Shown here in pieces: positions 1-64,000 of a stretch of DNA of 64,000 nt. Source of the DNA: an uncultured Bacilli bacterium (lineage in GTDB: Bacteria > Bacillota_I > Bacilli_A > RFN20 > CAG-826); NCBI GenBank assembly GCA_905235705.1, contig CAJOML010000001.1:12118-76117 (forward strand), given 5' to 3'. The notes under the pieces were generated by a model. That model searched no databases, was not told where the DNA came from, and saw only the letters and a list, made by a program, of their open reading frames with translations. Position numbers and translations under genes: made by a program. Each line of letters begins with the position of its first letter. Positions within the stretch are counted from its first letter, which is position 1.

Positions 1-117
1 TTCTATGTCTGCGTTAATCTTGGTTATAACTACGTCCCCCCAGAACTCGAAAACCGCTCACTCCTCATCGATGGCGATTTAGGAGAAATCATCACCAGTT
101 TGGCAAAGGCAAAATAA
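1..117 (+). CDS. 3' end of an upstream CDS (C-terminal 38 codons, partial at window edge)
   Basis: Frame 1 is open from position 1 to a TAA at 115-117, followed by a hairpin terminator. Product is unidentifiable from the fragment. Confidence 0.3.
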   Translation, partial: FYVCVNLGYNYVPPELENRSLLIDGDLGEIITSLAKAK

Positions 118-150
118 AAATCCGAACCTATTCGTATATGCGGTTCGGAT
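107..150. terminator. Bidirectional rho-independent terminator (stem 120-128/142-150)
   Basis: Inverted repeat atccgaacc ...13 nt... ggttcggat. It is preceded by an A-run on the plus strand, which is a T-run for the minus-strand gene ending at 241. Confidence 0.55.
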
Positions 151-240
151 ATAAATGGCTTTTTGTCTTTATATGCCCATTTTGATACAAGGAACCGATT
201 TGGCTTTGGAGGAACCGCTTTTGAATCGACGGAACCACAT

Positions 241-2040
241 TTAGTAACGGTCGTCTTCATCATATGGATTATCTTCATTTTCCATATAATCATAAACCAT
301 ATAATTGACAAGCCTTCTTCTGACCTCTTCTTCAGGTAGTTCATCAACTAATTCCTCATATCTTTTACTTATTTCTTCGATTTTCTTATCGTATTCTCTT
401 TCTCTTTCTTCCAAATGTTCATAATAATGATTTCTTTCATCTATTGCTTGTTGGGCTTCATCAGGAAATATAGAAAAATACACCGCCATTTTATGCTTAC
501 AAATTGTTGATTTGCCAGCGGCATGAGGACAAGTGCAAGTGGATTTTCTAGGGTGGTTTATATTTAAATGAACATGATAATTTTCTGTTCCTTCTACTTC
601 GGCCTCATACTCATATTCATTTATTCTGTTTATTGATTTAACCCTATTGTTTTCGAAGTATTCTAGACCTCTCCAGTAAGAGTTATAACTACATATTTCT
701 CTCATTCCCATTATTGAATAATCTCCCAATACCCTGTTTTTCTCGATTCCATTCTCTTTAATATATCTTTTTTCATCACTATAAATAGTAGGTTTAGATT
801 TGCCTATTTTTTTAGATAATTCTGGAATAGTAATGTATTTGTTTTTTCTAATTTCACCTAGTATTGTTTTATCCAAATCGTTTATCTTATCGTTTATCTT
901 ATCATTTATCTTATCATTTAGAAAATTAGTATTTCTTAAAAATGTGAACGTGAAGCCAAATTCGTCGTTCTTATATTCGTAATCAACATTATTCTTAATA
1001 CACAAAGTAAAAGTTCTATCGAACCCGGTTCCAAATGCATCAATATATCCACACTTATAAAGGACTGATGCTATTAAAATATTCCGAATTTTGCTTCCAA
1101 TTTCTGATGAAGCAAATTTCATTGGATCTAAATTTTTATAAATTGATCCAGGATTATAGATGTTAATGGACGATTTAAAAATAACAATTTGATTGAAGTC
1201 GCCTTTAATATCATATTTACTATGAGCAAAACTATTAACTACTATCTCTCTAATGGCATTTAATGGAACTTCTGGCGTTTCAACTCTTTGTATGCCAATA
1301 ATATCCGATTTGTAGGAAATATGATTTTGAATATAAGAAGTTGCTTCCTTAATACACTCAAATATATTTCCTCTAAATTCTTTTATTTCACCAAACTCTG
1401 TCCTTGTATCTGTTGGATAATTAGCCTCTTTTAGCACAATTGGTTTTCCGTTTCCAAACAAATAGTAACCAGCTGTTTTTATTCTTCCGTTTTCATCAAC
1501 TAAATCCAGTTTAGTCAAAGCCTCACGAACATTTCTATATACATAATTCAGCCTGCCTTTGTCATTCGCAGTTCTAATAACATCAATAAGAAGTTCTTCA
1601 TCAATATCATCAAAAGAATAGTTAGTAGGTTTATCTTCCCATCTAGAATAATTGTCCTCTTTTTCTTCAAAATATTTTTGAAGCTGATTATTACTCATGG
1701 GAATATCGCCGTCGTCTACACGATAATAATAGCGGCCATAAGCCGAGTATGGAGTGTCGTCGCCTTCAACATAAACTCTAATGACGTCAACATTTTCATA
1801 TTTTATAGTCTTTACTTCTAGTTCAATCGGAAGAGGTTTTAAATTCGTTCTAATTTCATTAGAAATATCGGAAAGTGTTTTCTTTGAAATATCAAATCTA
1901 TAAGGCTTTTTTTCTGGAGTAATGCCAAAGAATAATTCACCTTTATGATTCTTATTCAGCATTGAGCTGAGTGAAATGACTCCTTCTTTCAATTGAGCCA
2001 AAGATTTTTTGTATTCGATAAGCGTGTTTTCGTCTTTCAT
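241..2040 (-). CDS. Schlafen/AlbA_2-domain protein with central ATPase-like/HTH region and C-terminal SWIM-type zinc finger; contains in-frame KIND x4 repeat
   Basis: 599-aa ORF. The N-terminus matches the AlbA_2 'divergent AAA' signature (EYKKS... GELFFGI...YRVDDGD). The C-terminus has C-x-C-x(n)-C-x-H (CTCPHAAGKSTICKH) typical of SWIM. GGAGG RBS 5 nt before the ATG. The gene is about 30-33% GC against about 47% in its surroundings. Confidence 0.65.
   Translation of the reverse strand: MKDENTLIEYKKSLAQLKEGVISLSSMLNKNHKGELFFGITPEKKPYRFDISKKTLSDISNEIRTNLKPLPIELEVKTIKYENVDVIRVYVEGDDTPYSAYGRYYYRVDDGDIPMSNNQLQKYFEEKEDNYSRWEDKPTNYSFDDIDEELLIDVIRTANDKGRLNYVYRNVREALTKLDLVDENGRIKTAGYYLFGNGKPIVLKEANYPTDTRTEFGEIKEFRGNIFECIKEATSYIQNHISYKSDIIGIQRVETPEVPLNAIREIVVNSFAHSKYDIKGDFNQIVIFKSSINIYNPGSIYKNLDPMKFASSEIGSKIRNILIASVLYKCGYIDAFGTGFDRTFTLCIKNNVDYEYKNDEFGFTFTFLRNTNFLNDKINDKINDKINDLDKTILGEIRKNKYITIPELSKKIGKSKPTIYSDEKRYIKENGIEKNRVLGDYSIMGMREICSYNSYWRGLEYFENNRVKSINRINEYEYEAEVEGTENYHVHLNINHPRKSTCTCPHAAGKSTICKHKMAVYFSIFPDEAQQAIDERNHYYEHLEEREREYDKKIEEISKRYEELVDELPEEEVRRRLVNYMVYDYMENEDNPYDEDDRY
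877..920. repeat. 12-bp tandem repeat ATCRTTTATCTT x3.7 inside the CDS (encodes KINDKINDKINDKIND)
   Basis: Direct reading: atcgtttatctt atcgtttatctt atcatttatctt atcattta. Confidence 0.9.
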
Positions 2041-2058
2041 ATAAGCTCCTCCGCTTCG

Positions 2059-2091
2059 AATTTATCTTATCATTTATCTTATCATTTATCA
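2059..2091. repeat. Same 12-bp repeat (ATCATTTATCTT x about 2.7) in the 5' leader of the AlbA_2-SWIM gene, 18 bp upstream of its start codon
   Basis: aatttatctt atcatttatctt atcatttatc lies between a TATAAT-like -10 (rc of 2116-2121) and the RBS. Confidence 0.9.
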
Positions 2092-2309
2092 ATAATTCCT
2101 ATGCATAAAAACGTAATTATAAGTGTAAAGAAATAGCTAGTCTGCAAAGCAAAAACGAGTCTCTTTCTAAGACTCCAAAAATGCGAAAAAGCCTTTGCAA
2201 TTTGGTTACTCCCTCTGGGTTCTGATACATACCTACTTTTTCAAAAAAATTCGATGTAATAAAAGAAAAAATCCCTAATACGAATCGTATCAAGGATTGT
2301 GTACTTAGA

Positions 2310-2396
2310 TGGTGGCCCCCGTCGGACTCGAACCGACACCTGCTCATCACAGAGTGGATTTTGAGTCCACCGCGTCTACCATTCCACCAGGGGGCC
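2310..2396 (-). tRNA. tRNA-Leu (anticodon CAA), type II with long variable arm
   Basis: The reverse complement folds as a cloverleaf: GGCCCCCTGGTGGAATGGTAGACGCGGTGGACTCAAAATCCAC...GGTTCGAGTCCGACGGGGGCCACCA. Anticodon loop is CTCAAAA. CCA is encoded. Confidence 0.9.
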
Positions 2397-2522
2397 ATGC
2401 GTTAAGCCTATTGGCCTGCGCAGGGGTAAATATATCACTAAATTGAATGTTTGGGTATGCTTTTTCGCCTTCTTGCCTTTATTAGGACAGTTGTTAAACT
2501 TTTCCCTAACGGGAGGTTGCCT

Positions 2523-3761
2523 ATGGATAAGGAAATCGAAGCCTTATGGCGAAAAGAGATAAAACGCCAGAACCAAGGAATTGAATTAATCGCCTCGGAA
2601 AATTATCCCTCAATGGATGTGACGAAGACGTGCGCCAGTATTTTCATGGCCAAATATGCCGAAGGATATCCGGGGAGAAGATATTATGGCGGCTGCGAAA
2701 ATGTCGACGAAGTAGAGCGTCTTGCCATCGAAAGGGCTAAACGTCTTTTTGGGGCAGAATATGCCAATGTCCAGCCTCATTCCGGCTCACAAGCAAACTG
2801 TGCCGCCTATCATGCCTTCTTAAAGAAAGGGGATAAAATCCTATCTTTGACTTTAAATGATGGCGGTCACCTTACCCATGGGAGTCCAGTTTCATTTTCC
2901 TCTCAAGACTATGATTTCGCCTTTTATCCATTAGGCGAAGACGGGCGTCTTGATTACGAATTGATCGCCAAGCGGATGGAAGAAGAAAAGCCAAATATGC
3001 TTCTTGCTGGCTATAGCGCATATCCGTTTGAGATCGACTTTAAAAAGTTGCGCGAGATTGTCGATGATTACAATTCGAAGCATGATGTGCATTGCTATTT
3101 TATGGTCGATATGGCCCATATCGCAGGCATCGTCGCAAGCGGTCTTACCCAAAATCCTGTGACATATGCCGATGTTGTGACTTCCACCACGCATAAGACG
3201 TTGCGTGGCCCTAGGGGTGGCCTAATCCTAAGTCGCGATGCAAGTTTTGGCAAAGCCATTGATTCTGCCATCTTCCCTTATTCCCAAGGAGGCCCGCTTG
3301 AACATATCATTGCCGCGAAAGCGGTGTGCTTTGGCGAAGATCTCAAGCCCGAATTCAAAGAATATATAAGACGTGTCTTAGAAAACACCAAAGCCTGCAA
3401 CGATGAACTCGCCCGCTTAGGGTGCGTTGTCTCAGGTACGGAAAATCATCTTTTCTTGCTCAATGTCTTGGATTCATTTGGAATTAATGGCAAGCAAGCC
3501 CAGGAAAAATTAGGCCAAATCGATATTACCGTGAATAAGAACATGATCCATGGCGATACCTTAAAGCCCGCCTATACTTCGGGTTTGCGTATTGGCTTTG
3601 CCGCGATCACTTCTAGAGGCGCAAGCAAGGAAGACGCGATTGAAATCGCTAGGTTGATTTTCGATTGTCTAAAAGACCCCGAATTCGATATTATTGAAGG
3701 ACGGAAGAAAGTCACTGACATTTCTTCACGGTGGCAAGATGTCACGAATTTGACGTTTTAA
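2523..3761 (+). CDS. glyA: Serine hydroxymethyltransferase
   Basis: Carries SHMT motifs (ASENY, HPHSGSQAN, the TTHKTLRGPRGG PLP-lysine region). GGGAGG RBS before ATG 2523. The ORF-track start at 2451 is an N-terminal over-extension. Confidence 0.9.
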   Translation: MDKEIEALWRKEIKRQNQGIELIASENYPSMDVTKTCASIFMAKYAEGYPGRRYYGGCENVDEVERLAIERAKRLFGAEYANVQPHSGSQANCAAYHAFLKKGDKILSLTLNDGGHLTHGSPVSFSSQDYDFAFYPLGEDGRLDYELIAKRMEEEKPNMLLAGYSAYPFEIDFKKLREIVDDYNSKHDVHCYFMVDMAHIAGIVASGLTQNPVTYADVVTSTTHKTLRGPRGGLILSRDASFGKAIDSAIFPYSQGGPLEHIIAAKAVCFGEDLKPEFKEYIRRVLENTKACNDELARLGCVVSGTENHLFLLNVLDSFGINGKQAQEKLGQIDITVNKNMIHGDTLKPAYTSGLRIGFAAITSRGASKEDAIEIARLIFDCLKDPEFDIIEGRKKVTDISSRWQDVTNLTF

Positions 3762-3772
3762 GGAGAACGAAG

Positions 3773-4663
3773 ATGGCCAAGCCAATTGTTTATTTTACAA
3801 AAGAAATCACCCCTGAAAGCCTAATCCGGATTTATGAGGCCTTAGGTGTGAAATTAAGAGGAAATATCGGAGTTAAAATCTCCACTGGCGAATATGGCGG
3901 ACATAATTACCTTAAGCCCGAATTCATCGGACCTCTTGTTGATTCGCTTAAAGGCATCATTGTCGAATGCTGCACCGCCTATGGCGGATCCCGTGAAGAA
4001 AAAGCCAAACACTGGGAAACGATTCGCGCCCACGGCTTCTTGCCACGATTCAACGTCGATATCATGGATGAATTCGGGGAAATCAAAATCCCTGTTTCCC
4101 GTGGCTTCCATTTGGATTATGACATTGTCGGAGAGCACCTGAATAATTACGATTCCATCCTTGTTTTGTCTCATTTTAAAGGACATATGATGGGTGGCTT
4201 TGGCGGTGCCTGCAAAAATATCTCGATCGGTATGGCTTCTACCGCCGGGAAAGCTTACATCCATTCCGAAGGACGGAGCACCGATTCGAAGAAATGCTGG
4301 GAAGAAGGAACCATCGCCGAACAAGACCATTTCCTCGAATCCATGGCCGATGCCGTTAGAGGTGTTATGGATTATGTGGGAAGGAAAAACATGGTCCATA
4401 TCAATGTCGCCAATCGCCTTTCCGTGGATTGCGATTGCGATTCTAATCCTTCCGAACCCAAAATGGGTGACTTAGGAATCTTCGCTTCCCTTGATCCGGT
4501 TGCCGTTGACCAGGCCTGCGTCGATGCAGTCAAAAACGCCAAAGACCCTGGCAAGGCCGATTTGATCGAACGTATGGCTTCACGTCATGGTGAGCATACC
4601 CTTGAAGCGGCTGAAGCGCTCGGAATCGGTAGCCGCGAATATGAATTAGTCGAATTAGCTTAA
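3773..4663 (+). CDS. Conserved uncharacterised protein, DUF362-like with C-terminal CDCD Cys motif
   Basis: AAGGAG RBS 7 nt before ATG 3773. 297 aa. Contains a VDCDCDSNP motif. Family assignment is from memory and not verified. Confidence 0.6.
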   Translation: MAKPIVYFTKEITPESLIRIYEALGVKLRGNIGVKISTGEYGGHNYLKPEFIGPLVDSLKGIIVECCTAYGGSREEKAKHWETIRAHGFLPRFNVDIMDEFGEIKIPVSRGFHLDYDIVGEHLNNYDSILVLSHFKGHMMGGFGGACKNISIGMASTAGKAYIHSEGRSTDSKKCWEEGTIAEQDHFLESMADAVRGVMDYVGRKNMVHINVANRLSVDCDCDSNPSEPKMGDLGIFASLDPVAVDQACVDAVKNAKDPGKADLIERMASRHGEHTLEAAEALGIGSREYELVELA

Positions 4664-5364
4664 CGATAATTTAAGTTGGCTTCGAAACAAACCCTATCAC
4701 CACATTGGCCACGAACATATGTGGCCTTTTCGTTTGTCAAAATATCTAAGGTTTCCCCTTCGGCGACTTCGCTTTCGTAATTGATTAAAAGTGAGGCAAT
4801 AGGATGATCCTGGTAAAAAGAAGTGGGGTGGATATCGACAAGTAATTCAATATAACGGGTGTTGTTCATATGGCCGTTAAGGTCGATATCGGAAGCCCTG
4901 ATGGTCCTTGAGAATTTATAAGTCACCTTTTCATCGGCGACGACTTTCCCGGGAAGAGGAAGCTCGCCTTCTAGCGAATTTGATTCCGCTTCAGGGAGAC
5001 CGGGCTTGAAAATCAGCCGACGCGAAGATGAATCGATCAAGGCTGAAAGGGAACAAATCTGAATTAAGGTTTCGCCTTGGCTGCTTTTAATAAGCCCTTG
5101 GCGAGGGAAGGCAAATCCTTTTTGTGGGTTAGGATAAGTCAAGAATTCGATATGGTCTAATTGGGATGGCTCTTGTTTGATTTCGACTTGGACGCGGGTG
5201 AAGACCCAAAGCTTGCCGGCGTTAGTGGTGACATCATGGCCATAACCGATTTTTTCGCAATCGGCGAAGGCGATATCTTGGAATAAACCAAAAAGAGAAG
5301 GCAATTTTAATTTTTGCCTTTTGTCGACCATCGTCGATTCAATCAAAATGTCTTTGCTGATCAT
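4660..5364 (-). CDS. Acyl-ACP thioesterase
   Basis: 234 aa. Overall similarity to Acyl-ACP_TE family hot-dog folds (LWVF...VEIK, NGHMNNTRYIELL). Confidence 0.7.
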   Translation of the reverse strand: MISKDILIESTMVDKRQKLKLPSLFGLFQDIAFADCEKIGYGHDVTTNAGKLWVFTRVQVEIKQEPSQLDHIEFLTYPNPQKGFAFPRQGLIKSSQGETLIQICSLSALIDSSSRRLIFKPGLPEAESNSLEGELPLPGKVVADEKVTYKFSRTIRASDIDLNGHMNNTRYIELLVDIHPTSFYQDHPIASLLINYESEVAEGETLDILTNEKATYVRGQCGDRVCFEANLNYR

Positions 5365-5374
5365 GGAGTTTTTC

Positions 5375-6490
5375 CTATATCGATAGGGCGATATCTTGGT
5401 CGATGACGATGATAAATTTATATTGAGGGAATTTTTCGCTTAAGGCAGCGGTGATTGCTTGTTGAATTTCCTTATATTTTTCTTCATCGAAATCAAAGAC
5501 CAAATCGAAGTTAACGATACCTTTCTCTTCATCAAGATAAAACCCGTGCATTTGCAAAATGGTTGGGTATTTGCGGATTTCTTCGCTGACGGCAAGCTTG
5601 ATTTTAGAAGCGATTTCGGAGCTTGTGTTCTCCGCGTAAATGCCGACAGTCATAATGATTCCGTATTTGACGAAGAGGTGTTCTTGGATTTCCCGTTCGA
5701 CTCTTTGGATATCTTTTGCCGGCATCGTTTCATCCACCCCGATATGGACGGAGCCGATAGAGCGATGCTCGCCATAGCTGTTGACGATGAGGTCATAGAC
5801 GCCATGGACTTCGGGAAAAGAAGCGACTTCTTCTTTGATGGATTTAGCAAGGATGGGATCGATGCGTTCCCCGATGATTAAGGAGAAAGAAGAACGCAAG
5901 ACATCGATGCCGGACTTGATGATGAATAAGCCAATGAGGATACCGAGATAACCTTCGATGTGGACATCGGCAAAGGTGGCAAGCAAGGCACCGACTAAGG
6001 TTGATAAGGAGAGAAGCGAATCAAGCAATGCGTCAAGGCCTGAACCTTTTAATGGCTCTGAATTGAGCTTCTTTCCTTTATAACGGAAATAAAATCCAAG
6101 GGCGACTTTAACGGCGATAGCTACTGCGATGATAATGAAGGAGTAGGTTTGGTAGGTCGCGATTTCTTTATTCACAAGCGAAGTGATCGATTGATAAATC
6201 GCCGAGCCACCGGCGAAAAGGATGATGGCGGCGATAATGGCGGAGGTTAGATATTCAACCCTGCCATGCCCATAGGGGTGTTTTTTATCGGGGCGCTTGG
6301 TCGCTAATTTGGTGCCGATGATGGTGATGGCCGAACTTAAGGCGTCGGTTAAGTTATTAACGGCGTCTAAAATAACCGAAACCGAGGATGCTAGGAACCC
6401 AACGACCGCCTTAAAAACGACTAAAACGACGTTTGCGATGATGCCAATAACTGAGGTCTTGATGATTTCTTTTTCGCGATTAATTGCCAT
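5375..6490 (-). CDS. Cation diffusion facilitator family metal efflux transporter
   Basis: Six TM helices, an HPYGHGRVEYL motif and a C-terminal cytoplasmic domain. ATG at 6490 overlaps the marR stop by 11 nt. The alternative GTG at 6520 lacks an RBS. Confidence 0.8.
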   Translation of the reverse strand: MAINREKEIIKTSVIGIIANVVLVVFKAVVGFLASSVSVILDAVNNLTDALSSAITIIGTKLATKRPDKKHPYGHGRVEYLTSAIIAAIILFAGGSAIYQSITSLVNKEIATYQTYSFIIIAVAIAVKVALGFYFRYKGKKLNSEPLKGSGLDALLDSLLSLSTLVGALLATFADVHIEGYLGILIGLFIIKSGIDVLRSSFSLIIGERIDPILAKSIKEEVASFPEVHGVYDLIVNSYGEHRSIGSVHIGVDETMPAKDIQRVEREIQEHLFVKYGIIMTVGIYAENTSSEIASKIKLAVSEEIRKYPTILQMHGFYLDEEKGIVNFDLVFDFDEEKYKEIQQAITAALSEKFPQYKFIIVIDQDIALSI

Positions 6491-6923
6491 TGCTACATTG
6501 GTCTCCGATGATTTTTTCACAAAGGGTTTTTAAAAGAGTTGCCTCTTCAAGGCTAAGATTAACGCAGCTTGCTACCTTCGACGGGATGGTTTTTAACTGC
6601 TCGCGTAATTCTAAGCCATTTTGGGTAAGGAAAATCTTTTTTTCACGGCGGTCGGTCCCGGTTGCTTTTTTGCTGACGAGTTTTCGCTTGATCAGTTTTA
6701 AAAGCAGCGGGGATAACGTGCCTGAATCTAGGCAAACGCAGTTTCCTAGCTCTTTCACGCTCACCCCATCGTGCTCATATAAGGAAAGGAGGACGATATA
6801 TTGGGTGTAAGTTAGCTCAAGCGGCGACAAGAAAGGCTGGTATAGCCTAACGATGGCTTTCGAGGCGGCGTAGAGAGGGAAACAAAGTTGATATTTAAGC
6901 TTTAAAGGTTCGTATTCGTCCAT
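6480..6923 (-). CDS. MarR-family transcriptional regulator
   Basis: 147 aa with a winged HTH (LTYTQYIVLLSLYEHDGVSVKELG...DRREK). Its start ATG overlaps the gpx stop as TAATG. Confidence 0.75.
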   Translation of the reverse strand: MDEYEPLKLKYQLCFPLYAASKAIVRLYQPFLSPLELTYTQYIVLLSLYEHDGVSVKELGNCVCLDSGTLSPLLLKLIKRKLVSKKATGTDRREKKIFLTQNGLELREQLKTIPSKVASCVNLSLEEATLLKTLCEKIIGDQCSNGN

Positions 6924-7390
6924 TATTTGCTTAACTCGGCTTTGATATCGTTTTCGATGGATTCCGGTTTTGCCATGCTTCCATAACGGGAAACGACGGT
7001 TCCATCGCGGGCAACGAGGAATTTGGCGAAGTTCCATTTGATACGGCCTTTCTTTTGGGATTTAAGATAGGCATATAAGGGGTGTTCGTTTTTTCCGTTG
7101 ACGTCGATTTTGTGGAATTGGGGGAAGCTGACATTATATTTAAGGGTGCAGAAGGAGTGAATTTCCTCGTCACTTCCAGGAGCCTGACCTAAGAATTGGT
7201 TGCAAGGGAAATCGAGGATGACAAAGCCTTGGTCTTTATATGTGTCATAAAGCTTTTGAAGCCCTTCATATTGAGGGGTGAAGCCGCATCCGGTCGCGGT
7301 ATTGACGATAAGCAGGACTTTGCCTTTGTATTCTTCTAATTTAACGTCGTTATTGGATTGATCTTTGACGACAATGTCATAAATGGTCAT
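6923..7390 (-). CDS. gpx: Glutathione peroxidase
   Basis: NTATGCGFT active-site Cys motif and FPCNQF motif. 155 aa. Confidence 0.85.
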   Translation of the reverse strand: MTIYDIVVKDQSNNDVKLEEYKGKVLLIVNTATGCGFTPQYEGLQKLYDTYKDQGFVILDFPCNQFLGQAPGSDEEIHSFCTLKYNVSFPQFHKIDVNGKNEHPLYAYLKSQKKGRIKWNFAKFLVARDGTVVSRYGSMAKPESIENDIKAELSK

Positions 7391-7448
7391 AAATAGGACC
7401 TCCTAATAAAATAAATTGTATGCAATATATTTTTCTTTGCAAGAGAAA

Positions 7449-8612
7449 TTACCATTTCGAAATCATCTCGGATATTTCTTTGAAATATGCGTCGTTTGCC
7501 TCTTCACGGAACTCTAGATTAGAAAGCGTTAACGAGCCCCCGTATTCGGTGTTGTTATTTAGGAGGCTTAAAGATAATGTGGCTTTGGATGGGTTTTTGT
7601 CCTCACTTCCATAATCAAGCGATAGGCTAGCTTTGGCGAGGTTTGATTCTTTGAGGAACTGCGATTCTGCGGAAAGATCATGGAGATAATCATTGGCGAT
7701 GCTAATTGCCGTCTCATCGAAAGCGATGTCATAACGGTTGAGGCTCTCTTCTTGCGTGGAGGTCACCAAGGTATGATGAAGGATGCCATTGATATCTCTT
7801 TTTTCCTCGCTTGATTTAGGGAGGATAGCTCCTTGCTTAGCAAAGGAGGCAAAGAGGTCCTGCGAGAAGAAAGAGTAGGGGTCAAAGGAGGGCAAATCGC
7901 TGGGAAGGGGTTCCTCCACCTTATGGAAATAACGAGGTTTCGTCTGTTTGCTCTTTTCGTCAACCGTCGTTAAGGCTAAGGAAACTTCCCCATCGATAAG
8001 GAAAATTTGAAGTTTCTCATCCTCTAATTTGGCTAGCCCCAAATCAACGTTAGAAAGAAGCGACTCATAAGTCTGATAAATCTCTGAAGAGGTTTCCTCT
8101 TCTTGTTTGAAGAAATCAAGGATGTTCTCTAAGACGGATTTACCTAAATCGGGATCGATGGAGAAAGACAAATGGATATTAGGAACCCCATCTTCGGTTT
8201 TTTGCCATTTTGAATCAAATAGAATCGAAGGGAGATTCAAGGAAGCTTTCGACGCGTTAACCGATAAGGCGGCACGGCCTTTTGCCCCGTGGAATAAGGG
8301 CGAATTAGAGTAGACCCTAACGGGACAAATCGAGGTTAAATTCCCGCAAGTTGCAGTGATTTTGACGTCTCCTAGGGCTTTTGCCGTCAATAATCCATTC
8401 CCGTCGACCGAAACGATATCAGGGTTGGAAGAAACATAACTAACGGGCTCGCTTCCAAAGTTAGGTTTAGCCGAAAGAGCGAAGGTTTTACCCACTTCTA
8501 AATTGACATGGTCAAGATTAAAAACCAATGCGGTAGGCTCACTTATAGAAGGGCCACAGCTAATTAGGGGAATCAGGCAAAGGGTAAGAAGAGAAAGATA
8601 ACGATGTTTCAT
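7449..8612 (-). CDS. Lipoprotein with Big_2 Ig-like domain, likely partner of the downstream-encoded ABC exporter
   Basis: Signal peptide with lipobox LISC|G. Region resembling Big_2 (SSNPDIVSVDGNGLLTAKALGDVKITATCG). GAGG RBS before ATG 8612. The ATG at 8630 has no RBS. Confidence 0.6.
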   Translation of the reverse strand: MKHRYLSLLTLCLIPLISCGPSISEPTALVFNLDHVNLEVGKTFALSAKPNFGSEPVSYVSSNPDIVSVDGNGLLTAKALGDVKITATCGNLTSICPVRVYSNSPLFHGAKGRAALSVNASKASLNLPSILFDSKWQKTEDGVPNIHLSFSIDPDLGKSVLENILDFFKQEEETSSEIYQTYESLLSNVDLGLAKLEDEKLQIFLIDGEVSLALTTVDEKSKQTKPRYFHKVEEPLPSDLPSFDPYSFFSQDLFASFAKQGAILPKSSEEKRDINGILHHTLVTSTQEESLNRYDIAFDETAISIANDYLHDLSAESQFLKESNLAKASLSLDYGSEDKNPSKATLSLSLLNNNTEYGGSLTLSNLEFREEANDAYFKEISEMISKW

Positions 8613-8622
8613 ATTCGATACC

Positions 8623-11196
8623 TCATTCAACCGATTTTAAGGACTCGACCGCCATGATGCGGCGGATCCTGAATGTTAATAGCAACGTGATAAAGACAGA
8701 AAGGAAGAAGGTAAATCCAAAGGCGATGCCATAAGTAAGGGGATATACGGTGTAGAGGAAGTCGACGATTTCAACTTGGTTGATAAATAAGACCAACTTG
8801 GTAAAGGGGAAGCCTAAAGCAAGGCCGCCTAAAATACCAACAAGGGATAATGAAATGGTTTCCACCAACAACGAGACCATAATTTCGATTTCCCTAAAGC
8901 CAAGGACTTTCATGGTGGCGATTTCCCGTGCCCTTTCTTTGAAATTGAGCAAGGCGAGGTCATTTAAAACGACGACGGCAAGTAAGAAAGCGAAGACCTT
9001 AATCGCGTTGGTCATGACCAAAACCGAACTCATGGCCGATTCGATGCGTTCGCGCCAAACTTGTTCCGAAGCGACTGAGCCAGCGCCCGGAATTGCGCGG
9101 GCGATTTCCATCGCGCTTTCTTGCTTTCCAGGCATAGCGTCCATCCAAACGGCATTAAAAGAAGTGACACGTCCGCCGAAATTGGTCGAATCGGCATGGA
9201 CAAAGATCCCATTATCGTAGAATGCCGGGATGATGGTGGAGACCCTGAAGGAAGAATCGCCTTTGCCAACGTTGAAACGGACTTCATCGCCGATTGTGAT
9301 TTGCAATGCGCGGGCGACTTTTTCGGTCACTAGGACTTCATCTAAGGGGAAATCGTATTGGAAGTGTTTTCGCGCTTCGCCTCCGCCGACAAGATGATAA
9401 TCATCTAGGATATGGACGACGCCGAAATAAGAAGTCTTTGGCGAGATGATGTTCATCGATTCGCGTTGGAAAGATTGATAGCCATAGATGAGGGAATTCC
9501 CGCTATCGTCTTTGACGGAGAAATCATTTTTTAATTTGTCTACGGCTCTAGATTCGATCAAATATAAAGTCGCATCCGCGCCGGAAGTGATCAAAGGATC
9601 GGTATCAACGCCATAACGGATCGTATCTTCGATGCCGAATCCGCAAACCAGAAGGGCCGTGCATCCTAAAACGCCAATCACGACCATCGCCGATTTGACC
9701 CAGTCGCCACGAATGCTTCTCCCTGCCATTTTGAGGGAAAGCTGCCAGAGCCTTTTATCCTTGAAGGAGCGGATCTTCTTTTCTTTTTGCGAAGGAGGCA
9801 AAGGACGCATCGATTCGACTGGCTTACGCTTAATCTCGCGTCTAGAGATGCCATAAGTCACAAGCATGGCGACGCCGATGAAAATAACGGCTGCGGCTAG
9901 GCCTGCCCAAACCGGGAAATAGTAAGTACGCGCAGGCAAAGAATAAAGTAACGAATATTTATTTCCCAGAATCGCCGGAACGATTAAAGGTCCTAAGATC
10001 TCGCCGATTAAAGTCCCCAAGCCGACAAGAAGGAACGTTTTCAAGAAGAAGTGACCATGTATCTCTTTTCCGGTGATACCTAGGGCTTTAAAGGTGCCGA
10101 TTTCAGTCCGTTCGCGCAAAATCATTTGCCGCACTGAAATCAAGATGACAAGCAAAGCCACGGCGAAGAAGACGACGGGGAAAACGTATGTTAATTGGGT
10201 TGCCTGCTCCGCCTCGGTTCGGATAGTGAGAATGGGGGTGGATTCATCTAAGGTCTGGCATAGATAAAGATTGTTTATGGGCTTAGATGCGAAATAATTT
10301 TGGATTTGTGTTTTGGCTTGTTTCGCATCGCTTCCTTGTTTTAGGCGGACAAGATATTGGTTGGCGGCAGGGAAATTGGAAGCATCCCCTTTGGGATTGC
10401 CATCCCCCCACCCAAGCAAATCTTTGAAGCCGTTTTCCCAGATTAATTTGACGCCGGCCTCGGAAAAGGTGCTGGCCATCGTTTCATACATGGAGTCTCT
10501 AAAATAGGAAGAAGAGACCATAAACATCGTCGGGGAGAATTCGCCTCTAGCGGTATCTTCGAGGTGTTTCATTGCCCCTGTGACCTTAAAATTCAATTCG
10601 ATTTTGCCATAACGGAAGGGATTCTCTTTGCCTTCGAGGAGGAATCCATCAAGCATCGCAAGGGTGGTTTCCTTGATCGAGAAACTAGAAACGTCGAAGC
10701 TCATCAAAGCCGGACCACCAAGAGTTAAGGCATCGCCTTCTTTAGCCTGATTTGCATCGACAAGATAAGAATCTACCATGAAATAATGGTCTTCTGTTTG
10801 CTCTTCTGTCTTTTCAATTAATTCATACGGCTTGGACATTGAGCCGATAGTGGGGGAGATAACGGAGATGGCATTGCGGGAAGCCATCGTGCAAAAAGAA
10901 TAAAAACGGGATTCGACGGCTTCCAGGTTATCAACATACGAAAACAAATTCACGGCATCGCTAGGATCGGCGGCTTTACGTGGATCGGCGGTGACGTAAA
11001 TATCGGGGGTATTTGACTCGGCGATCATCTTATCGATGCGAGATTCCAATGACCCGGAGTTAGCTAAAAAGCCGCTGAAAAGGGTGATGGCGATGCCACC
11101 GATCGCAATAACGGCAAGAGACTGCGCCCAATCGGCAAGATTTTGCCTCGCCGCCAAAGAAAGGAATATGGAAGTAAGGCTGCGCTTTTTCACCAT
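8623..11196 (-). CDS. ABC transporter permease, FtsX/MacB-type with two FtsX domains and large extracytoplasmic domains
   Basis: 857 aa with 8-10 TM segments arranged as two FtsX-like 4-TM bundles. Its start overlaps the upstream ATPase gene. Confidence 0.8.
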   Translation of the reverse strand: MVKKRSLTSIFLSLAARQNLADWAQSLAVIAIGGIAITLFSGFLANSGSLESRIDKMIAESNTPDIYVTADPRKAADPSDAVNLFSYVDNLEAVESRFYSFCTMASRNAISVISPTIGSMSKPYELIEKTEEQTEDHYFMVDSYLVDANQAKEGDALTLGGPALMSFDVSSFSIKETTLAMLDGFLLEGKENPFRYGKIELNFKVTGAMKHLEDTARGEFSPTMFMVSSSYFRDSMYETMASTFSEAGVKLIWENGFKDLLGWGDGNPKGDASNFPAANQYLVRLKQGSDAKQAKTQIQNYFASKPINNLYLCQTLDESTPILTIRTEAEQATQLTYVFPVVFFAVALLVILISVRQMILRERTEIGTFKALGITGKEIHGHFFLKTFLLVGLGTLIGEILGPLIVPAILGNKYSLLYSLPARTYYFPVWAGLAAAVIFIGVAMLVTYGISRREIKRKPVESMRPLPPSQKEKKIRSFKDKRLWQLSLKMAGRSIRGDWVKSAMVVIGVLGCTALLVCGFGIEDTIRYGVDTDPLITSGADATLYLIESRAVDKLKNDFSVKDDSGNSLIYGYQSFQRESMNIISPKTSYFGVVHILDDYHLVGGGEARKHFQYDFPLDEVLVTEKVARALQITIGDEVRFNVGKGDSSFRVSTIIPAFYDNGIFVHADSTNFGGRVTSFNAVWMDAMPGKQESAMEIARAIPGAGSVASEQVWRERIESAMSSVLVMTNAIKVFAFLLAVVVLNDLALLNFKERAREIATMKVLGFREIEIMVSLLVETISLSLVGILGGLALGFPFTKLVLFINQVEIVDFLYTVYPLTYGIAFGFTFFLSVFITLLLTFRIRRIMAVESLKSVE

Positions 11197-11903
11197 TCAA
11201 CCTCTTTGGGATTCAGCGGATTCTCATTGTATTCGTTGGCTACGATATGGCCATCGCCAATACGGATGACGTGATGGGCCACTTTGGCGATTTGGGCGTT
11301 ATGGGTAACCATGATGACGGTCTTTTGGTAATCGCGGGCCAAGTTATAAAGCAAATCGATAATCGAGGCGCCGGTTTTGGAGTCGAGGGCACCGGTGGGC
11401 TCATCGCAAAGAAGGAGTTCGGGGTTTTTTACTAAAGCCCTTGCGATGGCGGTGCGCTGCTGCTCGCCACCGGAAAGTTGGCTTGGGTAATTGCCTAAGC
11501 GGGCGCCAAGGCCGACTTTTTCCAAAGTTTCTTTTGGATTAAAAGGGTTTTCGCAGACGCTGGCGGCGAGTTCGACATTTTCCAAGGACGTCAAATTGTT
11601 GATTAGGTTATAAAATTGGAAGACAAAGCCAACGTCTTTGCGACGGAACATCGTAAGTTGCTTATCTTTGAATTTGGCGACGTCTTTGCCCGAGACTTCA
11701 TAAGAACCGGAAGTAGGGGTATCCATACCGCCGAGGATATTTAGCAACGTCGACTTTCCGGCCCCGGAAGGTCCAAGGATGACGACGAATTCACCGGTTT
11801 GCAAAGAAAAAGAGACATCGTCTAAAGCGCGTACCTCGTTTTCTTGGCCTTGGTGGTAGATTTTTGATAAATGCGAAACTGTGATTTGACCCATAATGGT
11901 CAA
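11190..11903 (-). CDS. ABC transporter ATP-binding protein (MacB/LolD-like)
   Basis: Walker [10 protein letters not shown], signature LSGGEQQR and Walker B LLLCDEPT. Confidence 0.9.
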
Positions 11904-11939
11904 ACTATAAAACAGATTTGCGATTTTAAAAATAAATTT

Positions 11940-12356
11940 TTAGTGGTGATGGTGCTCTTCTTCTTCTTGATGACCGATTTTTAAAAGATCCTTTTCTTGA
12001 AGTGGAAACAAAGAGGGAGCGGCGTTTCCAACAAGTGAAAAACCAACCGCATATGCACCTTTGCTAACTTCCATCACAACGAGGCCGATTGATCCTTTAG
12101 GCAAGCCAGGATATTCATTTAAAGTTTGGACGATATCGCCTTGGATGAAAGCCTGATTGTCTTCCTCTTTGACATATGGAGCCAATTCTTCAGGATAAAA
12201 ATAGCCAGAAGACATCATCGCATCTTCGGTCGCATAAAAGCCAACGAGATAATGGTCTCCTTTGATGGCATCGATGACGCCGACATCGCCTTCTTTGGCT
12301 TGGCCCTTTTCGATAAGGGCAATGACTTGATCGCCGACTTTAAAGGTTTTGCTCAT
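11940..12356 (-). CDS. Hypothetical protein with native C-terminal EEEEHHHH tail
   Basis: ATG 12356 overlaps the xth TGA as ATGA. 138 aa. No recognisable domain. Confidence 0.5.
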   Translation of the reverse strand: MSKTFKVGDQVIALIEKGQAKEGDVGVIDAIKGDHYLVGFYATEDAMMSSGYFYPEELAPYVKEEDNQAFIQGDIVQTLNEYPGLPKGSIGLVVMEVSKGAYAVGFSLVGNAAPSLFPLQEKDLLKIGHQEEEEHHHH

Positions 12357-13117
12357 AGGTCGATATCCAAGGTGATGGGGCAATGGTCTGAGCCAAAAAT
12401 CTCATTATGGATTTCCGCGTCTTTGACTTTGTCGATTAAACGTTTGGAAACGAGGAAATAGTCAATACGCCAACCGGCGTTATTTTCACGGGCATGGAAG
12501 CGATAACTCCACCACGAATATTTGACGGTGTCGGGATGAAGATAACGATATGTATCGACAAACCCTGCATCAAGAAGTTTTCCAAAGGCGGTTCTTTCTT
12601 CGATGGTGAAACCGGGATTACGTTCGTTCCCTTTTGGGTTTTTGATATCGATTTCTTTGTGGGCGACATTTAAGTCCCCGGTATAGATGACAGGCTTAGT
12701 TTGATCAAGACGGGTTAAATAGGCTTTGATGTCTTCTTCGTATTGAAGACGGAAGTCCAAGCGTTTTAAGCCATCGCCAGCATTGGGGACATATACGCCG
12801 ACAAGGTAAAAAGAAGGGTATTCGAGAGTAATCACCCGACCCTCATCATCATATTTGCCATTCTCTAAGCCATAGCTCACAGAAAGGGGTTTATAGCGCG
12901 TAAAAATGGCGACCCCGGAATAGCCTTTTCTAAGTTTGGAGATGGTGTGATAGAGGTGGTAGTTTTCTTTTTGGAAAGGGAAAGATTCAGGACCCTCGGT
13001 TGAAAATTTGGTCTCGCCGATGACTAAGAAGTCCGGATTAAGTTGGTCGAAGGAAGAAGCGAAATCTTTATTTAAAATGGCACGAATGCCATTGACGTTA
13101 AACGCGGCGAATCTCAT
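12353..13117 (-). CDS. xth: Exodeoxyribonuclease III
   Basis: EEP-fold motifs FNVNGIR, GDLNVAH and SDHCP. 254 aa. Confidence 0.9.
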   Translation of the reverse strand: MRFAAFNVNGIRAILNKDFASSFDQLNPDFLVIGETKFSTEGPESFPFQKENYHLYHTISKLRKGYSGVAIFTRYKPLSVSYGLENGKYDDEGRVITLEYPSFYLVGVYVPNAGDGLKRLDFRLQYEEDIKAYLTRLDQTKPVIYTGDLNVAHKEIDIKNPKGNERNPGFTIEERTAFGKLLDAGFVDTYRYLHPDTVKYSWWSYRFHARENNAGWRIDYFLVSKRLIDKVKDAEIHNEIFGSDHCPITLDIDL

Positions 13118-13129
13118 GTTTTTGCTCCT

Positions 13130-13993
13130 TTAATTGGGTTTTTGCGGATTTTTATTTGTATCGCAAGTATAGGTAAGGGGAATCTTATAGAACCTTTCGT
13201 AGACCTCTTTCCAGGCTTTGTAATTGGCGTTGCGGAGGTTTTCGGCGTTTTGATATTGGTCAAGTTTTGGATCTGGCATGATGGGCTTGCAGACAAAGAT
13301 CGTCATCTCTTGGACGGGGAAGCCATCGGGACCGATGCGGTCGGAGTCGTTCATGCAAATGAAAATAGGGAGAACCGGGACGAGGGCCTTCGCGGCAAAG
13401 CTAAAGGCGCCCTTTTTCAGAGGTTTGGGCTTCCGGTAATTCCACCACATGGATTGCTCGGGATAGACCAACACAAAGTGGCCTTTCTTCAAATGGTAGT
13501 CGACCCCTTCCAAAAATTCTTTCATGGTGGCTAAATTCGAAGATAAAGGTAACGTGTTGCACGCCCTCATCAATTTGCCATAAAACCCAGGGAAGGAAGT
13601 ATAGTTGCCTTCGCGGATGACGCGGAAGAGTTTTCTCTTTTTCGACGCGGTTGATCTTTCGTAGGCCACTTGCATGGCGAAAGAATCTAGTGCCGAGAAA
13701 TGGTTGCAGGTGATGACGGCCCCGGTTTGGAGATTATCCATATTTTCGATGCCAATTACATCTTTGACGACGAGGATCCCGTTTTTAATGATTTTGTTTA
13801 GGAAGCGGCGCGCCAAGGCGAAGGTGTATTTGGCTTTGATGCGAGTGGACAGCTTCTTTTGCTGATAATCAACGGTGCCGGGTAAGATGATTCTTCCAGG
13901 CGGATCTTCTTCGACATCCAAGTCGAAAATCCCCTCGGCTTCGAGGGCTTCGTAACGTGCGATTACCTCAAGTCTTTCGGGATCTTTTTCCAT
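13130..13993 (-). CDS. Lysophospholipid/1-acyl-glycerol-3-phosphate acyltransferase-family protein
   Basis: HxxxxD motif (NHFSALD) and an EGxR-like region. 287 aa. Confidence 0.65.
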   Translation of the reverse strand: MEKDPERLEVIARYEALEAEGIFDLDVEEDPPGRIILPGTVDYQQKKLSTRIKAKYTFALARRFLNKIIKNGILVVKDVIGIENMDNLQTGAVITCNHFSALDSFAMQVAYERSTASKKRKLFRVIREGNYTSFPGFYGKLMRACNTLPLSSNLATMKEFLEGVDYHLKKGHFVLVYPEQSMWWNYRKPKPLKKGAFSFAAKALVPVLPIFICMNDSDRIGPDGFPVQEMTIFVCKPIMPDPKLDQYQNAENLRNANYKAWKEVYERFYKIPLTYTCDTNKNPQKPN

Positions 13994-13996
13994 TGG

Positions 13997-14830
13997 TTAT
14001 GCCTTTTGGGAAAGATATTCGTCTCGTAATTTCAGATATTCTTCATAGATATCATCGAATTGGTGATATTTGAAAACCTTATGGACTTTCTCGATATGCC
14101 ACTGCTTGATGTTATCGGTGTGGGGGTAGGGCAAATAGAATAGGCGCTTCGAGAAATGACGGACGACGGTGGACTTATGAAGGAATTTTTGGTCGTTGAA
14201 TTTTTGGGGGAGAAGTTTCTTTTTCACGCACGCCCTCTGGATGGCGGATTGGTCAGCGAAAATTAATTTCTTCTTATTAATCCATTCACGCGCTTTCTCA
14301 AATAGACCAGTCTCGCGGCATTTCTTCATATCGAATAGCAAGACCCCGGCGTTAATGTAACGAGGGTTGATGAGGTATTTCCCATAATGGTCATTGGCTC
14401 CGCCGAATTCGGCCCCTTTAAGGTCATAGTCGTAAAGAAGATGGATGTCACGGTTGAACATGATATCGGCATCTAGATAAAGAAGACGGTCGGGGATGGA
14501 TTCGACTTGATCGGCAAATAGCCTAAGCAAAGTGTAAGGGGAGCAATATGCCCCTTCATTTGGCGAATAGGAAAGCTCGCTTTCATATAGTTCGGTGACA
14601 TCGACTTTCTCGACTTTCGATTCCGGGTTGTATGATTTCATTACCTTATCTAAGAAGGCGATAAGACGGTCTGAGATAGGGGTGTATTCGGGTTTTAGCC
14701 TTGTTAAGGTCATGGTGAAAACGAAAACATGATATGCGTCATGCGAAAGGTCGCGCTTAACGACCGAGAGAAGGGAGGTTAAGATGCCGTCGAAGACCTT
14801 TTCGTTTCCGCAATATAAGAGATTAATCAT
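13997..14830 (-). CDS. Glycosyltransferase family 8-like
   Basis: DxD region LYLDADIMF and NAGVLLFD as in GT8 retaining glycosyltransferases. Confidence 0.6.
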   Translation of the reverse strand: MINLLYCGNEKVFDGILTSLLSVVKRDLSHDAYHVFVFTMTLTRLKPEYTPISDRLIAFLDKVMKSYNPESKVEKVDVTELYESELSYSPNEGAYCSPYTLLRLFADQVESIPDRLLYLDADIMFNRDIHLLYDYDLKGAEFGGANDHYGKYLINPRYINAGVLLFDMKKCRETGLFEKAREWINKKKLIFADQSAIQRACVKKKLLPQKFNDQKFLHKSTVVRHFSKRLFYLPYPHTDNIKQWHIEKVHKVFKYHQFDDIYEEYLKLRDEYLSQKA

Positions 14831-15612
14831 TTTCCTTTTTCCACGTATTTGATTTTGGCGAAATCACTTAGCGAAGCTCTCTCGCACATTTGATTATAAA
14901 CCCGATTCCTTAAATCTTCTTGGGCTTGCTTGCCGGGAAGTTCGAAATTGGGGAAGAACGGACCATCGATGTAGGTGCGGATTCTGACTTTGTCTTTTCC
15001 CCGTTTATGATAAGTGTTGGTAAAGCAAAAGACGGGGGCGCCATAATAAACAGGATAAATAAAGGAGTCGCTCACGAAGGGGCGGATTCCCGTGTAATAA
15101 GGCCAAAGATGGGCTTCGGGATAGATGAAAATCGGCTTTTGCTGTTTGACCCTTAATTCGATTGCCTTATCAAAATTGGCCTTGGCTTCTTTGTCCCCAG
15201 GGAGCGGGAGGCCGCCTAAAAGAGGGACGTATTTGCCAATGCCGGGAATAAAGCAATTATTTGGGTGAACGATGACGTTGATGGAGCGGGGGAAGACCAT
15301 AAATGCCGGCATCAAAGCGTCCCCGATGATCTGGGTGTGGTTGCCATAAAGGAAGATGGCGTTCTTTTTATAGGCTTTTAATTTCCATTTTCCCACGATT
15401 TCATGACGGAACTTAATCTTTAGATAGAGTTTGGCAAGAGGGGTGGCGATGACACGGAAGACGAAAAAATGTGCGACTTTTCCCCAAAAGCCGTTATTCC
15501 GGATATAACGATAATCCTTGCCAATGTGGTCAGCATGGATTTCCATGGTCGAAAATTCGTCATGGAGAGGATCGGAATAATAAATTGTTTCGGGCAAATT
15601 TTCTTTTGCCAT
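14827..15612 (-). CDS. Putative acyltransferase (PlsC-like fold, divergent)
   Basis: 261 aa with an H-x5-D and YPEAHLWP-like motif. Lies within a lipid/glycolipid operon. Weak assignment. Confidence 0.45.
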   Translation of the reverse strand: MAKENLPETIYYSDPLHDEFSTMEIHADHIGKDYRYIRNNGFWGKVAHFFVFRVIATPLAKLYLKIKFRHEIVGKWKLKAYKKNAIFLYGNHTQIIGDALMPAFMVFPRSINVIVHPNNCFIPGIGKYVPLLGGLPLPGDKEAKANFDKAIELRVKQQKPIFIYPEAHLWPYYTGIRPFVSDSFIYPVYYGAPVFCFTNTYHKRGKDKVRIRTYIDGPFFPNFELPGKQAQEDLRNRVYNQMCERASLSDFAKIKYVEKGK

Positions 15613-15623
15613 ATGAGACTACA

Positions 15624-16634
15624 TTAAGCGATTTCGCGAAGTCTTTCAAGAAGCTCGGAGGTAATTGGGTTGGTTTCAAGGGCTTTGCTATAACGTTTGG
15701 TTTGGATGCGGCGGAGGAAATTGTCGTGACGTTGGATCTCTTCCTCACAGACGGCCATCAGGGCAGGGGCAACGTTATTTTCGGCTTCTAATTTCTCGGG
15801 GGTGATGGAAGCGAAATGGCTCTTGATTTCAAGATAATCAGGAGATTGGGATGCATATTTCCAGAAATAGGTGCTATAGTTGCAGTTGATATCGTGCCAA
15901 GGCTTGGCGGCGAAAGCGTAATGGATGATGCCATAATCGCGTTCGGAAACGTTCCAAAGGCGGATGGCTTCCATGTTCCAACGACGGGGAAGCAAATGAA
16001 CTTTGTTTTTGCAAATGACGTTGAGGTAGTCTTGGTCTTGGGCGACAACAAAGTTATAGAAGGAAACGAGTTGGATGAATTGACCAAGGACGTCTTTTTT
16101 ACGCCACATATCGCAGTTGATGATCATCATGCCGGCGTTGAAATATTTGCGTCTGCTGATGCCAAGGACCTTTTCGGTATAACGTCCGGTGGGATCCATG
16201 CTCGTCATGACGGCTTCATTGACGGCGCCGACATAGTTATGGCCGATGTTGATATCGTAAAGTTTGGCGACGTCAGCGACGATAGCGGTGTCGGAGTCAA
16301 TATAAAGAGCTTTGTCATATTGAGGGAATTTGGTCGCGATGACGAAACGATAATAGGTTGAAGCGGAATAATAATCGCGAATCGGGAGTTGATCGACGAC
16401 CTGGGCGATCTCGGATTCGATATTATGGAATTCAATCGAGGCGTTGGGTTTAGCCATTGCGATAAACTTGGCTTGGGTCTCCTCGTTAATGTCGGTATGT
16501 AAAATATGGATCTCGTAACGGCGACGAGCAGAGATATTGCTAAGCAATGAAATTAGGGCGACTCCCATAAACGGAGTGAAGCGCTGGTCGCATCCGAAGA
16601 ATACGGGGACGACGGGTTTTTTGGAATTTGCCAT
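15624..16634 (-). CDS. Glycosyltransferase family 8 (glycolipid/LPS-type glucosyl- or galactosyltransferase)
   Basis: YIDSDTAIVADV DxD motif, NAGMMIINC and the HYAFAAKPW C-terminal GT8 motif. Confidence 0.75.
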   Translation of the reverse strand: MANSKKPVVPVFFGCDQRFTPFMGVALISLLSNISARRRYEIHILHTDINEETQAKFIAMAKPNASIEFHNIESEIAQVVDQLPIRDYYSASTYYRFVIATKFPQYDKALYIDSDTAIVADVAKLYDINIGHNYVGAVNEAVMTSMDPTGRYTEKVLGISRRKYFNAGMMIINCDMWRKKDVLGQFIQLVSFYNFVVAQDQDYLNVICKNKVHLLPRRWNMEAIRLWNVSERDYGIIHYAFAAKPWHDINCNYSTYFWKYASQSPDYLEIKSHFASITPEKLEAENNVAPALMAVCEEEIQRHDNFLRRIQTKRYSKALETNPITSELLERLREIA

Positions 16635-16956
16635 GGATGATACCTCCTTCTGGCAGGCTTATCTTACCCAAAAATATGGAAAAAACCAGTCTATTAGAAA
16701 AAACATGTCAAAAAGAGACGTAACAACCTTTAAAAGAGAGTTATTTATCGATGGGAACTTTTAAGAGAAACATAAGAAGTAGCCGAAAGAAAAAGGACTA
16801 ATTATTTTGATTTTTCCGATATGTCAATTTCTTAGGAGTTCGGAAAATTTTTTCATGGATGCGGTTGCGAAGATACGGATTTTTAATCCATTTTGAAACC
16901 TTAAATTGCATTTTTGGGCTCTTGAAGTATGCTTATTTGGACTTGGAGGAACGCCT

Positions 16957-18231
16957 ATGTCTATTAACGAAAAAATCGAAGAATTTCTCAATTTATCTCA
17001 TTCCCCTTTCCATGTGATTCACCAAATGGAGGAATACGCCGCTTCTTGCGACAACATCCAATTCGGGACTGATTTTGTCCCTGGCAAGAATGTCTGCCTA
17101 AAAAGAAATGGTTCGAGCATCGCCTTGATTAAGCTGCCAGAAGGTAAGATAAACGCGGTTAAAGTCAGCGCCACCCACAGCGATTCCCCCTCTTTCAAAA
17201 TCAAACCGAATCCCCTTTTAAGGAAAAAAGATTTGGCTTGCCTAAACGTCGAGCCCTATGGCGGGCTGATTATCTCGCCTTGGTTCGATCGTGCCTTGAG
17301 CTTTGCTGGACGTATCGTCTATGAAGAAGACGGACAAATTAAATCTTCTTTAGTCGACATTGATGATGACCTTCTTGTTATTCCGAATTTATGCATTCAC
17401 ATGAACCGGGATATTAATAACGGCCACGCCTATAACGCCGCCAAAGAAACACTTCCTTTATTTGCCTCCAATTTGCCCGAGGATTTTGATTTCGGGAAGT
17501 ACGTGATGGAGAAAGCCGGTTGCAATGGTAACTTAATTTCCCATGACCTGTTCCTTAATGTGCGTGAAAAAGCGAAACGCGTCGGCAAAGACCACGAGTT
17601 CATCATGAGCCCACGTCTAGATGATCTATCCTCGGCTTATTCTTGTTTCTTGGCTTTCCTTGATTCCGTTCCCGTTGAAGGACAAGCCGATGTCTTTGTT
17701 TGCTATGATAATGAAGAAGTCGGCTCGTTAACTAAGCAAGGCGCCTCCTCGACCTTCCTTGGCGAAATCATCGATTGTATCGCCGAAGCTTATCATCTTA
17801 GTGCCCAAGAAAAAGCCGAAGTCCTTAGACGGAGCTTCATGATGAGTGTGGATAATGCCCACGCAAATCATCCCAATTACCCTGAGATTTCTGATGCCAC
17901 GACCTCCGTAAAATTAAATGGCGGCATCGTCATCAAATACAACGCTAACCAATCCTATACCACCGATGCTTTATCCGCCTCTTATGTCAAATTGATCGCC
18001 AAAGAAGCCGGCGTCGATTTCCAAGAATATACGAACCGTTCCGATTTGAGGGGTGGATCCACTTTGGGCAATTTGTCGAATAATCAGGTCTCCTTGAACT
18101 GCGCCGATATCGGTATGCCCCAACTTGCCATGCATTCTTGCATGGAGACGCAAGGGGTGAAAGACCTTGATGCGATGTTTGAGTTCATCAAGGCTTTCTA
18201 CCAAACCAATTTATTACCCTTGGCTTTCTAA
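16957..18231 (+). CDS. M18-family aminopeptidase (aspartyl aminopeptidase-like)
   Basis: HSDSPSFKIKP, the metal ligands pattern and a size of 424 aa. GGAGGAA RBS before ATG 16957. Confidence 0.75.
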   Translation: MSINEKIEEFLNLSHSPFHVIHQMEEYAASCDNIQFGTDFVPGKNVCLKRNGSSIALIKLPEGKINAVKVSATHSDSPSFKIKPNPLLRKKDLACLNVEPYGGLIISPWFDRALSFAGRIVYEEDGQIKSSLVDIDDDLLVIPNLCIHMNRDINNGHAYNAAKETLPLFASNLPEDFDFGKYVMEKAGCNGNLISHDLFLNVREKAKRVGKDHEFIMSPRLDDLSSAYSCFLAFLDSVPVEGQADVFVCYDNEEVGSLTKQGASSTFLGEIIDCIAEAYHLSAQEKAEVLRRSFMMSVDNAHANHPNYPEISDATTSVKLNGGIVIKYNANQSYTTDALSASYVKLIAKEAGVDFQEYTNRSDLRGGSTLGNLSNNQVSLNCADIGMPQLAMHSCMETQGVKDLDAMFEFIKAFYQTNLLPLAF

Positions 18232-18310
18232 GGGGACAAGAAACGCTTAACAACAGTGGTTCACTTTATTTAAAGTGTAATCACGTCTTTTTTCCGTTAT
18301 CATATTAGCG

Positions 18311-18955
18311 ATGGAAAGACCTGCTCTGATTTTTGATTTAGACGGAACATTATGGGATGCTTGTGTCCCCGTAGGCGAAGCTTGGACGATTGTCGGGCGC
18401 CGCTATTTTGGCAAGGATTATTTAGTCAGCGCCGAGATGGCTAAATCGCAAATGGGCCGAACCATGGACGAAATCGGCAAGAATTTGTCCTACCTCGGCT
18501 TAGATGAGGACAGGATGGAAACCTTCATGAAAGAATGTTTCGATTATGAAGTGGAATATCTTAAAGACCACCCGGGCGCTTTATTCGAAGATGAAATCAT
18601 CGCCTTGAATTCATTGAAAAAGATGGGCTTCCGTTTATTCATCGTATCGAATTGCCAATGTGGCTATATCGAAAATTTCCTTCCCTTGGTCGAAGGGATT
18701 TTCGAAGACTACCTTTGTTTTGGCGATACATTATCTCCCAAGAACGTTACGATCCGTGAACTAATGAAAAAGCACCAACTTAAAGATGCCATTTATATCG
18801 GCGATACCGACCGGGATGAGGTTGCCACGCGTCTTGCTGGCCTCCGTTTCATCCATGCCGCATATGGATTTGGCAACGCGAATAATCCCGATGGAGTGGT
18901 GCGCCAATTTGGCGAATATCCAATCGTGTTAAGCGAAATTTGCAAGGATTTTTAA
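18311..18955 (+). CDS. HAD-superfamily hydrolase
   Basis: Motif I FDLDGTLWD, a later K and a DTDRD motif. Confidence 0.75.
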   Translation: MERPALIFDLDGTLWDACVPVGEAWTIVGRRYFGKDYLVSAEMAKSQMGRTMDEIGKNLSYLGLDEDRMETFMKECFDYEVEYLKDHPGALFEDEIIALNSLKKMGFRLFIVSNCQCGYIENFLPLVEGIFEDYLCFGDTLSPKNVTIRELMKKHQLKDAIYIGDTDRDEVATRLAGLRFIHAAYGFGNANNPDGVVRQFGEYPIVLSEICKDF

Positions 18956-18959
18956 GATT

Positions 18960-19358
18960 ATGGATGAAGAAAACAGCGAGATAAAAGTCGTAAGCGATAC
19001 TGAATTTGTCTTAAGCGAAAGCCAAAAAGACATCATTAAAGAAGGCATCGAAAAAGTCGAGACCCTCAATGATTTCATCTCCGTTTTCGTCACCGCCGAT
19101 TCCTTTGTCCGGGCCCAAGGATCCCCCAGCGAAGAATACGAAGTTTTATTCCGCTCTACCCAAAACGCGATAAACATGATGTCTGATACTTTGAATTTCC
19201 CTGAGGATATCAAAGTCATGTCCCCGATTGTCTTCATGATGTTATTTTCAGCCTATTTGACTTTTATCCACGTCTATTCAAGCGAAGAACAAGAAAGCCT
19301 TGGGCAAGCCTTACTAGAGGCGACTGGTGTGATTAAGAAAAACACCCCTAAAGCGTGA
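18960..19358 (+). CDS. Hypothetical acidic protein (first gene of 4-gene operon)
   Basis: 132-aa ORF. Starts 5 nt after the HAD gene stop. Confidence 0.45.
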   Translation: MDEENSEIKVVSDTEFVLSESQKDIIKEGIEKVETLNDFISVFVTADSFVRAQGSPSEEYEVLFRSTQNAINMMSDTLNFPEDIKVMSPIVFMMLFSAYLTFIHVYSSEEQESLGQALLEATGVIKKNTPKA

Positions 19359-19408
19359 ACACTTGCGCGCTACGCGAAAGGGTTTAAAATATGCCAAGAG
19401 GTAATTTT

Positions 19409-19696
19409 ATGGAAAAAGACGCAGTTAAGTCTTTGGAACAACTTGTCCAACAAGCCAAAGAAAGAAACGCCGCCCTCAACGAAGAGGTAGACCAAGCCCT
19501 AAGCGAGTCTTTAGCTAACTATGGTGCTTCCCAAGAAGCTACTTTAAAATCGGCCGAAGAACTTTACGAGGAAACCTATCGCGACATTCAGTTGCGGGCT
19601 AAAAGAAGTATCCGCGAGCAAGATGAAAAATCGACCCAATCCCTTTTAAATGTCTATCACGGAACGAAAAAAGAGGAGGAACAGCAAGATGCCTGA
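19409..19696 (+). CDS. Hypothetical small acidic coiled-coil protein
   Basis: AGAGG RBS 8 nt before ATG 19409 (ORF track starts at 19391). Predicted helical. The stop overlaps the next start. Confidence 0.45.
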   Translation: MEKDAVKSLEQLVQQAKERNAALNEEVDQALSESLANYGASQEATLKSAEELYEETYRDIQLRAKRSIREQDEKSTQSLLNVYHGTKKEEEQQDA

Positions 19697-19970
19697 GAAT
19701 ACAGTTAGCCCAGAACTTCTTGCGGCGGTGACAGAGCGCCACCTTGCCGAAGAAGAACGTGCCCGCTCCTATTCCCTCAAAAGGGAACAAATCGCCTCCT
19801 CGGTTACCTTGACGGTCGAAAAATTAAACAAAACGAGCCAAGACGTGACCGCTTCCCAAATCCAGACAATGGAACAATTTTCCGCTTGTGTCGCCTCCAT
19901 TAATGCCTCTTATGCTGACTTAGTAAGGAAGATCAAAGAGGTCGGTCCCGAAGAAAGCGAGGGTGAATAA
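19689..19970 (+). CDS. Hypothetical small acidic helical protein
   Basis: GGAGGA RBS before ATG 19689. 8-nt overlap with the upstream gene (ATGCCTGA). Confidence 0.45.
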   Translation: MPENTVSPELLAAVTERHLAEEERARSYSLKREQIASSVTLTVEKLNKTSQDVTASQIQTMEQFSACVASINASYADLVRKIKEVGPEESEGE

Positions 19971-19971
19971 T

Positions 19972-21855
19972 ATGTCTGAACGCATCATCATTGCCCAAGG
20001 GCAGACGCCCGAAGCCATTCAAAAGGAAACCGAAGAAATCCGCAAAGAGATCGAATCCATCAAAGCCATTCGCCCTTATGCTGAAATCAATTTGGAAAAG
20101 ACCGAGGAACAAATTCACCGTGTTGGCGATAATTTAGGGAAAATCGCCGAACTCGAAGGTAAGTTCGCCGCATTAGAAGCCCTATGCGATTCTTTTATCA
20201 AAGGACGCGAAGATATTGCCCACTATGGCAAACTCTCGGAAGAGATCGTTGCTTTTGTCCGCGAACTTGTCGCCCAAAAACGTTATGGAGAAGCCCGCGA
20301 AGGCGCCAAGTTGCTTTTGAATAAATTCTTGACCCTCGATTATGGGTTCACCTTAAAACTGCAGAAAGCCATTCAGGAAATCGAAGGCCATCTCATCGCG
20401 GAAGTTTATTTCCAAGAAAACGAGAACCATATCGAAGAAAATACTCCCTTTGAAGAAGAGAATCTTAAAGCCTATGAAGAGCTTATTCCCGAATTAGGCG
20501 TTGAGCTCGATGGTGAAAAGAGCCGTTATTTCCATGCCGACCGGATCATCGGCTTCCGTTATGTCGATGCTTACCGCGCTTACGAAGAAAAAATCGATGG
20601 ACCCGAAGCCTTAATGAACGCAGTCATTCTCGATGGCGAGCTCAATAAAGGCGGTCTTGAACTGTCTGAAGTTACCCAAGATCGCAGGAAATTATTCCTT
20701 GATTTGATCCAATCCCGTTTTGATGTTCTTTCCCAAGAGGCTTTTGTCGGAGAAGTCTATGAGAACGCCCTCTTCTATTATGAACATCGCGATTGCATCG
20801 ATGTCAGTCTCTTAACCAGACAAGAATATTGTCTCCCGACCGAAGAAGAGTTCCACATGGCTTTCCTTAGCGAACGTGCCTCAAGGATGACGGCCGACGA
20901 ATTCTTTGCTTTCGCCAAGAGCTTAGAACCTTCCATTATTGCCGGGGATGCATTCACGATTTGTTTTGTCTCTTTGATGCTTTCTTCGGAAAAACTACCC
21001 GAATCCAAATTCGAATTGTTGGCCGCCTCTTTAGCGGGATGTGGCTTCGAAGCTTTGTTAATCGTCTTCGGTAAAGCGATGGATAACGGGCTTAGCGAAG
21101 AAAGACAATTCTCCTTGCTAAGTATGCTTATTCACGAGAAGAAGAAGGTTTGCACCTTGGATAAGGTCGCCCCCGCCCTTCTTGTCCTTGATCAGAAACT
21201 TGCCCCCTCGCAGCAAAAAGCATATGGGGCTTTACGCCGCGATTTGTTGCGTTCACCCCACAGCAAAAAAGCCATCGTCAAATCAAATGACGAATCTACC
21301 CATGCCTTGGTTGGCGAAACCAAAGCCACCTTCCGTGCACCGATGGGCAAGAAAATCAAAAACCCAAAAATCAAATCTTGGGATTTCATGTCGAAGCTAT
21401 TCTATGTGGCCTTTGCCATTATCCTCCCCTTGCTTTTAGCAGGTACTGCCGCAGCATTGATTTCGTTTACCCAGCTCGGTGATTCTTGGAAATACATTCT
21501 TTATATCGCTCCCTTTGCCGCTGCCATCATCGTTGCCATGATTGCCATCGATTACCGCTTCGGTCTTGATGAACGTGGATCTGGCGTGTGGGGATGGTTC
21601 TTCCTTTGGATTGGTTTGGCGCTTGGGGTTTGCGCTTTGCTGATCTTCATCTTCCCCGACTTTGCCAAGACAAATAACCTCCCAGTTTATGCCGGCTACA
21701 GTATCCTTGGTGCCTCGGCTGTCCTAGGAATCGCTTCTGCCTTCATCAAGGTGAAGAAGAAAAAATTCTATTTTGCTATCCAAGGTATCTTGCTCCTAGT
21801 CGTCATTGGCGCTTCCGTTATGCTCGCTTTGAGATTAATGAACGGCCTTATCTAA
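19972..21855 (+). CDS. Hypothetical protein, large cytoplasmic domain plus C-terminal 4-TM anchor
   Basis: GAGGG RBS before ATG 19972, immediately after the upstream TAA. The last 150 aa form 4 hydrophobic helices. Confidence 0.55.
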   Translation: MSERIIIAQGQTPEAIQKETEEIRKEIESIKAIRPYAEINLEKTEEQIHRVGDNLGKIAELEGKFAALEALCDSFIKGREDIAHYGKLSEEIVAFVRELVAQKRYGEAREGAKLLLNKFLTLDYGFTLKLQKAIQEIEGHLIAEVYFQENENHIEENTPFEEENLKAYEELIPELGVELDGEKSRYFHADRIIGFRYVDAYRAYEEKIDGPEALMNAVILDGELNKGGLELSEVTQDRRKLFLDLIQSRFDVLSQEAFVGEVYENALFYYEHRDCIDVSLLTRQEYCLPTEEEFHMAFLSERASRMTADEFFAFAKSLEPSIIAGDAFTICFVSLMLSSEKLPESKFELLAASLAGCGFEALLIVFGKAMDNGLSEERQFSLLSMLIHEKKKVCTLDKVAPALLVLDQKLAPSQQKAYGALRRDLLRSPHSKKAIVKSNDESTHALVGETKATFRAPMGKKIKNPKIKSWDFMSKLFYVAFAIILPLLLAGTAAALISFTQLGDSWKYILYIAPFAAAIIVAMIAIDYRFGLDERGSGVWGWFFLWIGLALGVCALLIFIFPDFAKTNNLPVYAGYSILGASAVLGIASAFIKVKKKKFYFAIQGILLLVVIGASVMLALRLMNGLI

Positions 21856-21979
21856 CCCTGCAAAAACGGTTTATTCTATTTGAAATTTAAAGCAAAAATC
21901 ACCTGCTAAGAAACTCCCTGTACCACAAACAAAGTTTCAATCCGCAGGTGATTTGCGCGTTTAATGGACTTTTTAGTTC

Positions 21980-22008
21980 TTGCATCCGCGCGCTCGCTAT
22001 ATATAATG
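21980..22008 (+). promoter_or_regulatory. Sigma-A type promoter TTGCAT-N17-TATAAT for the 22034 gene
   Basis: Hexamers at 21980-21985 and 22003-22008 with a 17-nt spacer, followed by an AAAGGAG RBS. Confidence 0.55.
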
Positions 22009-22033
22009 AGTTAAACAAAAAAGGAGATTTTGT

Positions 22034-23104
22034 ATGAAAAAAGGTCGCGTCATCGTTGCCCTTATCCTCAATGTCCTGATCCTCGGTGTTATTGGCTTTG
22101 CTTTAGTCAATCGCGCAGTTGGGTTTATGCCCAATTCCGTGCCGGTCAGCTTTGCGGAGATGGTTAAGTCTTACATCAACGATGCAAGCATCATTTTATT
22201 TGTCGCCGCTTTGCTTTCCCTTATCGGCGACATCACCATCCTTGCCGGTAAAAAGCCAAACAAGTTTGTCAATGTGTTCAAACTCATTGGCGCCACTGGT
22301 GGCTTGGTGATTACCGCTGGGGTCCTTGCCTATTGCATTCCCTTTGGCTATGGCGGGTGGACAATTAACTTCGTCACCGACTATTACTATGGATTGCTTC
22401 TTGTCCTCGTCGCCCCTGTCCTTGGCTTAATTTCCGCCATCTTGGAAGGGCAACCCAAACTCAAATGGCCCTATGCCTTCTTTGGTTTGATCGTTCCTGG
22501 TGTCTATGCCATCGCCAACTATGTCTTTGCGATGGTTAAAATCCAAGGCTTTGAATGGTATGACACCTATCATTTATTCCAGTGGCAAGATATGACCGGG
22601 CTTTGGATTAGCGTAGCTGTCCTTGGTTCGTTTGCCGTTGGTTCCTTCCTCATCGCGTACTGCATTGTCATGCTCCGCCGCATTGGCAAGAAGCAAGAAG
22701 AAGTTCCTGCTGTCGAACCCGTTGCTGAACCCGCACCTGTGGCTGAAGAAGCCAAATCCGAAGAGCCCGCTCCTACCGAGGAGTCCAAACCTGAAGAACC
22801 CAAATCCGAAGAGCCTGCTCCAGCCCAACCTCAACCCTCGAAAAAAGTTCTTGCCCGTCGTCGCCGTTCTGCTCCTGTGGCCGCCCCGCGTCGCGCCGTC
22901 CCGACTGGACGCCCTGGCCCTCGTGTTTACCACGTTGCCAAGCATCCTAGCGGCCAATGGTCGATTAAACTTGCTTCCTCCGATAAGGTTATCAAACTCT
23001 TTGATACCCAAGCCGAAGCAATCGCTTATGCCAAGGGCTTAGTCGAAAGCCGTGGCGGATCGGTCAGAATCCACTCCGTCTCCGGAAGACTTCGCAAAGA
23101 ATAA
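22034..23104 (+). CDS. Polytopic membrane protein with Pro/Glu-rich linker and C-terminal DUF2188-like domain
   Basis: About 7 TM helices, then EPAPVAEE repeats, then a C-terminal YHVAKHPSGQWSIK...FDTQAEAIAYAKGL..GGSVRIHSVSGR matching the DUF2188 pattern. Confidence 0.6.
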   Translation: MKKGRVIVALILNVLILGVIGFALVNRAVGFMPNSVPVSFAEMVKSYINDASIILFVAALLSLIGDITILAGKKPNKFVNVFKLIGATGGLVITAGVLAYCIPFGYGGWTINFVTDYYYGLLLVLVAPVLGLISAILEGQPKLKWPYAFFGLIVPGVYAIANYVFAMVKIQGFEWYDTYHLFQWQDMTGLWISVAVLGSFAVGSFLIAYCIVMLRRIGKKQEEVPAVEPVAEPAPVAEEAKSEEPAPTEESKPEEPKSEEPAPAQPQPSKKVLARRRRSAPVAAPRRAVPTGRPGPRVYHVAKHPSGQWSIKLASSDKVIKLFDTQAEAIAYAKGLVESRGGSVRIHSVSGRLRKE

Positions 23105-23174
23105 AATCATTTACCTCCTAAGTATTGAATTATTTTCTCAAACGGGGAAAATTTAATGCAAAGGAGGTTTTCTT

Positions 23175-23654
23175 ATGGAAAGACGACTCAATGGACGATT
23201 GGTTGCCTCCGTCTCCCTCTTCTTAGCTACATTAATCTTATTAATCGTTATTGTCGCGATTGATTATGGCGTTGGCATCCGGGCCAGCATTGGCAATGGG
23301 CCTTACGACGATTTCGTGGCGACGATGAGATTTGGCCTTGGCGGATTATATGGAATATTCGGTTCGATTATCTTCTATGGTGGAATCGTCTTATTTATCG
23401 TTTCCTTTATTTATTTCTATATTAAGAAAACCCTCCGTTATATATTCTTACCGATTATTGGCATTTCCGCTTTTGAGATTGGGGCTTATATGCTCCAGTG
23501 CGTTTCTTATAGAGACGTAGCTGGTTTGCCAAGTTGGTATGGTGGATTTGCGATATTCGCCGTCGCGGCTTCGCTAAGCTTCGGTATTGCCGCCTTTACA
23601 TTAAGTTTTGTCTTCCCAAGACTGCTCATAAAAAAAGCCAACGATCCAGATTAA
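23175..23654 (+). CDS. Small membrane protein (4 TM), unknown function
   Basis: AAGGAGG RBS. Hydrophobic profile. Confidence 0.5.
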   Translation: MERRLNGRLVASVSLFLATLILLIVIVAIDYGVGIRASIGNGPYDDFVATMRFGLGGLYGIFGSIIFYGGIVLFIVSFIYFYIKKTLRYIFLPIIGISAFEIGAYMLQCVSYRDVAGLPSWYGGFAIFAVAASLSFGIAAFTLSFVFPRLLIKKANDPD

Positions 23655-23678
23655 GGTCGTTGGCTTTTCGAATACAGG

Positions 23679-24665
23679 TCATTCTTCTATTATTGGGTTT
23701 TCCGGTTTTCCATATGCCTCAAACACAGAAGAAAGAGGATCATTATGGATAACGCGCTCAATGCATTCGGCGAGCATCGAAGCTAGAGAAACAACGCGAA
23801 TGTTTTTCAAGGCACTGAAGCGTTTTGGCAAAGGAATGGAATCGGTGACGATGATTTCGTCGAAGGGCTTATCTTTTAATAAGTCATAGCAAGGGTCGGA
23901 GAAGACCGGGTGAACGGCGGCGATACGAACTGATTTAGCACCAGCGGCACGTAAGGCCTTTGCCCCGATGATAGCTGAGCGCCCCGTATCGATCATATCA
24001 TCGATCATGAAGCAATCTTTGCCAGCGACAGAACCAATGATTTCCATGACTTCGGGTTCATTGTTATGCTGGCGACGTTTATCGATGATGGCGATGGGGT
24101 GCCCTCCTAAAGAAACGGCAAGGTCACGGGCGCGTTTAACCCCGCCATGGTCAGGGGAAACGACGATGGTGTTCTCCAAATCCGTGTCAGAATTTAGAAT
24201 TGCCGAACCTAGAAGCGGAACGGCGGTCAAATCATCGACAAGGCAAGAGAAGAAGCCCTGGATTTGGGCGGCGTGGAGATTGACTGTGACGACGCGGTCA
24301 ACCCCGGCAGTGGTCAAAAGATGCGCCACCAAAGCGGCGGTGATGGGTTGCCTGGGTTTGGCTTTGCGGTCTTGTCTAGCATAACCAAAATAGGGACAGA
24401 TTAGATTAATCTCTTTCGCCGAGGCGCGCTTCAAGGCATCGATGAAAATCAATACCTCAAAAATATTATCGTTAACAGGAGGGCAAGTGGGTTGGATGAT
24501 AAAGACTTGCTTGCCGCGAACGGTTTTAATTGGCTCGACGATGATTTCGCCAGAAGGGAAATGCTTAATGGAAACTTCGGAAAGCTCAGTCCCTAACTTT
24601 TTGGCAATCGCCTTAGCGAGTTCGGGGTTCCCCGAGAGGGAGAATACGGCGGCATTTTCATTCAT
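23679..24665 (-). CDS. prs: Ribose-phosphate pyrophosphokinase
   Basis: GYARQDRK, a PRPP-binding loop and a size of 328 aa. Confidence 0.9.
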   Translation of the reverse strand: MNENAAVFSLSGNPELAKAIAKKLGTELSEVSIKHFPSGEIIVEPIKTVRGKQVFIIQPTCPPVNDNIFEVLIFIDALKRASAKEINLICPYFGYARQDRKAKPRQPITAALVAHLLTTAGVDRVVTVNLHAAQIQGFFSCLVDDLTAVPLLGSAILNSDTDLENTIVVSPDHGGVKRARDLAVSLGGHPIAIIDKRRQHNNEPEVMEIIGSVAGKDCFMIDDMIDTGRSAIIGAKALRAAGAKSVRIAAVHPVFSDPCYDLLKDKPFDEIIVTDSIPLPKRFSALKNIRVVSLASMLAECIERVIHNDPLSSVFEAYGKPENPIIEE

Positions 24666-24765
24666 AGGTTTTCCTCGCAGACGGCTTAATTATAAATGCG
24701 CACGTGTGGAGCAGGTAATATTTTTAGATTAATCTCACCGTTCATTAGTGTATAATGCGACCAAT

Positions 24766-25326
24766 ATGAAAAAGGTCGTCCTTACAGAAAAAGAGATTTC
24801 ATCTATTTGCCAAAAGCTCGGCGAAACCATTTCTGCCCAGTATCAAAGCAATGAAAAGCCCCCTGTCTTAATCTGCGTTATGAATGGGGCGCTGAATTTC
24901 ACGGCCGATTTAATGAAACATCTAACGATTGACGTTGCCTTTGACTATGTCCAAGTCAAATCTTGGGAAGGAACGAAATCGACTGGCCAAATCCAAATGG
25001 CCAAAGAAGTGTCGACCCCATTGGACGGACGCGATGTGATCATCGTGGAAGATATCGTCGATACGGGGCTATCCATGCATTATCTTCTCCATCACCTAAA
25101 TCAAAAGTTCAAACCGAAATCAATCAGGATTTGCGCTCTTTTCGATAAACCGTTAGGAAGAAAAATACCCGTCAAAGTTGACTTCGTCGGGTATCGTCTT
25201 GATCATGATGAATTCTTAGTCGGCTATGGCCTTGATTATAAAGGCCTAGTCCGCAATGTCCCTTATGTCTTTGTTCCCAGCGAAGAGGAAATACTCCATT
25301 GGGATGAACTGACCGACAAAGATTAA
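24766..25326 (+). CDS. hpt: Hypoxanthine-guanine phosphoribosyltransferase
   Basis: VIIVEDIVDTGLSM PRPP motif. The ORF track begins at a GTG at 24748 that lies inside the gTGtATAAT promoter element, so ATG 24766 is preferred. Confidence 0.8.
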   Translation: MKKVVLTEKEISSICQKLGETISAQYQSNEKPPVLICVMNGALNFTADLMKHLTIDVAFDYVQVKSWEGTKSTGQIQMAKEVSTPLDGRDVIIVEDIVDTGLSMHYLLHHLNQKFKPKSIRICALFDKPLGRKIPVKVDFVGYRLDHDEFLVGYGLDYKGLVRNVPYVFVPSEEEILHWDELTDKD

Positions 25327-25952
25327 TCGAGGGTTCCGTAAATACGATCGCCTGCATCGCCAAGTCCAGGAAGGATGTAGGCTTTTTCGTTTAAGCAGCG
25401 GTCTAATGCTCCGATATAGAGAACGACTTCGGGATTTTCTTGGGTGAAGCGTTTCACCCCTTCAGGAGCGGCGATGATGCAACAGAAGGCAATGACATTG
25501 GCTCCTTTTTCTTTTAATAATTTGACGGCATCTCCAGAGGAGCCCCCGGTCGCAAGCATTGGGTCAAGAAGAATGACTTTTTTATTTTCCAAGTGAGTGG
25601 GCAGTTTGGCATAAGAGAGGTGGGAGAGAAAGGTTGCTTCATCTCGGGCCATCGCGATGAAGCCTTCGCTAGCGCAAGGCAGCATTTCCCTGGCCCCGTC
25701 TCCCATCGCTAAACCCGCCCTTAAAATCGAGACGAAGCAAATTTCCTCATCTTCTAAAGTCAAGCCGGTGCAGGTTTCTAAAGGCGTTTCGACTTGGATT
25801 TGCTTTCCCTGAAAAGTTTTCAATGCTTCGTAGGTCTCAATCATTCCGATTTCTTTGACGATAGAACGGAATAGGCCAGGGCGAGTGGCTTTGTTTCTAA
25901 GGATGGAAATCTTGTGATTAATAACCGCGTTTGACAAAATGATGGGTTCCAT
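25323..25952 (-). CDS. upp: Uracil phosphoribosyltransferase
   Basis: Upp-like sequence with the LLDPMLATGGS PRPP motif. GGAGG RBS before ATG 25952. The ORF-track N-terminal extension is rejected. Confidence 0.8.
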   Translation of the reverse strand: MEPIILSNAVINHKISILRNKATRPGLFRSIVKEIGMIETYEALKTFQGKQIQVETPLETCTGLTLEDEEICFVSILRAGLAMGDGAREMLPCASEGFIAMARDEATFLSHLSYAKLPTHLENKKVILLDPMLATGGSSGDAVKLLKEKGANVIAFCCIIAAPEGVKRFTQENPEVVLYIGALDRCLNEKAYILPGLGDAGDRIYGTLD

Positions 25953-25980
25953 AATAGCCTCCATTAAAAAGAAATCCCCA

Positions 25981-26496
25981 TCAATGGGGATATTTGACAA
26001 GAGAGAAGAAGGGAGCGGAAACTTTGTCTTTTCCGTTAAGGTCAGTGAGCTCGATAAGAGTAACGATGCCAACAACCTCGATGCCTTCCTCTTTTAACAT
26101 AGATTCGAGGACGGCAAGGGTTCCGCCTGTTGCCATGAGGTCATCGGCGAGGACGACCCTAGTCCCTTTCTTTAAGCCAAAGGCAGGAATCTCAAGGGTG
26201 TCGGTGCCATACTCAAGTTCATAAGTTTTGGCAATTGTCTTGCCTGGCAATTTGCCTTTTTTTCTGGCCATGAGGAAGCCTTTGCCAAGAGCGTAGGCAA
26301 GGGGAGCGCCGACGACGAATCCGCGCGCCTCGGGTCCGATGATGATATCGGGATTCAAAGGGGCAACGATGTCTTTGAGCTCCGCGATTGCGGAAGAAAA
26401 GGCCTCGCCATTAGAAAGAAGGGGGGAAATATCCTTGAACGAAATCCCGGCCTTAGGGAAGTCTTCTTGGATACGAATGTGTTGTTTGTAATCCAT
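25981..26496 (-). CDS. apt: Adenine phosphoribosyltransferase
   Basis: FKDISPLL, VVLADDLMATGGT and a size of 172 aa. Confidence 0.85.
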   Translation of the reverse strand: MDYKQHIRIQEDFPKAGISFKDISPLLSNGEAFSSAIAELKDIVAPLNPDIIIGPEARGFVVGAPLAYALGKGFLMARKKGKLPGKTIAKTYELEYGTDTLEIPAFGLKKGTRVVLADDLMATGGTLAVLESMLKEEGIEVVGIVTLIELTDLNGKDKVSAPFFSLVKYPH

Positions 26497-26519
26497 ACCG
26501 AGGGATATTCTACTAGGTC

Positions 26520-27125
26520 TTGGATAAAGTTCAATTGGCAAACTGCCCTTTGGGCATTATGATAATCACCATGAACACCGAAAAAGAAAAATTATTAAAA
26601 AAAGTGAAGTTGGTCTATAGCCTTGAACTGGCTATCTTTTTTGCCATCTTCGCTGTCCTTGGGACTCTCTTCCTCACCCAAGTCATCTCCGTCGCAGACT
26701 GGAAGCGAATCGCCTTCTCCTATGTCACATTGATCGGCGGGACGTGGTTGATCATCGATTTTATTTGGATGCTGGCTTCTAAAAAAAGAAGGGCCAAAAA
26801 TTCCTTCTTCGACAAAATCATCGTCTTACCAGCCGCTATCACCGTCATCTGTTTTGATATCTATGCGTTTGCCAATGGCTTAGTCCATATTCCTGAAGGC
26901 GTCGAGACCTCCCCCTTGTTCCGTTATTTCATCGGCATCGATATCCTCTATCTCGCCTTTTGCTATCTTGCCCAGATTATCTACCACTGGTTCCGTCCGC
27001 TCCCCTCTCTTATCATTGCCGTCGAAGACGCTTTAAAAGAAGAGGAAGAAGAAGCCAAGAAAGAGATGGCGTTAGAGCAGGAAAAGGTTGAAGAAAAGCC
27101 TGAAGAACCTAAAGAAAAAGAATAA
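26520..27125 (+). CDS. Membrane protein with acidic Glu/Lys-rich C-terminal tail
   Basis: 4 TM helices followed by EEEEEAKKEMALEQEKVEEKPEEPKEKE. Confidence 0.45.
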   Translation: MDKVQLANCPLGIMIITMNTEKEKLLKKVKLVYSLELAIFFAIFAVLGTLFLTQVISVADWKRIAFSYVTLIGGTWLIIDFIWMLASKKRRAKNSFFDKIIVLPAAITVICFDIYAFANGLVHIPEGVETSPLFRYFIGIDILYLAFCYLAQIIYHWFRPLPSLIIAVEDALKEEEEEAKKEMALEQEKVEEKPEEPKEKE

Positions 27126-27142
27126 TAAAGCGGGGATTTGCT

Positions 27143-27832
27143 ATGATTTGTTTTGTTTTTGCCATGGATAAAGAAGCCACTTTCTTGCTTGATTCCTACC
27201 CCCATAAACAGCAGCAGATTGGCTTCGCGAAATATTATGAATGCGAAGGTCCACACGGAAAATTTGCCGTCTTGGTTAGCGGCATTGGGAAGGTGTTTGC
27301 CGGAAGTGCTTTATCTGCTTTACTTGCCTTAAAAAAGGACGAAATCGATGGGGTTATCAATCTTGGCGTCGGAGGAAGCTTAAATGGTGAGAAGGCCGGT
27401 TTGTTCTCTTGCCTAATCGGTTCCGCTTATCTCCAACACGATTTGGACACTTCCCCGATTGGCGACCCAATCGGCATGGTTTCCGGAATCAATGTCATTC
27501 GTTTCCCCGGTCATGAGAAATTGATGGAAGCGGTGGCTAAGGCATGTACTGAAAATGGCATCGGCTGCGAAAACGGAACAATTTGCTCAGGTGATCAATT
27601 CATCGCTGCGGAAAAACAAAAAGAAGAGATCCTAGCTAAATTCGAAGATGCCGTTAGCATCGATATGGAAAGTGCCGCCTTTGCTCAGGTCGCCTATGTC
27701 TATGCAGTGCCTTATGTGGCAGCTAGATTTATCTCTGACGTTAACGCACCTGAGGAATATCACAAGAATCTTCCTGTGTGCGCTCAAAAATTGGCTATCG
27801 TTGCTAAGTGGTTAATTGACCATATCTGTTAA
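27143..27832 (+). CDS. mtnN: 5'-methylthioadenosine/S-adenosylhomocysteine nucleosidase
   Basis: PNP_UDP_1 fold motifs (GIGKV, SIDMESAA). 229 aa. Confidence 0.8.
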   Translation: MICFVFAMDKEATFLLDSYPHKQQQIGFAKYYECEGPHGKFAVLVSGIGKVFAGSALSALLALKKDEIDGVINLGVGGSLNGEKAGLFSCLIGSAYLQHDLDTSPIGDPIGMVSGINVIRFPGHEKLMEAVAKACTENGIGCENGTICSGDQFIAAEKQKEEILAKFEDAVSIDMESAAFAQVAYVYAVPYVAARFISDVNAPEEYHKNLPVCAQKLAIVAKWLIDHIC

Positions 27833-27845
27833 TGCCAGTGAAGAA

Positions 27846-27876
27846 ACGGCCCTTCTTTGAGGGGTCTTTTTCTTAA
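27846..27876 (+). terminator. Rho-independent terminator after mtnN
   Basis: A ggccc / gggtc hairpin followed by ttttt. Confidence 0.45.
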
Positions 27877-28032
27877 GGCAATCTCGTGCCACCGCCCCAA
27901 GGAGGGGGACGGTTATCATTCCAGTAATACGGACCTCCTTGGCGGCGATCGTCTACCCCGTTACGAGGAAGAAGAATTTTCCCATCGTCATACTCTAGCG
28001 CAAAGGAAGATTGATTTTATAATAGTCGTATT

Positions 28033-29202
28033 ATGGAACTTCCTTTTCTTGAAGACTGTCTAGGCTGCCCGCTTCCCAGGTGCCAAAAAGGTTGCCCTCT
28101 AGGTAATGGCATTCGGGATATCATCTCTTTTGTTAAACAAGGAAAGGAAATAGAAGCGGCGACTTTGCTCCATCAAACTAACCCCTTTCCTGAGTTGACT
28201 TCCCTCCTTTGCGATCACCAGCGCCAATGCCGCGGGAATTGCATCCGTCATATCAAGGGGAGTGGGGTTGATTTCCCTTCCCTCGAATATGCGATTAGCC
28301 AATCTTACCCCTATCCTTTAGAGCAAAAGCCGCTTAACGGGAAAAAGATCGCTTGTATCGGGGCTGGCATTGCCAATTTAACGGTTGCTTTGATTTTGGC
28401 TAAGGAAGGATATGAAGTCGAAGTTTATGAAAAGGAAGGATTCATCGGCGGGGCCATCTTAACCGGCATCCCTTCTTTCCGATTTGATAAATCTGTCCTT
28501 GTCGAGATTAAGAAACGTCTGGATTCTTTGGGAGTTATCTTCCATCTTAATACCGATGTCGATGAAGCCTCTTTCGAAAAGATTAAGCGCACCCATGACC
28601 ATACTTTCCTTGGGGTTGGGGCGGAAAAAGAGAATACGGCCGGGATGACTCTATCAGGAGACATTATCGGCGGACTGAAATTCCTTTATTCCCTGAACGT
28701 GGAAAACAGGGAGCAAGACTATATCGGATATAAAAAAGCATGCGTGTGGGGTGGTGGTAATGTCGCTATCGACTGCGCGAGAAGTTTAAAACGAATCATT
28801 GATGACGTCAGCATTATTTATCGCCGCGGCGAAAAAGAAATGCCCGCGAGTATCGATGAGGTAGAAGAGGCGAAGAAAGAAGGGATCGGATTTAACCTTC
28901 TTTGCAACGCCAAGAATGCGAATATCCAAGACGGAAGACTAAAGAGCCTCACTTTGGTTAACATGGAACTTGGGGCTCCCGACGAATCCGGAAGGGCCTC
29001 CTTTAAAGAAATCGAAAACAGCGAATTCGAATCGCCCTGTGATTTACTTATCCTCGCGATCGGGGAAAAACCTGACCTATCGAAATTTGGTAATGTCGAC
29101 GGAGTCACTCTTGTCGGCGATTGCGCCTATGGGGCAGCCAATGTGGCTAGGGCCATTCGTAGCGGCTTAGACGAGGCAAAATCATTTATTGAAAAAAATT
29201 AG
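28033..29202 (+). CDS. GltD-family NAD(P)H-dependent oxidoreductase (glutamate synthase small-subunit-like / PreT-like) with N-terminal Fe-S Cys cluster
   Basis: N-terminal CxxCxxxCxxxCP-type cysteines. A GAGIANL dinucleotide-binding motif and a second GGGNVAIDCA motif. 389 aa. Confidence 0.7.
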   Translation: MELPFLEDCLGCPLPRCQKGCPLGNGIRDIISFVKQGKEIEAATLLHQTNPFPELTSLLCDHQRQCRGNCIRHIKGSGVDFPSLEYAISQSYPYPLEQKPLNGKKIACIGAGIANLTVALILAKEGYEVEVYEKEGFIGGAILTGIPSFRFDKSVLVEIKKRLDSLGVIFHLNTDVDEASFEKIKRTHDHTFLGVGAEKENTAGMTLSGDIIGGLKFLYSLNVENREQDYIGYKKACVWGGGNVAIDCARSLKRIIDDVSIIYRRGEKEMPASIDEVEEAKKEGIGFNLLCNAKNANIQDGRLKSLTLVNMELGAPDESGRASFKEIENSEFESPCDLLILAIGEKPDLSKFGNVDGVTLVGDCAYGAANVARAIRSGLDEAKSFIEKN

Positions 29203-29273
29203 CACTCAACACTTGCGAGTGCTAAAAAATGGTATATGATTATGGTGTGACCTCTAGAAAGGAGGACTTTACC

Positions 29274-31403
29274 ATGAATGAACAAATGCCACCCAATTAT
29301 GAAAACGACCCCGAGATCTTAGAGAAATTCGGACGTAATATAAACGATGCCATCCGCGATGGGAAGATTGATCCTGTTATCGGCAGAGATGAAGAAATCC
29401 GCAAAGTTATCCAGGTTTTAGCAAGGAAAACGAAGAATAACGTCGTTCTTTTAGGCGAACCTGGCGTTGGCAAAACCGCGATTGTCGAAGGCCTTGCCGA
29501 ACGTATCGTAAAAAACGATGTCCCCCAATCCTTACAAGGGAAAACCATTTATGAACTCGATATGGGCGCCCTTTTAGCAGGCGCTAAGTTCAGAGGCGAA
29601 TTCGAGGAGAGGCTCAAAGCCGTTTTGAAGAAAATCCAAGAATCCAATGGGAAGATTATTCTCTTTATCGATGAAATCCATCTTATCGTTGGCGCAGGCA
29701 AAGCCGAGGGGGCGATGGATGCCTCCAACATGCTTAAGCCCCTTTTGGCCAGAGGAGAGATCGATTGCATTGGCGCGACGACTTTAAATGAGTATCGTCA
29801 ATATATCGAAAAAGATAGGGCTCTGGAACGTCGATTCCAACCGGTTATGGTTGGTGAGCCTAGTGTCGCCGATACGATTTCAATTCTCCGCGGCATCAAA
29901 GAACATTTCGAAGGCTACCACGGCGTCGCCATTACCGATGGCGCACTTGTTGCTGCCGCGACTTTATCGAACCGTTACATTACGAACCGTTTCTTGCCGG
30001 ATAAGGCAATCGATTTGCTAGATGAAGCCTGCGCGACCATCAAAGTCGAGATTGAATCGATGCCGACCGAATTAGATGAAAGCAACCGTAAAATCCGTCA
30101 GCTTGAAATTGAACGTGTCGCTTTGAAAAAGGAAAAAGACGAATCCTCGATGAAACGTCTATTCGACTTAGAAAAAGAACTCGATGCCGAAAAAGCCAAA
30201 TTCGGATCTTTGTCGGAAAGATGGGAAAAGGAAAAGAAGGATGTTGCCAGCGCCAAAGAAGCGAAGAAACAACTAGAGAAAGCCAAATTCGATTTATCGG
30301 TTGCCTTCTCTAATGCCGACTACCGCAAAGCCAGCGAACTCCAATATAAAGTCATCCCTGACCTTGAAGAAAAGATCCGTCTTGTCGCCATGCAAGGAAA
30401 AGAGGAAGAACGCCTCGTGAATGAAGTGGTGGATGAAGAAGAAATCGCTAAGGTCGTTGCCAGGATGACCGGTATCCCTGTTTCAAAGATTTCCAAAGGC
30501 GACAAAGAAAAGGTCCTTGAACTCGAATCGACTTTGTCCCATCGCGTCATCGGCCAAGATGAAGCCATCCATTTGGTTTCGAACGCCATCCTTAGGCAAA
30601 GAGCCGGGATCAAAAACCCCAATCGCCCGATTGGCAGCTTCCTCTTCCTTGGCCCGACTGGGGTTGGGAAAACGGAAGTTTCAAAAGCCTTGGCCGAGGC
30701 CCTCTTTGATAACGAAAACAACATCATCCGCATCGACATGTCCGAATACATGGAAAAATATAGCGTCTCGCGTTTACTTGGCGCGGCGCCAGGATATGTT
30801 GGCTATGAAGAAGGCGGGCAGCTAACCGAGAAGGTGCGCCGTAACCCCTATTCAATTGTCTTGTTTGATGAAATCGAGAAAGCCGACCCCGAAGTGTTCA
30901 ATCTCTTACTCCAAGTTTTGGATGAGGGTCGTCTAACCGATAGCCAAGGCCATGTCGTTGACTTTAAAAACACCGTCATCATTATGACGAGCAACCTTGG
31001 CTCGGAATTCCTTCTAAACAATGACAGAAAGTCAGTCGATGTCTTATTAAGGAAGACATTCAAACCCGAATTCCTTAACCGCATCGATGAAATCATCTAT
31101 TTCAACGCTTTAAACGAAACCGTCCAAAAACAGATTGTCCGCAAACTTCTCAATGAATTAAGCGACCGTCTCAAAGAACTTTATTACAGCATCGATTTCG
31201 ATGAATCGGTGGTCGATGAAGTCATCGCCAAAGCCTATTCCGAAATCTATGGGGCAAGGCCTCTCAAACATTTCATTCAAGATGAAATCGAGACCTTAAT
31301 CGCCGAAAAGACAATCCGCGGTGAAGTGGATACTTCAAGTAAATATAAAGTTGAATATACCCCTGAAAAAGGCTTCACCATCGATAAGGTCAAGATGGCC
31401 TAA
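29274..31403 (+). CDS. clpB: ClpB-type AAA+ disaggregase lacking the N-terminal domain
   Basis: Two AAA+ modules ([19 protein letters not shown]) separated by a long coiled-coil M-domain. AAGGAGG RBS before ATG 29274. Confidence 0.9.
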
Positions 31404-31420
31404 ATAACGAGGTTTTGCAA

Positions 31421-31452
31421 AGAAAAACGCTGGATTTCCCAGCGTTTTTTGT
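31421..31452. terminator. Bidirectional rho-independent terminator between clpB and flavodoxin gene
   Basis: aaaacgctgg atttc ccagcgtttttt, with an A-run on the other side. Confidence 0.7.
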
Positions 31453-31465
31453 TGGGACGTTGGAG

Positions 31466-32014
31466 TTATTCGACAATCTCTTTGTTCTCGTTAAGCCATT
31501 CTTCGATGACATAAGGGGCGGCATTGATATAGGGGGCGGCAATGGCGAATCCCTTGGCAAAATTGGCACGCGGGGCTTCCTTTTGGATTGTCTCTAAAGA
31601 ATAGAGAAAGATTTGTCCGCCATGGGTGACGAATGGGACAATTGTTTTCCCTTCGAAATCATGATCGCGGAGGAAAGAAAGGATAGGTGCGGGAATCGTT
31701 CCCCACCAGTTAGGATAGCCAAGGAAAACGATGTCGTAGGCTTCAAATCCATTCGGACCATCGTTGATTAACGGGGCCGAACCGTTTTCATATTCTTCTT
31801 TGGAACGAGCTAAGGTTTCGCTATAACTTGTGGGATAAGGAATCAAAGGTTCAATCTCGAAAAGATTGGCTTTGATATTGCGTTTAGCAAGGGCTTCGGA
31901 TAAGGCGGTCGCGGCAATTTTGGTGTTGCCTTGCCCTTTTAAGTCGATGATTTGGTCATCGATGAGATTCTCACCTCCGTGAGAGAAATAAGCGATTAAG
32001 ATACGTTTTGCCAT
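31466..32014 (-). CDS. Flavodoxin-family protein
   Basis: ILIAYFSHGGENL start with a flavodoxin-like fold pattern. 182 aa. Confidence 0.65.
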   Translation of the reverse strand: MAKRILIAYFSHGGENLIDDQIIDLKGQGNTKIAATALSEALAKRNIKANLFEIEPLIPYPTSYSETLARSKEEYENGSAPLINDGPNGFEAYDIVFLGYPNWWGTIPAPILSFLRDHDFEGKTIVPFVTHGGQIFLYSLETIQKEAPRANFAKGFAIAAPYINAAPYVIEEWLNENKEIVE

Positions 32015-32056
32015 GGGTTATCCTTTCTGCTGCAACATTGTATCGCATTTAACGAT

Positions 32057-33559
32057 TTATTTGGAATGGTATAGACGTTTGGTTTCATAAACCGGATCAG
32101 AGGTATGCTCAATTCCAAGTTTACGGAGAATCCCTTCCTCGAATTGTGACAAGATATGGGTGGTGTGGAGTTGTGAGCCGCGTAATTTCGGTAATTGTTC
32201 CATTGCTAGTTCGGCCAGGGGATTGGTAACGGCGGAGATAGAAAGGGCGACGAGAACCTCGTCAAGATGAAGACGGGGGTTATGGCCACCGAAGTCACGT
32301 GTCTTTAATTGGCATACCGGTTCGATAATCGCCTTAGGAAGGAGCAAGACATTATCGGAGATTCCGGCAAGTTTCTTTAGGGTATTCAAAACCATCGCGG
32401 ACGTGCATTTAAGAAGTGGGGTGGCTTTGCCTGTGATAAGGGTTCCATCAGGAAGCTCGATAGCCGCTGCCGGGCCACCGGTTTTTAAGCCTTTTTCCCT
32501 GGCCGCTTCGACGCAGCGACGTTGTTTGACTTCGATGCCGTTATTTTTCATGATGGCGTCGATTTTGGCGACGACCGAATCGGCGGAAGGATCATCGCGC
32601 CTAGAAGTGAGGGCTTTTAGGTAACGGCGAATAATCTCTTGGTAGGAGGCTTCGCGGCAAACTTCATCATCGATAATGCAATTACCGGCCATATTGACGC
32701 CCATGTCTGTCGGGGATTTGTAAGGAGATTGGCCATAGATCCTTTCGAACATACGGTTGAGGACCGGGAAGATTTCGATGTCGCGGTTATAATTGACCGT
32801 TGTCACCCCATAAGCTTCTAAGTGGTAGGGGTCAATCATGTTGATATCATCCAAATCCGCGGTGGCCGCTTCATAGGCAAGGTTAACGGGATGCTTTAAC
32901 GGCAAATTCCAAATCGGGAAGGTCTCGAATTTGGCATAGCCGGACTTAAGTCCTTTTTTGTTGTCATGGTAAAGTTGCGAGATACATGTCGCCATTTTTC
33001 CTGATCCTGGTCCAGGGGCGGTGACAACGATTAATGAGCGGCTGGTTTCGATATAGTCATTCTTCCCTAATCCCTCATCGGATACGATGGTATCGATGTC
33101 ATAGGGATAATTGGGAATGACGTAATGATGGTAGGTTTTGATGCCTTGGCGGTTTAAGACGCGTTCAAATTGCTTCGCCGCTTTTTGATTATTGAAATGG
33201 GTGAGACAAACCGAGCCAACAAATAATTCGGCTTCACGGAAAGCGTCGATTAAGCGGAGAACGTCTTGGTCATAAGTGATACCGAGATCTTGTCTGACTT
33301 TGGCTTGTTCGATGGTTTCGGAATTAATGACGATGACGATTTCGGCCTGCTCTTTCATTTTAAAGAGCATCTGCAATTTGGAATCGGCCTTGAATCCAGG
33401 CAAGACGCGTGAAGCGTGGTAGTCATCGAATAGCTTGCCTCCGAACTCCAAATAAAGCTTGCCGCCAAATTGGGCGATGCGTTTTTGGATTTGCGTCGAT
33501 TGCATCAAAAGGTATTTTTCATTATCAAAGCCGATTTTGTTCATAAGTGGTTCCGCCAT
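32057..33559 (-). CDS. UPF0371/DUF1846-family protein
   Basis: 500 aa. Resembles the conserved Firmicute family of that size from memory (GFDNEKYL N-terminus). Not verified. Confidence 0.5.
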   Translation of the reverse strand: MAEPLMNKIGFDNEKYLLMQSTQIQKRIAQFGGKLYLEFGGKLFDDYHASRVLPGFKADSKLQMLFKMKEQAEIVIVINSETIEQAKVRQDLGITYDQDVLRLIDAFREAELFVGSVCLTHFNNQKAAKQFERVLNRQGIKTYHHYVIPNYPYDIDTIVSDEGLGKNDYIETSRSLIVVTAPGPGSGKMATCISQLYHDNKKGLKSGYAKFETFPIWNLPLKHPVNLAYEAATADLDDINMIDPYHLEAYGVTTVNYNRDIEIFPVLNRMFERIYGQSPYKSPTDMGVNMAGNCIIDDEVCREASYQEIIRRYLKALTSRRDDPSADSVVAKIDAIMKNNGIEVKQRRCVEAAREKGLKTGGPAAAIELPDGTLITGKATPLLKCTSAMVLNTLKKLAGISDNVLLLPKAIIEPVCQLKTRDFGGHNPRLHLDEVLVALSISAVTNPLAELAMEQLPKLRGSQLHTTHILSQFEEGILRKLGIEHTSDPVYETKRLYHSK

Positions 33560-33720
33560 ACAGTTTGATATTTTGAACGAGGATAGAAAAATGGGAAGAA
33601 AAAATGAAATTATTTTTCTTTGTTCCAGTTATATTTTCCTCCTCTTATAATAAGAGAGTGGTAACCCTTGAGATCTTAGAACGTTCACAAAGAACCAGGC
33701 CTCGGAAATGGATCCGTAAC

Positions 33721-34668
33721 ATGGGCTGGATTTTCATTTTCCCGCTTCTTTTGATTTCGCTGTTGCTATTGAATCAGTTTTGGACCGATTCGCCGATCAC
33801 ATCTTGGCTAAACGAAACAATCCTCTCTCTTGGTACTTCCTCGTATCCTCTTTATACCTTGATGACTTTCCTCTTTTTGCCAGTCGCAACTTGGGTATTG
33901 GCAATCCCCATCATTATCATGTCGCAATGCATGGGGTCTTACCGCCACCCTTATTTGTTCCTTTCTATCCCTGGCGTTATCGTGGTCTTCGTTTGGCCTT
34001 TATTGATGGCCTTCGTCTATGTGGTTACCTATGTCCCTGCTGTCGCCAGTGCGGTCGGACGTTTCCTCCCCGCCGATATCCTTGCCTTGCTCAAGGACAT
34101 CAACGGTTATGTTGCAATCGGATATTCGATTTTCCTTGTTTTGATGTGCTTCTTGGCCATCATCTATAACGTCAATTACCCGGCTAAATACGAAGAGATT
34201 TATGCTAAGCGGAAAAAACGTCTCCTCGCGTATGATGATTTGGACAAACGAGCCGAATATAAACAACGTTTCTACGATGACTATAAACACGGGAATTTCA
34301 TTTCCATGATGTATGATCTCCATTTCGACGTCCTCGAAGGCGAAAGTAATGAACCCATCCCTGAGGATGCCTATGGATTCATTCGTTTCGTCAATGGCAA
34401 AAATAGGACTCAAATCTCTTCCGCCATCTTAGACGAATATATGAAAGACAAGCGTTATTGGGAAATCCGCAAAGTCTTCCATGATAACGAAACGCTTCGT
34501 CAATCCCTTGAAGGCGGGGCATCCATCAATTTGCCACCGCGAGTGAAATCTCGTAAGAAAAAACCTGCCCCTGCCGAAAAGCCGCCCTTTATTCCGCCTT
34601 TATCAAGTGACTTACGGAAGCCCCTTGATGAGAAGTCAAAATCCTGGTCGCCTGAAGATATTCGATAA
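33721..34668 (+). CDS. Membrane protein (about 5 TM) with basic C-terminal cytoplasmic tail
   Basis: ORF from 33604. The first plausible in-frame M after the promoter region is at 33721. Unknown function. Confidence 0.45.
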   Translation: MGWIFIFPLLLISLLLLNQFWTDSPITSWLNETILSLGTSSYPLYTLMTFLFLPVATWVLAIPIIIMSQCMGSYRHPYLFLSIPGVIVVFVWPLLMAFVYVVTYVPAVASAVGRFLPADILALLKDINGYVAIGYSIFLVLMCFLAIIYNVNYPAKYEEIYAKRKKRLLAYDDLDKRAEYKQRFYDDYKHGNFISMMYDLHFDVLEGESNEPIPEDAYGFIRFVNGKNRTQISSAILDEYMKDKRYWEIRKVFHDNETLRQSLEGGASINLPPRVKSRKKKPAPAEKPPFIPPLSSDLRKPLDEKSKSWSPEDIR

Positions 34669-34700
34669 AAAATAGCATGCACGTGGCATGCTATTTTCTT
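34665..34700. terminator. Bidirectional terminator (perfect hairpin atagcatgc-acgtg-gcatgctat)
   Basis: Flanked by an A-run and a T-run. Lies between convergent genes. Confidence 0.75.
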
Positions 34701-34708
34701 TGGTAAGT

Positions 34709-36487
34709 CTATTCTTTGAGTAGTTTTTCTAACTCATCAACGAGGTAGGTCATACGCCTAACGACGGCTTCGAATGGGGTTTTTGTCGTTAGGTCAACGC
34801 CGGCTTCTTTAACCTGATCGACAGGATAATCCGAACCGCCGGAACGAAGTAAGCCAAGATATTGTTCAAAGGCTCCTTCTTCGTCGTTATTGACGCGTTC
34901 ATAAATTAACATCGAAGAGGTAAACGATGTGGCGTATTGATAGACATAGAAAGGCGTGTAGAAAAGATGGGGGATATAAGCCCAAACAAGGGGTTTTAGT
35001 TTTTCTTCGGCGATTTCAATGCCATAGTAATCACGATAAAGGTCTTCCATGACTTTCGAGGCGACTTGATAGTTAATGGGTTCGCCGTTTTCGACTTTCT
35101 TGGCCATCTCATATTCATAATGGCCGAATAGGGTTTGGCGGTAGAAAGTGCCGACGATTTCATCGATGGCTTTTTGCAAAAGGAAGATGCGATCGTTTTT
35201 ATCAAGGTCGCCCTCTTTTAGAAGGTAGTCTAATAAGTTGTGTTCATTGAAAGTAGAGGCGATTTCGGCGACGAAGATGGTGTAATCTTGGGCTAAGGTG
35301 GGCTGGGATTCTTCGCTAAAGAGGGTGTGGATGGAATGGCCGGCTTCATGGGCAAGAGTGAAGACATCGTCTAATTTGCCAACGAAGTTGAGGAGAATGA
35401 AAGGGTGAAGGTCATAGCCGCCATTAGAATAAGCGCCAGTCCGTTTGCCTTCGCTAGGATAGACATCGACATAGCCATCGGCTAATACCTCGTGGGCTTT
35501 ATCTTGGAAGGTCTTGGGGAAGCGTTTGATGGAAGCGAAAAAGGTTTCTTTGGCTTGCTCATAAGTATATTCTTTGTCGCTTTGGGCAAGCTGGAGGAAA
35601 CGGTCATAGGAACGGTGCTTTTCTAAACCTAAGGCTTTCGCGCGTAAACGAATATATTTCTTTAAGGGCTCCGAGCCGTGGCTTGCCACATCGATTAGAT
35701 TCTCCAAGACGGAGACGGGGATGTTGTTATGCTTAAGATGAGTCTCGACGATAGATTTATAGCCGCGGCTTTTTTTCGTGGCTAGCTGGGCTTGCAAAAC
35801 AAGATTATAGATTTCCCCATAGGTGTTCTTGTGGAGGTCATAATGAGAATAAAGGGTCTCAAAGATCCTTTGCCTATCTTCGGCTGTCTTGGCTTTTTCG
35901 ATGAGCAACGTCCAATTTGCTTGGGAGACATTGACTTTGGATCCGTCGCTTAAGGTGCATTCTTTGCTCATCCCATCGGCAACGGAAAGTTGGGAATATA
36001 AAGTCCCGCCTTCACGAAGCAAAGGAGAATAGGCGGAAAGGAGGCTTTCCTTCTCGGCATCTAGAACGTGTTCTTGCTGGGCGAAGATTTTACGGAAGGT
36101 GAATGATAATTCCGCAAATTCTGGATATTTAGCCAAGAATTGCTTAATTTTTTCTTCGCCAATGGCGATGATTTCGGGCTGGAAGAAGGAATTCGCGGCG
36201 CTATATTCGTGATTGGCTAATTCAATTTTGGAAAGCAATGCGGCGTTTTCGACGTTCTTCTTGTTTAGGTCAGAAAGCATCTCCGCATAATAATAAAGAC
36301 GGACCAATTTCAAGGTCGCCTCTTTATCTAAACGGAGATAGGCGGCAAGACTACTTTCGCTAGAAAGTTTACCTTCATAGGCTTTAGAAAGAGGGATATA
36401 GGTCTTGAATTCGGCTAGGGCCTTTTCGGCAGCCTCATTGTTTTCAAATAGGACGCTTAAGTCCCAGGAAGTGTTATTTTTGGGCAT
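34709..36487 (-). CDS. pepF: Oligoendopeptidase F (M3B family)
   Basis: HEAGH zinc motif and M3 length. AAAGGAA RBS before ATG 36487. Confidence 0.85.
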   Translation of the reverse strand: MPKNNTSWDLSVLFENNEAAEKALAEFKTYIPLSKAYEGKLSSESSLAAYLRLDKEATLKLVRLYYYAEMLSDLNKKNVENAALLSKIELANHEYSAANSFFQPEIIAIGEEKIKQFLAKYPEFAELSFTFRKIFAQQEHVLDAEKESLLSAYSPLLREGGTLYSQLSVADGMSKECTLSDGSKVNVSQANWTLLIEKAKTAEDRQRIFETLYSHYDLHKNTYGEIYNLVLQAQLATKKSRGYKSIVETHLKHNNIPVSVLENLIDVASHGSEPLKKYIRLRAKALGLEKHRSYDRFLQLAQSDKEYTYEQAKETFFASIKRFPKTFQDKAHEVLADGYVDVYPSEGKRTGAYSNGGYDLHPFILLNFVGKLDDVFTLAHEAGHSIHTLFSEESQPTLAQDYTIFVAEIASTFNEHNLLDYLLKEGDLDKNDRIFLLQKAIDEIVGTFYRQTLFGHYEYEMAKKVENGEPINYQVASKVMEDLYRDYYGIEIAEEKLKPLVWAYIPHLFYTPFYVYQYATSFTSSMLIYERVNNDEEGAFEQYLGLLRSGGSDYPVDQVKEAGVDLTTKTPFEAVVRRMTYLVDELEKLLKE

Positions 36488-36527
36488 AAAAAATTCCTTT
36501 CTGAGAAAGGATATACCCAAAACGGGT

Positions 36528-37685
36528 TTATTTTAATAAGGAAGCGAAGTATTTAAGCTCTTTGTGAGCGATCACGCGGGCGGATTTGTCTTCGTTAAGA
36601 TAAGAAAGGAACCGTTCTTGGTATCGATCTAAACGGGTTTCGGTTTTTGTCTTTTCTTTTATTTGCGCGATCAATTCGGATGCCTTATAAGTCTTACGAT
36701 AATCGTAATCAAACATATCCATGATTCTTTCCAAGGAAAGGATAAAGGCTTTTTCCACCGGGTCCTTGATTTTTAAGACTGCTCTTTTGGTTTGGATTTT
36801 TTGCAAATCTAAGAAGCCACGCGGATCGTTTCTCATCCAGATATTGAAATATTCCCTAGCAAGAGAAGAGAAATAGAAATCGTTTTCTAAGGTAACGCGG
36901 TTCCCTTTCAATGAGCCAAAACTCTTCGCCGCGTCGATATAGCCAAGGCGAATATTATCTTCAATGCGGTTATGGGTGAAACTTAAAAACGAGCCTTGGC
37001 CAAGAGAAGGGGTAATCATGGTGACGTTAGGAAGGTCAAAAAGTTCTTGGTGCTGGGCTACCGGCAATGAATTTAGCTTCACGGCCACGACTTCTTCCGC
37101 CCCTAAGGATAAAGCAAAATCGATCGGCAGGTTATTTCGCCAACCCCCATCAACATAATCGCGTCCTTTTATTTCATATACGGGAAATACCGGCCAGCAA
37201 GCGCTGGAAGCCATTAAATAATCCACGACCTCTTCATCTTTCAATTGATTGACGACAACATCTTCTTCCTTGAATGAAGGGAAGTGGCAAATGACGATTC
37301 CGAGTGTTTTCGGGCCCCGATTGACATGAAGCGGCTCGATCACGTCCTTGAGCATTTTCTTTAAAGGAGCGGTGTTCGCGCCTTTATTCTTCTTATAAGA
37401 GTCAATGGCTTTCGAAAAAGAAGAATCCTTATTAAGATCAACCTTCCTTAGAAAGTTCCTATCGATATCGATGCCATCGGCCATGACCGAATTGACATCG
37501 ACGTTTTTCCACATATTTAACGCTTCTTCGTAGGCGTTAGATGCCACCATCGCCCCATTAATCGCGCCGATGGAAGTGCCGGTGATAATATCAAAATCCA
37601 TGCCATGTTCGCGGAAGTATTGCCATACCCCGATTTCATAGGCCCCTAAAGATCCGCCGCCACATAAGGCTAACCCACGTTTCAT
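36528..37685 (-). CDS. Patatin-like phospholipase
   Basis: CGGGSLGAY oxyanion motif, the GTSIG nucleophile elbow and a DGG motif. Confidence 0.75.
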   Translation of the reverse strand: MKRGLALCGGGSLGAYEIGVWQYFREHGMDFDIITGTSIGAINGAMVASNAYEEALNMWKNVDVNSVMADGIDIDRNFLRKVDLNKDSSFSKAIDSYKKNKGANTAPLKKMLKDVIEPLHVNRGPKTLGIVICHFPSFKEEDVVVNQLKDEEVVDYLMASSACWPVFPVYEIKGRDYVDGGWRNNLPIDFALSLGAEEVVAVKLNSLPVAQHQELFDLPNVTMITPSLGQGSFLSFTHNRIEDNIRLGYIDAAKSFGSLKGNRVTLENDFYFSSLAREYFNIWMRNDPRGFLDLQKIQTKRAVLKIKDPVEKAFILSLERIMDMFDYDYRKTYKASELIAQIKEKTKTETRLDRYQERFLSYLNEDKSARVIAHKELKYFASLLK

Positions 37686-37767
37686 GGGACTATTATGAGG
37701 GGAAGGAAAAATTTGTGAATGCTTTCTTTTCCTTTATCTAAGAAATAGAAGAGTCTAAAATCTCGTC

Positions 37768-38199
37768 ATGATCAAAAACATCTTGGCCTTAGATTTAGGA
37801 AAAGGGAGCCTAGGTATGGCTTTATCTAGGAGCGGCATGTTCGTCACGCCGCTAAATAATCTGCGTTTCCCGGCTGGCCAATACCAGTATGCGATTGACG
37901 GTATCAAAGAAGTGATGTTGACCGAAGATGTCGATTTGATGGTCATCGGCTTGCCTTTGTTTCCTAGTGGCGATCCCTGCGAGATGACGCCCATCGTTAT
38001 TTCCTTTATTGACCGTCTCCACGAAGCCTTCCCTTCCGTTCCGGTGATGCAGCAAGATGAACGTAATTCCACCGTTGAAGCGGCTGAAATGCTTCACGCG
38101 AATGGCAAAAACGCGAAAGCCCAACGGAAAAACATTGATTCGGCTGCCGCCACTATCATCTTAGAACGCTTCTTAAAAAGTATTGGCCAAATGGATTAA
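37768..38199 (+). CDS. ruvX: RuvX/YqgF Holliday-junction resolvase-like pre-16S rRNA nuclease
   Basis: ILALDLGKGSLG N-terminus, a later D..E pattern and a size of 143 aa. Confidence 0.7.
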   Translation: MIKNILALDLGKGSLGMALSRSGMFVTPLNNLRFPAGQYQYAIDGIKEVMLTEDVDLMVIGLPLFPSGDPCEMTPIVISFIDRLHEAFPSVPVMQQDERNSTVEAAEMLHANGKNAKAQRKNIDSAAATIILERFLKSIGQMD

Positions 38200-38203
38200 G
38201 CCA

Positions 38204-41200
38204 TCACGGGGTAACCGAATATCCCGTGTTTTTATAACGACTATTCGAATTTGTTTTGCCATAAGTTGAGTTATACATCGCGTTGCTGGCGGTCATGGCG
38301 TTGCTGTTAATGTTGTAATGGGTATATTTAATAAGCCAGCCGCTCGTGTATGACGAATAAGAATACATATTTACTTTGTGCGAGGAACTAGTCCAAGCAT
38401 TGGTATAAGCCCCAGAAGAAGCGATGTTGGAAATTGATAAATTGAAAGAGGCAGTCGCGGCTTGGATGCCGATTAATGAAAGACCGAAACTGCCGCTTGC
38501 TGAATACAAAGATTTCTTTGAATATCCGCTATATGTGGCGGTTTTGCCGGAGATATTGATGACAAAGTCGGTTAATATGCTGGTCCCAGTCAATCCCTCC
38601 ATCCCGATGGTTAATCGCCAAGATGGATTGGTGGTGTTTCCGCTTGAGGTAACGCCTTTGACGATGTCTTCGCCATGTAATGCTCGGTCGGAGGAAATGT
38701 CGTCTAGGCTAGAGGTAAGACTGCTTTTCATGCCTAAAATGTAGTTCAATAACCATTTCAATATGTTATCCATGAAATTTTCCCCGGTGACACGTTTATA
38801 ACTCTCACTAAAGTCATCGGAGAATACGGTGCTTGGTTCATGAACGTAACGCCGGAAGAATAAGTCTCCTCCAGTTTGGTTATCCCCATCGTTTTCATAA
38901 AATAGGTTAACGTAAGTATTTCCATCGTTTACCAAAGTTATTTTGGGGGTATAGATTGCCCCTACCATCTTGATCTCGGTTCCATCAAGGTAGACGACTA
39001 AATTTATTGTGATGGTCGTTTTTATACCAACGATCGACAAGACGACATTTCCTGAAATGTGGTAGGTGGTTAAGGTCGAAGAATCGGTTACGCCCAAGGT
39101 AATTGTCCCTAGCAAGAAGTCGATTAATTGTTTTAAACACGAATATGAGGTGAAAGAGGAAATGGATGGATTTTCACCCCAATTAAAATCGCTAGCCCTA
39201 GATAAACTGGTTTTGGCCAATTCGATCTTGACGTAGATTTCGCTTCCTTCCGAAGAGGATAAAGAAGGCATATAGAGCTCAATATATTTAGGGAGCCCCT
39301 TCTTTACGTTTCCTTCAACGATGCGGTCTTCACCATAGGTGATACGTAAAGAAGTGGGGACGTTTTCTTTGATTAAGGACGGCTTTAAGACAAACGTGTC
39401 GACGTTGGTCACATTATTGATATCGACGGAAGATAAAATGCCCGAAGAAACGACTTCGAGATATTGTCCCTTCATAATGGCGCCGAAGGTGGTCTTGGTT
39501 TTTAAATCGGTGAAAGCGGAAGTCAAACGTTTAAAACGTGGATCGGTGGAGGTCAATAACTCGGTGAGGGCGTCGAGAACACCGTTCATCGAATGGATGG
39601 AGAAGCGTCCATTCAACCCGTTTTTATTGGTAGGATCAGTAGGTGAATAGTTGCGATTGGTTGAAGTGTTATATCCGTTTTTGGCTTGGCTAGTGTTCAC
39701 CGAGGAATAGGAGAAAAGCATCATTCCGCCGGCACTAGTGTCATTACCCGAGAAATCGCCATTGGTCCAATTTGTCTCTTCCTCATCTGAAGAGGCTTCT
39801 AATGGGGCTCCGGTGACGTCGATTGCGAGGGTATGGTCGTTGATGTAATTCTCTTTACGGTCGGTGAAAATGACCTTCCCAGTCCCGATTTTGTTATACA
39901 AATCGAATCCGAGGCTACCGTTAAAAAGCATGCCCTGTTCATTTAGGTTCTTCGTCCCATCCCAGCTTGAGACGCTTTGGCGGATGTTGCTATGGTTATC
40001 GCTACCTTTTTTGGAAATATAGCCGCTGATATTGGCCTGAACCTGGGTGTTAGGAGATTCTTTTGTGCCGGCAGCATCGGCAATATATTCGTCCCAGCTT
40101 GGTAAATGGGCCATTTCCTGATAGGAAGAAAGGTCCAGGGCATCGATTTTGGCATTAGAAAAGGGTCTTAAGGTCAATAGACCGTCTAAGGTGAAAGTCA
40201 AATTGGGAGAATTTGTCGTGACTATGCCGACTTGATCAAGATCAATCGAAAGGAGGCTGGTGGCCGAATCGGTGGCGTCTAAAGTCGCCGATACCTTCCC
40301 TACCATTTTGGCTTGGAAACCTGTGCCATTTAACTTATCGAGGTCAACTCTCACAATCAATTTGTTTTGGCTCACCCTTAGCGTTGAAATCGCCTCGACG
40401 GCGGTGTGATATTGGCCTGAATCGATGACATTATAGATAGCCGAACCGGTTACGGCGTCAAGAGCGTTAGTGATGGAATCCATGGAAGCCACAACACCGG
40501 CAATGAGGTTTTTGATGGTGTCGTTTTGGATTCCTTCCATGCCTAAGGCTTCTTTTAATGTGGTGGCAAGGGAGGAAAGAGTGGACATTCCGGTCGAGGC
40601 CTTCATCACGCTTTCGTTTAAGGCGATGTAGGCTTTGGTATCTTCTGTTTCTTCTTGAAGAAGAAGGGATATCTTTTCTTGATTGCCGTTCATCGATAAA
40701 GCGGCCTCGCCGAATACTTTTTCAAATGCCCCACCTTCAAAAGAGGCGTCGGCAGATAGGCTTAAGGTCGCGTTTTCGGTGACGGCGTCACGCGAGAAAG
40801 CGGTGGAAGAACCTTCAACCGCCTCTTCGTGGTGGTAGATATTAAACGAGGCATCAATGCCAAACCGTTTGCTAGAAACATAGTCGCCCACATCTTTGAT
40901 GAGATCGATGGAAGAGGAGATTTCAACATAAGACTCGGGATCTTCAGGGGTAAGGTTTTTGATGGTGGTGGCAGGACTTATGGAGGCGGAGAAAGATATC
41001 TCTAAGCCGTCTTCGCTTTGATAGGGGCTTTCTCCTTTTAAGGGAAAATCGATGCCAGATAAAACGGCGGAAGAATTGGCGATTAGGCCAAAGGATAAGG
41101 TCTTCTCGCCTAGAGGCAGGTCATAACGGAAGTAGCCGGATTCGATTTCCTCGATTTGGTCAAAGGAGGCTTTGATTTTGTCCCCGTCAATGGTAATGCC

Positions 41201-41782
41201 ACCGTGTTTAGGCGAAGTTAAAGAAATAGCGGGCAGGTTCCAGGCGTCGAAAAGGGAGTAAAGGAAATAATCGAAGAGGCCATATTCGTAATATTCGATG
41301 CCCCTTGTGGAACTATCTTGCGAGGTAATAGCCTCGACTTGGCTGGGTTCAAGTCTGCTTTTTAGGCGAATCCCATTATTTTCCCCAGGCCAGCTTAGAC
41401 CGACATAGATTTCGTCATCTTCTAGCGACAGCCCAAAGCTACGTTCGACTTGACGGTTATAACTTAGCGTAGCCGCCATGCCGAAAGTGAGTTGATGGAG
41501 GGAAAGCCCATCAAGACGGACATATCCGTGCCCTTCATCGGCCAAAGAAAGGATGTTGTCTCCCTTCCCTTCTTTCCCGGGGATATTAAGCGAAAACGAA
41601 TTGAAATTCAGATCTAGCCCTTTATTTAGCCCCTCTTCAAATTGCTTGGAAATCGGGGCGCTAGGGGCTTCAAGAACCGGGGTGATTTCAGAATGCTCAG
41701 GCGTGGTGTTGACGCAGCTACACAAAAGTAGGCCAATTAGGCCTAGGAGGAGGTAGGGTTTAAACAAGGAAGAGCCACGCAT
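38204..41782 (-). CDS. Very large surface lipoprotein (1192 aa), paralog of 42638..46696
   Basis: Lipobox LLCSC. Ser/Thr/Asn-rich. Shared blocks with the 1352-aa protein (LSLH..., YYEYG.D..., GIDFP...). Confidence 0.6.
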   Translation of the reverse strand: MRGSSLFKPYLLLGLIGLLLCSCVNTTPEHSEITPVLEAPSAPISKQFEEGLNKGLDLNFNSFSLNIPGKEGKGDNILSLADEGHGYVRLDGLSLHQLTFGMAATLSYNRQVERSFGLSLEDDEIYVGLSWPGENNGIRLKSRLEPSQVEAITSQDSSTRGIEYYEYGLFDYFLYSLFDAWNLPAISLTSPKHGGITIDGDKIKASFDQIEEIESGYFRYDLPLGEKTLSFGLIANSSAVLSGIDFPLKGESPYQSEDGLEISFSASISPATTIKNLTPEDPESYVEISSSIDLIKDVGDYVSSKRFGIDASFNIYHHEEAVEGSSTAFSRDAVTENATLSLSADASFEGGAFEKVFGEAALSMNGNQEKISLLLQEETEDTKAYIALNESVMKASTGMSTLSSLATTLKEALGMEGIQNDTIKNLIAGVVASMDSITNALDAVTGSAIYNVIDSGQYHTAVEAISTLRVSQNKLIVRVDLDKLNGTGFQAKMVGKVSATLDATDSATSLLSIDLDQVGIVTTNSPNLTFTLDGLLTLRPFSNAKIDALDLSSYQEMAHLPSWDEYIADAAGTKESPNTQVQANISGYISKKGSDNHSNIRQSVSSWDGTKNLNEQGMLFNGSLGFDLYNKIGTGKVIFTDRKENYINDHTLAIDVTGAPLEASSDEEETNWTNGDFSGNDTSAGGMMLFSYSSVNTSQAKNGYNTSTNRNYSPTDPTNKNGLNGRFSIHSMNGVLDALTELLTSTDPRFKRLTSAFTDLKTKTTFGAIMKGQYLEVVSSGILSSVDINNVTNVDTFVLKPSLIKENVPTSLRITYGEDRIVEGNVKKGLPKYIELYMPSLSSSEGSEIYVKIELAKTSLSRASDFNWGENPSISSFTSYSCLKQLIDFLLGTITLGVTDSSTLTTYHISGNVVLSIVGIKTTITINLVVYLDGTEIKMVGAIYTPKITLVNDGNTYVNLFYENDGDNQTGGDLFFRRYVHEPSTVFSDDFSESYKRVTGENFMDNILKWLLNYILGMKSSLTSSLDDISSDRALHGEDIVKGVTSSGNTTNPSWRLTIGMEGLTGTSILTDFVINISGKTATYSGYSKKSLYSASGSFGLSLIGIQAATASFNLSISNIASSGAYTNAWTSSSHKVNMYSYSSYTSGWLIKYTHYNINSNAMTASNAMYNSTYGKTNSNSRYKNTGYSVTP

Positions 41783-41797
41783 CTGTCTTTTTCTCCG

Positions 41798-41814
41798 TTT
41801 GCATTATATGCAAA
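41798..41814. promoter_or_regulatory. Inverted repeat TTTGCAT-TAT-ATGCAAA overlapping a TATAAT -10 just upstream of the 1192-aa lipoprotein gene
   Basis: 7-bp arms with a 3-bp spacer. Lies 16 bp upstream of the start codon. The reverse complement contains TATAAT. Confidence 0.5.
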
Positions 41815-41907
41815 ACTTTTCAAGGTGGCATATCGAATATAGAAAGCCTCCATTCTCCTGTTTTGAGAATAAAAAAACGCACCACGTGGATGCGTTTTTC
41901 CTTATTT

Positions 41908-42552
41908 TTAGGCTTTTGGCTTGCGTCTGTAATTCGCCCAAAGAACGATGATGACTTGGATGGGGATGCCGACGATTAGGATATACCAAACGTTCTCCGG
42001 TGGGTCCATAAAATAGGCAAATTGGATTGAGAAGGCGATTAAGACAGTCCAAATAAAGACCGATACCAAGACGGTCGCGGCAATCTTATTGTGATAGAGG
42101 AATTTGACCTCTAAATAAGCGACAAGCAGGGCCACAGGCACCATCCAGATAAAGACGGCCCAGGAACGGAATTTAGAGGCAGGATCGACGTTGCCACCAT
42201 GGAAAGGATTGAAATATTCGGAGAAGAAAATCGAAAGGGCGACCAGCACGATAAAAGTCATCGACATGGCTAAAGTCAGGCCATAATTGATATTCCTTGC
42301 CCTGCCTTCTTTCTTGGCGATGGCTTCGAGTTTTTCTTGGTCTTGCGGTTTGAGGAAATAATCGACCGTAACGCCATAAAACTCGGCGAAGTCAACAAGA
42401 ACGTCGACCCCGGGAATGGTATAACCAAGTTCCCATTTGGAAATGGACTTATCCGAATAATTAATTTCTTTGGCAAGTTGCTGTTGGGTGAGGCCACGAG
42501 ACTTCCTTAAGGCCGCCAAGTTTTTCCCAACGATCGAGGCTAAATCTTCCAT
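41908..42552 (-). CDS. XRE-family HTH regulator with C-terminal 4-TM membrane domain
   Basis: N-terminal QQQLAKEINYSDKSISKWELG helix-turn-helix followed by four hydrophobic helices. Confidence 0.7.
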   Translation of the reverse strand: MEDLASIVGKNLAALRKSRGLTQQQLAKEINYSDKSISKWELGYTIPGVDVLVDFAEFYGVTVDYFLKPQDQEKLEAIAKKEGRARNINYGLTLAMSMTFIVLVALSIFFSEYFNPFHGGNVDPASKFRSWAVFIWMVPVALLVAYLEVKFLYHNKIAATVLVSVFIWTVLIAFSIQFAYFMDPPENVWYILIVGIPIQVIIVLWANYRRKPKA

Positions 42553-42556
42553 GCCT

Positions 42557-42570
42557 TAAGTTTAAACTTA
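42557..42570. promoter_or_regulatory. Perfect 14-bp palindrome TAAGTTTAAACTTA abutting the XRE gene start codon
   Basis: Direct reading. Lies 5 bp from the ATG (42550-42552). Confidence 0.45.
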
Positions 42571-42580
42571 GAGCGAAATG

Positions 42581-42618
42581 AAGAAAAGAAAAAGCGACGG
42601 AGACATAGCCTCCGCCGC
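42581..42618 (-). terminator. Rho-independent terminator after the 1352-aa gene
   Basis: On the minus strand gcggcggag gctatgt ctccgtcgc followed by tttttcttttctt. Confidence 0.6.
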
Positions 42619-42637
42619 AAATAATTTAGAGTCGTTT

Positions 42638-45600
42638 TTAGTCGTTCTCTAAGACTTTGGCGATGATGGTTTTTCCTTCCTTTTCGCCAAGGACGATGGT
42701 GTAGCTCTTCCCGGCTTTGAAAGCGAAGGAATATTCGTCAGTGGTCTCCTCGCCGATAGTGACCTTAACGGCATTTAGGCTGCCTTTATATTCAAGAGTA
42801 ACTTCTTCGGCATAGTCAGCCACTTCCCCTTCGACGGTAGCAACTCCTTCGACCAAGACGATGCTAGCGTCATTGGTTAAGCTAGAAGCATCGATGGTGA
42901 AGGTGACGGATTTGGTCGGGTAGATGTAGTGGTTGAATCCGCTTTCGGGGGCGGTAGCATTTTCGAGGGTGTAGTTATAACCATAGTAGTTATTCAACGT
43001 TCCTTCGCTGGTGTCGAGTTCGCCCTGGAATCCGTTTTTGAGTTCAAATAAGCTGCCACGAGCATCTGCGATAACTTCTTCATCGGTTGCATCGTTATCG
43101 TAGAGTAAGCCAGAATCATGGACATTGCCAACGTAAATCTGCGCAAAACGGCTATTTTCTCCGCAAACTGCTTCGATTTGGTTCGATCCAGAGATGTTGG
43201 TCAAATTGAGGGAGACCTTGGCGGAAGCGATGTAGAGCTGGTTGGGTTTTTCGTTGCCTTCAAGAATGTTGGAAGCGGTGGCCTTGACATTTAATTCGGC
43301 GTCAAGACCGGTGAGGATCTTTTCGCTGTAGTTGGTCGAGGTCACCTTTCTTGAATGGATGGTGACGACGATTTCATCAAGAATGCCAACGCCGACTAAC
43401 TCGCCGAGGTCAAGCGAGATGATGTAATCGCGTCCATCGGTGGTTTCGACGGACTTAAATCCGGTCCAAGCATCATCAATATGGATGCCTTTGGCAGAAG
43501 CGGATTCTTCATTTGAAGTTGTGGTCGTCGCTTCTTCGGAAGGAGTAAACAAGGATTCATTTAAGCCGATAGCATATTCGCCAATGTAGCCTAAGAGGTT
43601 GGAAAGGAGATCCTTGCCACCGACTTTAACGGCGTCTTGGACGTTGCGGAGACGGCCATAGGAGGAGTCGCGTAAGATGAGGGCGCTACCTTCGGGATCG
43701 ACACCGTTGGCATAGAAGAAGATTTCGCTGTTGCGCTTACCTTCGATCTCGTTAGGACGGAAGTAATGTTCATCATCAGGCCCGTTGATGCCACGGATGA
43801 CAGGAAGGTTGGGGAAGGAAGCGTAGATCTTAGTTTCTGCCCCTTCGACAGAAGCATCGGCGTTAAATTGATAAACGTTCATGCCATAGCCGGCGATATC
43901 AAGGCCGATGCTGCCTTCGATACCATAGTTGGAAACACCGCCGAAGGTGCCATTATCCATGTAGGTGCCGACGGTTAAGGTGTTGATGAGGTCGCGGCCC
44001 ATTTCGGCAAGAGGGCTGTAATCATCGAACCCTTCATAAGAGGAGATGAAGGAAATTTCTTCGTTTTCAGCGACGGCTTCAATGCCGGAAACGGTGAAGC
44101 TGATAACGGTGGATTCGCCTTCTTCAGGAGCTTTGGTGATGGTGACTTTCAAAGTATCGATGCCACCTTCTTCTTCCCCGCTACTAGGAAGATAGGTGAT
44201 ATCTAAAGCAATGGTGGTGTCTTTCAAGCCAATGGCAGGTCCGTTGATGATAACGGAGGTGGAGGAGCCTAAGGAGACGGTTTTAAGGATGCCTCTAGCT
44301 TCAAGCAAACCGAAGTATTCGCCATTGAGGATATCCCCGATGAGGGAGGATTCGCTCATTAAGGCGGTGCCTAAGCGGGAGAAACGGTCGTCGTTTTTGA
44401 AGAAATCGATGAGGAAGTCAAAGTCAAAGTTGTCCGAATTGAAGACTTTTTTGGCGGCTTCGACATTGATGAAGCCGTTGATGCCTTTGCTAGTTTTGGC
44501 TGAGGATTCAGCGGTGGTGGAATAAGAATCGTAATGGAAGAAGATGTCGGTGAAGCCTTCTTGGAAATCCAAGGCGATGTTGTGGTCTTGGGTGTTGGCT
44601 TCATTTTTCATTTGCTTCAAGGTGAGCTTAGCCCCGCCTTTGCCATTGCTAGTTTCGCCATTGAATTTCACGGCGATATCGCCGCCGATGGCTAGGGTTT
44701 GTTTGTCGCCTTTGGCAATAGAACCAGCTAAATTGGCTTTGAAGGATTTGGAATCGACGAGGCTCTTGATTTGGCCGCCGATGCCTTTAAGGTGGGAGAT
44801 GGTCTCGTAGTTTTTGGCGACGCTTGCGTCAAAAACAGGGGCCTTGGGCTGATCGAAAGCGACGGACTTAACGGAACCATTTAAGGTTAAGGAGGCGAAT
44901 CGGACGTTATTGAAGGTGAGGTTTAAAAGGTTTTCGTCTACCCCATCAAGGGTCAAGCTGACCGTGCCAGTTAAGCCTAAGGGGGAGAGGCCAAGTTCAA
45001 TAAGGATTTGGTTATCCGCGTTTTTGAATAGGGTTAATAAATCAAGTAGTCCGTTATAGGCTCCTTTGTCGATGGCCTTTAGAACTTTGGAGTTTTTGAT
45101 GGCATTAATGGAGTCGCCAATCGAGCCAAGAAGTTTTTCGAATTGATCAAGCGATAGCGAATCGCCAACGCCGGTGAAGGTTTCGGCGATGGTATTGGTA
45201 TAGAATTCGTGGAGATAAGTCCAACCGGATTTGGCTTTGATGACGTCATTGACGTTGAGGTAGCCATTGAAGACTTCGTTTCCTTCTTCGACTTCCTTTA
45301 AGTAAGCGACGCCGATTTTGTTGGCTTTGGTGGAATCGTGAGTTTGAATTGTGCCTTCCCCGATTTCAATGTTGGCATCAAGGCCTTCAAGGGAACGGGT
45401 CGAGGTGGAAAGGGGGTTTCCTTTTACGAAAGCATCAAGATTTGCGTCGATTTTGATATAAGCATCTTCATTGACGCTTTGTTTCTTAAGGTGAGTTCTA
45501 TCGGCTTCTCTATTGTTGCTAGTCGCATGCTTTAGATCTAAGCCGACGGAGACGCCGACTTCGGGTTTGGCGATGACTTTGGCGATCCCTTCAAAGAGCT

Positions 45601-46696
45601 CACGGGAGTTCTTTAATTCTTTGTATGAGGATGCTTCGCCTCTAACTTGCTGATTCCAGTTGATGTCGCTAGTTCCATCAACGGTAATCTCGGCTTGCAA
45701 GGTCATGCCATCTTGAATATTCCAAACAGCGGAATCGGGGGAACCGCCATTAATATCCAATTTGGCGGGGAGGTCGATGCCAGTCAGATTGTAGTCAGAG
45801 CTGCTAGCGAAGCCTAAAGGAATCGTTTTATTATCAGAAATCGGGAGATTCCAAACAAAATATGGCTTAGATGAAACTTCATATTCCTTCATTTCGTCCA
45901 TCGAGGCGAGGATTTTGTCGGTAAGCGAGGTGTCGCTGGTGCTATCATCGCTGGTGGAAGAGGAACCGGTAAGGTTATTTAGCCATCCTTCCAAAGAGAC
46001 GGAGATGCCACCTTCGGATAAGGTTTCGAGGATGACTTCAATCAACCAGTCAAGTTCGCCATATTCATAATAGTATGCGCCACGGGTGAGGGAATCGATG
46101 GAATTAACGGAAGGGTTCACCTGCGAAGCGGCGGCACTAACATGATATTTGAAATCCCAAGTGGATGTGGTGCGAGCGGGAATCTCCCCGTTTTCTTCTA
46201 AATCGGGCACGACATAAGCGGCATCGCCATTATCGAAGAGATCTAAATAGATGTCGTCATTAATCAAAGAAGCATAGATGCCTCTATTTTTGGCCTCGTA
46301 GCCATTATCGCTATAGGAAATAGGTAAATCCAAAGCGAAGTTTATGCCGTGAAGAGAAAGCTCGTTCATGGCAAAATAGATGCGGCCAGGGTTGCTTTCG
46401 GTGACTTCGATCGTGTTATGACCGGCTTTGGCGTTTTCACCGGTATAGAATTGGTCGAATTTCAAGTGCTTAACGTCAAGCTTTAAGCCCGCGGTTGCTC
46501 CTTCGGCGAGGTTTCCGATGAATCTCTCGCGTCCGGTTAAAGCGGCTAGGCCATCGCCATCATCAGGTCCGGCGACGTGCTCGATGCTCACTTTCTGCGG
46601 GATGGCAAAGAAAGTGGTCGCGGCAGCAACGCCAAATAAGGCGAACGCGCTCAAACCTAGAAGGAGACGTTTCTTTCCACTTAATTTTTGTTTCAT
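42638..46696 (-). CDS. Very large surface protein (1352 aa) with N-terminal signal/anchor, paralog of the 1192-aa lipoprotein
   Basis: N-terminal hydrophobic segment. Conserved blocks shared with 38204..41782. Confidence 0.6.
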   Translation of the reverse strand: MKQKLSGKKRLLLGLSAFALFGVAAATTFFAIPQKVSIEHVAGPDDGDGLAALTGRERFIGNLAEGATAGLKLDVKHLKFDQFYTGENAKAGHNTIEVTESNPGRIYFAMNELSLHGINFALDLPISYSDNGYEAKNRGIYASLINDDIYLDLFDNGDAAYVVPDLEENGEIPARTTSTWDFKYHVSAAASQVNPSVNSIDSLTRGAYYYEYGELDWLIEVILETLSEGGISVSLEGWLNNLTGSSSTSDDSTSDTSLTDKILASMDEMKEYEVSSKPYFVWNLPISDNKTIPLGFASSSDYNLTGIDLPAKLDINGGSPDSAVWNIQDGMTLQAEITVDGTSDINWNQQVRGEASSYKELKNSRELFEGIAKVIAKPEVGVSVGLDLKHATSNNREADRTHLKKQSVNEDAYIKIDANLDAFVKGNPLSTSTRSLEGLDANIEIGEGTIQTHDSTKANKIGVAYLKEVEEGNEVFNGYLNVNDVIKAKSGWTYLHEFYTNTIAETFTGVGDSLSLDQFEKLLGSIGDSINAIKNSKVLKAIDKGAYNGLLDLLTLFKNADNQILIELGLSPLGLTGTVSLTLDGVDENLLNLTFNNVRFASLTLNGSVKSVAFDQPKAPVFDASVAKNYETISHLKGIGGQIKSLVDSKSFKANLAGSIAKGDKQTLAIGGDIAVKFNGETSNGKGGAKLTLKQMKNEANTQDHNIALDFQEGFTDIFFHYDSYSTTAESSAKTSKGINGFINVEAAKKVFNSDNFDFDFLIDFFKNDDRFSRLGTALMSESSLIGDILNGEYFGLLEARGILKTVSLGSSTSVIINGPAIGLKDTTIALDITYLPSSGEEEGGIDTLKVTITKAPEEGESTVISFTVSGIEAVAENEEISFISSYEGFDDYSPLAEMGRDLINTLTVGTYMDNGTFGGVSNYGIEGSIGLDIAGYGMNVYQFNADASVEGAETKIYASFPNLPVIRGINGPDDEHYFRPNEIEGKRNSEIFFYANGVDPEGSALILRDSSYGRLRNVQDAVKVGGKDLLSNLLGYIGEYAIGLNESLFTPSEEATTTTSNEESASAKGIHIDDAWTGFKSVETTDGRDYIISLDLGELVGVGILDEIVVTIHSRKVTSTNYSEKILTGLDAELNVKATASNILEGNEKPNQLYIASAKVSLNLTNISGSNQIEAVCGENSRFAQIYVGNVHDSGLLYDNDATDEEVIADARGSLFELKNGFQGELDTSEGTLNNYYGYNYTLENATAPESGFNHYIYPTKSVTFTIDASSLTNDASIVLVEGVATVEGEVADYAEEVTLEYKGSLNAVKVTIGEETTDEYSFAFKAGKSYTIVLGEKEGKTIIAKVLEND

Positions 46697-46711
46697 AAGT
46701 TTTACTCCTTT

Positions 46712-47650
46712 TTATAGACTTTTGGGGAATGCTTCCAAGACGCTGCCGGGATTTGGATATCCGCCAGGCATCGGCACGTGGAAGTAGACGTTAGTGAGTT
46801 CGCCAGTGCATGAACTTCCGACGCCGGCGGAAGTGGTGGCGAAGTAACGTTCGTGGCTTTTCATGCGAACGAGGTTGAGGTCCTTGTCTAGGGTAACCGT
46901 GAGGTGTACCCAATCGAAGGTGGGCCTGTTTTTGAGGTTGGAGATGCTTTGCATCTGCTTTTGATAACGGGCCGTCGAGGTCTTAGGGTCTAATTCCACT
47001 TCGACACGGTATCCGCCGTTTTCCTCATAAATCCCAGTCGGGGGATCCCCAGAAGGGCTGCTCCCTTGTAAGAGGGTTTTCTCCGATACGATGTAGGAGA
47101 GTCCGACCGAGACATATCGCCCCATCTTCTCCTTGTATTGCTCGTTAGTGATGGTTTCGGGCGTGTGGGAAGCGTAGTCAGGGTTATCGCCCCAATACAA
47201 AGTGGTGTTATCGCCTTCTTGGAACATTCGGTCGTATAGATTAACTAGACCGCTGGAATTGGATTCCTCGAAATAGCGATTTCCTTCTTTTGCGGTGCGT
47301 GCGGTAATGACTTGCTTGACCATCGCGGCTTGGGTGAAACCGACACCCATTGAGTAATTGCTTTCCTCTTGTCCGAATAACTCGAACCCGATGTTGATCA
47401 TTTCAGGGGCGGAAAGGGAGGAATAATCGCCTTTTGATTTTGCCGCCTGATATTTCTTCATCGTCGTCTCGATGTCGATAACATAGGCATCTTCGTCAAC
47501 CACATATTGAGTGGTATCGGGCTTGAGGACTTTGGCCAAGACGAAACCGCCGACCACTCCTAGCACCGCAGCGGAGGCTAGGACAATCGGCCAGACCAGG
47601 GCGATGCCATGGTGAGAACGGGTTTTATTCACTGATTCAACGGTTTTCAT
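46712..47650 (-). CDS. Membrane-anchored (N-terminal TM) extracytoplasmic protein, unknown function
   Basis: 312 aa with a single N-terminal TM. Ends 16 bp upstream of the 1352-aa gene. Confidence 0.5.
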   Translation of the reverse strand: MKTVESVNKTRSHHGIALVWPIVLASAAVLGVVGGFVLAKVLKPDTTQYVVDEDAYVIDIETTMKKYQAAKSKGDYSSLSAPEMINIGFELFGQEESNYSMGVGFTQAAMVKQVITARTAKEGNRYFEESNSSGLVNLYDRMFQEGDNTTLYWGDNPDYASHTPETITNEQYKEKMGRYVSVGLSYIVSEKTLLQGSSPSGDPPTGIYEENGGYRVEVELDPKTSTARYQKQMQSISNLKNRPTFDWVHLTVTLDKDLNLVRMKSHERYFATTSAGVGSSCTGELTNVYFHVPMPGGYPNPGSVLEAFPKSL

Positions 47651-47940
47651 CTTTGGACCGGCAAGAATTTACTATGCGTGCGAGGCTGGTGCACTCTATA
47701 CGTGTTTCCCTAATTTAAAGGAAACCATTTCTCTAAAATAGAGAGTTATTTTAGATAGGACGTGACACAAAAAATTAATGAAATAAGGAAGGAAGGGCTC
47801 GTGATTTTAAAATGAGTGAACTTTTGGGGGAGACGAGTTTCTTTCATGTCTTAAAGCGGGCTTTTTTAATGTGATATTCCCCTTTTTCTTTCGAAAAATT
47901 GTGGTTTTTGATATAATTAACCAAAATAAGGAGGGGTCCT

Positions 47941-48465
47941 ATGGCAAATCACAAGATTGGCGATCATGTTTATCATACTTTTTGTGGTGTCTGCCAAATC
48001 AAGGACATCGCCAAACTCGATGGCGACCCCAGCGGAAACGAATACTATGTTTTATCACCTCTATATGGGGATGATCAGCGTAACATCATCCGCGTTCCCG
48101 TAAGCAATTCTTCCTCCTTACGTAGGCCTCTTGACCGCGAAGGCGCGATTGCCTTGATCAAGAGCTGGCCTTCCCCTGACCAAGACTTATATATCTTGGA
48201 TTCAAAGCAGCGAAAACTTGCTTATGAGAGAGCCCTCAATAGCGGCATGATTGAAGATCTAGCCACTTTGCTTGAAGGGGCATTGCAAAGGAAAAGACGC
48301 GATACCCATTTAAATTCAATGGATGGTCAATTCGTGAATCGCGCTTCCCCGATTGTCTATGGAGAATTATCCTTCGCCCTCGGGATTCCTTATGATGAAG
48401 TCGTCCCTTATTTAGACAAACTAACGGGCAAAGACAAACTTACGGGCAAAGATAAACTTGGCTAA
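47941..48465 (+). CDS. CarD/CdnL-family RNA-polymerase-binding transcription factor
   Basis: N-terminal IGDHVYHTFCGVCQI...YYVL...IRVPV matches the CarD_CdnL_TRCF RNAP-interaction domain. AAGGAGG RBS. C-terminal KLTGKD x2 repeat. Confidence 0.65.
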   Translation: MANHKIGDHVYHTFCGVCQIKDIAKLDGDPSGNEYYVLSPLYGDDQRNIIRVPVSNSSSLRRPLDREGAIALIKSWPSPDQDLYILDSKQRKLAYERALNSGMIEDLATLLEGALQRKRRDTHLNSMDGQFVNRASPIVYGELSFALGIPYDEVVPYLDKLTGKDKLTGKDKLG

Positions 48466-48471
48466 GCAAGC

Positions 48472-48500
48472 AAAAAACTCGTCGCGAAGACGAGTTTTTT
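48472..48500. terminator. Bidirectional rho-independent terminator
   Basis: aaaaa actcgtc gcgaa gacgagt tttttt. Confidence 0.8.
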
Positions 48501-48519
48501 CATCAATGTGGAATTTGTT

Positions 48520-48990
48520 TTAGGCCTTGAAGGCGCGATATCCAGCGTATAAGCCAACAACGCCGCCGACAATGGAGAAGATGCCGGTAAGAAGGGTACC
48601 GGTTCCGTTAGTGATGGTTTGTCCTTCGATGGGGGCAATGGTTCCGGCGTTGGCGCTTTGATAGAATTGCGGGGCAAGCAAGAAGAGAATGCCGGCAACG
48701 ATAAGAAGTAAAGCGGCGATGCCGAAGTTGATACCACCGATACGTCCGGGGATAATCGCGGCGATAAGAGCGAACACCGCGGCGACGATCTGGAGAATAA
48801 AGGCAACGATTAAGACTGGGATGGCGACTTTGTTTTGATAGCCAAACATGATTTGGAAGACATTTCCACGGGTGTCGCCATAGCTTTGATAGTCGGCACC
48901 GAAGGCCGGGGCAAAGCAAACAAGGATGGCGGTGACGGCCAATATGGCGAGGAAGATGCCGATGATAATTGAGACTTTACGATTGTTCAT
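48520..48990 (-). CDS. Small membrane protein (4 TM), unknown
   Basis: Hydrophobic 156-aa ORF flanked by a terminator. Confidence 0.5.
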   Translation of the reverse strand: MNNRKVSIIIGIFLAILAVTAILVCFAPAFGADYQSYGDTRGNVFQIMFGYQNKVAIPVLIVAFILQIVAAVFALIAAIIPGRIGGINFGIAALLLIVAGILFLLAPQFYQSANAGTIAPIEGQTITNGTGTLLTGIFSIVGGVVGLYAGYRAFKA

Positions 48991-49091
48991 AATAAAAACC
49001 TACCGCGCATAGTTTACTCATCCAAACTCAAATGGGCAATATAGAGTTTTACTCTAGATTATTCCCTTTTTGTCCCGTTCCTGTGATAATT

Positions 49092-50960
49092 ATGGCGATG
49101 AAAAAATCTTTTGGTTTTGTCATGGCCGCCTCCTTGGCCTCGATTGTCCTCGCAGGGTGCGATTTATCCCCAGGCGAGGCGGGGGATTATTTCCGTGTCG
49201 ATCTTTATTCCGATTATGAAGGAATCGACAGCGATTTGGCCAAGCAATCGCTAAAACCAACCAATGCCAAGCATCTTGGATATTGCTATGCCAAAAAGGG
49301 CGGCAAAGCCAATATTGATGGGTTAATCGTTATCGATTCATGGGAATACCATAAATCCACCCGCACAGCTCCAAGTGGATACACATATCAATTCGCTTCG
49401 TGGAACGGGTTTTATGAAGACGGCAAAAAAATCGATCTTAACGTCGTCACCGCCGCATGTTCGGTTTACGCAACTTTCGATAAAGTCGAGAAGTCTTATG
49501 CGATTGCCTTAGAGAATTCTTATCAAGTGGCGAAAAAGGGTAATGGCAAATACCAAAGCGCCCTTGGCGATGTCGAAGGTTTCGCCTTGACTTCCGATGA
49601 ATTTAAGCACGATCCTCTTAATTTTGATTACGACCCCTATTATAAAAACTACACCTTCGATGGCTATACCATCACCACCGTGGACGATGCAAACGTTTCG
49701 ACTTCCGTCAAAGTCAGCGCGAAAGAAGGCTTTTCGAAAGTAAATGAACATCTTATCGGCGGGAAGACCACGGTTGAAGTCAATTATATTGAATCGCTTA
49801 AGGATTATACGGTTACCATAAACCCCGTTTTCCGCGATGAGGATGATAATGAAACTAGCCTTGTTTCCCTTTTCGGCGAAGAAGAATTAAAACAAACCAT
49901 CACTTACGATGAAGCTTTGGCCCCGACCAAAAACCTTTCTGGTTATGTTTTCTTGGGATATGAAGGAACTTACGGGGAAGATGCCGATAGCCATGTCAAA
50001 GGGCATGTCATTGACCCGACCCATATCCGTTATCATGGCGAGGTGAAGGCGGTTTATGTTGAAGAAGTTCCTTCTCGCGAAGTCTTGTTCCATCTTGGTG
50101 CCACCTCGACTAAGAAGACGACTTTCCATCAAGGCGGGATGCCTATTCTTCCTGACCGCAACGTCGAAGTCCCCGATAAATATGCCTTTACCGGATATTA
50201 TGCAAAGACCGAGGGAAGCTATGAGGCTATCGATTTCTCATCCATCTTTGATGAAGAAACGACTCTTGACGCCTATCCGATTTTCGTGCCCTTAAGGCTT
50301 GCTTATATAAATACAAAGAAGATTGGCGGCGAGACCTATGATCAACAATTCACTTATCGTTTCGATCGCTCCTATGGCGGATATATGCTTGAAAACTATT
50401 GCTTAAGCAAAGGCGGGGTTTTCGCCGAAAGGCTCGAACCCTCCATCAAATTAAGCGCCGAAGATTTCTGGGATAAGGATAATTCTTCCGGATACGAGGC
50501 AATTGGTATCGCCGGTTATAGTGATATGGCAACGATTTTATCCGCCTATGAATTCGTTGGCGTCTCTAGTTTTACTTCCTCCTCGGCATCTAATGCCTTA
50601 GGAAGTGCCGCCTATGCCATTGAAGAACTCGCTTTGCCAAATTCAGTTAAAACGATTTCCTCGAATGGCTTTGCCTTGCTTAGCGGCTTAGGATATGGTG
50701 GCCATCAACTCGATTTAAGTGGCTTGGATTTAGAATATATCGGACCTGCCGCTTTCCGTTCTTGCATCAATTTAAAGAACATCACGTTGCCTAAATTATC
50801 CCAAGTCGATGCTCGGCTTTTTGCTGAATGTGATTGGCTTAGCGGCGTCGAAGTGGGCAATACCGAAGATGAATTATCTACCCTTATCGGCGAGGGCAAA
50901 GTCCATGCCGATTGGAATAAAAACGGAGATGTTACCATCCCCGTGACTTATGCTGCTTGA
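49092..50960 (+). CDS. Lipoprotein with C-terminal BspA-type leucine-rich repeats
   Basis: MAMKKSF..LAGC lipobox. C-terminal repeats with the LPNSVKTIS..AF / L..I.LP.L..V pattern typical of LRR_5. Confidence 0.6.
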   Translation: MAMKKSFGFVMAASLASIVLAGCDLSPGEAGDYFRVDLYSDYEGIDSDLAKQSLKPTNAKHLGYCYAKKGGKANIDGLIVIDSWEYHKSTRTAPSGYTYQFASWNGFYEDGKKIDLNVVTAACSVYATFDKVEKSYAIALENSYQVAKKGNGKYQSALGDVEGFALTSDEFKHDPLNFDYDPYYKNYTFDGYTITTVDDANVSTSVKVSAKEGFSKVNEHLIGGKTTVEVNYIESLKDYTVTINPVFRDEDDNETSLVSLFGEEELKQTITYDEALAPTKNLSGYVFLGYEGTYGEDADSHVKGHVIDPTHIRYHGEVKAVYVEEVPSREVLFHLGATSTKKTTFHQGGMPILPDRNVEVPDKYAFTGYYAKTEGSYEAIDFSSIFDEETTLDAYPIFVPLRLAYINTKKIGGETYDQQFTYRFDRSYGGYMLENYCLSKGGVFAERLEPSIKLSAEDFWDKDNSSGYEAIGIAGYSDMATILSAYEFVGVSSFTSSSASNALGSAAYAIEELALPNSVKTISSNGFALLSGLGYGGHQLDLSGLDLEYIGPAAFRSCINLKNITLPKLSQVDARLFAECDWLSGVEVGNTEDELSTLIGEGKVHADWNKNGDVTIPVTYAA

Positions 50961-50987
50961 TTTAATTTCCATCAGTAATGGATGAGG

Positions 50988-52343
50988 TCATGTCTTTGAC
51001 CTTTTTCTTTGGAAATATAACCATATCGAAGGAATCAAAGCCAAGAAGGCGGCGATGGCAACGACGAGGAACATATTGGCATCGGGGGCTTTTTCGGTTT
51101 GCCCAAATTCATTGACGGTGGAATTGACGAAAGTGGCGGAGGCGATATTCGAACCAACGACCATCGGGATCATGACCACGAAAACCATTCTAACGGCTTG
51201 GAATGAGCCGGCTTCCTTTTCTGGTGTATTGTCGCGGATTTCCGCCCCGAGAACGGTTGTGCCGCATAAATAGCCAAGCATCAATAAAGTAGCGAAAACA
51301 ATGCAAATCTCGAGGCTTTCCTTCACAAAATATAGCCCAATCGCACCGGCGATGACTAGCGAAATGGCCGGGAATAAGGTTTTGAACCTGCCGATTTTAT
51401 TCATGAATAAGCCAATAAGAATAACCCCGATAGAAGCAACCCCGATGACCGTTCCCACGACGATATAGAAGCCTCCGGAGGTAGAAACGATGACGGGGAG
51501 ATTTTGCATATAGACCATGAAATAAGGCATGAAGGCGTCGATGGCGATATTGAAGAACATGAAGGCTAGCAAAGCGATATAGAAGACGGGGTTGGATTTG
51601 ACCGATTTCGGGGTGAAACCTTTAACCATATGCTTGAAATAGGCTTCATCTCTACTTGCCTCAATATGGTCTTTCGGCAATAAGAAGAAGGAAATGATGC
51701 CGATGAGGGTTGTTAAAATCCCAAAGACAAGGAAAAAGATGAACCATGGCTTAGCGATTTGGTTAGCCCAGGTTATGTTATCAAGATCTCCTTGATTGCC
51801 AGGGACACCTAAAATAATGCCTAAGGCAAGCATAATACCCATCGCAAGCAGGGGCATAATCGATAAAACGGATTCGACGAAAGGCCGATTTTTGGGATTG
51901 GTTTCGTCGGTGACAAAGGCATTGAAACAAGCGTCGTTGGAAGTGGAACCAAAGAAAGTCATGACGCAGTCGACGATGACGTTCATGACACCAACAAGTA
52001 ACAAAGCGGTGCCCATATTACCTCCGGCAAGGGAGGTCATATTCGATAAAGAAGCGAGACCGAACCCGAAGACGCTGACGCCCCAAATGGTATAACCGGC
52101 CGCGATAAAGATTTTCCTTTTCCCGAGTTTATCCGATAACGCGCCCATGAAGAAGGTGGTGATTGTCGCAACTACGGCCGAAGCGGTGGTCATCCAGGCG
52201 ATGTGATTTGCATCGTGACTTTGGGAATAGACCCATAAGTTGATGTAATTGTTTTCGATCGCCCAAGCGATTTGACCAATCAGGCCAATTAAGATAATGG
52301 CTAGCCAGCGACGGTAGCCGAGTTTTGATTGTTTGCTTTCCAT
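50988..52343 (-). CDS. MFS-family transporter
   Basis: 12 predicted TM segments and 451 aa with an MFS-like organisation. Confidence 0.65.
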   Translation of the reverse strand: MESKQSKLGYRRWLAIILIGLIGQIAWAIENNYINLWVYSQSHDANHIAWMTTASAVVATITTFFMGALSDKLGKRKIFIAAGYTIWGVSVFGFGLASLSNMTSLAGGNMGTALLLVGVMNVIVDCVMTFFGSTSNDACFNAFVTDETNPKNRPFVESVLSIMPLLAMGIMLALGIILGVPGNQGDLDNITWANQIAKPWFIFFLVFGILTTLIGIISFFLLPKDHIEASRDEAYFKHMVKGFTPKSVKSNPVFYIALLAFMFFNIAIDAFMPYFMVYMQNLPVIVSTSGGFYIVVGTVIGVASIGVILIGLFMNKIGRFKTLFPAISLVIAGAIGLYFVKESLEICIVFATLLMLGYLCGTTVLGAEIRDNTPEKEAGSFQAVRMVFVVMIPMVVGSNIASATFVNSTVNEFGQTEKAPDANMFLVVAIAAFLALIPSIWLYFQRKRSKT

Positions 52344-52446
52344 ATTTTGATTATAGGGAGATTAAAGAAGAAAAGTGATAACAAACATCTTGCTTCCTTA
52401 ATAAAGTAGAAGAAGCAATAATTAATTAAACCAAGGAGCTTTCGTT

Positions 52447-53130
52447 ATGGTGGATTTCTCCTCTATCCCGGTCGTCAGTTACGTCTTTTTCGCGATTTTC
52501 ATTCTCGTGAGTCTGATTCATTTGCTTTTCTGCTATGAAGAGAATGAATTATGGCGAAAGATCACCAAGCCCATGTGCGTGGGTTCGTTGCTTGTGGCGG
52601 TGATTTGCTATATTCCCCAATATCCCCTTGTCTATATTGGCCTCGCTTTTGGGCTGCTGGGAGATATCTTCTTATTAAAGAAGCACAAAGTCTGGCCTTT
52701 CGTTTTGGGGATGATTTCCTTCTTAATCAACCATATTCTCAATATCATCCAATACATCATCCTTTCCGGGGCAACGCATTATTCTTATTATGTTGCAACC
52801 GGGGTTGGGGTTGCCTTGCTTATCCTATTTGGGTATCGTGTCTGCAATAAGATTGTCAGAACAAAGCCCCTGGCTTTTGGCGGGGACGTGTATCTAGGTT
52901 CGCTTGTTTATGAATTGACTTGGGCCATTATTTGTTGCGCTAAGGGAAGATTTGATTTCCTCTTCCTTGGCGTCCTTGGCGGGATTTGCTTTATCATCTC
53001 CGACATCTACCTTGCCTATACCTCTTTCGTATCGAATAAGAAAAGGCGCGACTTCTATATCATGGCTACATATTTACTAGCCCAGACATTAATCGCGCTT
53101 GGATTCTGCTTTACGCTAATGGCCGCTTAA
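52447..53130 (+). CDS. YhhN-family (lysoplasmalogenase-like) membrane protein
   Basis: GLLGDIFLL motif and 7-8 TM segments. Assignment tentative. Confidence 0.45.
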   Translation: MVDFSSIPVVSYVFFAIFILVSLIHLLFCYEENELWRKITKPMCVGSLLVAVICYIPQYPLVYIGLAFGLLGDIFLLKKHKVWPFVLGMISFLINHILNIIQYIILSGATHYSYYVATGVGVALLILFGYRVCNKIVRTKPLAFGGDVYLGSLVYELTWAIICCAKGRFDFLFLGVLGGICFIISDIYLAYTSFVSNKKRRDFYIMATYLLAQTLIALGFCFTLMAA

Positions 53131-53714
53131 AGAATCAGGAAGAGCTTTAGTTTTCGCGAAGCGATGCCACGGTGGCTATATTGGTTTTTGATTTCCTTGC
53201 TGGCGGTGCCAAAATCGCAATTCCCTTCTTCGCAATGGAAGATGGGGTCATAGCCAAATCCTTGTTCGCCAACCGGTTCGAATAAGATATGTCCTTTGCA
53301 AATGCCTTCGAAATACAAAGGCTTGGCATCTTTATTTTGCAAATAGCAAATGCAGCAAATAAATTCGGCTGAGCGATCTTGCTTATGCTCAAGTTCTTTG
53401 ATGATATTGGCCATCGCTTGCGGATAGCCTCCATATTTTTGGGCATAACGGGAAGTATGGACACCAGGGATGTGGTTTAGGGCATCGACTTCCAAGCCCG
53501 AATCATCGGCGATGACGGGAAAAGGGGAGACCGCGGCCAAGGCTTTGGCTTTTAAATAGGCGTTTTCGCGATATGTTGACCCGGTCTCGTCGACTTCGAT
53601 ATCGAGATTTAAATCGGCAGGGGAATACACCAAAAAGCCGAGCGGAAATAAAAGAGAACGATATTCTTCGAGTTTGTGCTTGTTGTTAGTCGCAAGGAGG
53701 ATCTCTTTTTTCAT
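53127..53714 (-). CDS. rdgB: Non-canonical purine NTP pyrophosphatase (dITP/XTPase)
   Basis: LATNNKHKLEE, DDSGLEVDAL and FGYDPIF Ham1 motifs. Confidence 0.85.
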   Translation of the reverse strand: MKKEILLATNNKHKLEEYRSLLFPLGFLVYSPADLNLDIEVDETGSTYRENAYLKAKALAAVSPFPVIADDSGLEVDALNHIPGVHTSRYAQKYGGYPQAMANIIKELEHKQDRSAEFICCICYLQNKDAKPLYFEGICKGHILFEPVGEQGFGYDPIFHCEEGNCDFGTASKEIKNQYSHRGIASRKLKLFLIL

Positions 53715-53755
53715 ATTTATTTATAAGAAAACCCTCATTCGAGGGTAACTGGCTC

Positions 53756-53829
53756 TGGAGCAGGTGACGGGAATCGGACCCGCATAACCAGCTTGGAAGG
53801 CTGGTGTTCTACCACTGAACTACACCTGC
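53756..53829 (-). tRNA. tRNA-Gly (anticodon UCC)
   Basis: Reverse complement GCAGGTGTAGTTCAGTGGTAGAACACCAGCCTTCCAAGCTGG...CACCTGCTCCA. Anticodon loop CTTCCAA. CCA is encoded. Confidence 0.85.
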
Positions 53830-53831
53830 GC

Positions 53832-53908
53832 TGGCGGACCATACGAGATTCGAACTCGTGATCTCTTCCGTGACAGGGAAGCATGTTAGGCCGCTACACC
53901 AATGGTCC
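53832..53908 (-). tRNA. tRNA-Asp (anticodon GUC)
   Basis: Reverse complement GGACCATTGGTGTAGCGGCCTAACATGCTTCCCTGTCACGGAAG...GGTCCGCCA. Anticodon loop CTGTCAC. Confidence 0.85.
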
Positions 53909-54004
53909 GAGCGAGGGTAATATATCACAACTTGGCCGGACGTGAAATAAAAAATGACTTCAAGAAGAAAAAACCCGCGGTTTGTATCCGCGGGGGAAGC
54001 TTTC

Positions 54005-54307
54005 TTAAGCAATCAAGGCTTCGACGCCAGGCTTGGGAAGAAGACCGACTTGCTCTTTGACTTTTTCGCCGTTTTTGAAGACGATGAGGGTCGGGATAGA
54101 GAAGACGTTGTATCTTCTGGCGATGTCACCGAGTTCATCGACATCGACTTTGATGAATTTGACTTCAGGATGTTCTTTTTCGACTTGATCGATGGTGGGG
54201 GCTAACATCTTGCAGGGTCCGCACCAGGTGGCGAAGAGATCGACAAGGACGGTGCCTTCCGCGATTTCTTTATCGAATTCTTCTACGGATTGAATTTGCT
54301 TTGGCAT
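54005..54307 (-). CDS. trxA: Thioredoxin
   Basis: WCGPCK active site. 100 aa. Confidence 0.9.
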   Translation of the reverse strand: MPKQIQSVEEFDKEIAEGTVLVDLFATWCGPCKMLAPTIDQVEKEHPEVKFIKVDVDELGDIARRYNVFSIPTLIVFKNGEKVKEQVGLLPKPGVEALIA

Positions 54308-54319
54308 AGTGAATACCTC

Positions 54320-55228
54320 CTAGATATGTCCAAATGATACAAAGAAAATCAAAATTAAGATACCTAAATGCACCGGGAAATATGCATAAGAGATGATGCG
54401 GAAGGTTTTTGAATCATACCCGCGCTTACCGCTATAAAGATAATAAAGGGGGATGGAGAGCAAACAATAGGTTTGCAATGGCATCGAATAGGGGTCATAG
54501 GTGGTGTAACTGATGGCCCAGAAAATTAATGTCACGACGAATAAGGCGGTGACTGAACCGATATTGAGGACCTTTTGATATTCGGGTTCTTGTTTGAATG
54601 TATCGAAATCGAGTTCAAGTTTTTTGCAATAGTTACTAGTAATAAGGTTGGAGATGGGACGCACCAAATAGAAGCTTAGGGCCAAGAACATGCCATAAAT
54701 CCCATAGGCAGGGCGGAACATCAAAGGGAACCAATAGATGGTTGAGGCGTTACGTGTCTCGATAATGACAAGGATATAGGAAAGAATCTCGATGCCAATA
54801 GGAAGCAAGGCAAAAAGCTTTTGGGCCTTCGGGCGATAAAGGAAAAATAGCATCAAGGCGATGAGCAATAAATCCGTGATGGGACTAGGTCCGGGATAAG
54901 TGGTGTTTGCAAAATCGGGTTGCCGCAAGATGGCATAGACAAAAATGATTTCCGCCACCGTGACAAGCAAATAAAGCGAAGCGATTCTTAGAAGATATTT
55001 CCCCCGGCTATGACTATAAAACATACCCTCAACCATCATGAAGACAAATAGAGGGAAAGCAAACCTGCCGATGATATAAAAGATACGGGCGATATCGGGG
55101 GCAGCCCCACCGATATCACTAGAATAAAGTCCGATAAAGGTCCCGATATGGGAAAAAGTCATCGTGATGATGGCGATGATACGTAACCAGAATTGGTCAA
55201 GGATTTGCAGGTTTTTCTTTTCGTTCAT
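54320..55228 (-). CDS. TraX-family membrane protein
   Basis: LRIIAIITMTFSHIG N-terminal signature. Polytopic. Confidence 0.55.
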   Translation of the reverse strand: MNEKKNLQILDQFWLRIIAIITMTFSHIGTFIGLYSSDIGGAAPDIARIFYIIGRFAFPLFVFMMVEGMFYSHSRGKYLLRIASLYLLVTVAEIIFVYAILRQPDFANTTYPGPSPITDLLLIALMLFFLYRPKAQKLFALLPIGIEILSYILVIIETRNASTIYWFPLMFRPAYGIYGMFLALSFYLVRPISNLITSNYCKKLELDFDTFKQEPEYQKVLNIGSVTALFVVTLIFWAISYTTYDPYSMPLQTYCLLSIPLYYLYSGKRGYDSKTFRIISYAYFPVHLGILILIFFVSFGHI

Positions 55229-56103
55229 TAGGGAATTAAGGCTATTACGATACCAATGATATTATTCATCGCATGGGCTAGGAAGGAAGCGCCAAACCCG
55301 AAACGATCATAGACAAAACAAAGCAAGGCGCCGGCTCCGACATAAGGCGGAAGATTGATTAATTCGATAATCAGTCGCTGACTGTCCCCGAAAGCGTTCC
55401 AATCGAAATGAATTAGTCCGAAGACGAGCATGCCTAGGATATAAGCGGCGACTTTGTTGATACGTCCAAGGAAACCAAAGAGTCCGACGCGATAAGCGAT
55501 TTCTTCAACCAAAGGCCCCAAGATCCCAAATACGAAGACGCTGACAACAGGATAAGAGGCAATCATCGTGTTGATGCGAGACTGATTGCCGTTGGCTGAG
55601 GGAGCGATGCCGGCAAGTCGCATCAATGGACTAGCGATAAGATTGTTGTAGAACATATCCATCCCGATGATGAAAGCGACAGCAACGATAGCGGCGACAT
55701 AAGGGAGCCATCCTTTAAAAGATCTTCCGATTTGCTTTAATAGGGGACGTGCAACGAAAAATAAGGCGATGGACACAGCAAGATAGGCAATTCCGTTGAT
55801 CGCCAAAGAAACGCCGGCTGAAGAGGAGATTTCGTTTAGCTGGTCAGGACTTGCCCCCGGATTTGCCATGCCAACGATTGCCCCGGCAAAAACAGAGACG
55901 ATGAGGCTAGCGATTTGAAGTCCGAGGATGCCGATAAGGAAAAGGACGATTTGGCGCCACGGCTCGGCGTGGACTTGATGGAGATAGCCGCGCGCAAAAG
56001 CTTCGGTTTCGGTGACCTCCCCACAACGTGGGCATTTTCCTTCGATGGGGTCATATTGACCACCGCAATGGGAACATGTTCTTCGGGCGAAATGATTTTC
56101 CAT
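55228..56103 (-). CDS. CPBP-family (CAAX/Abi) intramembrane metalloprotease with N-terminal zinc ribbon
   Basis: CSHCGG...CPRCG ribbon, then TMs with the EEIAYR, FGLIHF and HAMNN motifs. ATG 56103 is preferred over 56184, which would sit 13 bp from the divergent gene. Confidence 0.65.
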   Translation of the reverse strand: MENHFARRTCSHCGGQYDPIEGKCPRCGEVTETEAFARGYLHQVHAEPWRQIVLFLIGILGLQIASLIVSVFAGAIVGMANPGASPDQLNEISSSAGVSLAINGIAYLAVSIALFFVARPLLKQIGRSFKGWLPYVAAIVAVAFIIGMDMFYNNLIASPLMRLAGIAPSANGNQSRINTMIASYPVVSVFVFGILGPLVEEIAYRVGLFGFLGRINKVAAYILGMLVFGLIHFDWNAFGDSQRLIIELINLPPYVGAGALLCFVYDRFGFGASFLAHAMNNIIGIVIALIP

Positions 56104-56162
56104 GGCGAAAGTATACCATTTTGGGGAAAACGAGGTTATGAGAAAACATCTCGCGGAGGCTA

Positions 56163-56196
56163 GCGCGTTGCAACGCGCCCTCATTTACGCGATAAT
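56163..56196 (+). promoter_or_regulatory. Promoter TTGCAA-N17-GATAAT with perfect 16-bp palindrome GCGCGTTGCAACGCGC over the -35, driving the 2471-aa gene
   Basis: Palindrome at 56163-56178. Hexamers at 56168-73 and 56191-96. The predicted TSS coincides with ATG 56203, implying a leaderless transcript. Confidence 0.5.
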
Positions 56197-59100
56197 ATGC
56201 GCATGATACTCGCGAGCGGATTTGACATCAGTGGCCTCATTGATAATTTGGATTTGATTTGGTCAATCGTCTTCTGGTCTATTCTTGGCCTTTTGCTTAT
56301 TTCGTTTTTCATTGGCTTACTTCGTGGCTGGAAAAGCGGGACATATCGCCTGATTTTCCTTTCCGTCTTGGCCGTAACGTTGCTTGCTTTTCTTGGCGTT
56401 TTTGCCGATGTTATCGGCAAAATAGATTTACGTTCCTTTACACAGAATCCGATTAGCTTCACTTTGAATGAGGTAGAGATCAGCGCCAACCCAGGACCTG
56501 TTTTCGAAACGGTTCGGGAACTGACCTATAAGGTCCTCAAAGACGCCTTGAAAATCAAGGGCTCGGTTGAGACGCTTCAAAACTATGCCGTCGCATTGAC
56601 CGCTTCAATGATTCGCCTTGCTCTTATCGCCATAATCGGCATAACGGTTGCTACCGTCGGCTCGTTGCTTTGCTGGATATTGTGGCACATTGCCTTTAAA
56701 TTCATCATCCCCAAGCCCAAACGTAAGCCGAAATTACGTTGGGTTTCAGGCATTGAGGAAGTGGTTGTCACAGCCTTATGTGGCGTTTTGATGCTCACCC
56801 CATTCTCGGCCATTAGCAACTCCACTATTTCTAACATCAATCCCAATTCGATTTCCAGCACAGACGAAACGGTCGTGATGTTTAAAAAAGTGGCCTCAAC
56901 TTACAACGAATCAATTTTAAATAAAGCTTTCTTTGCTTGGACAAAAGGGGATGGCAGCAGGACCCTTGATGCCCAGTTTGTCGAATTCCTTTGCCAAGTT
57001 GACACTGAAACGATGTCGGCAAACATCATCTCCGATTTGGCCAATATCAGCTATGCGGCAGGAAAGATCTTGGATGCGGCTTCGGGGGGAGAAAACGCCA
57101 ATGGCGAGCTTTCGGGCTTTGCCTTTGCCCCGATTAATTATGCCGGTCACCTGTTGGTAGAGACCCTTACTTTCGCTGGCAATGACGGCATTGGACTAGT
57201 CAACGGGCTTGCTTCTTTTGCCTCCGACCTCGCGGTTCATTCAGACCAAGTCGTCTCTTATTTAGGCAACGATATCCAAGACCAACTTGTCACGAAAGAA
57301 AAGACCCCTGAGGCTTATCTAAAGAAAGCGGCCCGTTCTTATCGCGCTTTAGCGCAGGCCGAATTCCTTCCGACTATAGTCGATCCCTTCTTTGAAGCGG
57401 AGACGCCATATCCTTCTTATGATGACCCCTATGCCTTATTGACCTCGGATTATACCTTGGATTGCTTGCTCGAATTAAAGAAAGACCAGGAGAGCCGTTC
57501 CTTTTATGACGGCTTGATAAAAGGTTATATCTATGACCATGGTTCACATGCTTCCTTAAAGACGCTTGCGCCGCTGAAAGAAGATGGCTCTGCCGATGTA
57601 AAGGCGATGAATGACATCTCTTATCTTGATGAAGCGGTCACGGTCGTCACCTTCCTTAACCGGGCCAACCACATCGATGCCGATTTCACAAAACAGTTGA
57701 TTCGCTACGCTTCCGAAGGAGGCAGCAACCAAAGCTCTTCCACCGATCTTAGTAGCCTCCTTGCTATGGCGATGAGGGCATTAGCCAATAATAGCGAGGC
57801 TTTAGCCGATGCTTTGATTGGGCCTCGCGACGAACAAGGCGAACCAATCACCGGATATCGTGGACTTTCTAGTAAAGGCTGCTTAATGGATTCAGGCTTA
57901 ATCAATGCCGCTTTCCCCGCTCTTTTGGAATTGGCTGGCAACGTCCTTTCTAATGCCACCGACTCTACCGTCGATATCTCCGAAGTGGCGAATGCTCTTT
58001 CTGATCCAAACTGGGAGATTTTAGTTAAGAATAACAAACGCGAACTTGGGGCTACCTTAGATGTTTTGCTACGTCTAACCCAAAACCCCTATGCCGGTAG
58101 CTCTAACCAAGAAAAAGTCACCTATGGCCAGTCGATTGCCGATACCGGGAAAGCTTTCCTCCGTGATTTCAGCAAACACCCCGGCGTTGACCTTGATCCT
58201 GAAAAGCACCTTTATGATTTCGATGGCAAATTAGGCAGTAGTTTGATGTATGCCATTTCGGGCTTAGACAAATCTAAAGCCCTTGCCGCTTTGGTCCCTG
58301 CCTTTGCCGAAAACGCGATTAACAATATCGACCTATTTAAGGGCGATAATCCGCTTACTTTCGATTTCCATCCCATTGATAGTCAAGGTAATTCGATTCT
58401 TGGTATTGAACTTGCTAAGATTCTTTCAATTGTCGCTCAAGCTCCTCACGTCTTCCCAATTTTCCTTAGAAGCGGGACTTTCAGCGTCAATTCCATCTCC
58501 ACCGCGATGATGAATCACGAACAGGAATTCGTCAAAATTTTAGATGCCTTTGCCGGGTCTAAAATCGCTAACCCCGTGATCAATGGCAATAAAAACGTGA
58601 ACATGATTCGCCTATTCAATAGCCTATTTAAGGGGCTTGAAATCGAATCATCCTTAACCGAAAACGACCTTAACGACGTCGCCCTTGTCAATACCTATGA
58701 TGGGGAAGACGGCAATATCGTGTCCTATTTAAGCGGCAACATCGTAGCAGGCAAGGAAACCGAGGATTATTATCTCATCAATGCCGTCGCCGGCGTCATG
58801 AATAGCGGCGTTCTTAACGCTTTACAAACGATTACCAATACCAATGAAATCCTTGCCAATTTGGGCGAAGCCGATATGGAAGGTATCTTCTCCTCACTTG
58901 GCGGGTCGGTCATTTTACGCAAAGTCATGCCAGCTTATTTAGATGCCAAGATTTTAGATGACATGCTCAATTCCGCGGGTGACGTGAGCTTGAAGAAAAT
59001 GGGCGTTAGCTTCACTAACCTTACCACCAAACAGCAATGGGCTAGTGAAGGGGCTCGTTTCCAATCGATGATCGATCTTATCACCAAAGGTATCGATTTA

Positions 59101-62100
59101 TCCGATTTCGATTTATTCAAAGACGGCGTCAACCTTGTCGATTTGATGGATACATTATGCGATAGCCGCATGTTTATGCCCCTTGCCTCCTCCATCGAAA
59201 ACCCTGACCCGAGGTTGGTGTTTACCGATGAATCCGGAACCCAATATTATTATGTCTTCCCCTCTTATTTCTCGCAGAAGATTCTTTCCGCAGCCGGCAA
59301 AAGCAATCTTTATATCTTCCAAGATGAAAACCCCAATGGGACGACTTCGGAAGAAAAATGCTCTGCCTTTGTTTCGTCTTGTTTGGATCTTAACGAACCC
59401 GCGAAATGGAAATTAAACGATGCTGGCACGGGCGAGCTCGATTATTTGAAGACCATCTTCATCGATTTGAAGGCGCTTGGTAGTTTCGATGCCCTTAGCG
59501 AACTCGATGATCAATCCATCCCGAAGATGCGTTCTGCCTTGAAGCACATGGAGGAATCCTATTGCTTCTCAACCGTCTCCGTTGCCAATGCCTTAGGCAA
59601 GGCAATGGAAAAAGTCGGTGGGAGTGGGGATATCGATTTCTCCGCCGCCCATACCGCTTATTTCTATGACACCAATCGCGGCGAAGGTTATAACCGCGAG
59701 GCTACTGTCACCGAGAAGAAGGCTCAAATCGACCATTTGATGGGTGTCATGTCGATTCTTTATGACCCCCAATATGGATTTGCCAAAGATGGTAAAATCG
59801 ATCTTTCTAATATTAGCCTAGGCAAACTTTCCACTGAATATTTCCTCCGTCCTTTCCTCGAAAATTCATTTGAATCGGAAGTTCTCCATAGCCGTGACGA
59901 GACTTTCTTAGCGACGATTGAAGCGACCGTGTTTGAACAAATCATGGGCTCGCTTGCCGTCAATTCCTCCATCTATGGCATGGATACTTCTCGTTTCAAT
60001 TGGAAGAGCCCCCTTTCGTTAATGGAAGACACATCCCATAAGAACCTCGGGTATCAATCCACCTCCTCCATCTTTAGCATCATTAAATCGACTTCCGATG
60101 CCGAATGGCCAAGTGAAATCGACGATTTATGCGATCTTATCGATTTCCTCCAAAAGAGTGAATTTATCAATGACAAAGGCGATTTCAGCGCCTCTGCCTT
60201 AAATGATATCGGCTCTTATTTTGGCTCAGATCCCAAAATAAAAGAACAAAAGAAAGAAAACCTTAACACGATGATGAGCGGCGTCAATAATGTCGAATTA
60301 TTCCGTCGCGCCTTACCCCGTTACCTCCAAAATGCCATTAATGACGGTAAGTTCAGCGGCAGCTTAGGCAATGACCTAAAATGCACCGATTTCTATTACC
60401 ACGTGAAGCATTATGGAAGCGATATGGATTATGGCGCCTATCCGCAGAACGAAATCGATAGCCTCATCACCATCTTCTCCGAGTTAGGTAGCTCCACCGA
60501 TATCGATATGAACGACACCCGTTCTTTAGATGGCGAGGCTTTATCTAAGGCCTTAGCCGAGATGGAACATACCGGTTCATTTAATGGCAACAAGGAGAAA
60601 GCGGCGAGCATCTTCGCTTCTGGCGATCCCCATGTTGGCCATACCGCCTTTGCCAATATTCTTGCTGATGTCTTAAATGCCGATGCATTAAAGGATTATT
60701 TCTTCTATGCGAGTAGCCCCAAAGACCAACACCACGTCTCCAATAGCGATTATTCTTCCTCTTTAACCAAAGCCATTTATATGGTCGATACCTATTGCGC
60801 GAACAATTATTCGGAGCCTGCAAAAGGCAGCGAAAAGATTGCAGAACTTGGCCGTTTCATTAATTTTATCGCTTCTGAAGAGATGGCTATGTATATGGGT
60901 TCTAGCGGCACTTCCTTCGACCAAATGGATGGTGTCACTTTAGGGGATTTACTCCATGCCTTAAACGAGACCACCTTCTATCGCGATTGCGTCCCCGCCG
61001 CCTTAGATAAGAGCATCAATGCGGATGGAACTTATAACATCGATGGCATTGACCTCTCTTTAACCAATCTTTATTTCTCTTATTATTGGGTGAATGAAGA
61101 TGGCTCGATTAAGGCTGCGGCTTCGACCCGGCCCGATTATGAAGTTCCTTTCTATGATCCTGAAATCGATCAGCTTTCTTACATCATCGGAACCTTAAAA
61201 GACAACAAGGATGCCATGTCTTCCTTTGATGTCTCCTCCTTTGACCCGATGGTCTTAAGGAACTTGCTCCGCGAAATGGTCGATTCTTATTGTTTCCATG
61301 AAGCCGGCGTTAACCTTTCCAGCCCATCTTATAAGACGGCTTGGTTCAAATTTGACGATTCGTATCAATTCGTTGCTTCCGGGAATGTTGATTTACGCCG
61401 TAACGATTTAACCGTCTTTGAGCAATTCGTGCAGAAGATTTATCTTGATTCCAAGCTTTATGAGAAGAATTTCTCCTTGAGTTCAAGCGAAGCTGACCTC
61501 GCCTTATATCTAGAAGCCGCCAAAGGAACATCCGGATCCTATGGTATTGGTTTAGGAAGCGACGAAGAAAGCATCATCGCCTCCGCTTCAAAGATTAAAC
61601 TCCATGACAATATCGTCGCCTTTAACGAGCATACGCTGACCGATGTCAAAAACGCTCTTATCACAACTAGGTGGGGCGATGAAATCGATGCCCTTACTAC
61701 CGACGGGCACCCTCATACTCCGAGGATTGACCAAAGCGAGCCTGACGATTCTTTCGTTGGCTTAATCGAAATCATCCAAAAGCTTGGCATCGCTTCATCT
61801 GGAACAATCGAACTTGGCAACTCCAACTTAAATGGATATGAGCCCAATGAGCTTTATTATCTCTTTAATTCCATCAACGACCTCTCCATCGTTAACGAAG
61901 TATTGCCCAATTCTTTTGCCGGCTTCATTTCGGGTAAGGGTAGCTCTAGCGATGGGTTTGGCTTAGACAAATATAGTAAGGACGAAGTTTCCTATGGAAG
62001 TGGGGCGATTTCTTCGATCGCTTATGACGTGAACGATTATGGCTTGGCCAATACGTTATCCTTTACTTATTCGGGTGCCGATTTGAGTGATGCTTCATTA

Positions 62101-63612
62101 GGGTTGCTTCACGTTAATTATGGAGGCGAAGACGTCACTTCTTTGACTTCCATTAGCAAAGACGGGTCGGTTTACACTTTGAATGTTGAGAAGATTCCTG
62201 GCTCGTTCACCGTTTCTGCCGAAAGCGGTGAGACTTTTGATGATGTCAAGGTAACTTTCGACCGTGCCGATTATCGCCAAGACCAGAAGACATATGAACT
62301 GTTCGGTATCCGTTCCTTGTATTATTTCTTCGCCTCGACCTTCCGCGGCATGAAAGTCGGTGATTCTTACTACTATTCCTTCGATAGCGATTCCGAACTT
62401 GGCGAATTCTTGGAAGAGAATCCCACCAATACACCCGAAAAGACCAAGTTCAAGCATTCGACTTTCGGGTTGCTCAATTTGGTCATCGGTTCGGGTTTAT
62501 ATGAACGTGAATTCCTTAATGCCAGTGATTCTTACCGCGCCAAGGACTACTTCTTATATAATTTGCTCACGGTTAACGCCAACGTTGCCTATATCGGTGA
62601 CTTCAAATATTCCTTTGTTTCTGATTTTGGAACCTTTGGGCTACAAGATGTTTATGATTCGGCGGTTGGACTAAATCAATTGACCGAAGTCTTGAAGAAT
62701 GCCGACCCCGATATCGAAATCGCCAACGAGAAGCGCTTCTGCTTCGAGCAAGCCGCCTATTTGGATCAATTCTGTTCCGATTTGGGCTTTGCCGGTGCCT
62801 TCGCCGAAAACGTCTATTACCGTAATTATCTTGGACAGCGTCCTGATGCTTATGCTGCGACTAGCCCGACTGATTTCATGATGTTAGTCGAAGATGGAAC
62901 GATCGCCTCAGATGCTACCGGTTATAGCCATATCGTTGGCTTTACCAAGACCCATGATTCCTTCGTTGGTTCTGGGTATCAAATCCACCTTTATGGCACC
63001 AAAGAAGGTGCAGCCAACACCAATTTCGTGACTTCCAGCGACCCGATTAATGAGCCTGGCGAAATGATTAAAGGCATTGAAAGCGGCATCGTTAAGAAAT
63101 TTGCCTATGGCTATGCTAACGCGGTGAATGAGACGAACCGTAATTATAAGGTTCCGACCTTCAGCCCGACGATTTCTTCGACGACTTATTATATGGATGC
63201 TTCCCGTAGCGCTTATATCGCTCCCGTTAGCGATGCCTTGGATTACCTTGGCACTTATGAAGAGGCCTTCTCACCCGATAGTGGCTATAGCGTCCTAGGC
63301 GCGTTAAACCGCGTTTGGACATTCCTTGAAGAATCTTCCCGTAGCGGCAGCGGGCTTGATAAAGAGGCCCTTGCTGATGCCATTGCCAATTTTGCAGGTG
63401 CAAGCACCTATGCTAGCGAACTCGTCAATCGCTTCTATCTTGGCGAAGGGTATGACCGACTTTGTCGCACCAATAGCTCTTATATCCCGAACTTCTTCGA
63501 TAACAACAATGTCTACTTCGACTTTGTGGGTAACCATAACATCGCCGCTGGAACTGGCGATTTGCCCTTTAGCTATACCGGACTCGCTAATATTGTGAGG
63601 TCCCATCTTTGA
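56197..63612 (+). CDS. Giant (2471 aa) protein with N-terminal 4-5 TM anchor and a very long Asp/Ser/Gly/Tyr-rich domain of unknown function
   Basis: Single uninterrupted ORF ending in TGA. The start may be ATG 56203. No recognisable catalytic motif. Confidence 0.6.
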   Translation: MRMILASGFDISGLIDNLDLIWSIVFWSILGLLLISFFIGLLRGWKSGTYRLIFLSVLAVTLLAFLGVFADVIGKIDLRSFTQNPISFTLNEVEISANPGPVFETVRELTYKVLKDALKIKGSVETLQNYAVALTASMIRLALIAIIGITVATVGSLLCWILWHIAFKFIIPKPKRKPKLRWVSGIEEVVVTALCGVLMLTPFSAISNSTISNINPNSISSTDETVVMFKKVASTYNESILNKAFFAWTKGDGSRTLDAQFVEFLCQVDTETMSANIISDLANISYAAGKILDAASGGENANGELSGFAFAPINYAGHLLVETLTFAGNDGIGLVNGLASFASDLAVHSDQVVSYLGNDIQDQLVTKEKTPEAYLKKAARSYRALAQAEFLPTIVDPFFEAETPYPSYDDPYALLTSDYTLDCLLELKKDQESRSFYDGLIKGYIYDHGSHASLKTLAPLKEDGSADVKAMNDISYLDEAVTVVTFLNRANHIDADFTKQLIRYASEGGSNQSSSTDLSSLLAMAMRALANNSEALADALIGPRDEQGEPITGYRGLSSKGCLMDSGLINAAFPALLELAGNVLSNATDSTVDISEVANALSDPNWEILVKNNKRELGATLDVLLRLTQNPYAGSSNQEKVTYGQSIADTGKAFLRDFSKHPGVDLDPEKHLYDFDGKLGSSLMYAISGLDKSKALAALVPAFAENAINNIDLFKGDNPLTFDFHPIDSQGNSILGIELAKILSIVAQAPHVFPIFLRSGTFSVNSISTAMMNHEQEFVKILDAFAGSKIANPVINGNKNVNMIRLFNSLFKGLEIESSLTENDLNDVALVNTYDGEDGNIVSYLSGNIVAGKETEDYYLINAVAGVMNSGVLNALQTITNTNEILANLGEADMEGIFSSLGGSVILRKVMPAYLDAKILDDMLNSAGDVSLKKMGVSFTNLTTKQQWASEGARFQSMIDLITKGIDLSDFDLFKDGVNLVDLMDTLCDSRMFMPLASSIENPDPRLVFTDESGTQYYYVFPSYFSQKILSAAGKSNLYIFQDENPNGTTSEEKCSAFVSSCLDLNEPAKWKLNDAGTGELDYLKTIFIDLKALGSFDALSELDDQSIPKMRSALKHMEESYCFSTVSVANALGKAMEKVGGSGDIDFSAAHTAYFYDTNRGEGYNREATVTEKKAQIDHLMGVMSILYDPQYGFAKDGKIDLSNISLGKLSTEYFLRPFLENSFESEVLHSRDETFLATIEATVFEQIMGSLAVNSSIYGMDTSRFNWKSPLSLMEDTSHKNLGYQSTSSIFSIIKSTSDAEWPSEIDDLCDLIDFLQKSEFINDKGDFSASALNDIGSYFGSDPKIKEQKKENLNTMMSGVNNVELFRRALPRYLQNAINDGKFSGSLGNDLKCTDFYYHVKHYGSDMDYGAYPQNEIDSLITIFSELGSSTDIDMNDTRSLDGEALSKALAEMEHTGSFNGNKEKAASIFASGDPHVGHTAFANILADVLNADALKDYFFYASSPKDQHHVSNSDYSSSLTKAIYMVDTYCANNYSEPAKGSEKIAELGRFINFIASEEMAMYMGSSGTSFDQMDGVTLGDLLHALNETTFYRDCVPAALDKSINADGTYNIDGIDLSLTNLYFSYYWVNEDGSIKAAASTRPDYEVPFYDPEIDQLSYIIGTLKDNKDAMSSFDVSSFDPMVLRNLLREMVDSYCFHEAGVNLSSPSYKTAWFKFDDSYQFVASGNVDLRRNDLTVFEQFVQKIYLDSKLYEKNFSLSSSEADLALYLEAAKGTSGSYGIGLGSDEESIIASASKIKLHDNIVAFNEHTLTDVKNALITTRWGDEIDALTTDGHPHTPRIDQSEPDDSFVGLIEIIQKLGIASSGTIELGNSNLNGYEPNELYYLFNSINDLSIVNEVLPNSFAGFISGKGSSSDGFGLDKYSKDEVSYGSGAISSIAYDVNDYGLANTLSFTYSGADLSDASLGLLHVNYGGEDVTSLTSISKDGSVYTLNVEKIPGSFTVSAESGETFDDVKVTFDRADYRQDQKTYELFGIRSLYYFFASTFRGMKVGDSYYYSFDSDSELGEFLEENPTNTPEKTKFKHSTFGLLNLVIGSGLYEREFLNASDSYRAKDYFLYNLLTVNANVAYIGDFKYSFVSDFGTFGLQDVYDSAVGLNQLTEVLKNADPDIEIANEKRFCFEQAAYLDQFCSDLGFAGAFAENVYYRNYLGQRPDAYAATSPTDFMMLVEDGTIASDATGYSHIVGFTKTHDSFVGSGYQIHLYGTKEGAANTNFVTSSDPINEPGEMIKGIESGIVKKFAYGYANAVNETNRNYKVPTFSPTISSTTYYMDASRSAYIAPVSDALDYLGTYEEAFSPDSGYSVLGALNRVWTFLEESSRSGSGLDKEALADAIANFAGASTYASELVNRFYLGEGYDRLCRTNSSYIPNFFDNNNVYFDFVGNHNIAAGTGDLPFSYTGLANIVRSHL

Positions 63613-63613
63613 T

Positions 63614-64000
63614 ATGGCGTTTATCCCACTTGCTAAGAGCTATGGGCAATACAAATGCCTTGGCTCGGAATTTGATTGCGAATTAGGACCCCTTTTTCGC
63701 GAAGAAGATTTCAAGGCGATTTATGATGCCTTTAAGAAGAAATTTCCTAAGGCCGATCATTATCCTTACGGTTTTGTTATCGGCTCCTATAGCAAAAGCA
63801 GCGACGATGGTGAACCTGGGTCTTCGGCCGGGAGGCCTTTAGCTTCTTTGCTTGAAGAACGTAAAATCGACGGTTATCTCATCGTGGCTCGTTATTTTGG
63901 CGGGACAAAGTTAGGCATTCCCCGTTTAAGACGGTCGATTTTAGAATCGGCTGAAGCGGCGATTAAAGAGGCTAAATTAGGGGAAGAAGCAGGAGCTTTC
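63614..64000 (+). CDS. yigZ: YigZ/IMPACT-family protein (N-terminal part, runs off window)
   Basis: ATG 63614 lies within TGATATG after the giant gene. Contains the GEPGSSAGRP...IVARYFGGTKLG UPF0029 signature. Confidence 0.65.
   Translation, partial: MAFIPLAKSYGQYKCLGSEFDCELGPLFREEDFKAIYDAFKKKFPKADHYPYGFVIGSYSKSSDDGEPGSSAGRPLASLLEERKIDGYLIVARYFGGTKLGIPRLRRSILESAEAAIKEAKLGEEAGAF

Follow-up and report, generated by a model that had tools for sequence, protein, structure and literature searches.

The window, which is the whole stretch of 64,000 nucleotides analysed here, carries a giant gene close to its end on the forward strand (56197..63612; 2471 codons plus TGA). The ORF list and translation gave an ATG start, a TGA stop and a product of 2471 aa, in agreement with the first-pass annotation of this DNA, which had described a single 7.4-kb ORF. 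Serine (10.4 %), leucine (10.0 %), alanine (8.3 %), aspartic acid (7.7 %), glycine (7.3 %) and tyrosine (4.8 %) are prominent in the protein. In a second, independent assembly with a 96.6% identical gene no indels were found, and comparison of the two gave a dN/dS of 0.155 over the whole length and 0.085-0.21 in individual sixths. As indels are absent and dN/dS is low, an assembly artefact can be ruled out. Dozens of independent assemblies possess an uninterrupted ORF of similar length. The giant gene is real, intact and under purifying selection, which settles the question of integrity raised by the first-pass annotation.

The gene directly downstream is yigZ (63614..64000, forward strand), which is incomplete at the window end. 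Its ORF matched Pfam UPF0029/Impact_N over profile positions 2-107 of 107 with E 3e-21 and 75.9 bits (cut-off 27), and the invariant motif RYFGG.LG is present in the product, the C-terminal half of which lies beyond the window. By this sequence match above the curated cut-off it is a member of the IMPACT/YigZ family, as the first-pass annotation had named it. At the junction the sequence is ...ctt TGA t ATG gcg..., with a 1-nt spacer, so that the overlap of stop and start claimed earlier is a tight junction but not a literal overlap. The same annotation had regarded this coupling as odd; it is tight, but few-base stop-start junctions are normal in the compact genome of the source. No terminator was found between the two genes in the promoter and terminator scan, promoter-like sites were fewer than in shuffled sequence, and Rfam and tRNA scans revealed nothing near the giant gene. 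The pairing, whose conservation in relatives had been proposed as a check, was found without exception in the 32 related loci that reach past the giant stop; the two genes there either overlap or are no more than 3 nt apart, counted from stop to start. In a 96 % relative, the gene for a 204-aa YigZ is followed by pepP and then by an FGGY kinase gene.

Three genes are arranged divergently upstream on the reverse strand. The first encodes a CPBP (Rce1-like) intramembrane protease (55228..56184), which belongs to PF02517 (E 4.9e-13, 49.6 bits, cut-off 22.4). Its motifs EExxxR, FxxxH and HxxxN are present as LVEEIAYR, FGLIHF and HAMNN, and its N-terminus carries a CxxC...CxxC zinc ribbon. The apparent gap between this gene and the giant gene is 12 nt. 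In the 96 % relative the CPBP gene has its start 27 codons further in, so that about 90 nt remain; the true start is probably at 56106, and the 12-nt gap probably results from the choice of a start codon too far upstream. The second gene encodes a TraX-family membrane protein (54320..55228; Pfam TraX, E 5e-15) and overlaps the CPBP gene by 1 nt, while a thioredoxin gene (54005..54307; Pfam Thioredoxin, E 2.5e-27) is the last one of the divergent arm. The CPBP protease and TraX genes were found in 39 of 39 loci each and the thioredoxin gene in 35 of 39. The complete block, with thioredoxin, TraX and CPBP protease on one arm and giant and YigZ on the other, is held in distant subfamilies of 1612 and 1680 aa that have other flanks, and it was found at none of 58 unrelated metagenomic yigZ loci. 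An M24 peptidase gene follows yigZ in 30 of the 32 clade loci and is missing in two distant subfamily loci. A general ancient link between yigZ and M24 peptidases was considered and rejected; it holds for E. coli and for the present clade, and was seen in 0 of the 58 other metagenomic yigZ loci. The equally conserved divergent genes and the few-base junctions as the norm of the genome had been missed in the first-pass annotation, as had the repeats and the beta-rich domain described below.

The giant protein is the founder of an unannotated protein family of 1,200-3,900 residues from uncultured gut and rumen Bacilli. Homologues could be aligned over the full length with 25-96% identity. The family comprises 30 loci in GTDB species genomes and 282 representative clusters, of which 171 reach E<=1e-30; the proteins are without exception large and unnamed. 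Two further rounds of word-indexed protein search with alignments added just five sequences (P0013-P0017). In many proteins of a short subfamily (about 1,550-1,750 aa), the best-scoring stretch runs from the beginning of the profile to approximately position 390-480 out of 1165. RFN20 and its relatives among the gut and rumen Bacilli occur commonly, are uncultured and possess reduced genomes. Two of the loci come from Candidatus Enteromonas, which equals GTDB UBA733 of RFN20/CAG-826 (PMC8035907). The sortases srtA/B are absent from RFN20, and peptidoglycan loss is predicted for its families CAG-826 and CAG-288 (PMC10868615). Judging from these relatives, the host probably belongs to RFN20 and is probably wall-less.

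Scanning of the giant protein against Pfam and NCBIfam returned no match at E<=0.1. Neither PADLOC nor PHROGs gave a match at E<=0.01, which argues against membership in their anti-phage defence and phage structural families. Against PDB sequences, phmmer and the family profile gave a best E of 0.64. When 30 members were scanned whole with Pfam (29 distant ones and P0154), none showed a match above a curated cut-off; the sub-threshold matches were scattered and Colicin_V alone was recurrent. No paper describing the family was found in the literature. The window contains two other large unannotated ORFs (38204-41782 and 42638-46696), which were considered as paralogues of the giant; no relation to it was found. 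These two are paralogues of each other only.

Hydropathy, AF2 helices, conservation and the K+R counts of the loops delimit an N-terminal anchor of four TM helices (residues 1-210; 56197..56826, forward strand). The hydrophobic segments of the protein are confined to residues 14-47, 47-78, 129-172 and 182-208, with a marginal segment at 739-757 as the sole one after residue 208, and the long AF2 helices of the anchor span residues 11-43, 45-74, 124-170 and 178-213. Of the four to five helices suggested by the first-pass annotation, four are thus supported and the fifth is not. The conservation profile and alignments identified the anchor as the most conserved part of the protein. It has conserved motifs, GLLRGWKxGTYR and LLWHxxFKxFxPKxxRKxKLR, in the loops predicted to be cytoplasmic, a loop of ~55 aa between TM2 and TM3 that is predicted to be outside, and invariant polar residues in the TM domain (S137, H164, S184/E187 and P202).

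The anchor is possibly a distant relative of CvpA, as judged from its sequence. The giant itself did not match Colicin_V (PF02674), the gathering score of which is 29.3 bits. Only a few of about 60 family members matched it, all below this threshold, with up to about 20 bits and E-values of 1.2e-4 to 6e-3. Alignment of the anchor by hhalign against one E. coli CvpA sequence gave a probability of 0.4-2.4 %, while alignment against eight proteobacterial CvpA proteins gave 50.7 % in local mode (E 1.6e-4, TM1 to TM2) and 68 % in global mode, in colinear order.

The loops of the anchor carry unequal charge. Across 39 homologues, the net charge is +2.8 for loop 1 and +7.3 for loop 3, and it is negative for the N-terminus, for loop 2 and for the stretch that follows TM4. 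Residues 211-2471 contain 13.1 % K+R+E and 22.5 % S+T+N. The corresponding values are 12.9-17.0 % and 19.6-28.5 % in the five predicted exported ORFs of the window, and 14.5-26.2 % and 8.0-19.0 % in its sixteen cytoplasmic ORFs. The positive-inside rule in the 39 homologues, together with the exported-like composition, places the 2260-aa domain outside the cell, and on these two grounds it is probably extracellular. The cysteines count against a surface location: the giant has 17 in total, they amount to 0.7 % of the large domain, and one of them, C562, is shared by all of the 12 closest homologues. The exported proteins of the window range from 0.1 to 1.0 % Cys, and two large lipoprotein-like ORFs lie below the large domain with 0.1 %. 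An LP.[TSA]G motif is absent from the whole giant, so it does not belong to the sortase-anchored (LPXTG) proteins. It is likewise no lipoprotein, as no lipobox was found and the first cysteine is residue 159, inside TM3. Both absences had been noted in the first-pass annotation.

For the large domain, about 2300 residues rich in Asp, Ser, Gly, Leu and Tyr had been reported with no assignable motif. The S/L/D/G/Y richness holds, but the domain is not motif-free, as it contains six repeats and a beta-rich domain. Segmental structure prediction, which had been recommended, was carried out as two AF2 halves built on 18-sequence alignments (pLDDT 76 and 74, pTM 0.60 and 0.71). The models are helical throughout except for the beta-rich domain. 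Next to the membrane, alignments and AF2 secondary structure define a conserved all-helical region (residues 211-650; 56827..58146, forward strand), which includes a near-invariant GxRDxxGxPI...GxCLLDSGL at about residues 540-568 and a near-invariant NxKxEFG at residues 612-618.

This region is followed on the same strand by six tandem repeats, each about 200-235 aa long and diverged from the others, which were recognised by an iterated repeat HMM and by hhalign with probabilities of 90-98 %. Repeat 1 (residues 654-836; 58156..58704) was detected with E 3.7e-13 and by hhalign alternative alignments, repeat 2 (residues 855-1051; 58759..59349) with E 9e-22 and 95 % against repeat 4, and repeat 3 (residues 1071-1265; 59407..59991) with E 1.7e-23 and 96.8 % against repeat 4. 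Repeat 4 (residues 1296-1530; 60082..60786), also seen by hhalign, was the seed of the HMM. Repeat 5 (residues 1548-1765; 60838..61491) showed E 7.5e-35 and 98.3 % against repeat 4 (E 1.8e-14), and repeat 6 is partial (residues about 1826-1925; 61672..61971; hhalign 90 %, HMM E 3.9e-10 with an envelope of 1826-1986). AF2 predicted 10 or more helices per unit. Across the family the repeat HMM found 3-12 copies, and the copy number correlates with protein length (r = 0.68).

The beta-rich domain (residues about 1928-2141; 61978..62619, forward strand) was delimited from the strands of AF2 model 2, where it occupies residues 657-868 with a pLDDT of mostly 75-90. Foldseek gave a weak fold match to the cellulosomal CBM 5fu5 (probability 0.84, E 1.0) and other weak matches to a collagen-binding domain and to double-stranded beta-helix folds. 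The C-terminal helical region (residues 2142-2471; 62620..63609, forward strand), which was defined by conservation profile, alignments and AF2, is the least conserved part of the giant, yet it has a conserved end, ...Y..YD...FSY..VA.

Comparison of both AF2 halves, as whole 1200-residue models, with PDB by Foldseek revealed no significant match, and comparison of the C-terminal half with BFVD gave a best E of 0.04. The best matches were generic alpha-solenoids, namely karyopherins, VIRMA, BIRC6 and Nup188, with E 9e-4 to 0.1, TM 0.07-0.14 and rmsd 29-50 A; they refer to whole models, not to single repeats. The eukaryotic alpha-solenoids (karyopherin-beta, VIRMA, BIRC6, Nup188) share with the giant a long all-helical repeat architecture, but they are cytosolic and their identity to it is about 10 %. 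On the predicted models the resemblance is generic and not a sign of homology. A bridge lipid transporter of the AsmA/TamB/YhdP type was ruled out, as the predicted structure is almost entirely helical, unlike the long beta-taco groove that follows an N-terminal TM helix in such proteins, and Pfam gave no AsmA or DUF490 match to the giant. A polymorphic toxin (Rhs, LXG) was rejected because of the conserved C-terminal tail, the presence of yigZ downstream in 32 of 32 loci and the absence of a Pfam toxin domain.

We infer that the giant serves gut Bacilli of the RFN20 type as a surface scaffold or adhesin specific to their lineage, a reading to which we give about an even chance. The conserved N-terminal four-helix bundle would fix the protein in the cytoplasmic membrane such that both the N-terminus and the C-terminal domain lie outside, while the two loops that are short and strongly basic face the cytoplasm. 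The ~2260 exported residues would form one large, mostly helical scaffold consisting of the membrane-proximal region, six repeat modules (3-12 between species), the beta-rich domain and the helical tail. From its predicted fold, the beta-rich domain could bind a ligand or glycan. In cells without sortases and in part without peptidoglycan, the giant may act at the surface as a scaffold, spacer or adhesin rooted in the membrane. Its gene would be co-transcribed with yigZ, probably with translational coupling, and it lies head-to-head with the genes of the CPBP protease, the TraX-family protein and thioredoxin. The suggestion of the first-pass annotation that a membrane-anchored giant may define a new envelope or adhesion system gains support from the intact gene, the absence of a known family and the retained pairing.

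Alternatively, the large domain may be cytoplasmic, in which case the giant would serve a cell without a wall as an intracellular scaffold or cytoskeleton-like element tethered to the membrane. The helical-solenoid architecture, with its only fold matches typical of cytosolic scaffolds, the 17 cysteines with C562, the predicted co-transcription with cytoplasmic YigZ and the absence of a cleavable signal peptide are consistent with this. With four TM helices, however, such an orientation would put the basic loops of the 39 homologues outside, against the positive-inside rule, and the composition is like that of the exported and unlike that of the cytoplasmic proteins of the window, which makes it unlikely. 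The giant may also be a membrane machine or enzyme, with the CvpA-like bundle and the 540-620 region as active or transport site and the repeats as a spacer arm. The strong conservation of the TM domain with its invariant polar residues, the near-invariant GxRD...CLLDSG and NxKxE motifs, the recurring weak CvpA similarity and the adjoining CPBP protease, whose catalytic motifs appear intact, point in this direction; the even conservation along the protein and the constant position of its single-copy gene are as compatible with a machine or enzyme as with an adhesin. Against it, no catalytic family was matched in Pfam, NCBIfam, PDB sequences or Foldseek, the motifs sit in loop regions and CvpA itself has no defined mechanism, so we consider it improbable.

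A functional partnership of giant and YigZ was also weighed, in which YigZ would act in synthesis or insertion of the giant, or both would form one gut-colonisation module. E. coli MP13 is reported to need YigZ in order to colonise the gut, and overexpression of YigZ to boost colonisation by MG1655 (PMC12171958), and this role agrees with such a partnership. The tight pairing in every clade locus also agrees with it, as it survives replacement of the genes downstream of yigZ and is absent from the 58 unrelated yigZ loci. As the family is confined to one clade that keeps the entire five-gene block, inherited gene order explains the pairing equally well. Few-base junctions are the rule in the source genome, YigZ is widespread without a giant neighbour, and E. 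coli yigZ is likewise coupled, to pepQ; we regard the partnership as quite unlikely. In a wider and likewise rather doubtful version, the five-gene block would be one functional envelope and colonisation module of wall-less gut Bacilli, in which the membrane enzymes mature or regulate the giant and YigZ is tied to its synthesis or display via re-initiation at the stop codon of the giant gene.

A diverged known repetitive adhesin or polymorphic toxin (Ebh/FIVAR-GA, LPXTG adhesins, Rhs/LXG), for which the large size, the tandem helical repeats and the less conserved C-terminal quarter could be cited, is highly improbable: a search for a known adhesin family gave no significant match in Pfam, NCBIfam, PDB sequences, Foldseek, PADLOC or PHROGs, none of the repeat adhesin modules of Pfam (FIVAR, GA, Big, Rib, LRR and others) was found in the giant at E<=0.1, the 30 members scanned whole gave none above cut-off, LPXTG is absent, the C-terminal tail shows conservation, and yigZ, not an immunity gene, invariably comes next downstream. 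An assembly artefact, fusion or decaying pseudogene, for which the unusual length and nothing else speaks, can be practically dismissed in view of the dN/dS, the absence of indels and the intact ORFs in independent assemblies.

As neither Pfam nor NCBIfam contains a model for the family, it escapes annotation, and defining it is useful in itself. The gene takes up ~0.4-0.6% of a 1.2-1.8 Mb genome, and this share, the purifying selection and the clade-wide presence make the protein a strong candidate for one of the main components of the surface. It bears on how gut Bacilli that lack sortases and partly lack peptidoglycan build and display a surface, and it could serve as a target for antibodies, enrichment and identification by cryo-ET. 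The fixed coupling to yigZ offers a testable lead on the function of bacterial YigZ. If the five-gene module were true, the bacterial IMPACT family, a validated yet unexplained gut-colonisation factor, would gain a concrete client.

Among known systems, the pepQ-yigZ pair of E. coli resembles this locus in that the start of yigZ lies at the stop codon of the preceding gene and that a gene for an M24 Xaa-Pro peptidase adjoins; the order is reversed, and here the gene upstream of yigZ is the giant. The gliding proteins Gli349 and Gli521 of Mycoplasma mobile are giant TM-anchored surface proteins of wall-less cells and part of a motility apparatus that is encoded by a separate gene cluster. By description they are alike to the giant in their several thousand residues, their TM anchoring and their occurrence in peptidoglycan-free relatives of Bacilli, whereas the giant locus has no pointer to motility. 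Ebh-type staphylococcal giants are extracellular, membrane-anchored proteins of tandem FIVAR/GA helical modules, which are thought to be envelope scaffolds or adhesins; they have an N-terminal signal peptide, a C-terminal TM and a repeat of about 126 aa. Very large size, membrane anchoring, many diverged tandem helical modules and an extracellular location, which for the giant is predicted, are common to both. The giant differs in having no Pfam or sequence relation to Ebh, an anchor formed by an N-terminal four-TM bundle, a repeat of about 200-235 aa and a probably wall-less host. With the CvpA family the anchor has in common the four TM helices, an RG-containing motif right after TM1 and a basic loop before TM4, while the giant has a 55-aa insertion in loop 2. 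Mycobacterial MarP is a CvpA-type anchor fused to an extracytoplasmic domain. The domain attached in the giant is unrelated to that of such fusions and about ten times larger, but the arrangement, a TM bundle placed N-terminal to a large domain predicted to lie outside the membrane, is the same.

The giant gene (56197..63612, +) is an uninterrupted ORF from ATG to TGA in the ORF list and in translation, and it encodes 2471 aa. By hydropathy, hydrophobic segments are confined to the N-terminus (residues 14-47, 47-78, 129-172 and 182-208). AlphaFold2 modelling of residues 1-1200 with an 18-sequence alignment (pLDDT 76, pTM 0.60) gave four long helices, 11-43, 45-74, 124-170 and 178-213, and a small insert of a hairpin plus helix between TM2 and TM3. 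The first-pass annotation had described a membrane-anchored giant protein with four to five TM helices, coupled to YigZ and lacking an assignable motif; this was correct overall, except that the model has four helices. Outside the TM segments the protein is acidic (D+E 328, K+R 185) and rich in S, L, A, D, G, N and Y. It contains no LPXTG-like motif and its first Cys is residue 159, so it is neither sortase-anchored nor a lipoprotein.

The charge of the anchor loops was compared in 39 homologues. Loop 1 carries 2.8 K+R without any acidic residue and loop 3 carries 7.9 K+R (net +7.3); net charge is negative in the N-terminus, in loop 2 (56 aa) and in the segment beyond TM4. With four helices and basic loops 1 and 3, the positive-inside rule would place the N-terminus and the entire C-terminal domain outside the cell. 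Composition, which is independent of loop charge, points the same way. Residues 211-2471 contain 13.1 % K+R+E and 22.5 % S+T+N, compared with 12.9-17.0 % and 19.6-28.5 % in five predicted exported ORFs of the window and 14.5-26.2 % and 8.0-19.0 % in 16 cytoplasmic ORFs. We hold it an even call that the protein is rooted in the membrane and extends a modular helical scaffold outside the cell, where it would act as a surface spacer, scaffold or adhesin. Two features count against an outside location, a Cys content of 0.7 % and a fold class resembling solenoids; both would suit a cytoplasmic scaffold tethered to the membrane, an arrangement that loop charge and composition leave unlikely.

The four-TM anchor is the part of the family with the highest conservation. 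The motif GLLRGWKxGTYR follows TM1, LLWHxxFKxFxPKxxRKxKLR follows TM3, and the invariant polar residues include S137, H164, S184/E187 and P202. Residues 211-650 are helical and conserved according to AlphaFold2 and the alignments, with near-invariant stretches GxRDxxGxPI...GxCLLDSGL (~540-568) and NxKxEFG (612-618). These features would fit a membrane enzyme or machine with the TM bundle and the 540-620 motifs at its centre, and so would the nearly even conservation along the whole protein, which peaks in the first 280 residues and is lowest beyond residue 2120. A machine or enzyme of this kind is considered improbable.

It is possible but unproven that the anchor is a distant relative of CvpA. 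Colicin_V (CvpA) was the sole Pfam family matching more than one of 29 distant members scanned whole (2/29, best E 1.2e-4), and it also matched one further whole protein of the family, P0154. In a lenient Pfam scan of 26 N-terminal fragments (E up to 10) it matched four, and Wzy_C, DUF4131 and VTT_dom were found in more members; every Colicin_V match to the family sits under the curated cut-off. In hhalign, the N-terminal profile showed no significant similarity to E. coli CvpA alone. Against eight proteobacterial CvpA proteins, the local alignment (TM1, RG motif, TM2) had a probability of 50.7 %; the global one reached 68 %, and in it the four helices were all colinear.

When 300-residue windows cut from the family alignment were compared as profiles, internal similarity emerged (probability up to 98.5 %, E down to 2.5e-15). 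Alternative alignments put the period at ~235 residues and show a weaker half-period of ~115-125. A repeat HMM iterated from a single seed copy (residues 1296-1530, copy 4) detected five others, at residues 654-836, 855-1051, 1071-1265, 1548-1765 and 1826-1986, with E 4e-10 to 8e-35. Over 168 family members the copy number ranges from 3 to 12 and rises with protein length (r = 0.68), so the size differences within the family reflect, for the most part, differing numbers of modules. In the AlphaFold2 model of residues 1272-2471 (pLDDT 74, pTM 0.71), helices are followed by a beta-rich domain (~1928-2141) and then by long helices up to the C-terminus. This domain would lie in the distal part of the extracellular scaffold.

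The ORF beginning one base past the TGA of the giant gene runs off the window and carries the Impact_N/UPF0029 domain of YigZ (E 3e-21). Besides the window, yigZ lies directly downstream in all 32 loci reaching far enough, always with at most 3 nt between stop and start or with overlapping codons. A CPBP (Rce1-like) protease and a TraX-family gene are divergent upstream in 39/39 loci, and a thioredoxin gene in 35. In the CPBP protease of the window the three catalytic motifs are all present, and its N-terminus bears a zinc ribbon. Downstream of yigZ, most loci have an M24 Xaa-Pro peptidase and an FGGY kinase; in two distant subfamilies (1680 and 1612 aa) hydrogenase or ParA-like genes replace these and the five-gene core is kept, the 1612-aa locus being without a thioredoxin match. 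Of 80 unrelated metagenomic yigZ loci, 58 were evaluable. Within 3 kb, not one of these shows a large upstream ORF, an M24 peptidase, TraX, a CPBP protease or a giant-family member, which makes the pairing specific to this clade. Giant protein and YigZ may be true functional partners, which is compatible with the other readings and would increase the significance of the family. PMC12171958 reports that gut colonisation by E. coli MP13 needs YigZ and that YigZ overexpression improves colonisation by MG1655. The conserved pairing alone is not proof of a functional link, because the family occurs in a single lineage, gene junctions only a few bases long are usual for this genome, and E. coli yigZ is coupled to pepQ in like manner. 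Partnership is rated rather doubtful, slightly below the two preceding alternatives.

The CPBP gene (55228-56184, -) is probably called 26 codons too early. In the closest full-length homologue (96 % identity) it starts at the equivalent of Met27 (MENHF..., 56106), which would widen the apparent 12-nt divergent intergenic region to ~90 nt. In the window (56168-56205) and in loci L037, L001, L004 and L017, the annotated giant ATG is preceded at 0-7 nt by a -10-like hexamer (GATAAT or CATAAT), and a Shine-Dalgarno sequence is not visible. A second in-frame ATG follows the hexamer by 6 nt in the window (56203, Met3) and in L017, suggesting a leaderless mRNA starting there. The lower-GC relatives L005, L012, L024 and L040 have clear GGAGG-type sites instead.

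The protein resembles nothing known at a significant level. It matched no family in Pfam, NCBIfam, PADLOC or PHROGs, phmmer and the family profile found nothing better than E 0.64 among PDB sequences, and a BFVD fold search found nothing. Foldseek against PDB returned only generic alpha-solenoids (VIRMA, karyopherins, BIRC6, Nup188; E >= 9e-4, TM <= 0.14). Hits to the beta-rich domain were all weak: the cellulosomal CBM 5fu5 (probability 0.84, E 1.0), double-stranded beta-helices and a collagen-binding domain. After these searches it is very improbable that the protein is a diverged form of some known adhesin or toxin.

A word-indexed search found 12 full-length relatives (2004-2492 aa, 25-96 % identity). 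An exhaustive profile search gave 282 representative clusters with E<=1e-3, of which 171 reach E<=1e-30. A genome scan located 30 loci in GTDB species genomes, with mostly uninterrupted ORFs of 2250-2540 aa and extremes of ~1340 and 3921 aa. The larger is L011 (JAGAHY010000176.1, 5932-17697; water-deer abomasum MAG), with 3921 open codons and 12 repeat copies; the smaller are L025 and L034 from UBA 'Bacillales' MAGs, where yigZ is still next. An assembly artefact, gene fusion or pseudogene is excluded with near certainty by full-length homologues, zero indels against an independent assembly (96.6 % DNA identity) and a dN/dS of 0.155 (0.085-0.21 per sixth of the gene).

All named loci are from metagenome-assembled genomes of gut, rumen or faeces, labelled Bacilli, Bacillales, Erysipelotrichaceae or Candidatus Enteromonas, with a few implausibly named bins. 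Those recorded as Paludibacteraceae, Bacteroidales, Parasutterella or Lachnospiraceae (L013, L014, L016, L018 and others) look like binning or naming errors, because protein and gene block are typical of the Bacilli clade. Sources that name the protein call it 'hypothetical protein [Bacilli bacterium]'. Candidatus Enteromonas corresponds to GTDB genus UBA733, family CAG-826, order RFN20 (PMC8035907). RFN20 is known from sequence surveys only, srtA/B sortases are absent from it, and a lack of peptidoglycan is predicted for its families CAG-826 and CAG-288 (PMC10868615). Judged by these relatives, the organism of the window probably belongs to the group as well. The hosts would thus be gut Bacilli unable to use sortase anchoring, perhaps without a wall.

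Otherwise the window consists of ordinary chromosomal DNA from a Bacillota organism with a small genome. Two large ORFs, 38204-41782 (-; 1192 aa, lipobox-like LLLCSC) and 42638-46696 (-; 1352 aa, N-terminal signal anchor), match nothing in Pfam or NCBIfam; they are mutual paralogues (22 % identity over ~1250 aligned positions, E 1e-38 to 1e-40) and unrelated to the giant protein in this comparison. Together with the single-TM 312-aa ORF directly upstream (46712-47650, -) they look like another lineage-specific surface-protein set. Between the two paralogues, 41908-42552 (-) encodes an HTH_XRE-type regulator with an RstR/DicA-like N-terminus, whose residues 87-210 weakly match a membrane-protein model (MSC_0624 family, E 2.8e-4). 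A BspA-type leucine-rich-repeat protein (LRR_5; 49032-50960, +; 642 aa) has a lipoprotein-like N-terminus (VLAGC) and a position conserved in relatives. Multi-TM ORFs at 19963-21855 (+; 630 aa) and 33604-34668 (+; 354 aa) have no Pfam match at E<=1e-5. The window start encodes a 599-aa Schlafen AlbA_2 plus HATPase_c_4 protein (241-2040, -), a domain pair that the distant locus L040 (1-901) also has upstream of its giant block. The genes for Ham1 and thioredoxin flank a tRNA-Gly(tcc)/tRNA-Asp(gtc) pair (53756-53908, -), and tRNA-Leu(caa) is at 2310-2396 (-), near the window start; the Rfam scan found no RNA family beyond the tRNAs.

The data establish the gene and its family, the four-helix anchor, the repeats with their varying number, the beta-rich domain and the gene block, and from these the orientation, export and role of the protein are inferred. 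Giant repeat-built surface proteins are already known as a general kind, and the present family is unannotated and without a detectable relative. It differs from the known ones in its four-TM N-terminal anchor, possibly CvpA-like, in a new repeat module of ~200-235 residues, and in its fixed block with CPBP protease, TraX, thioredoxin and yigZ.
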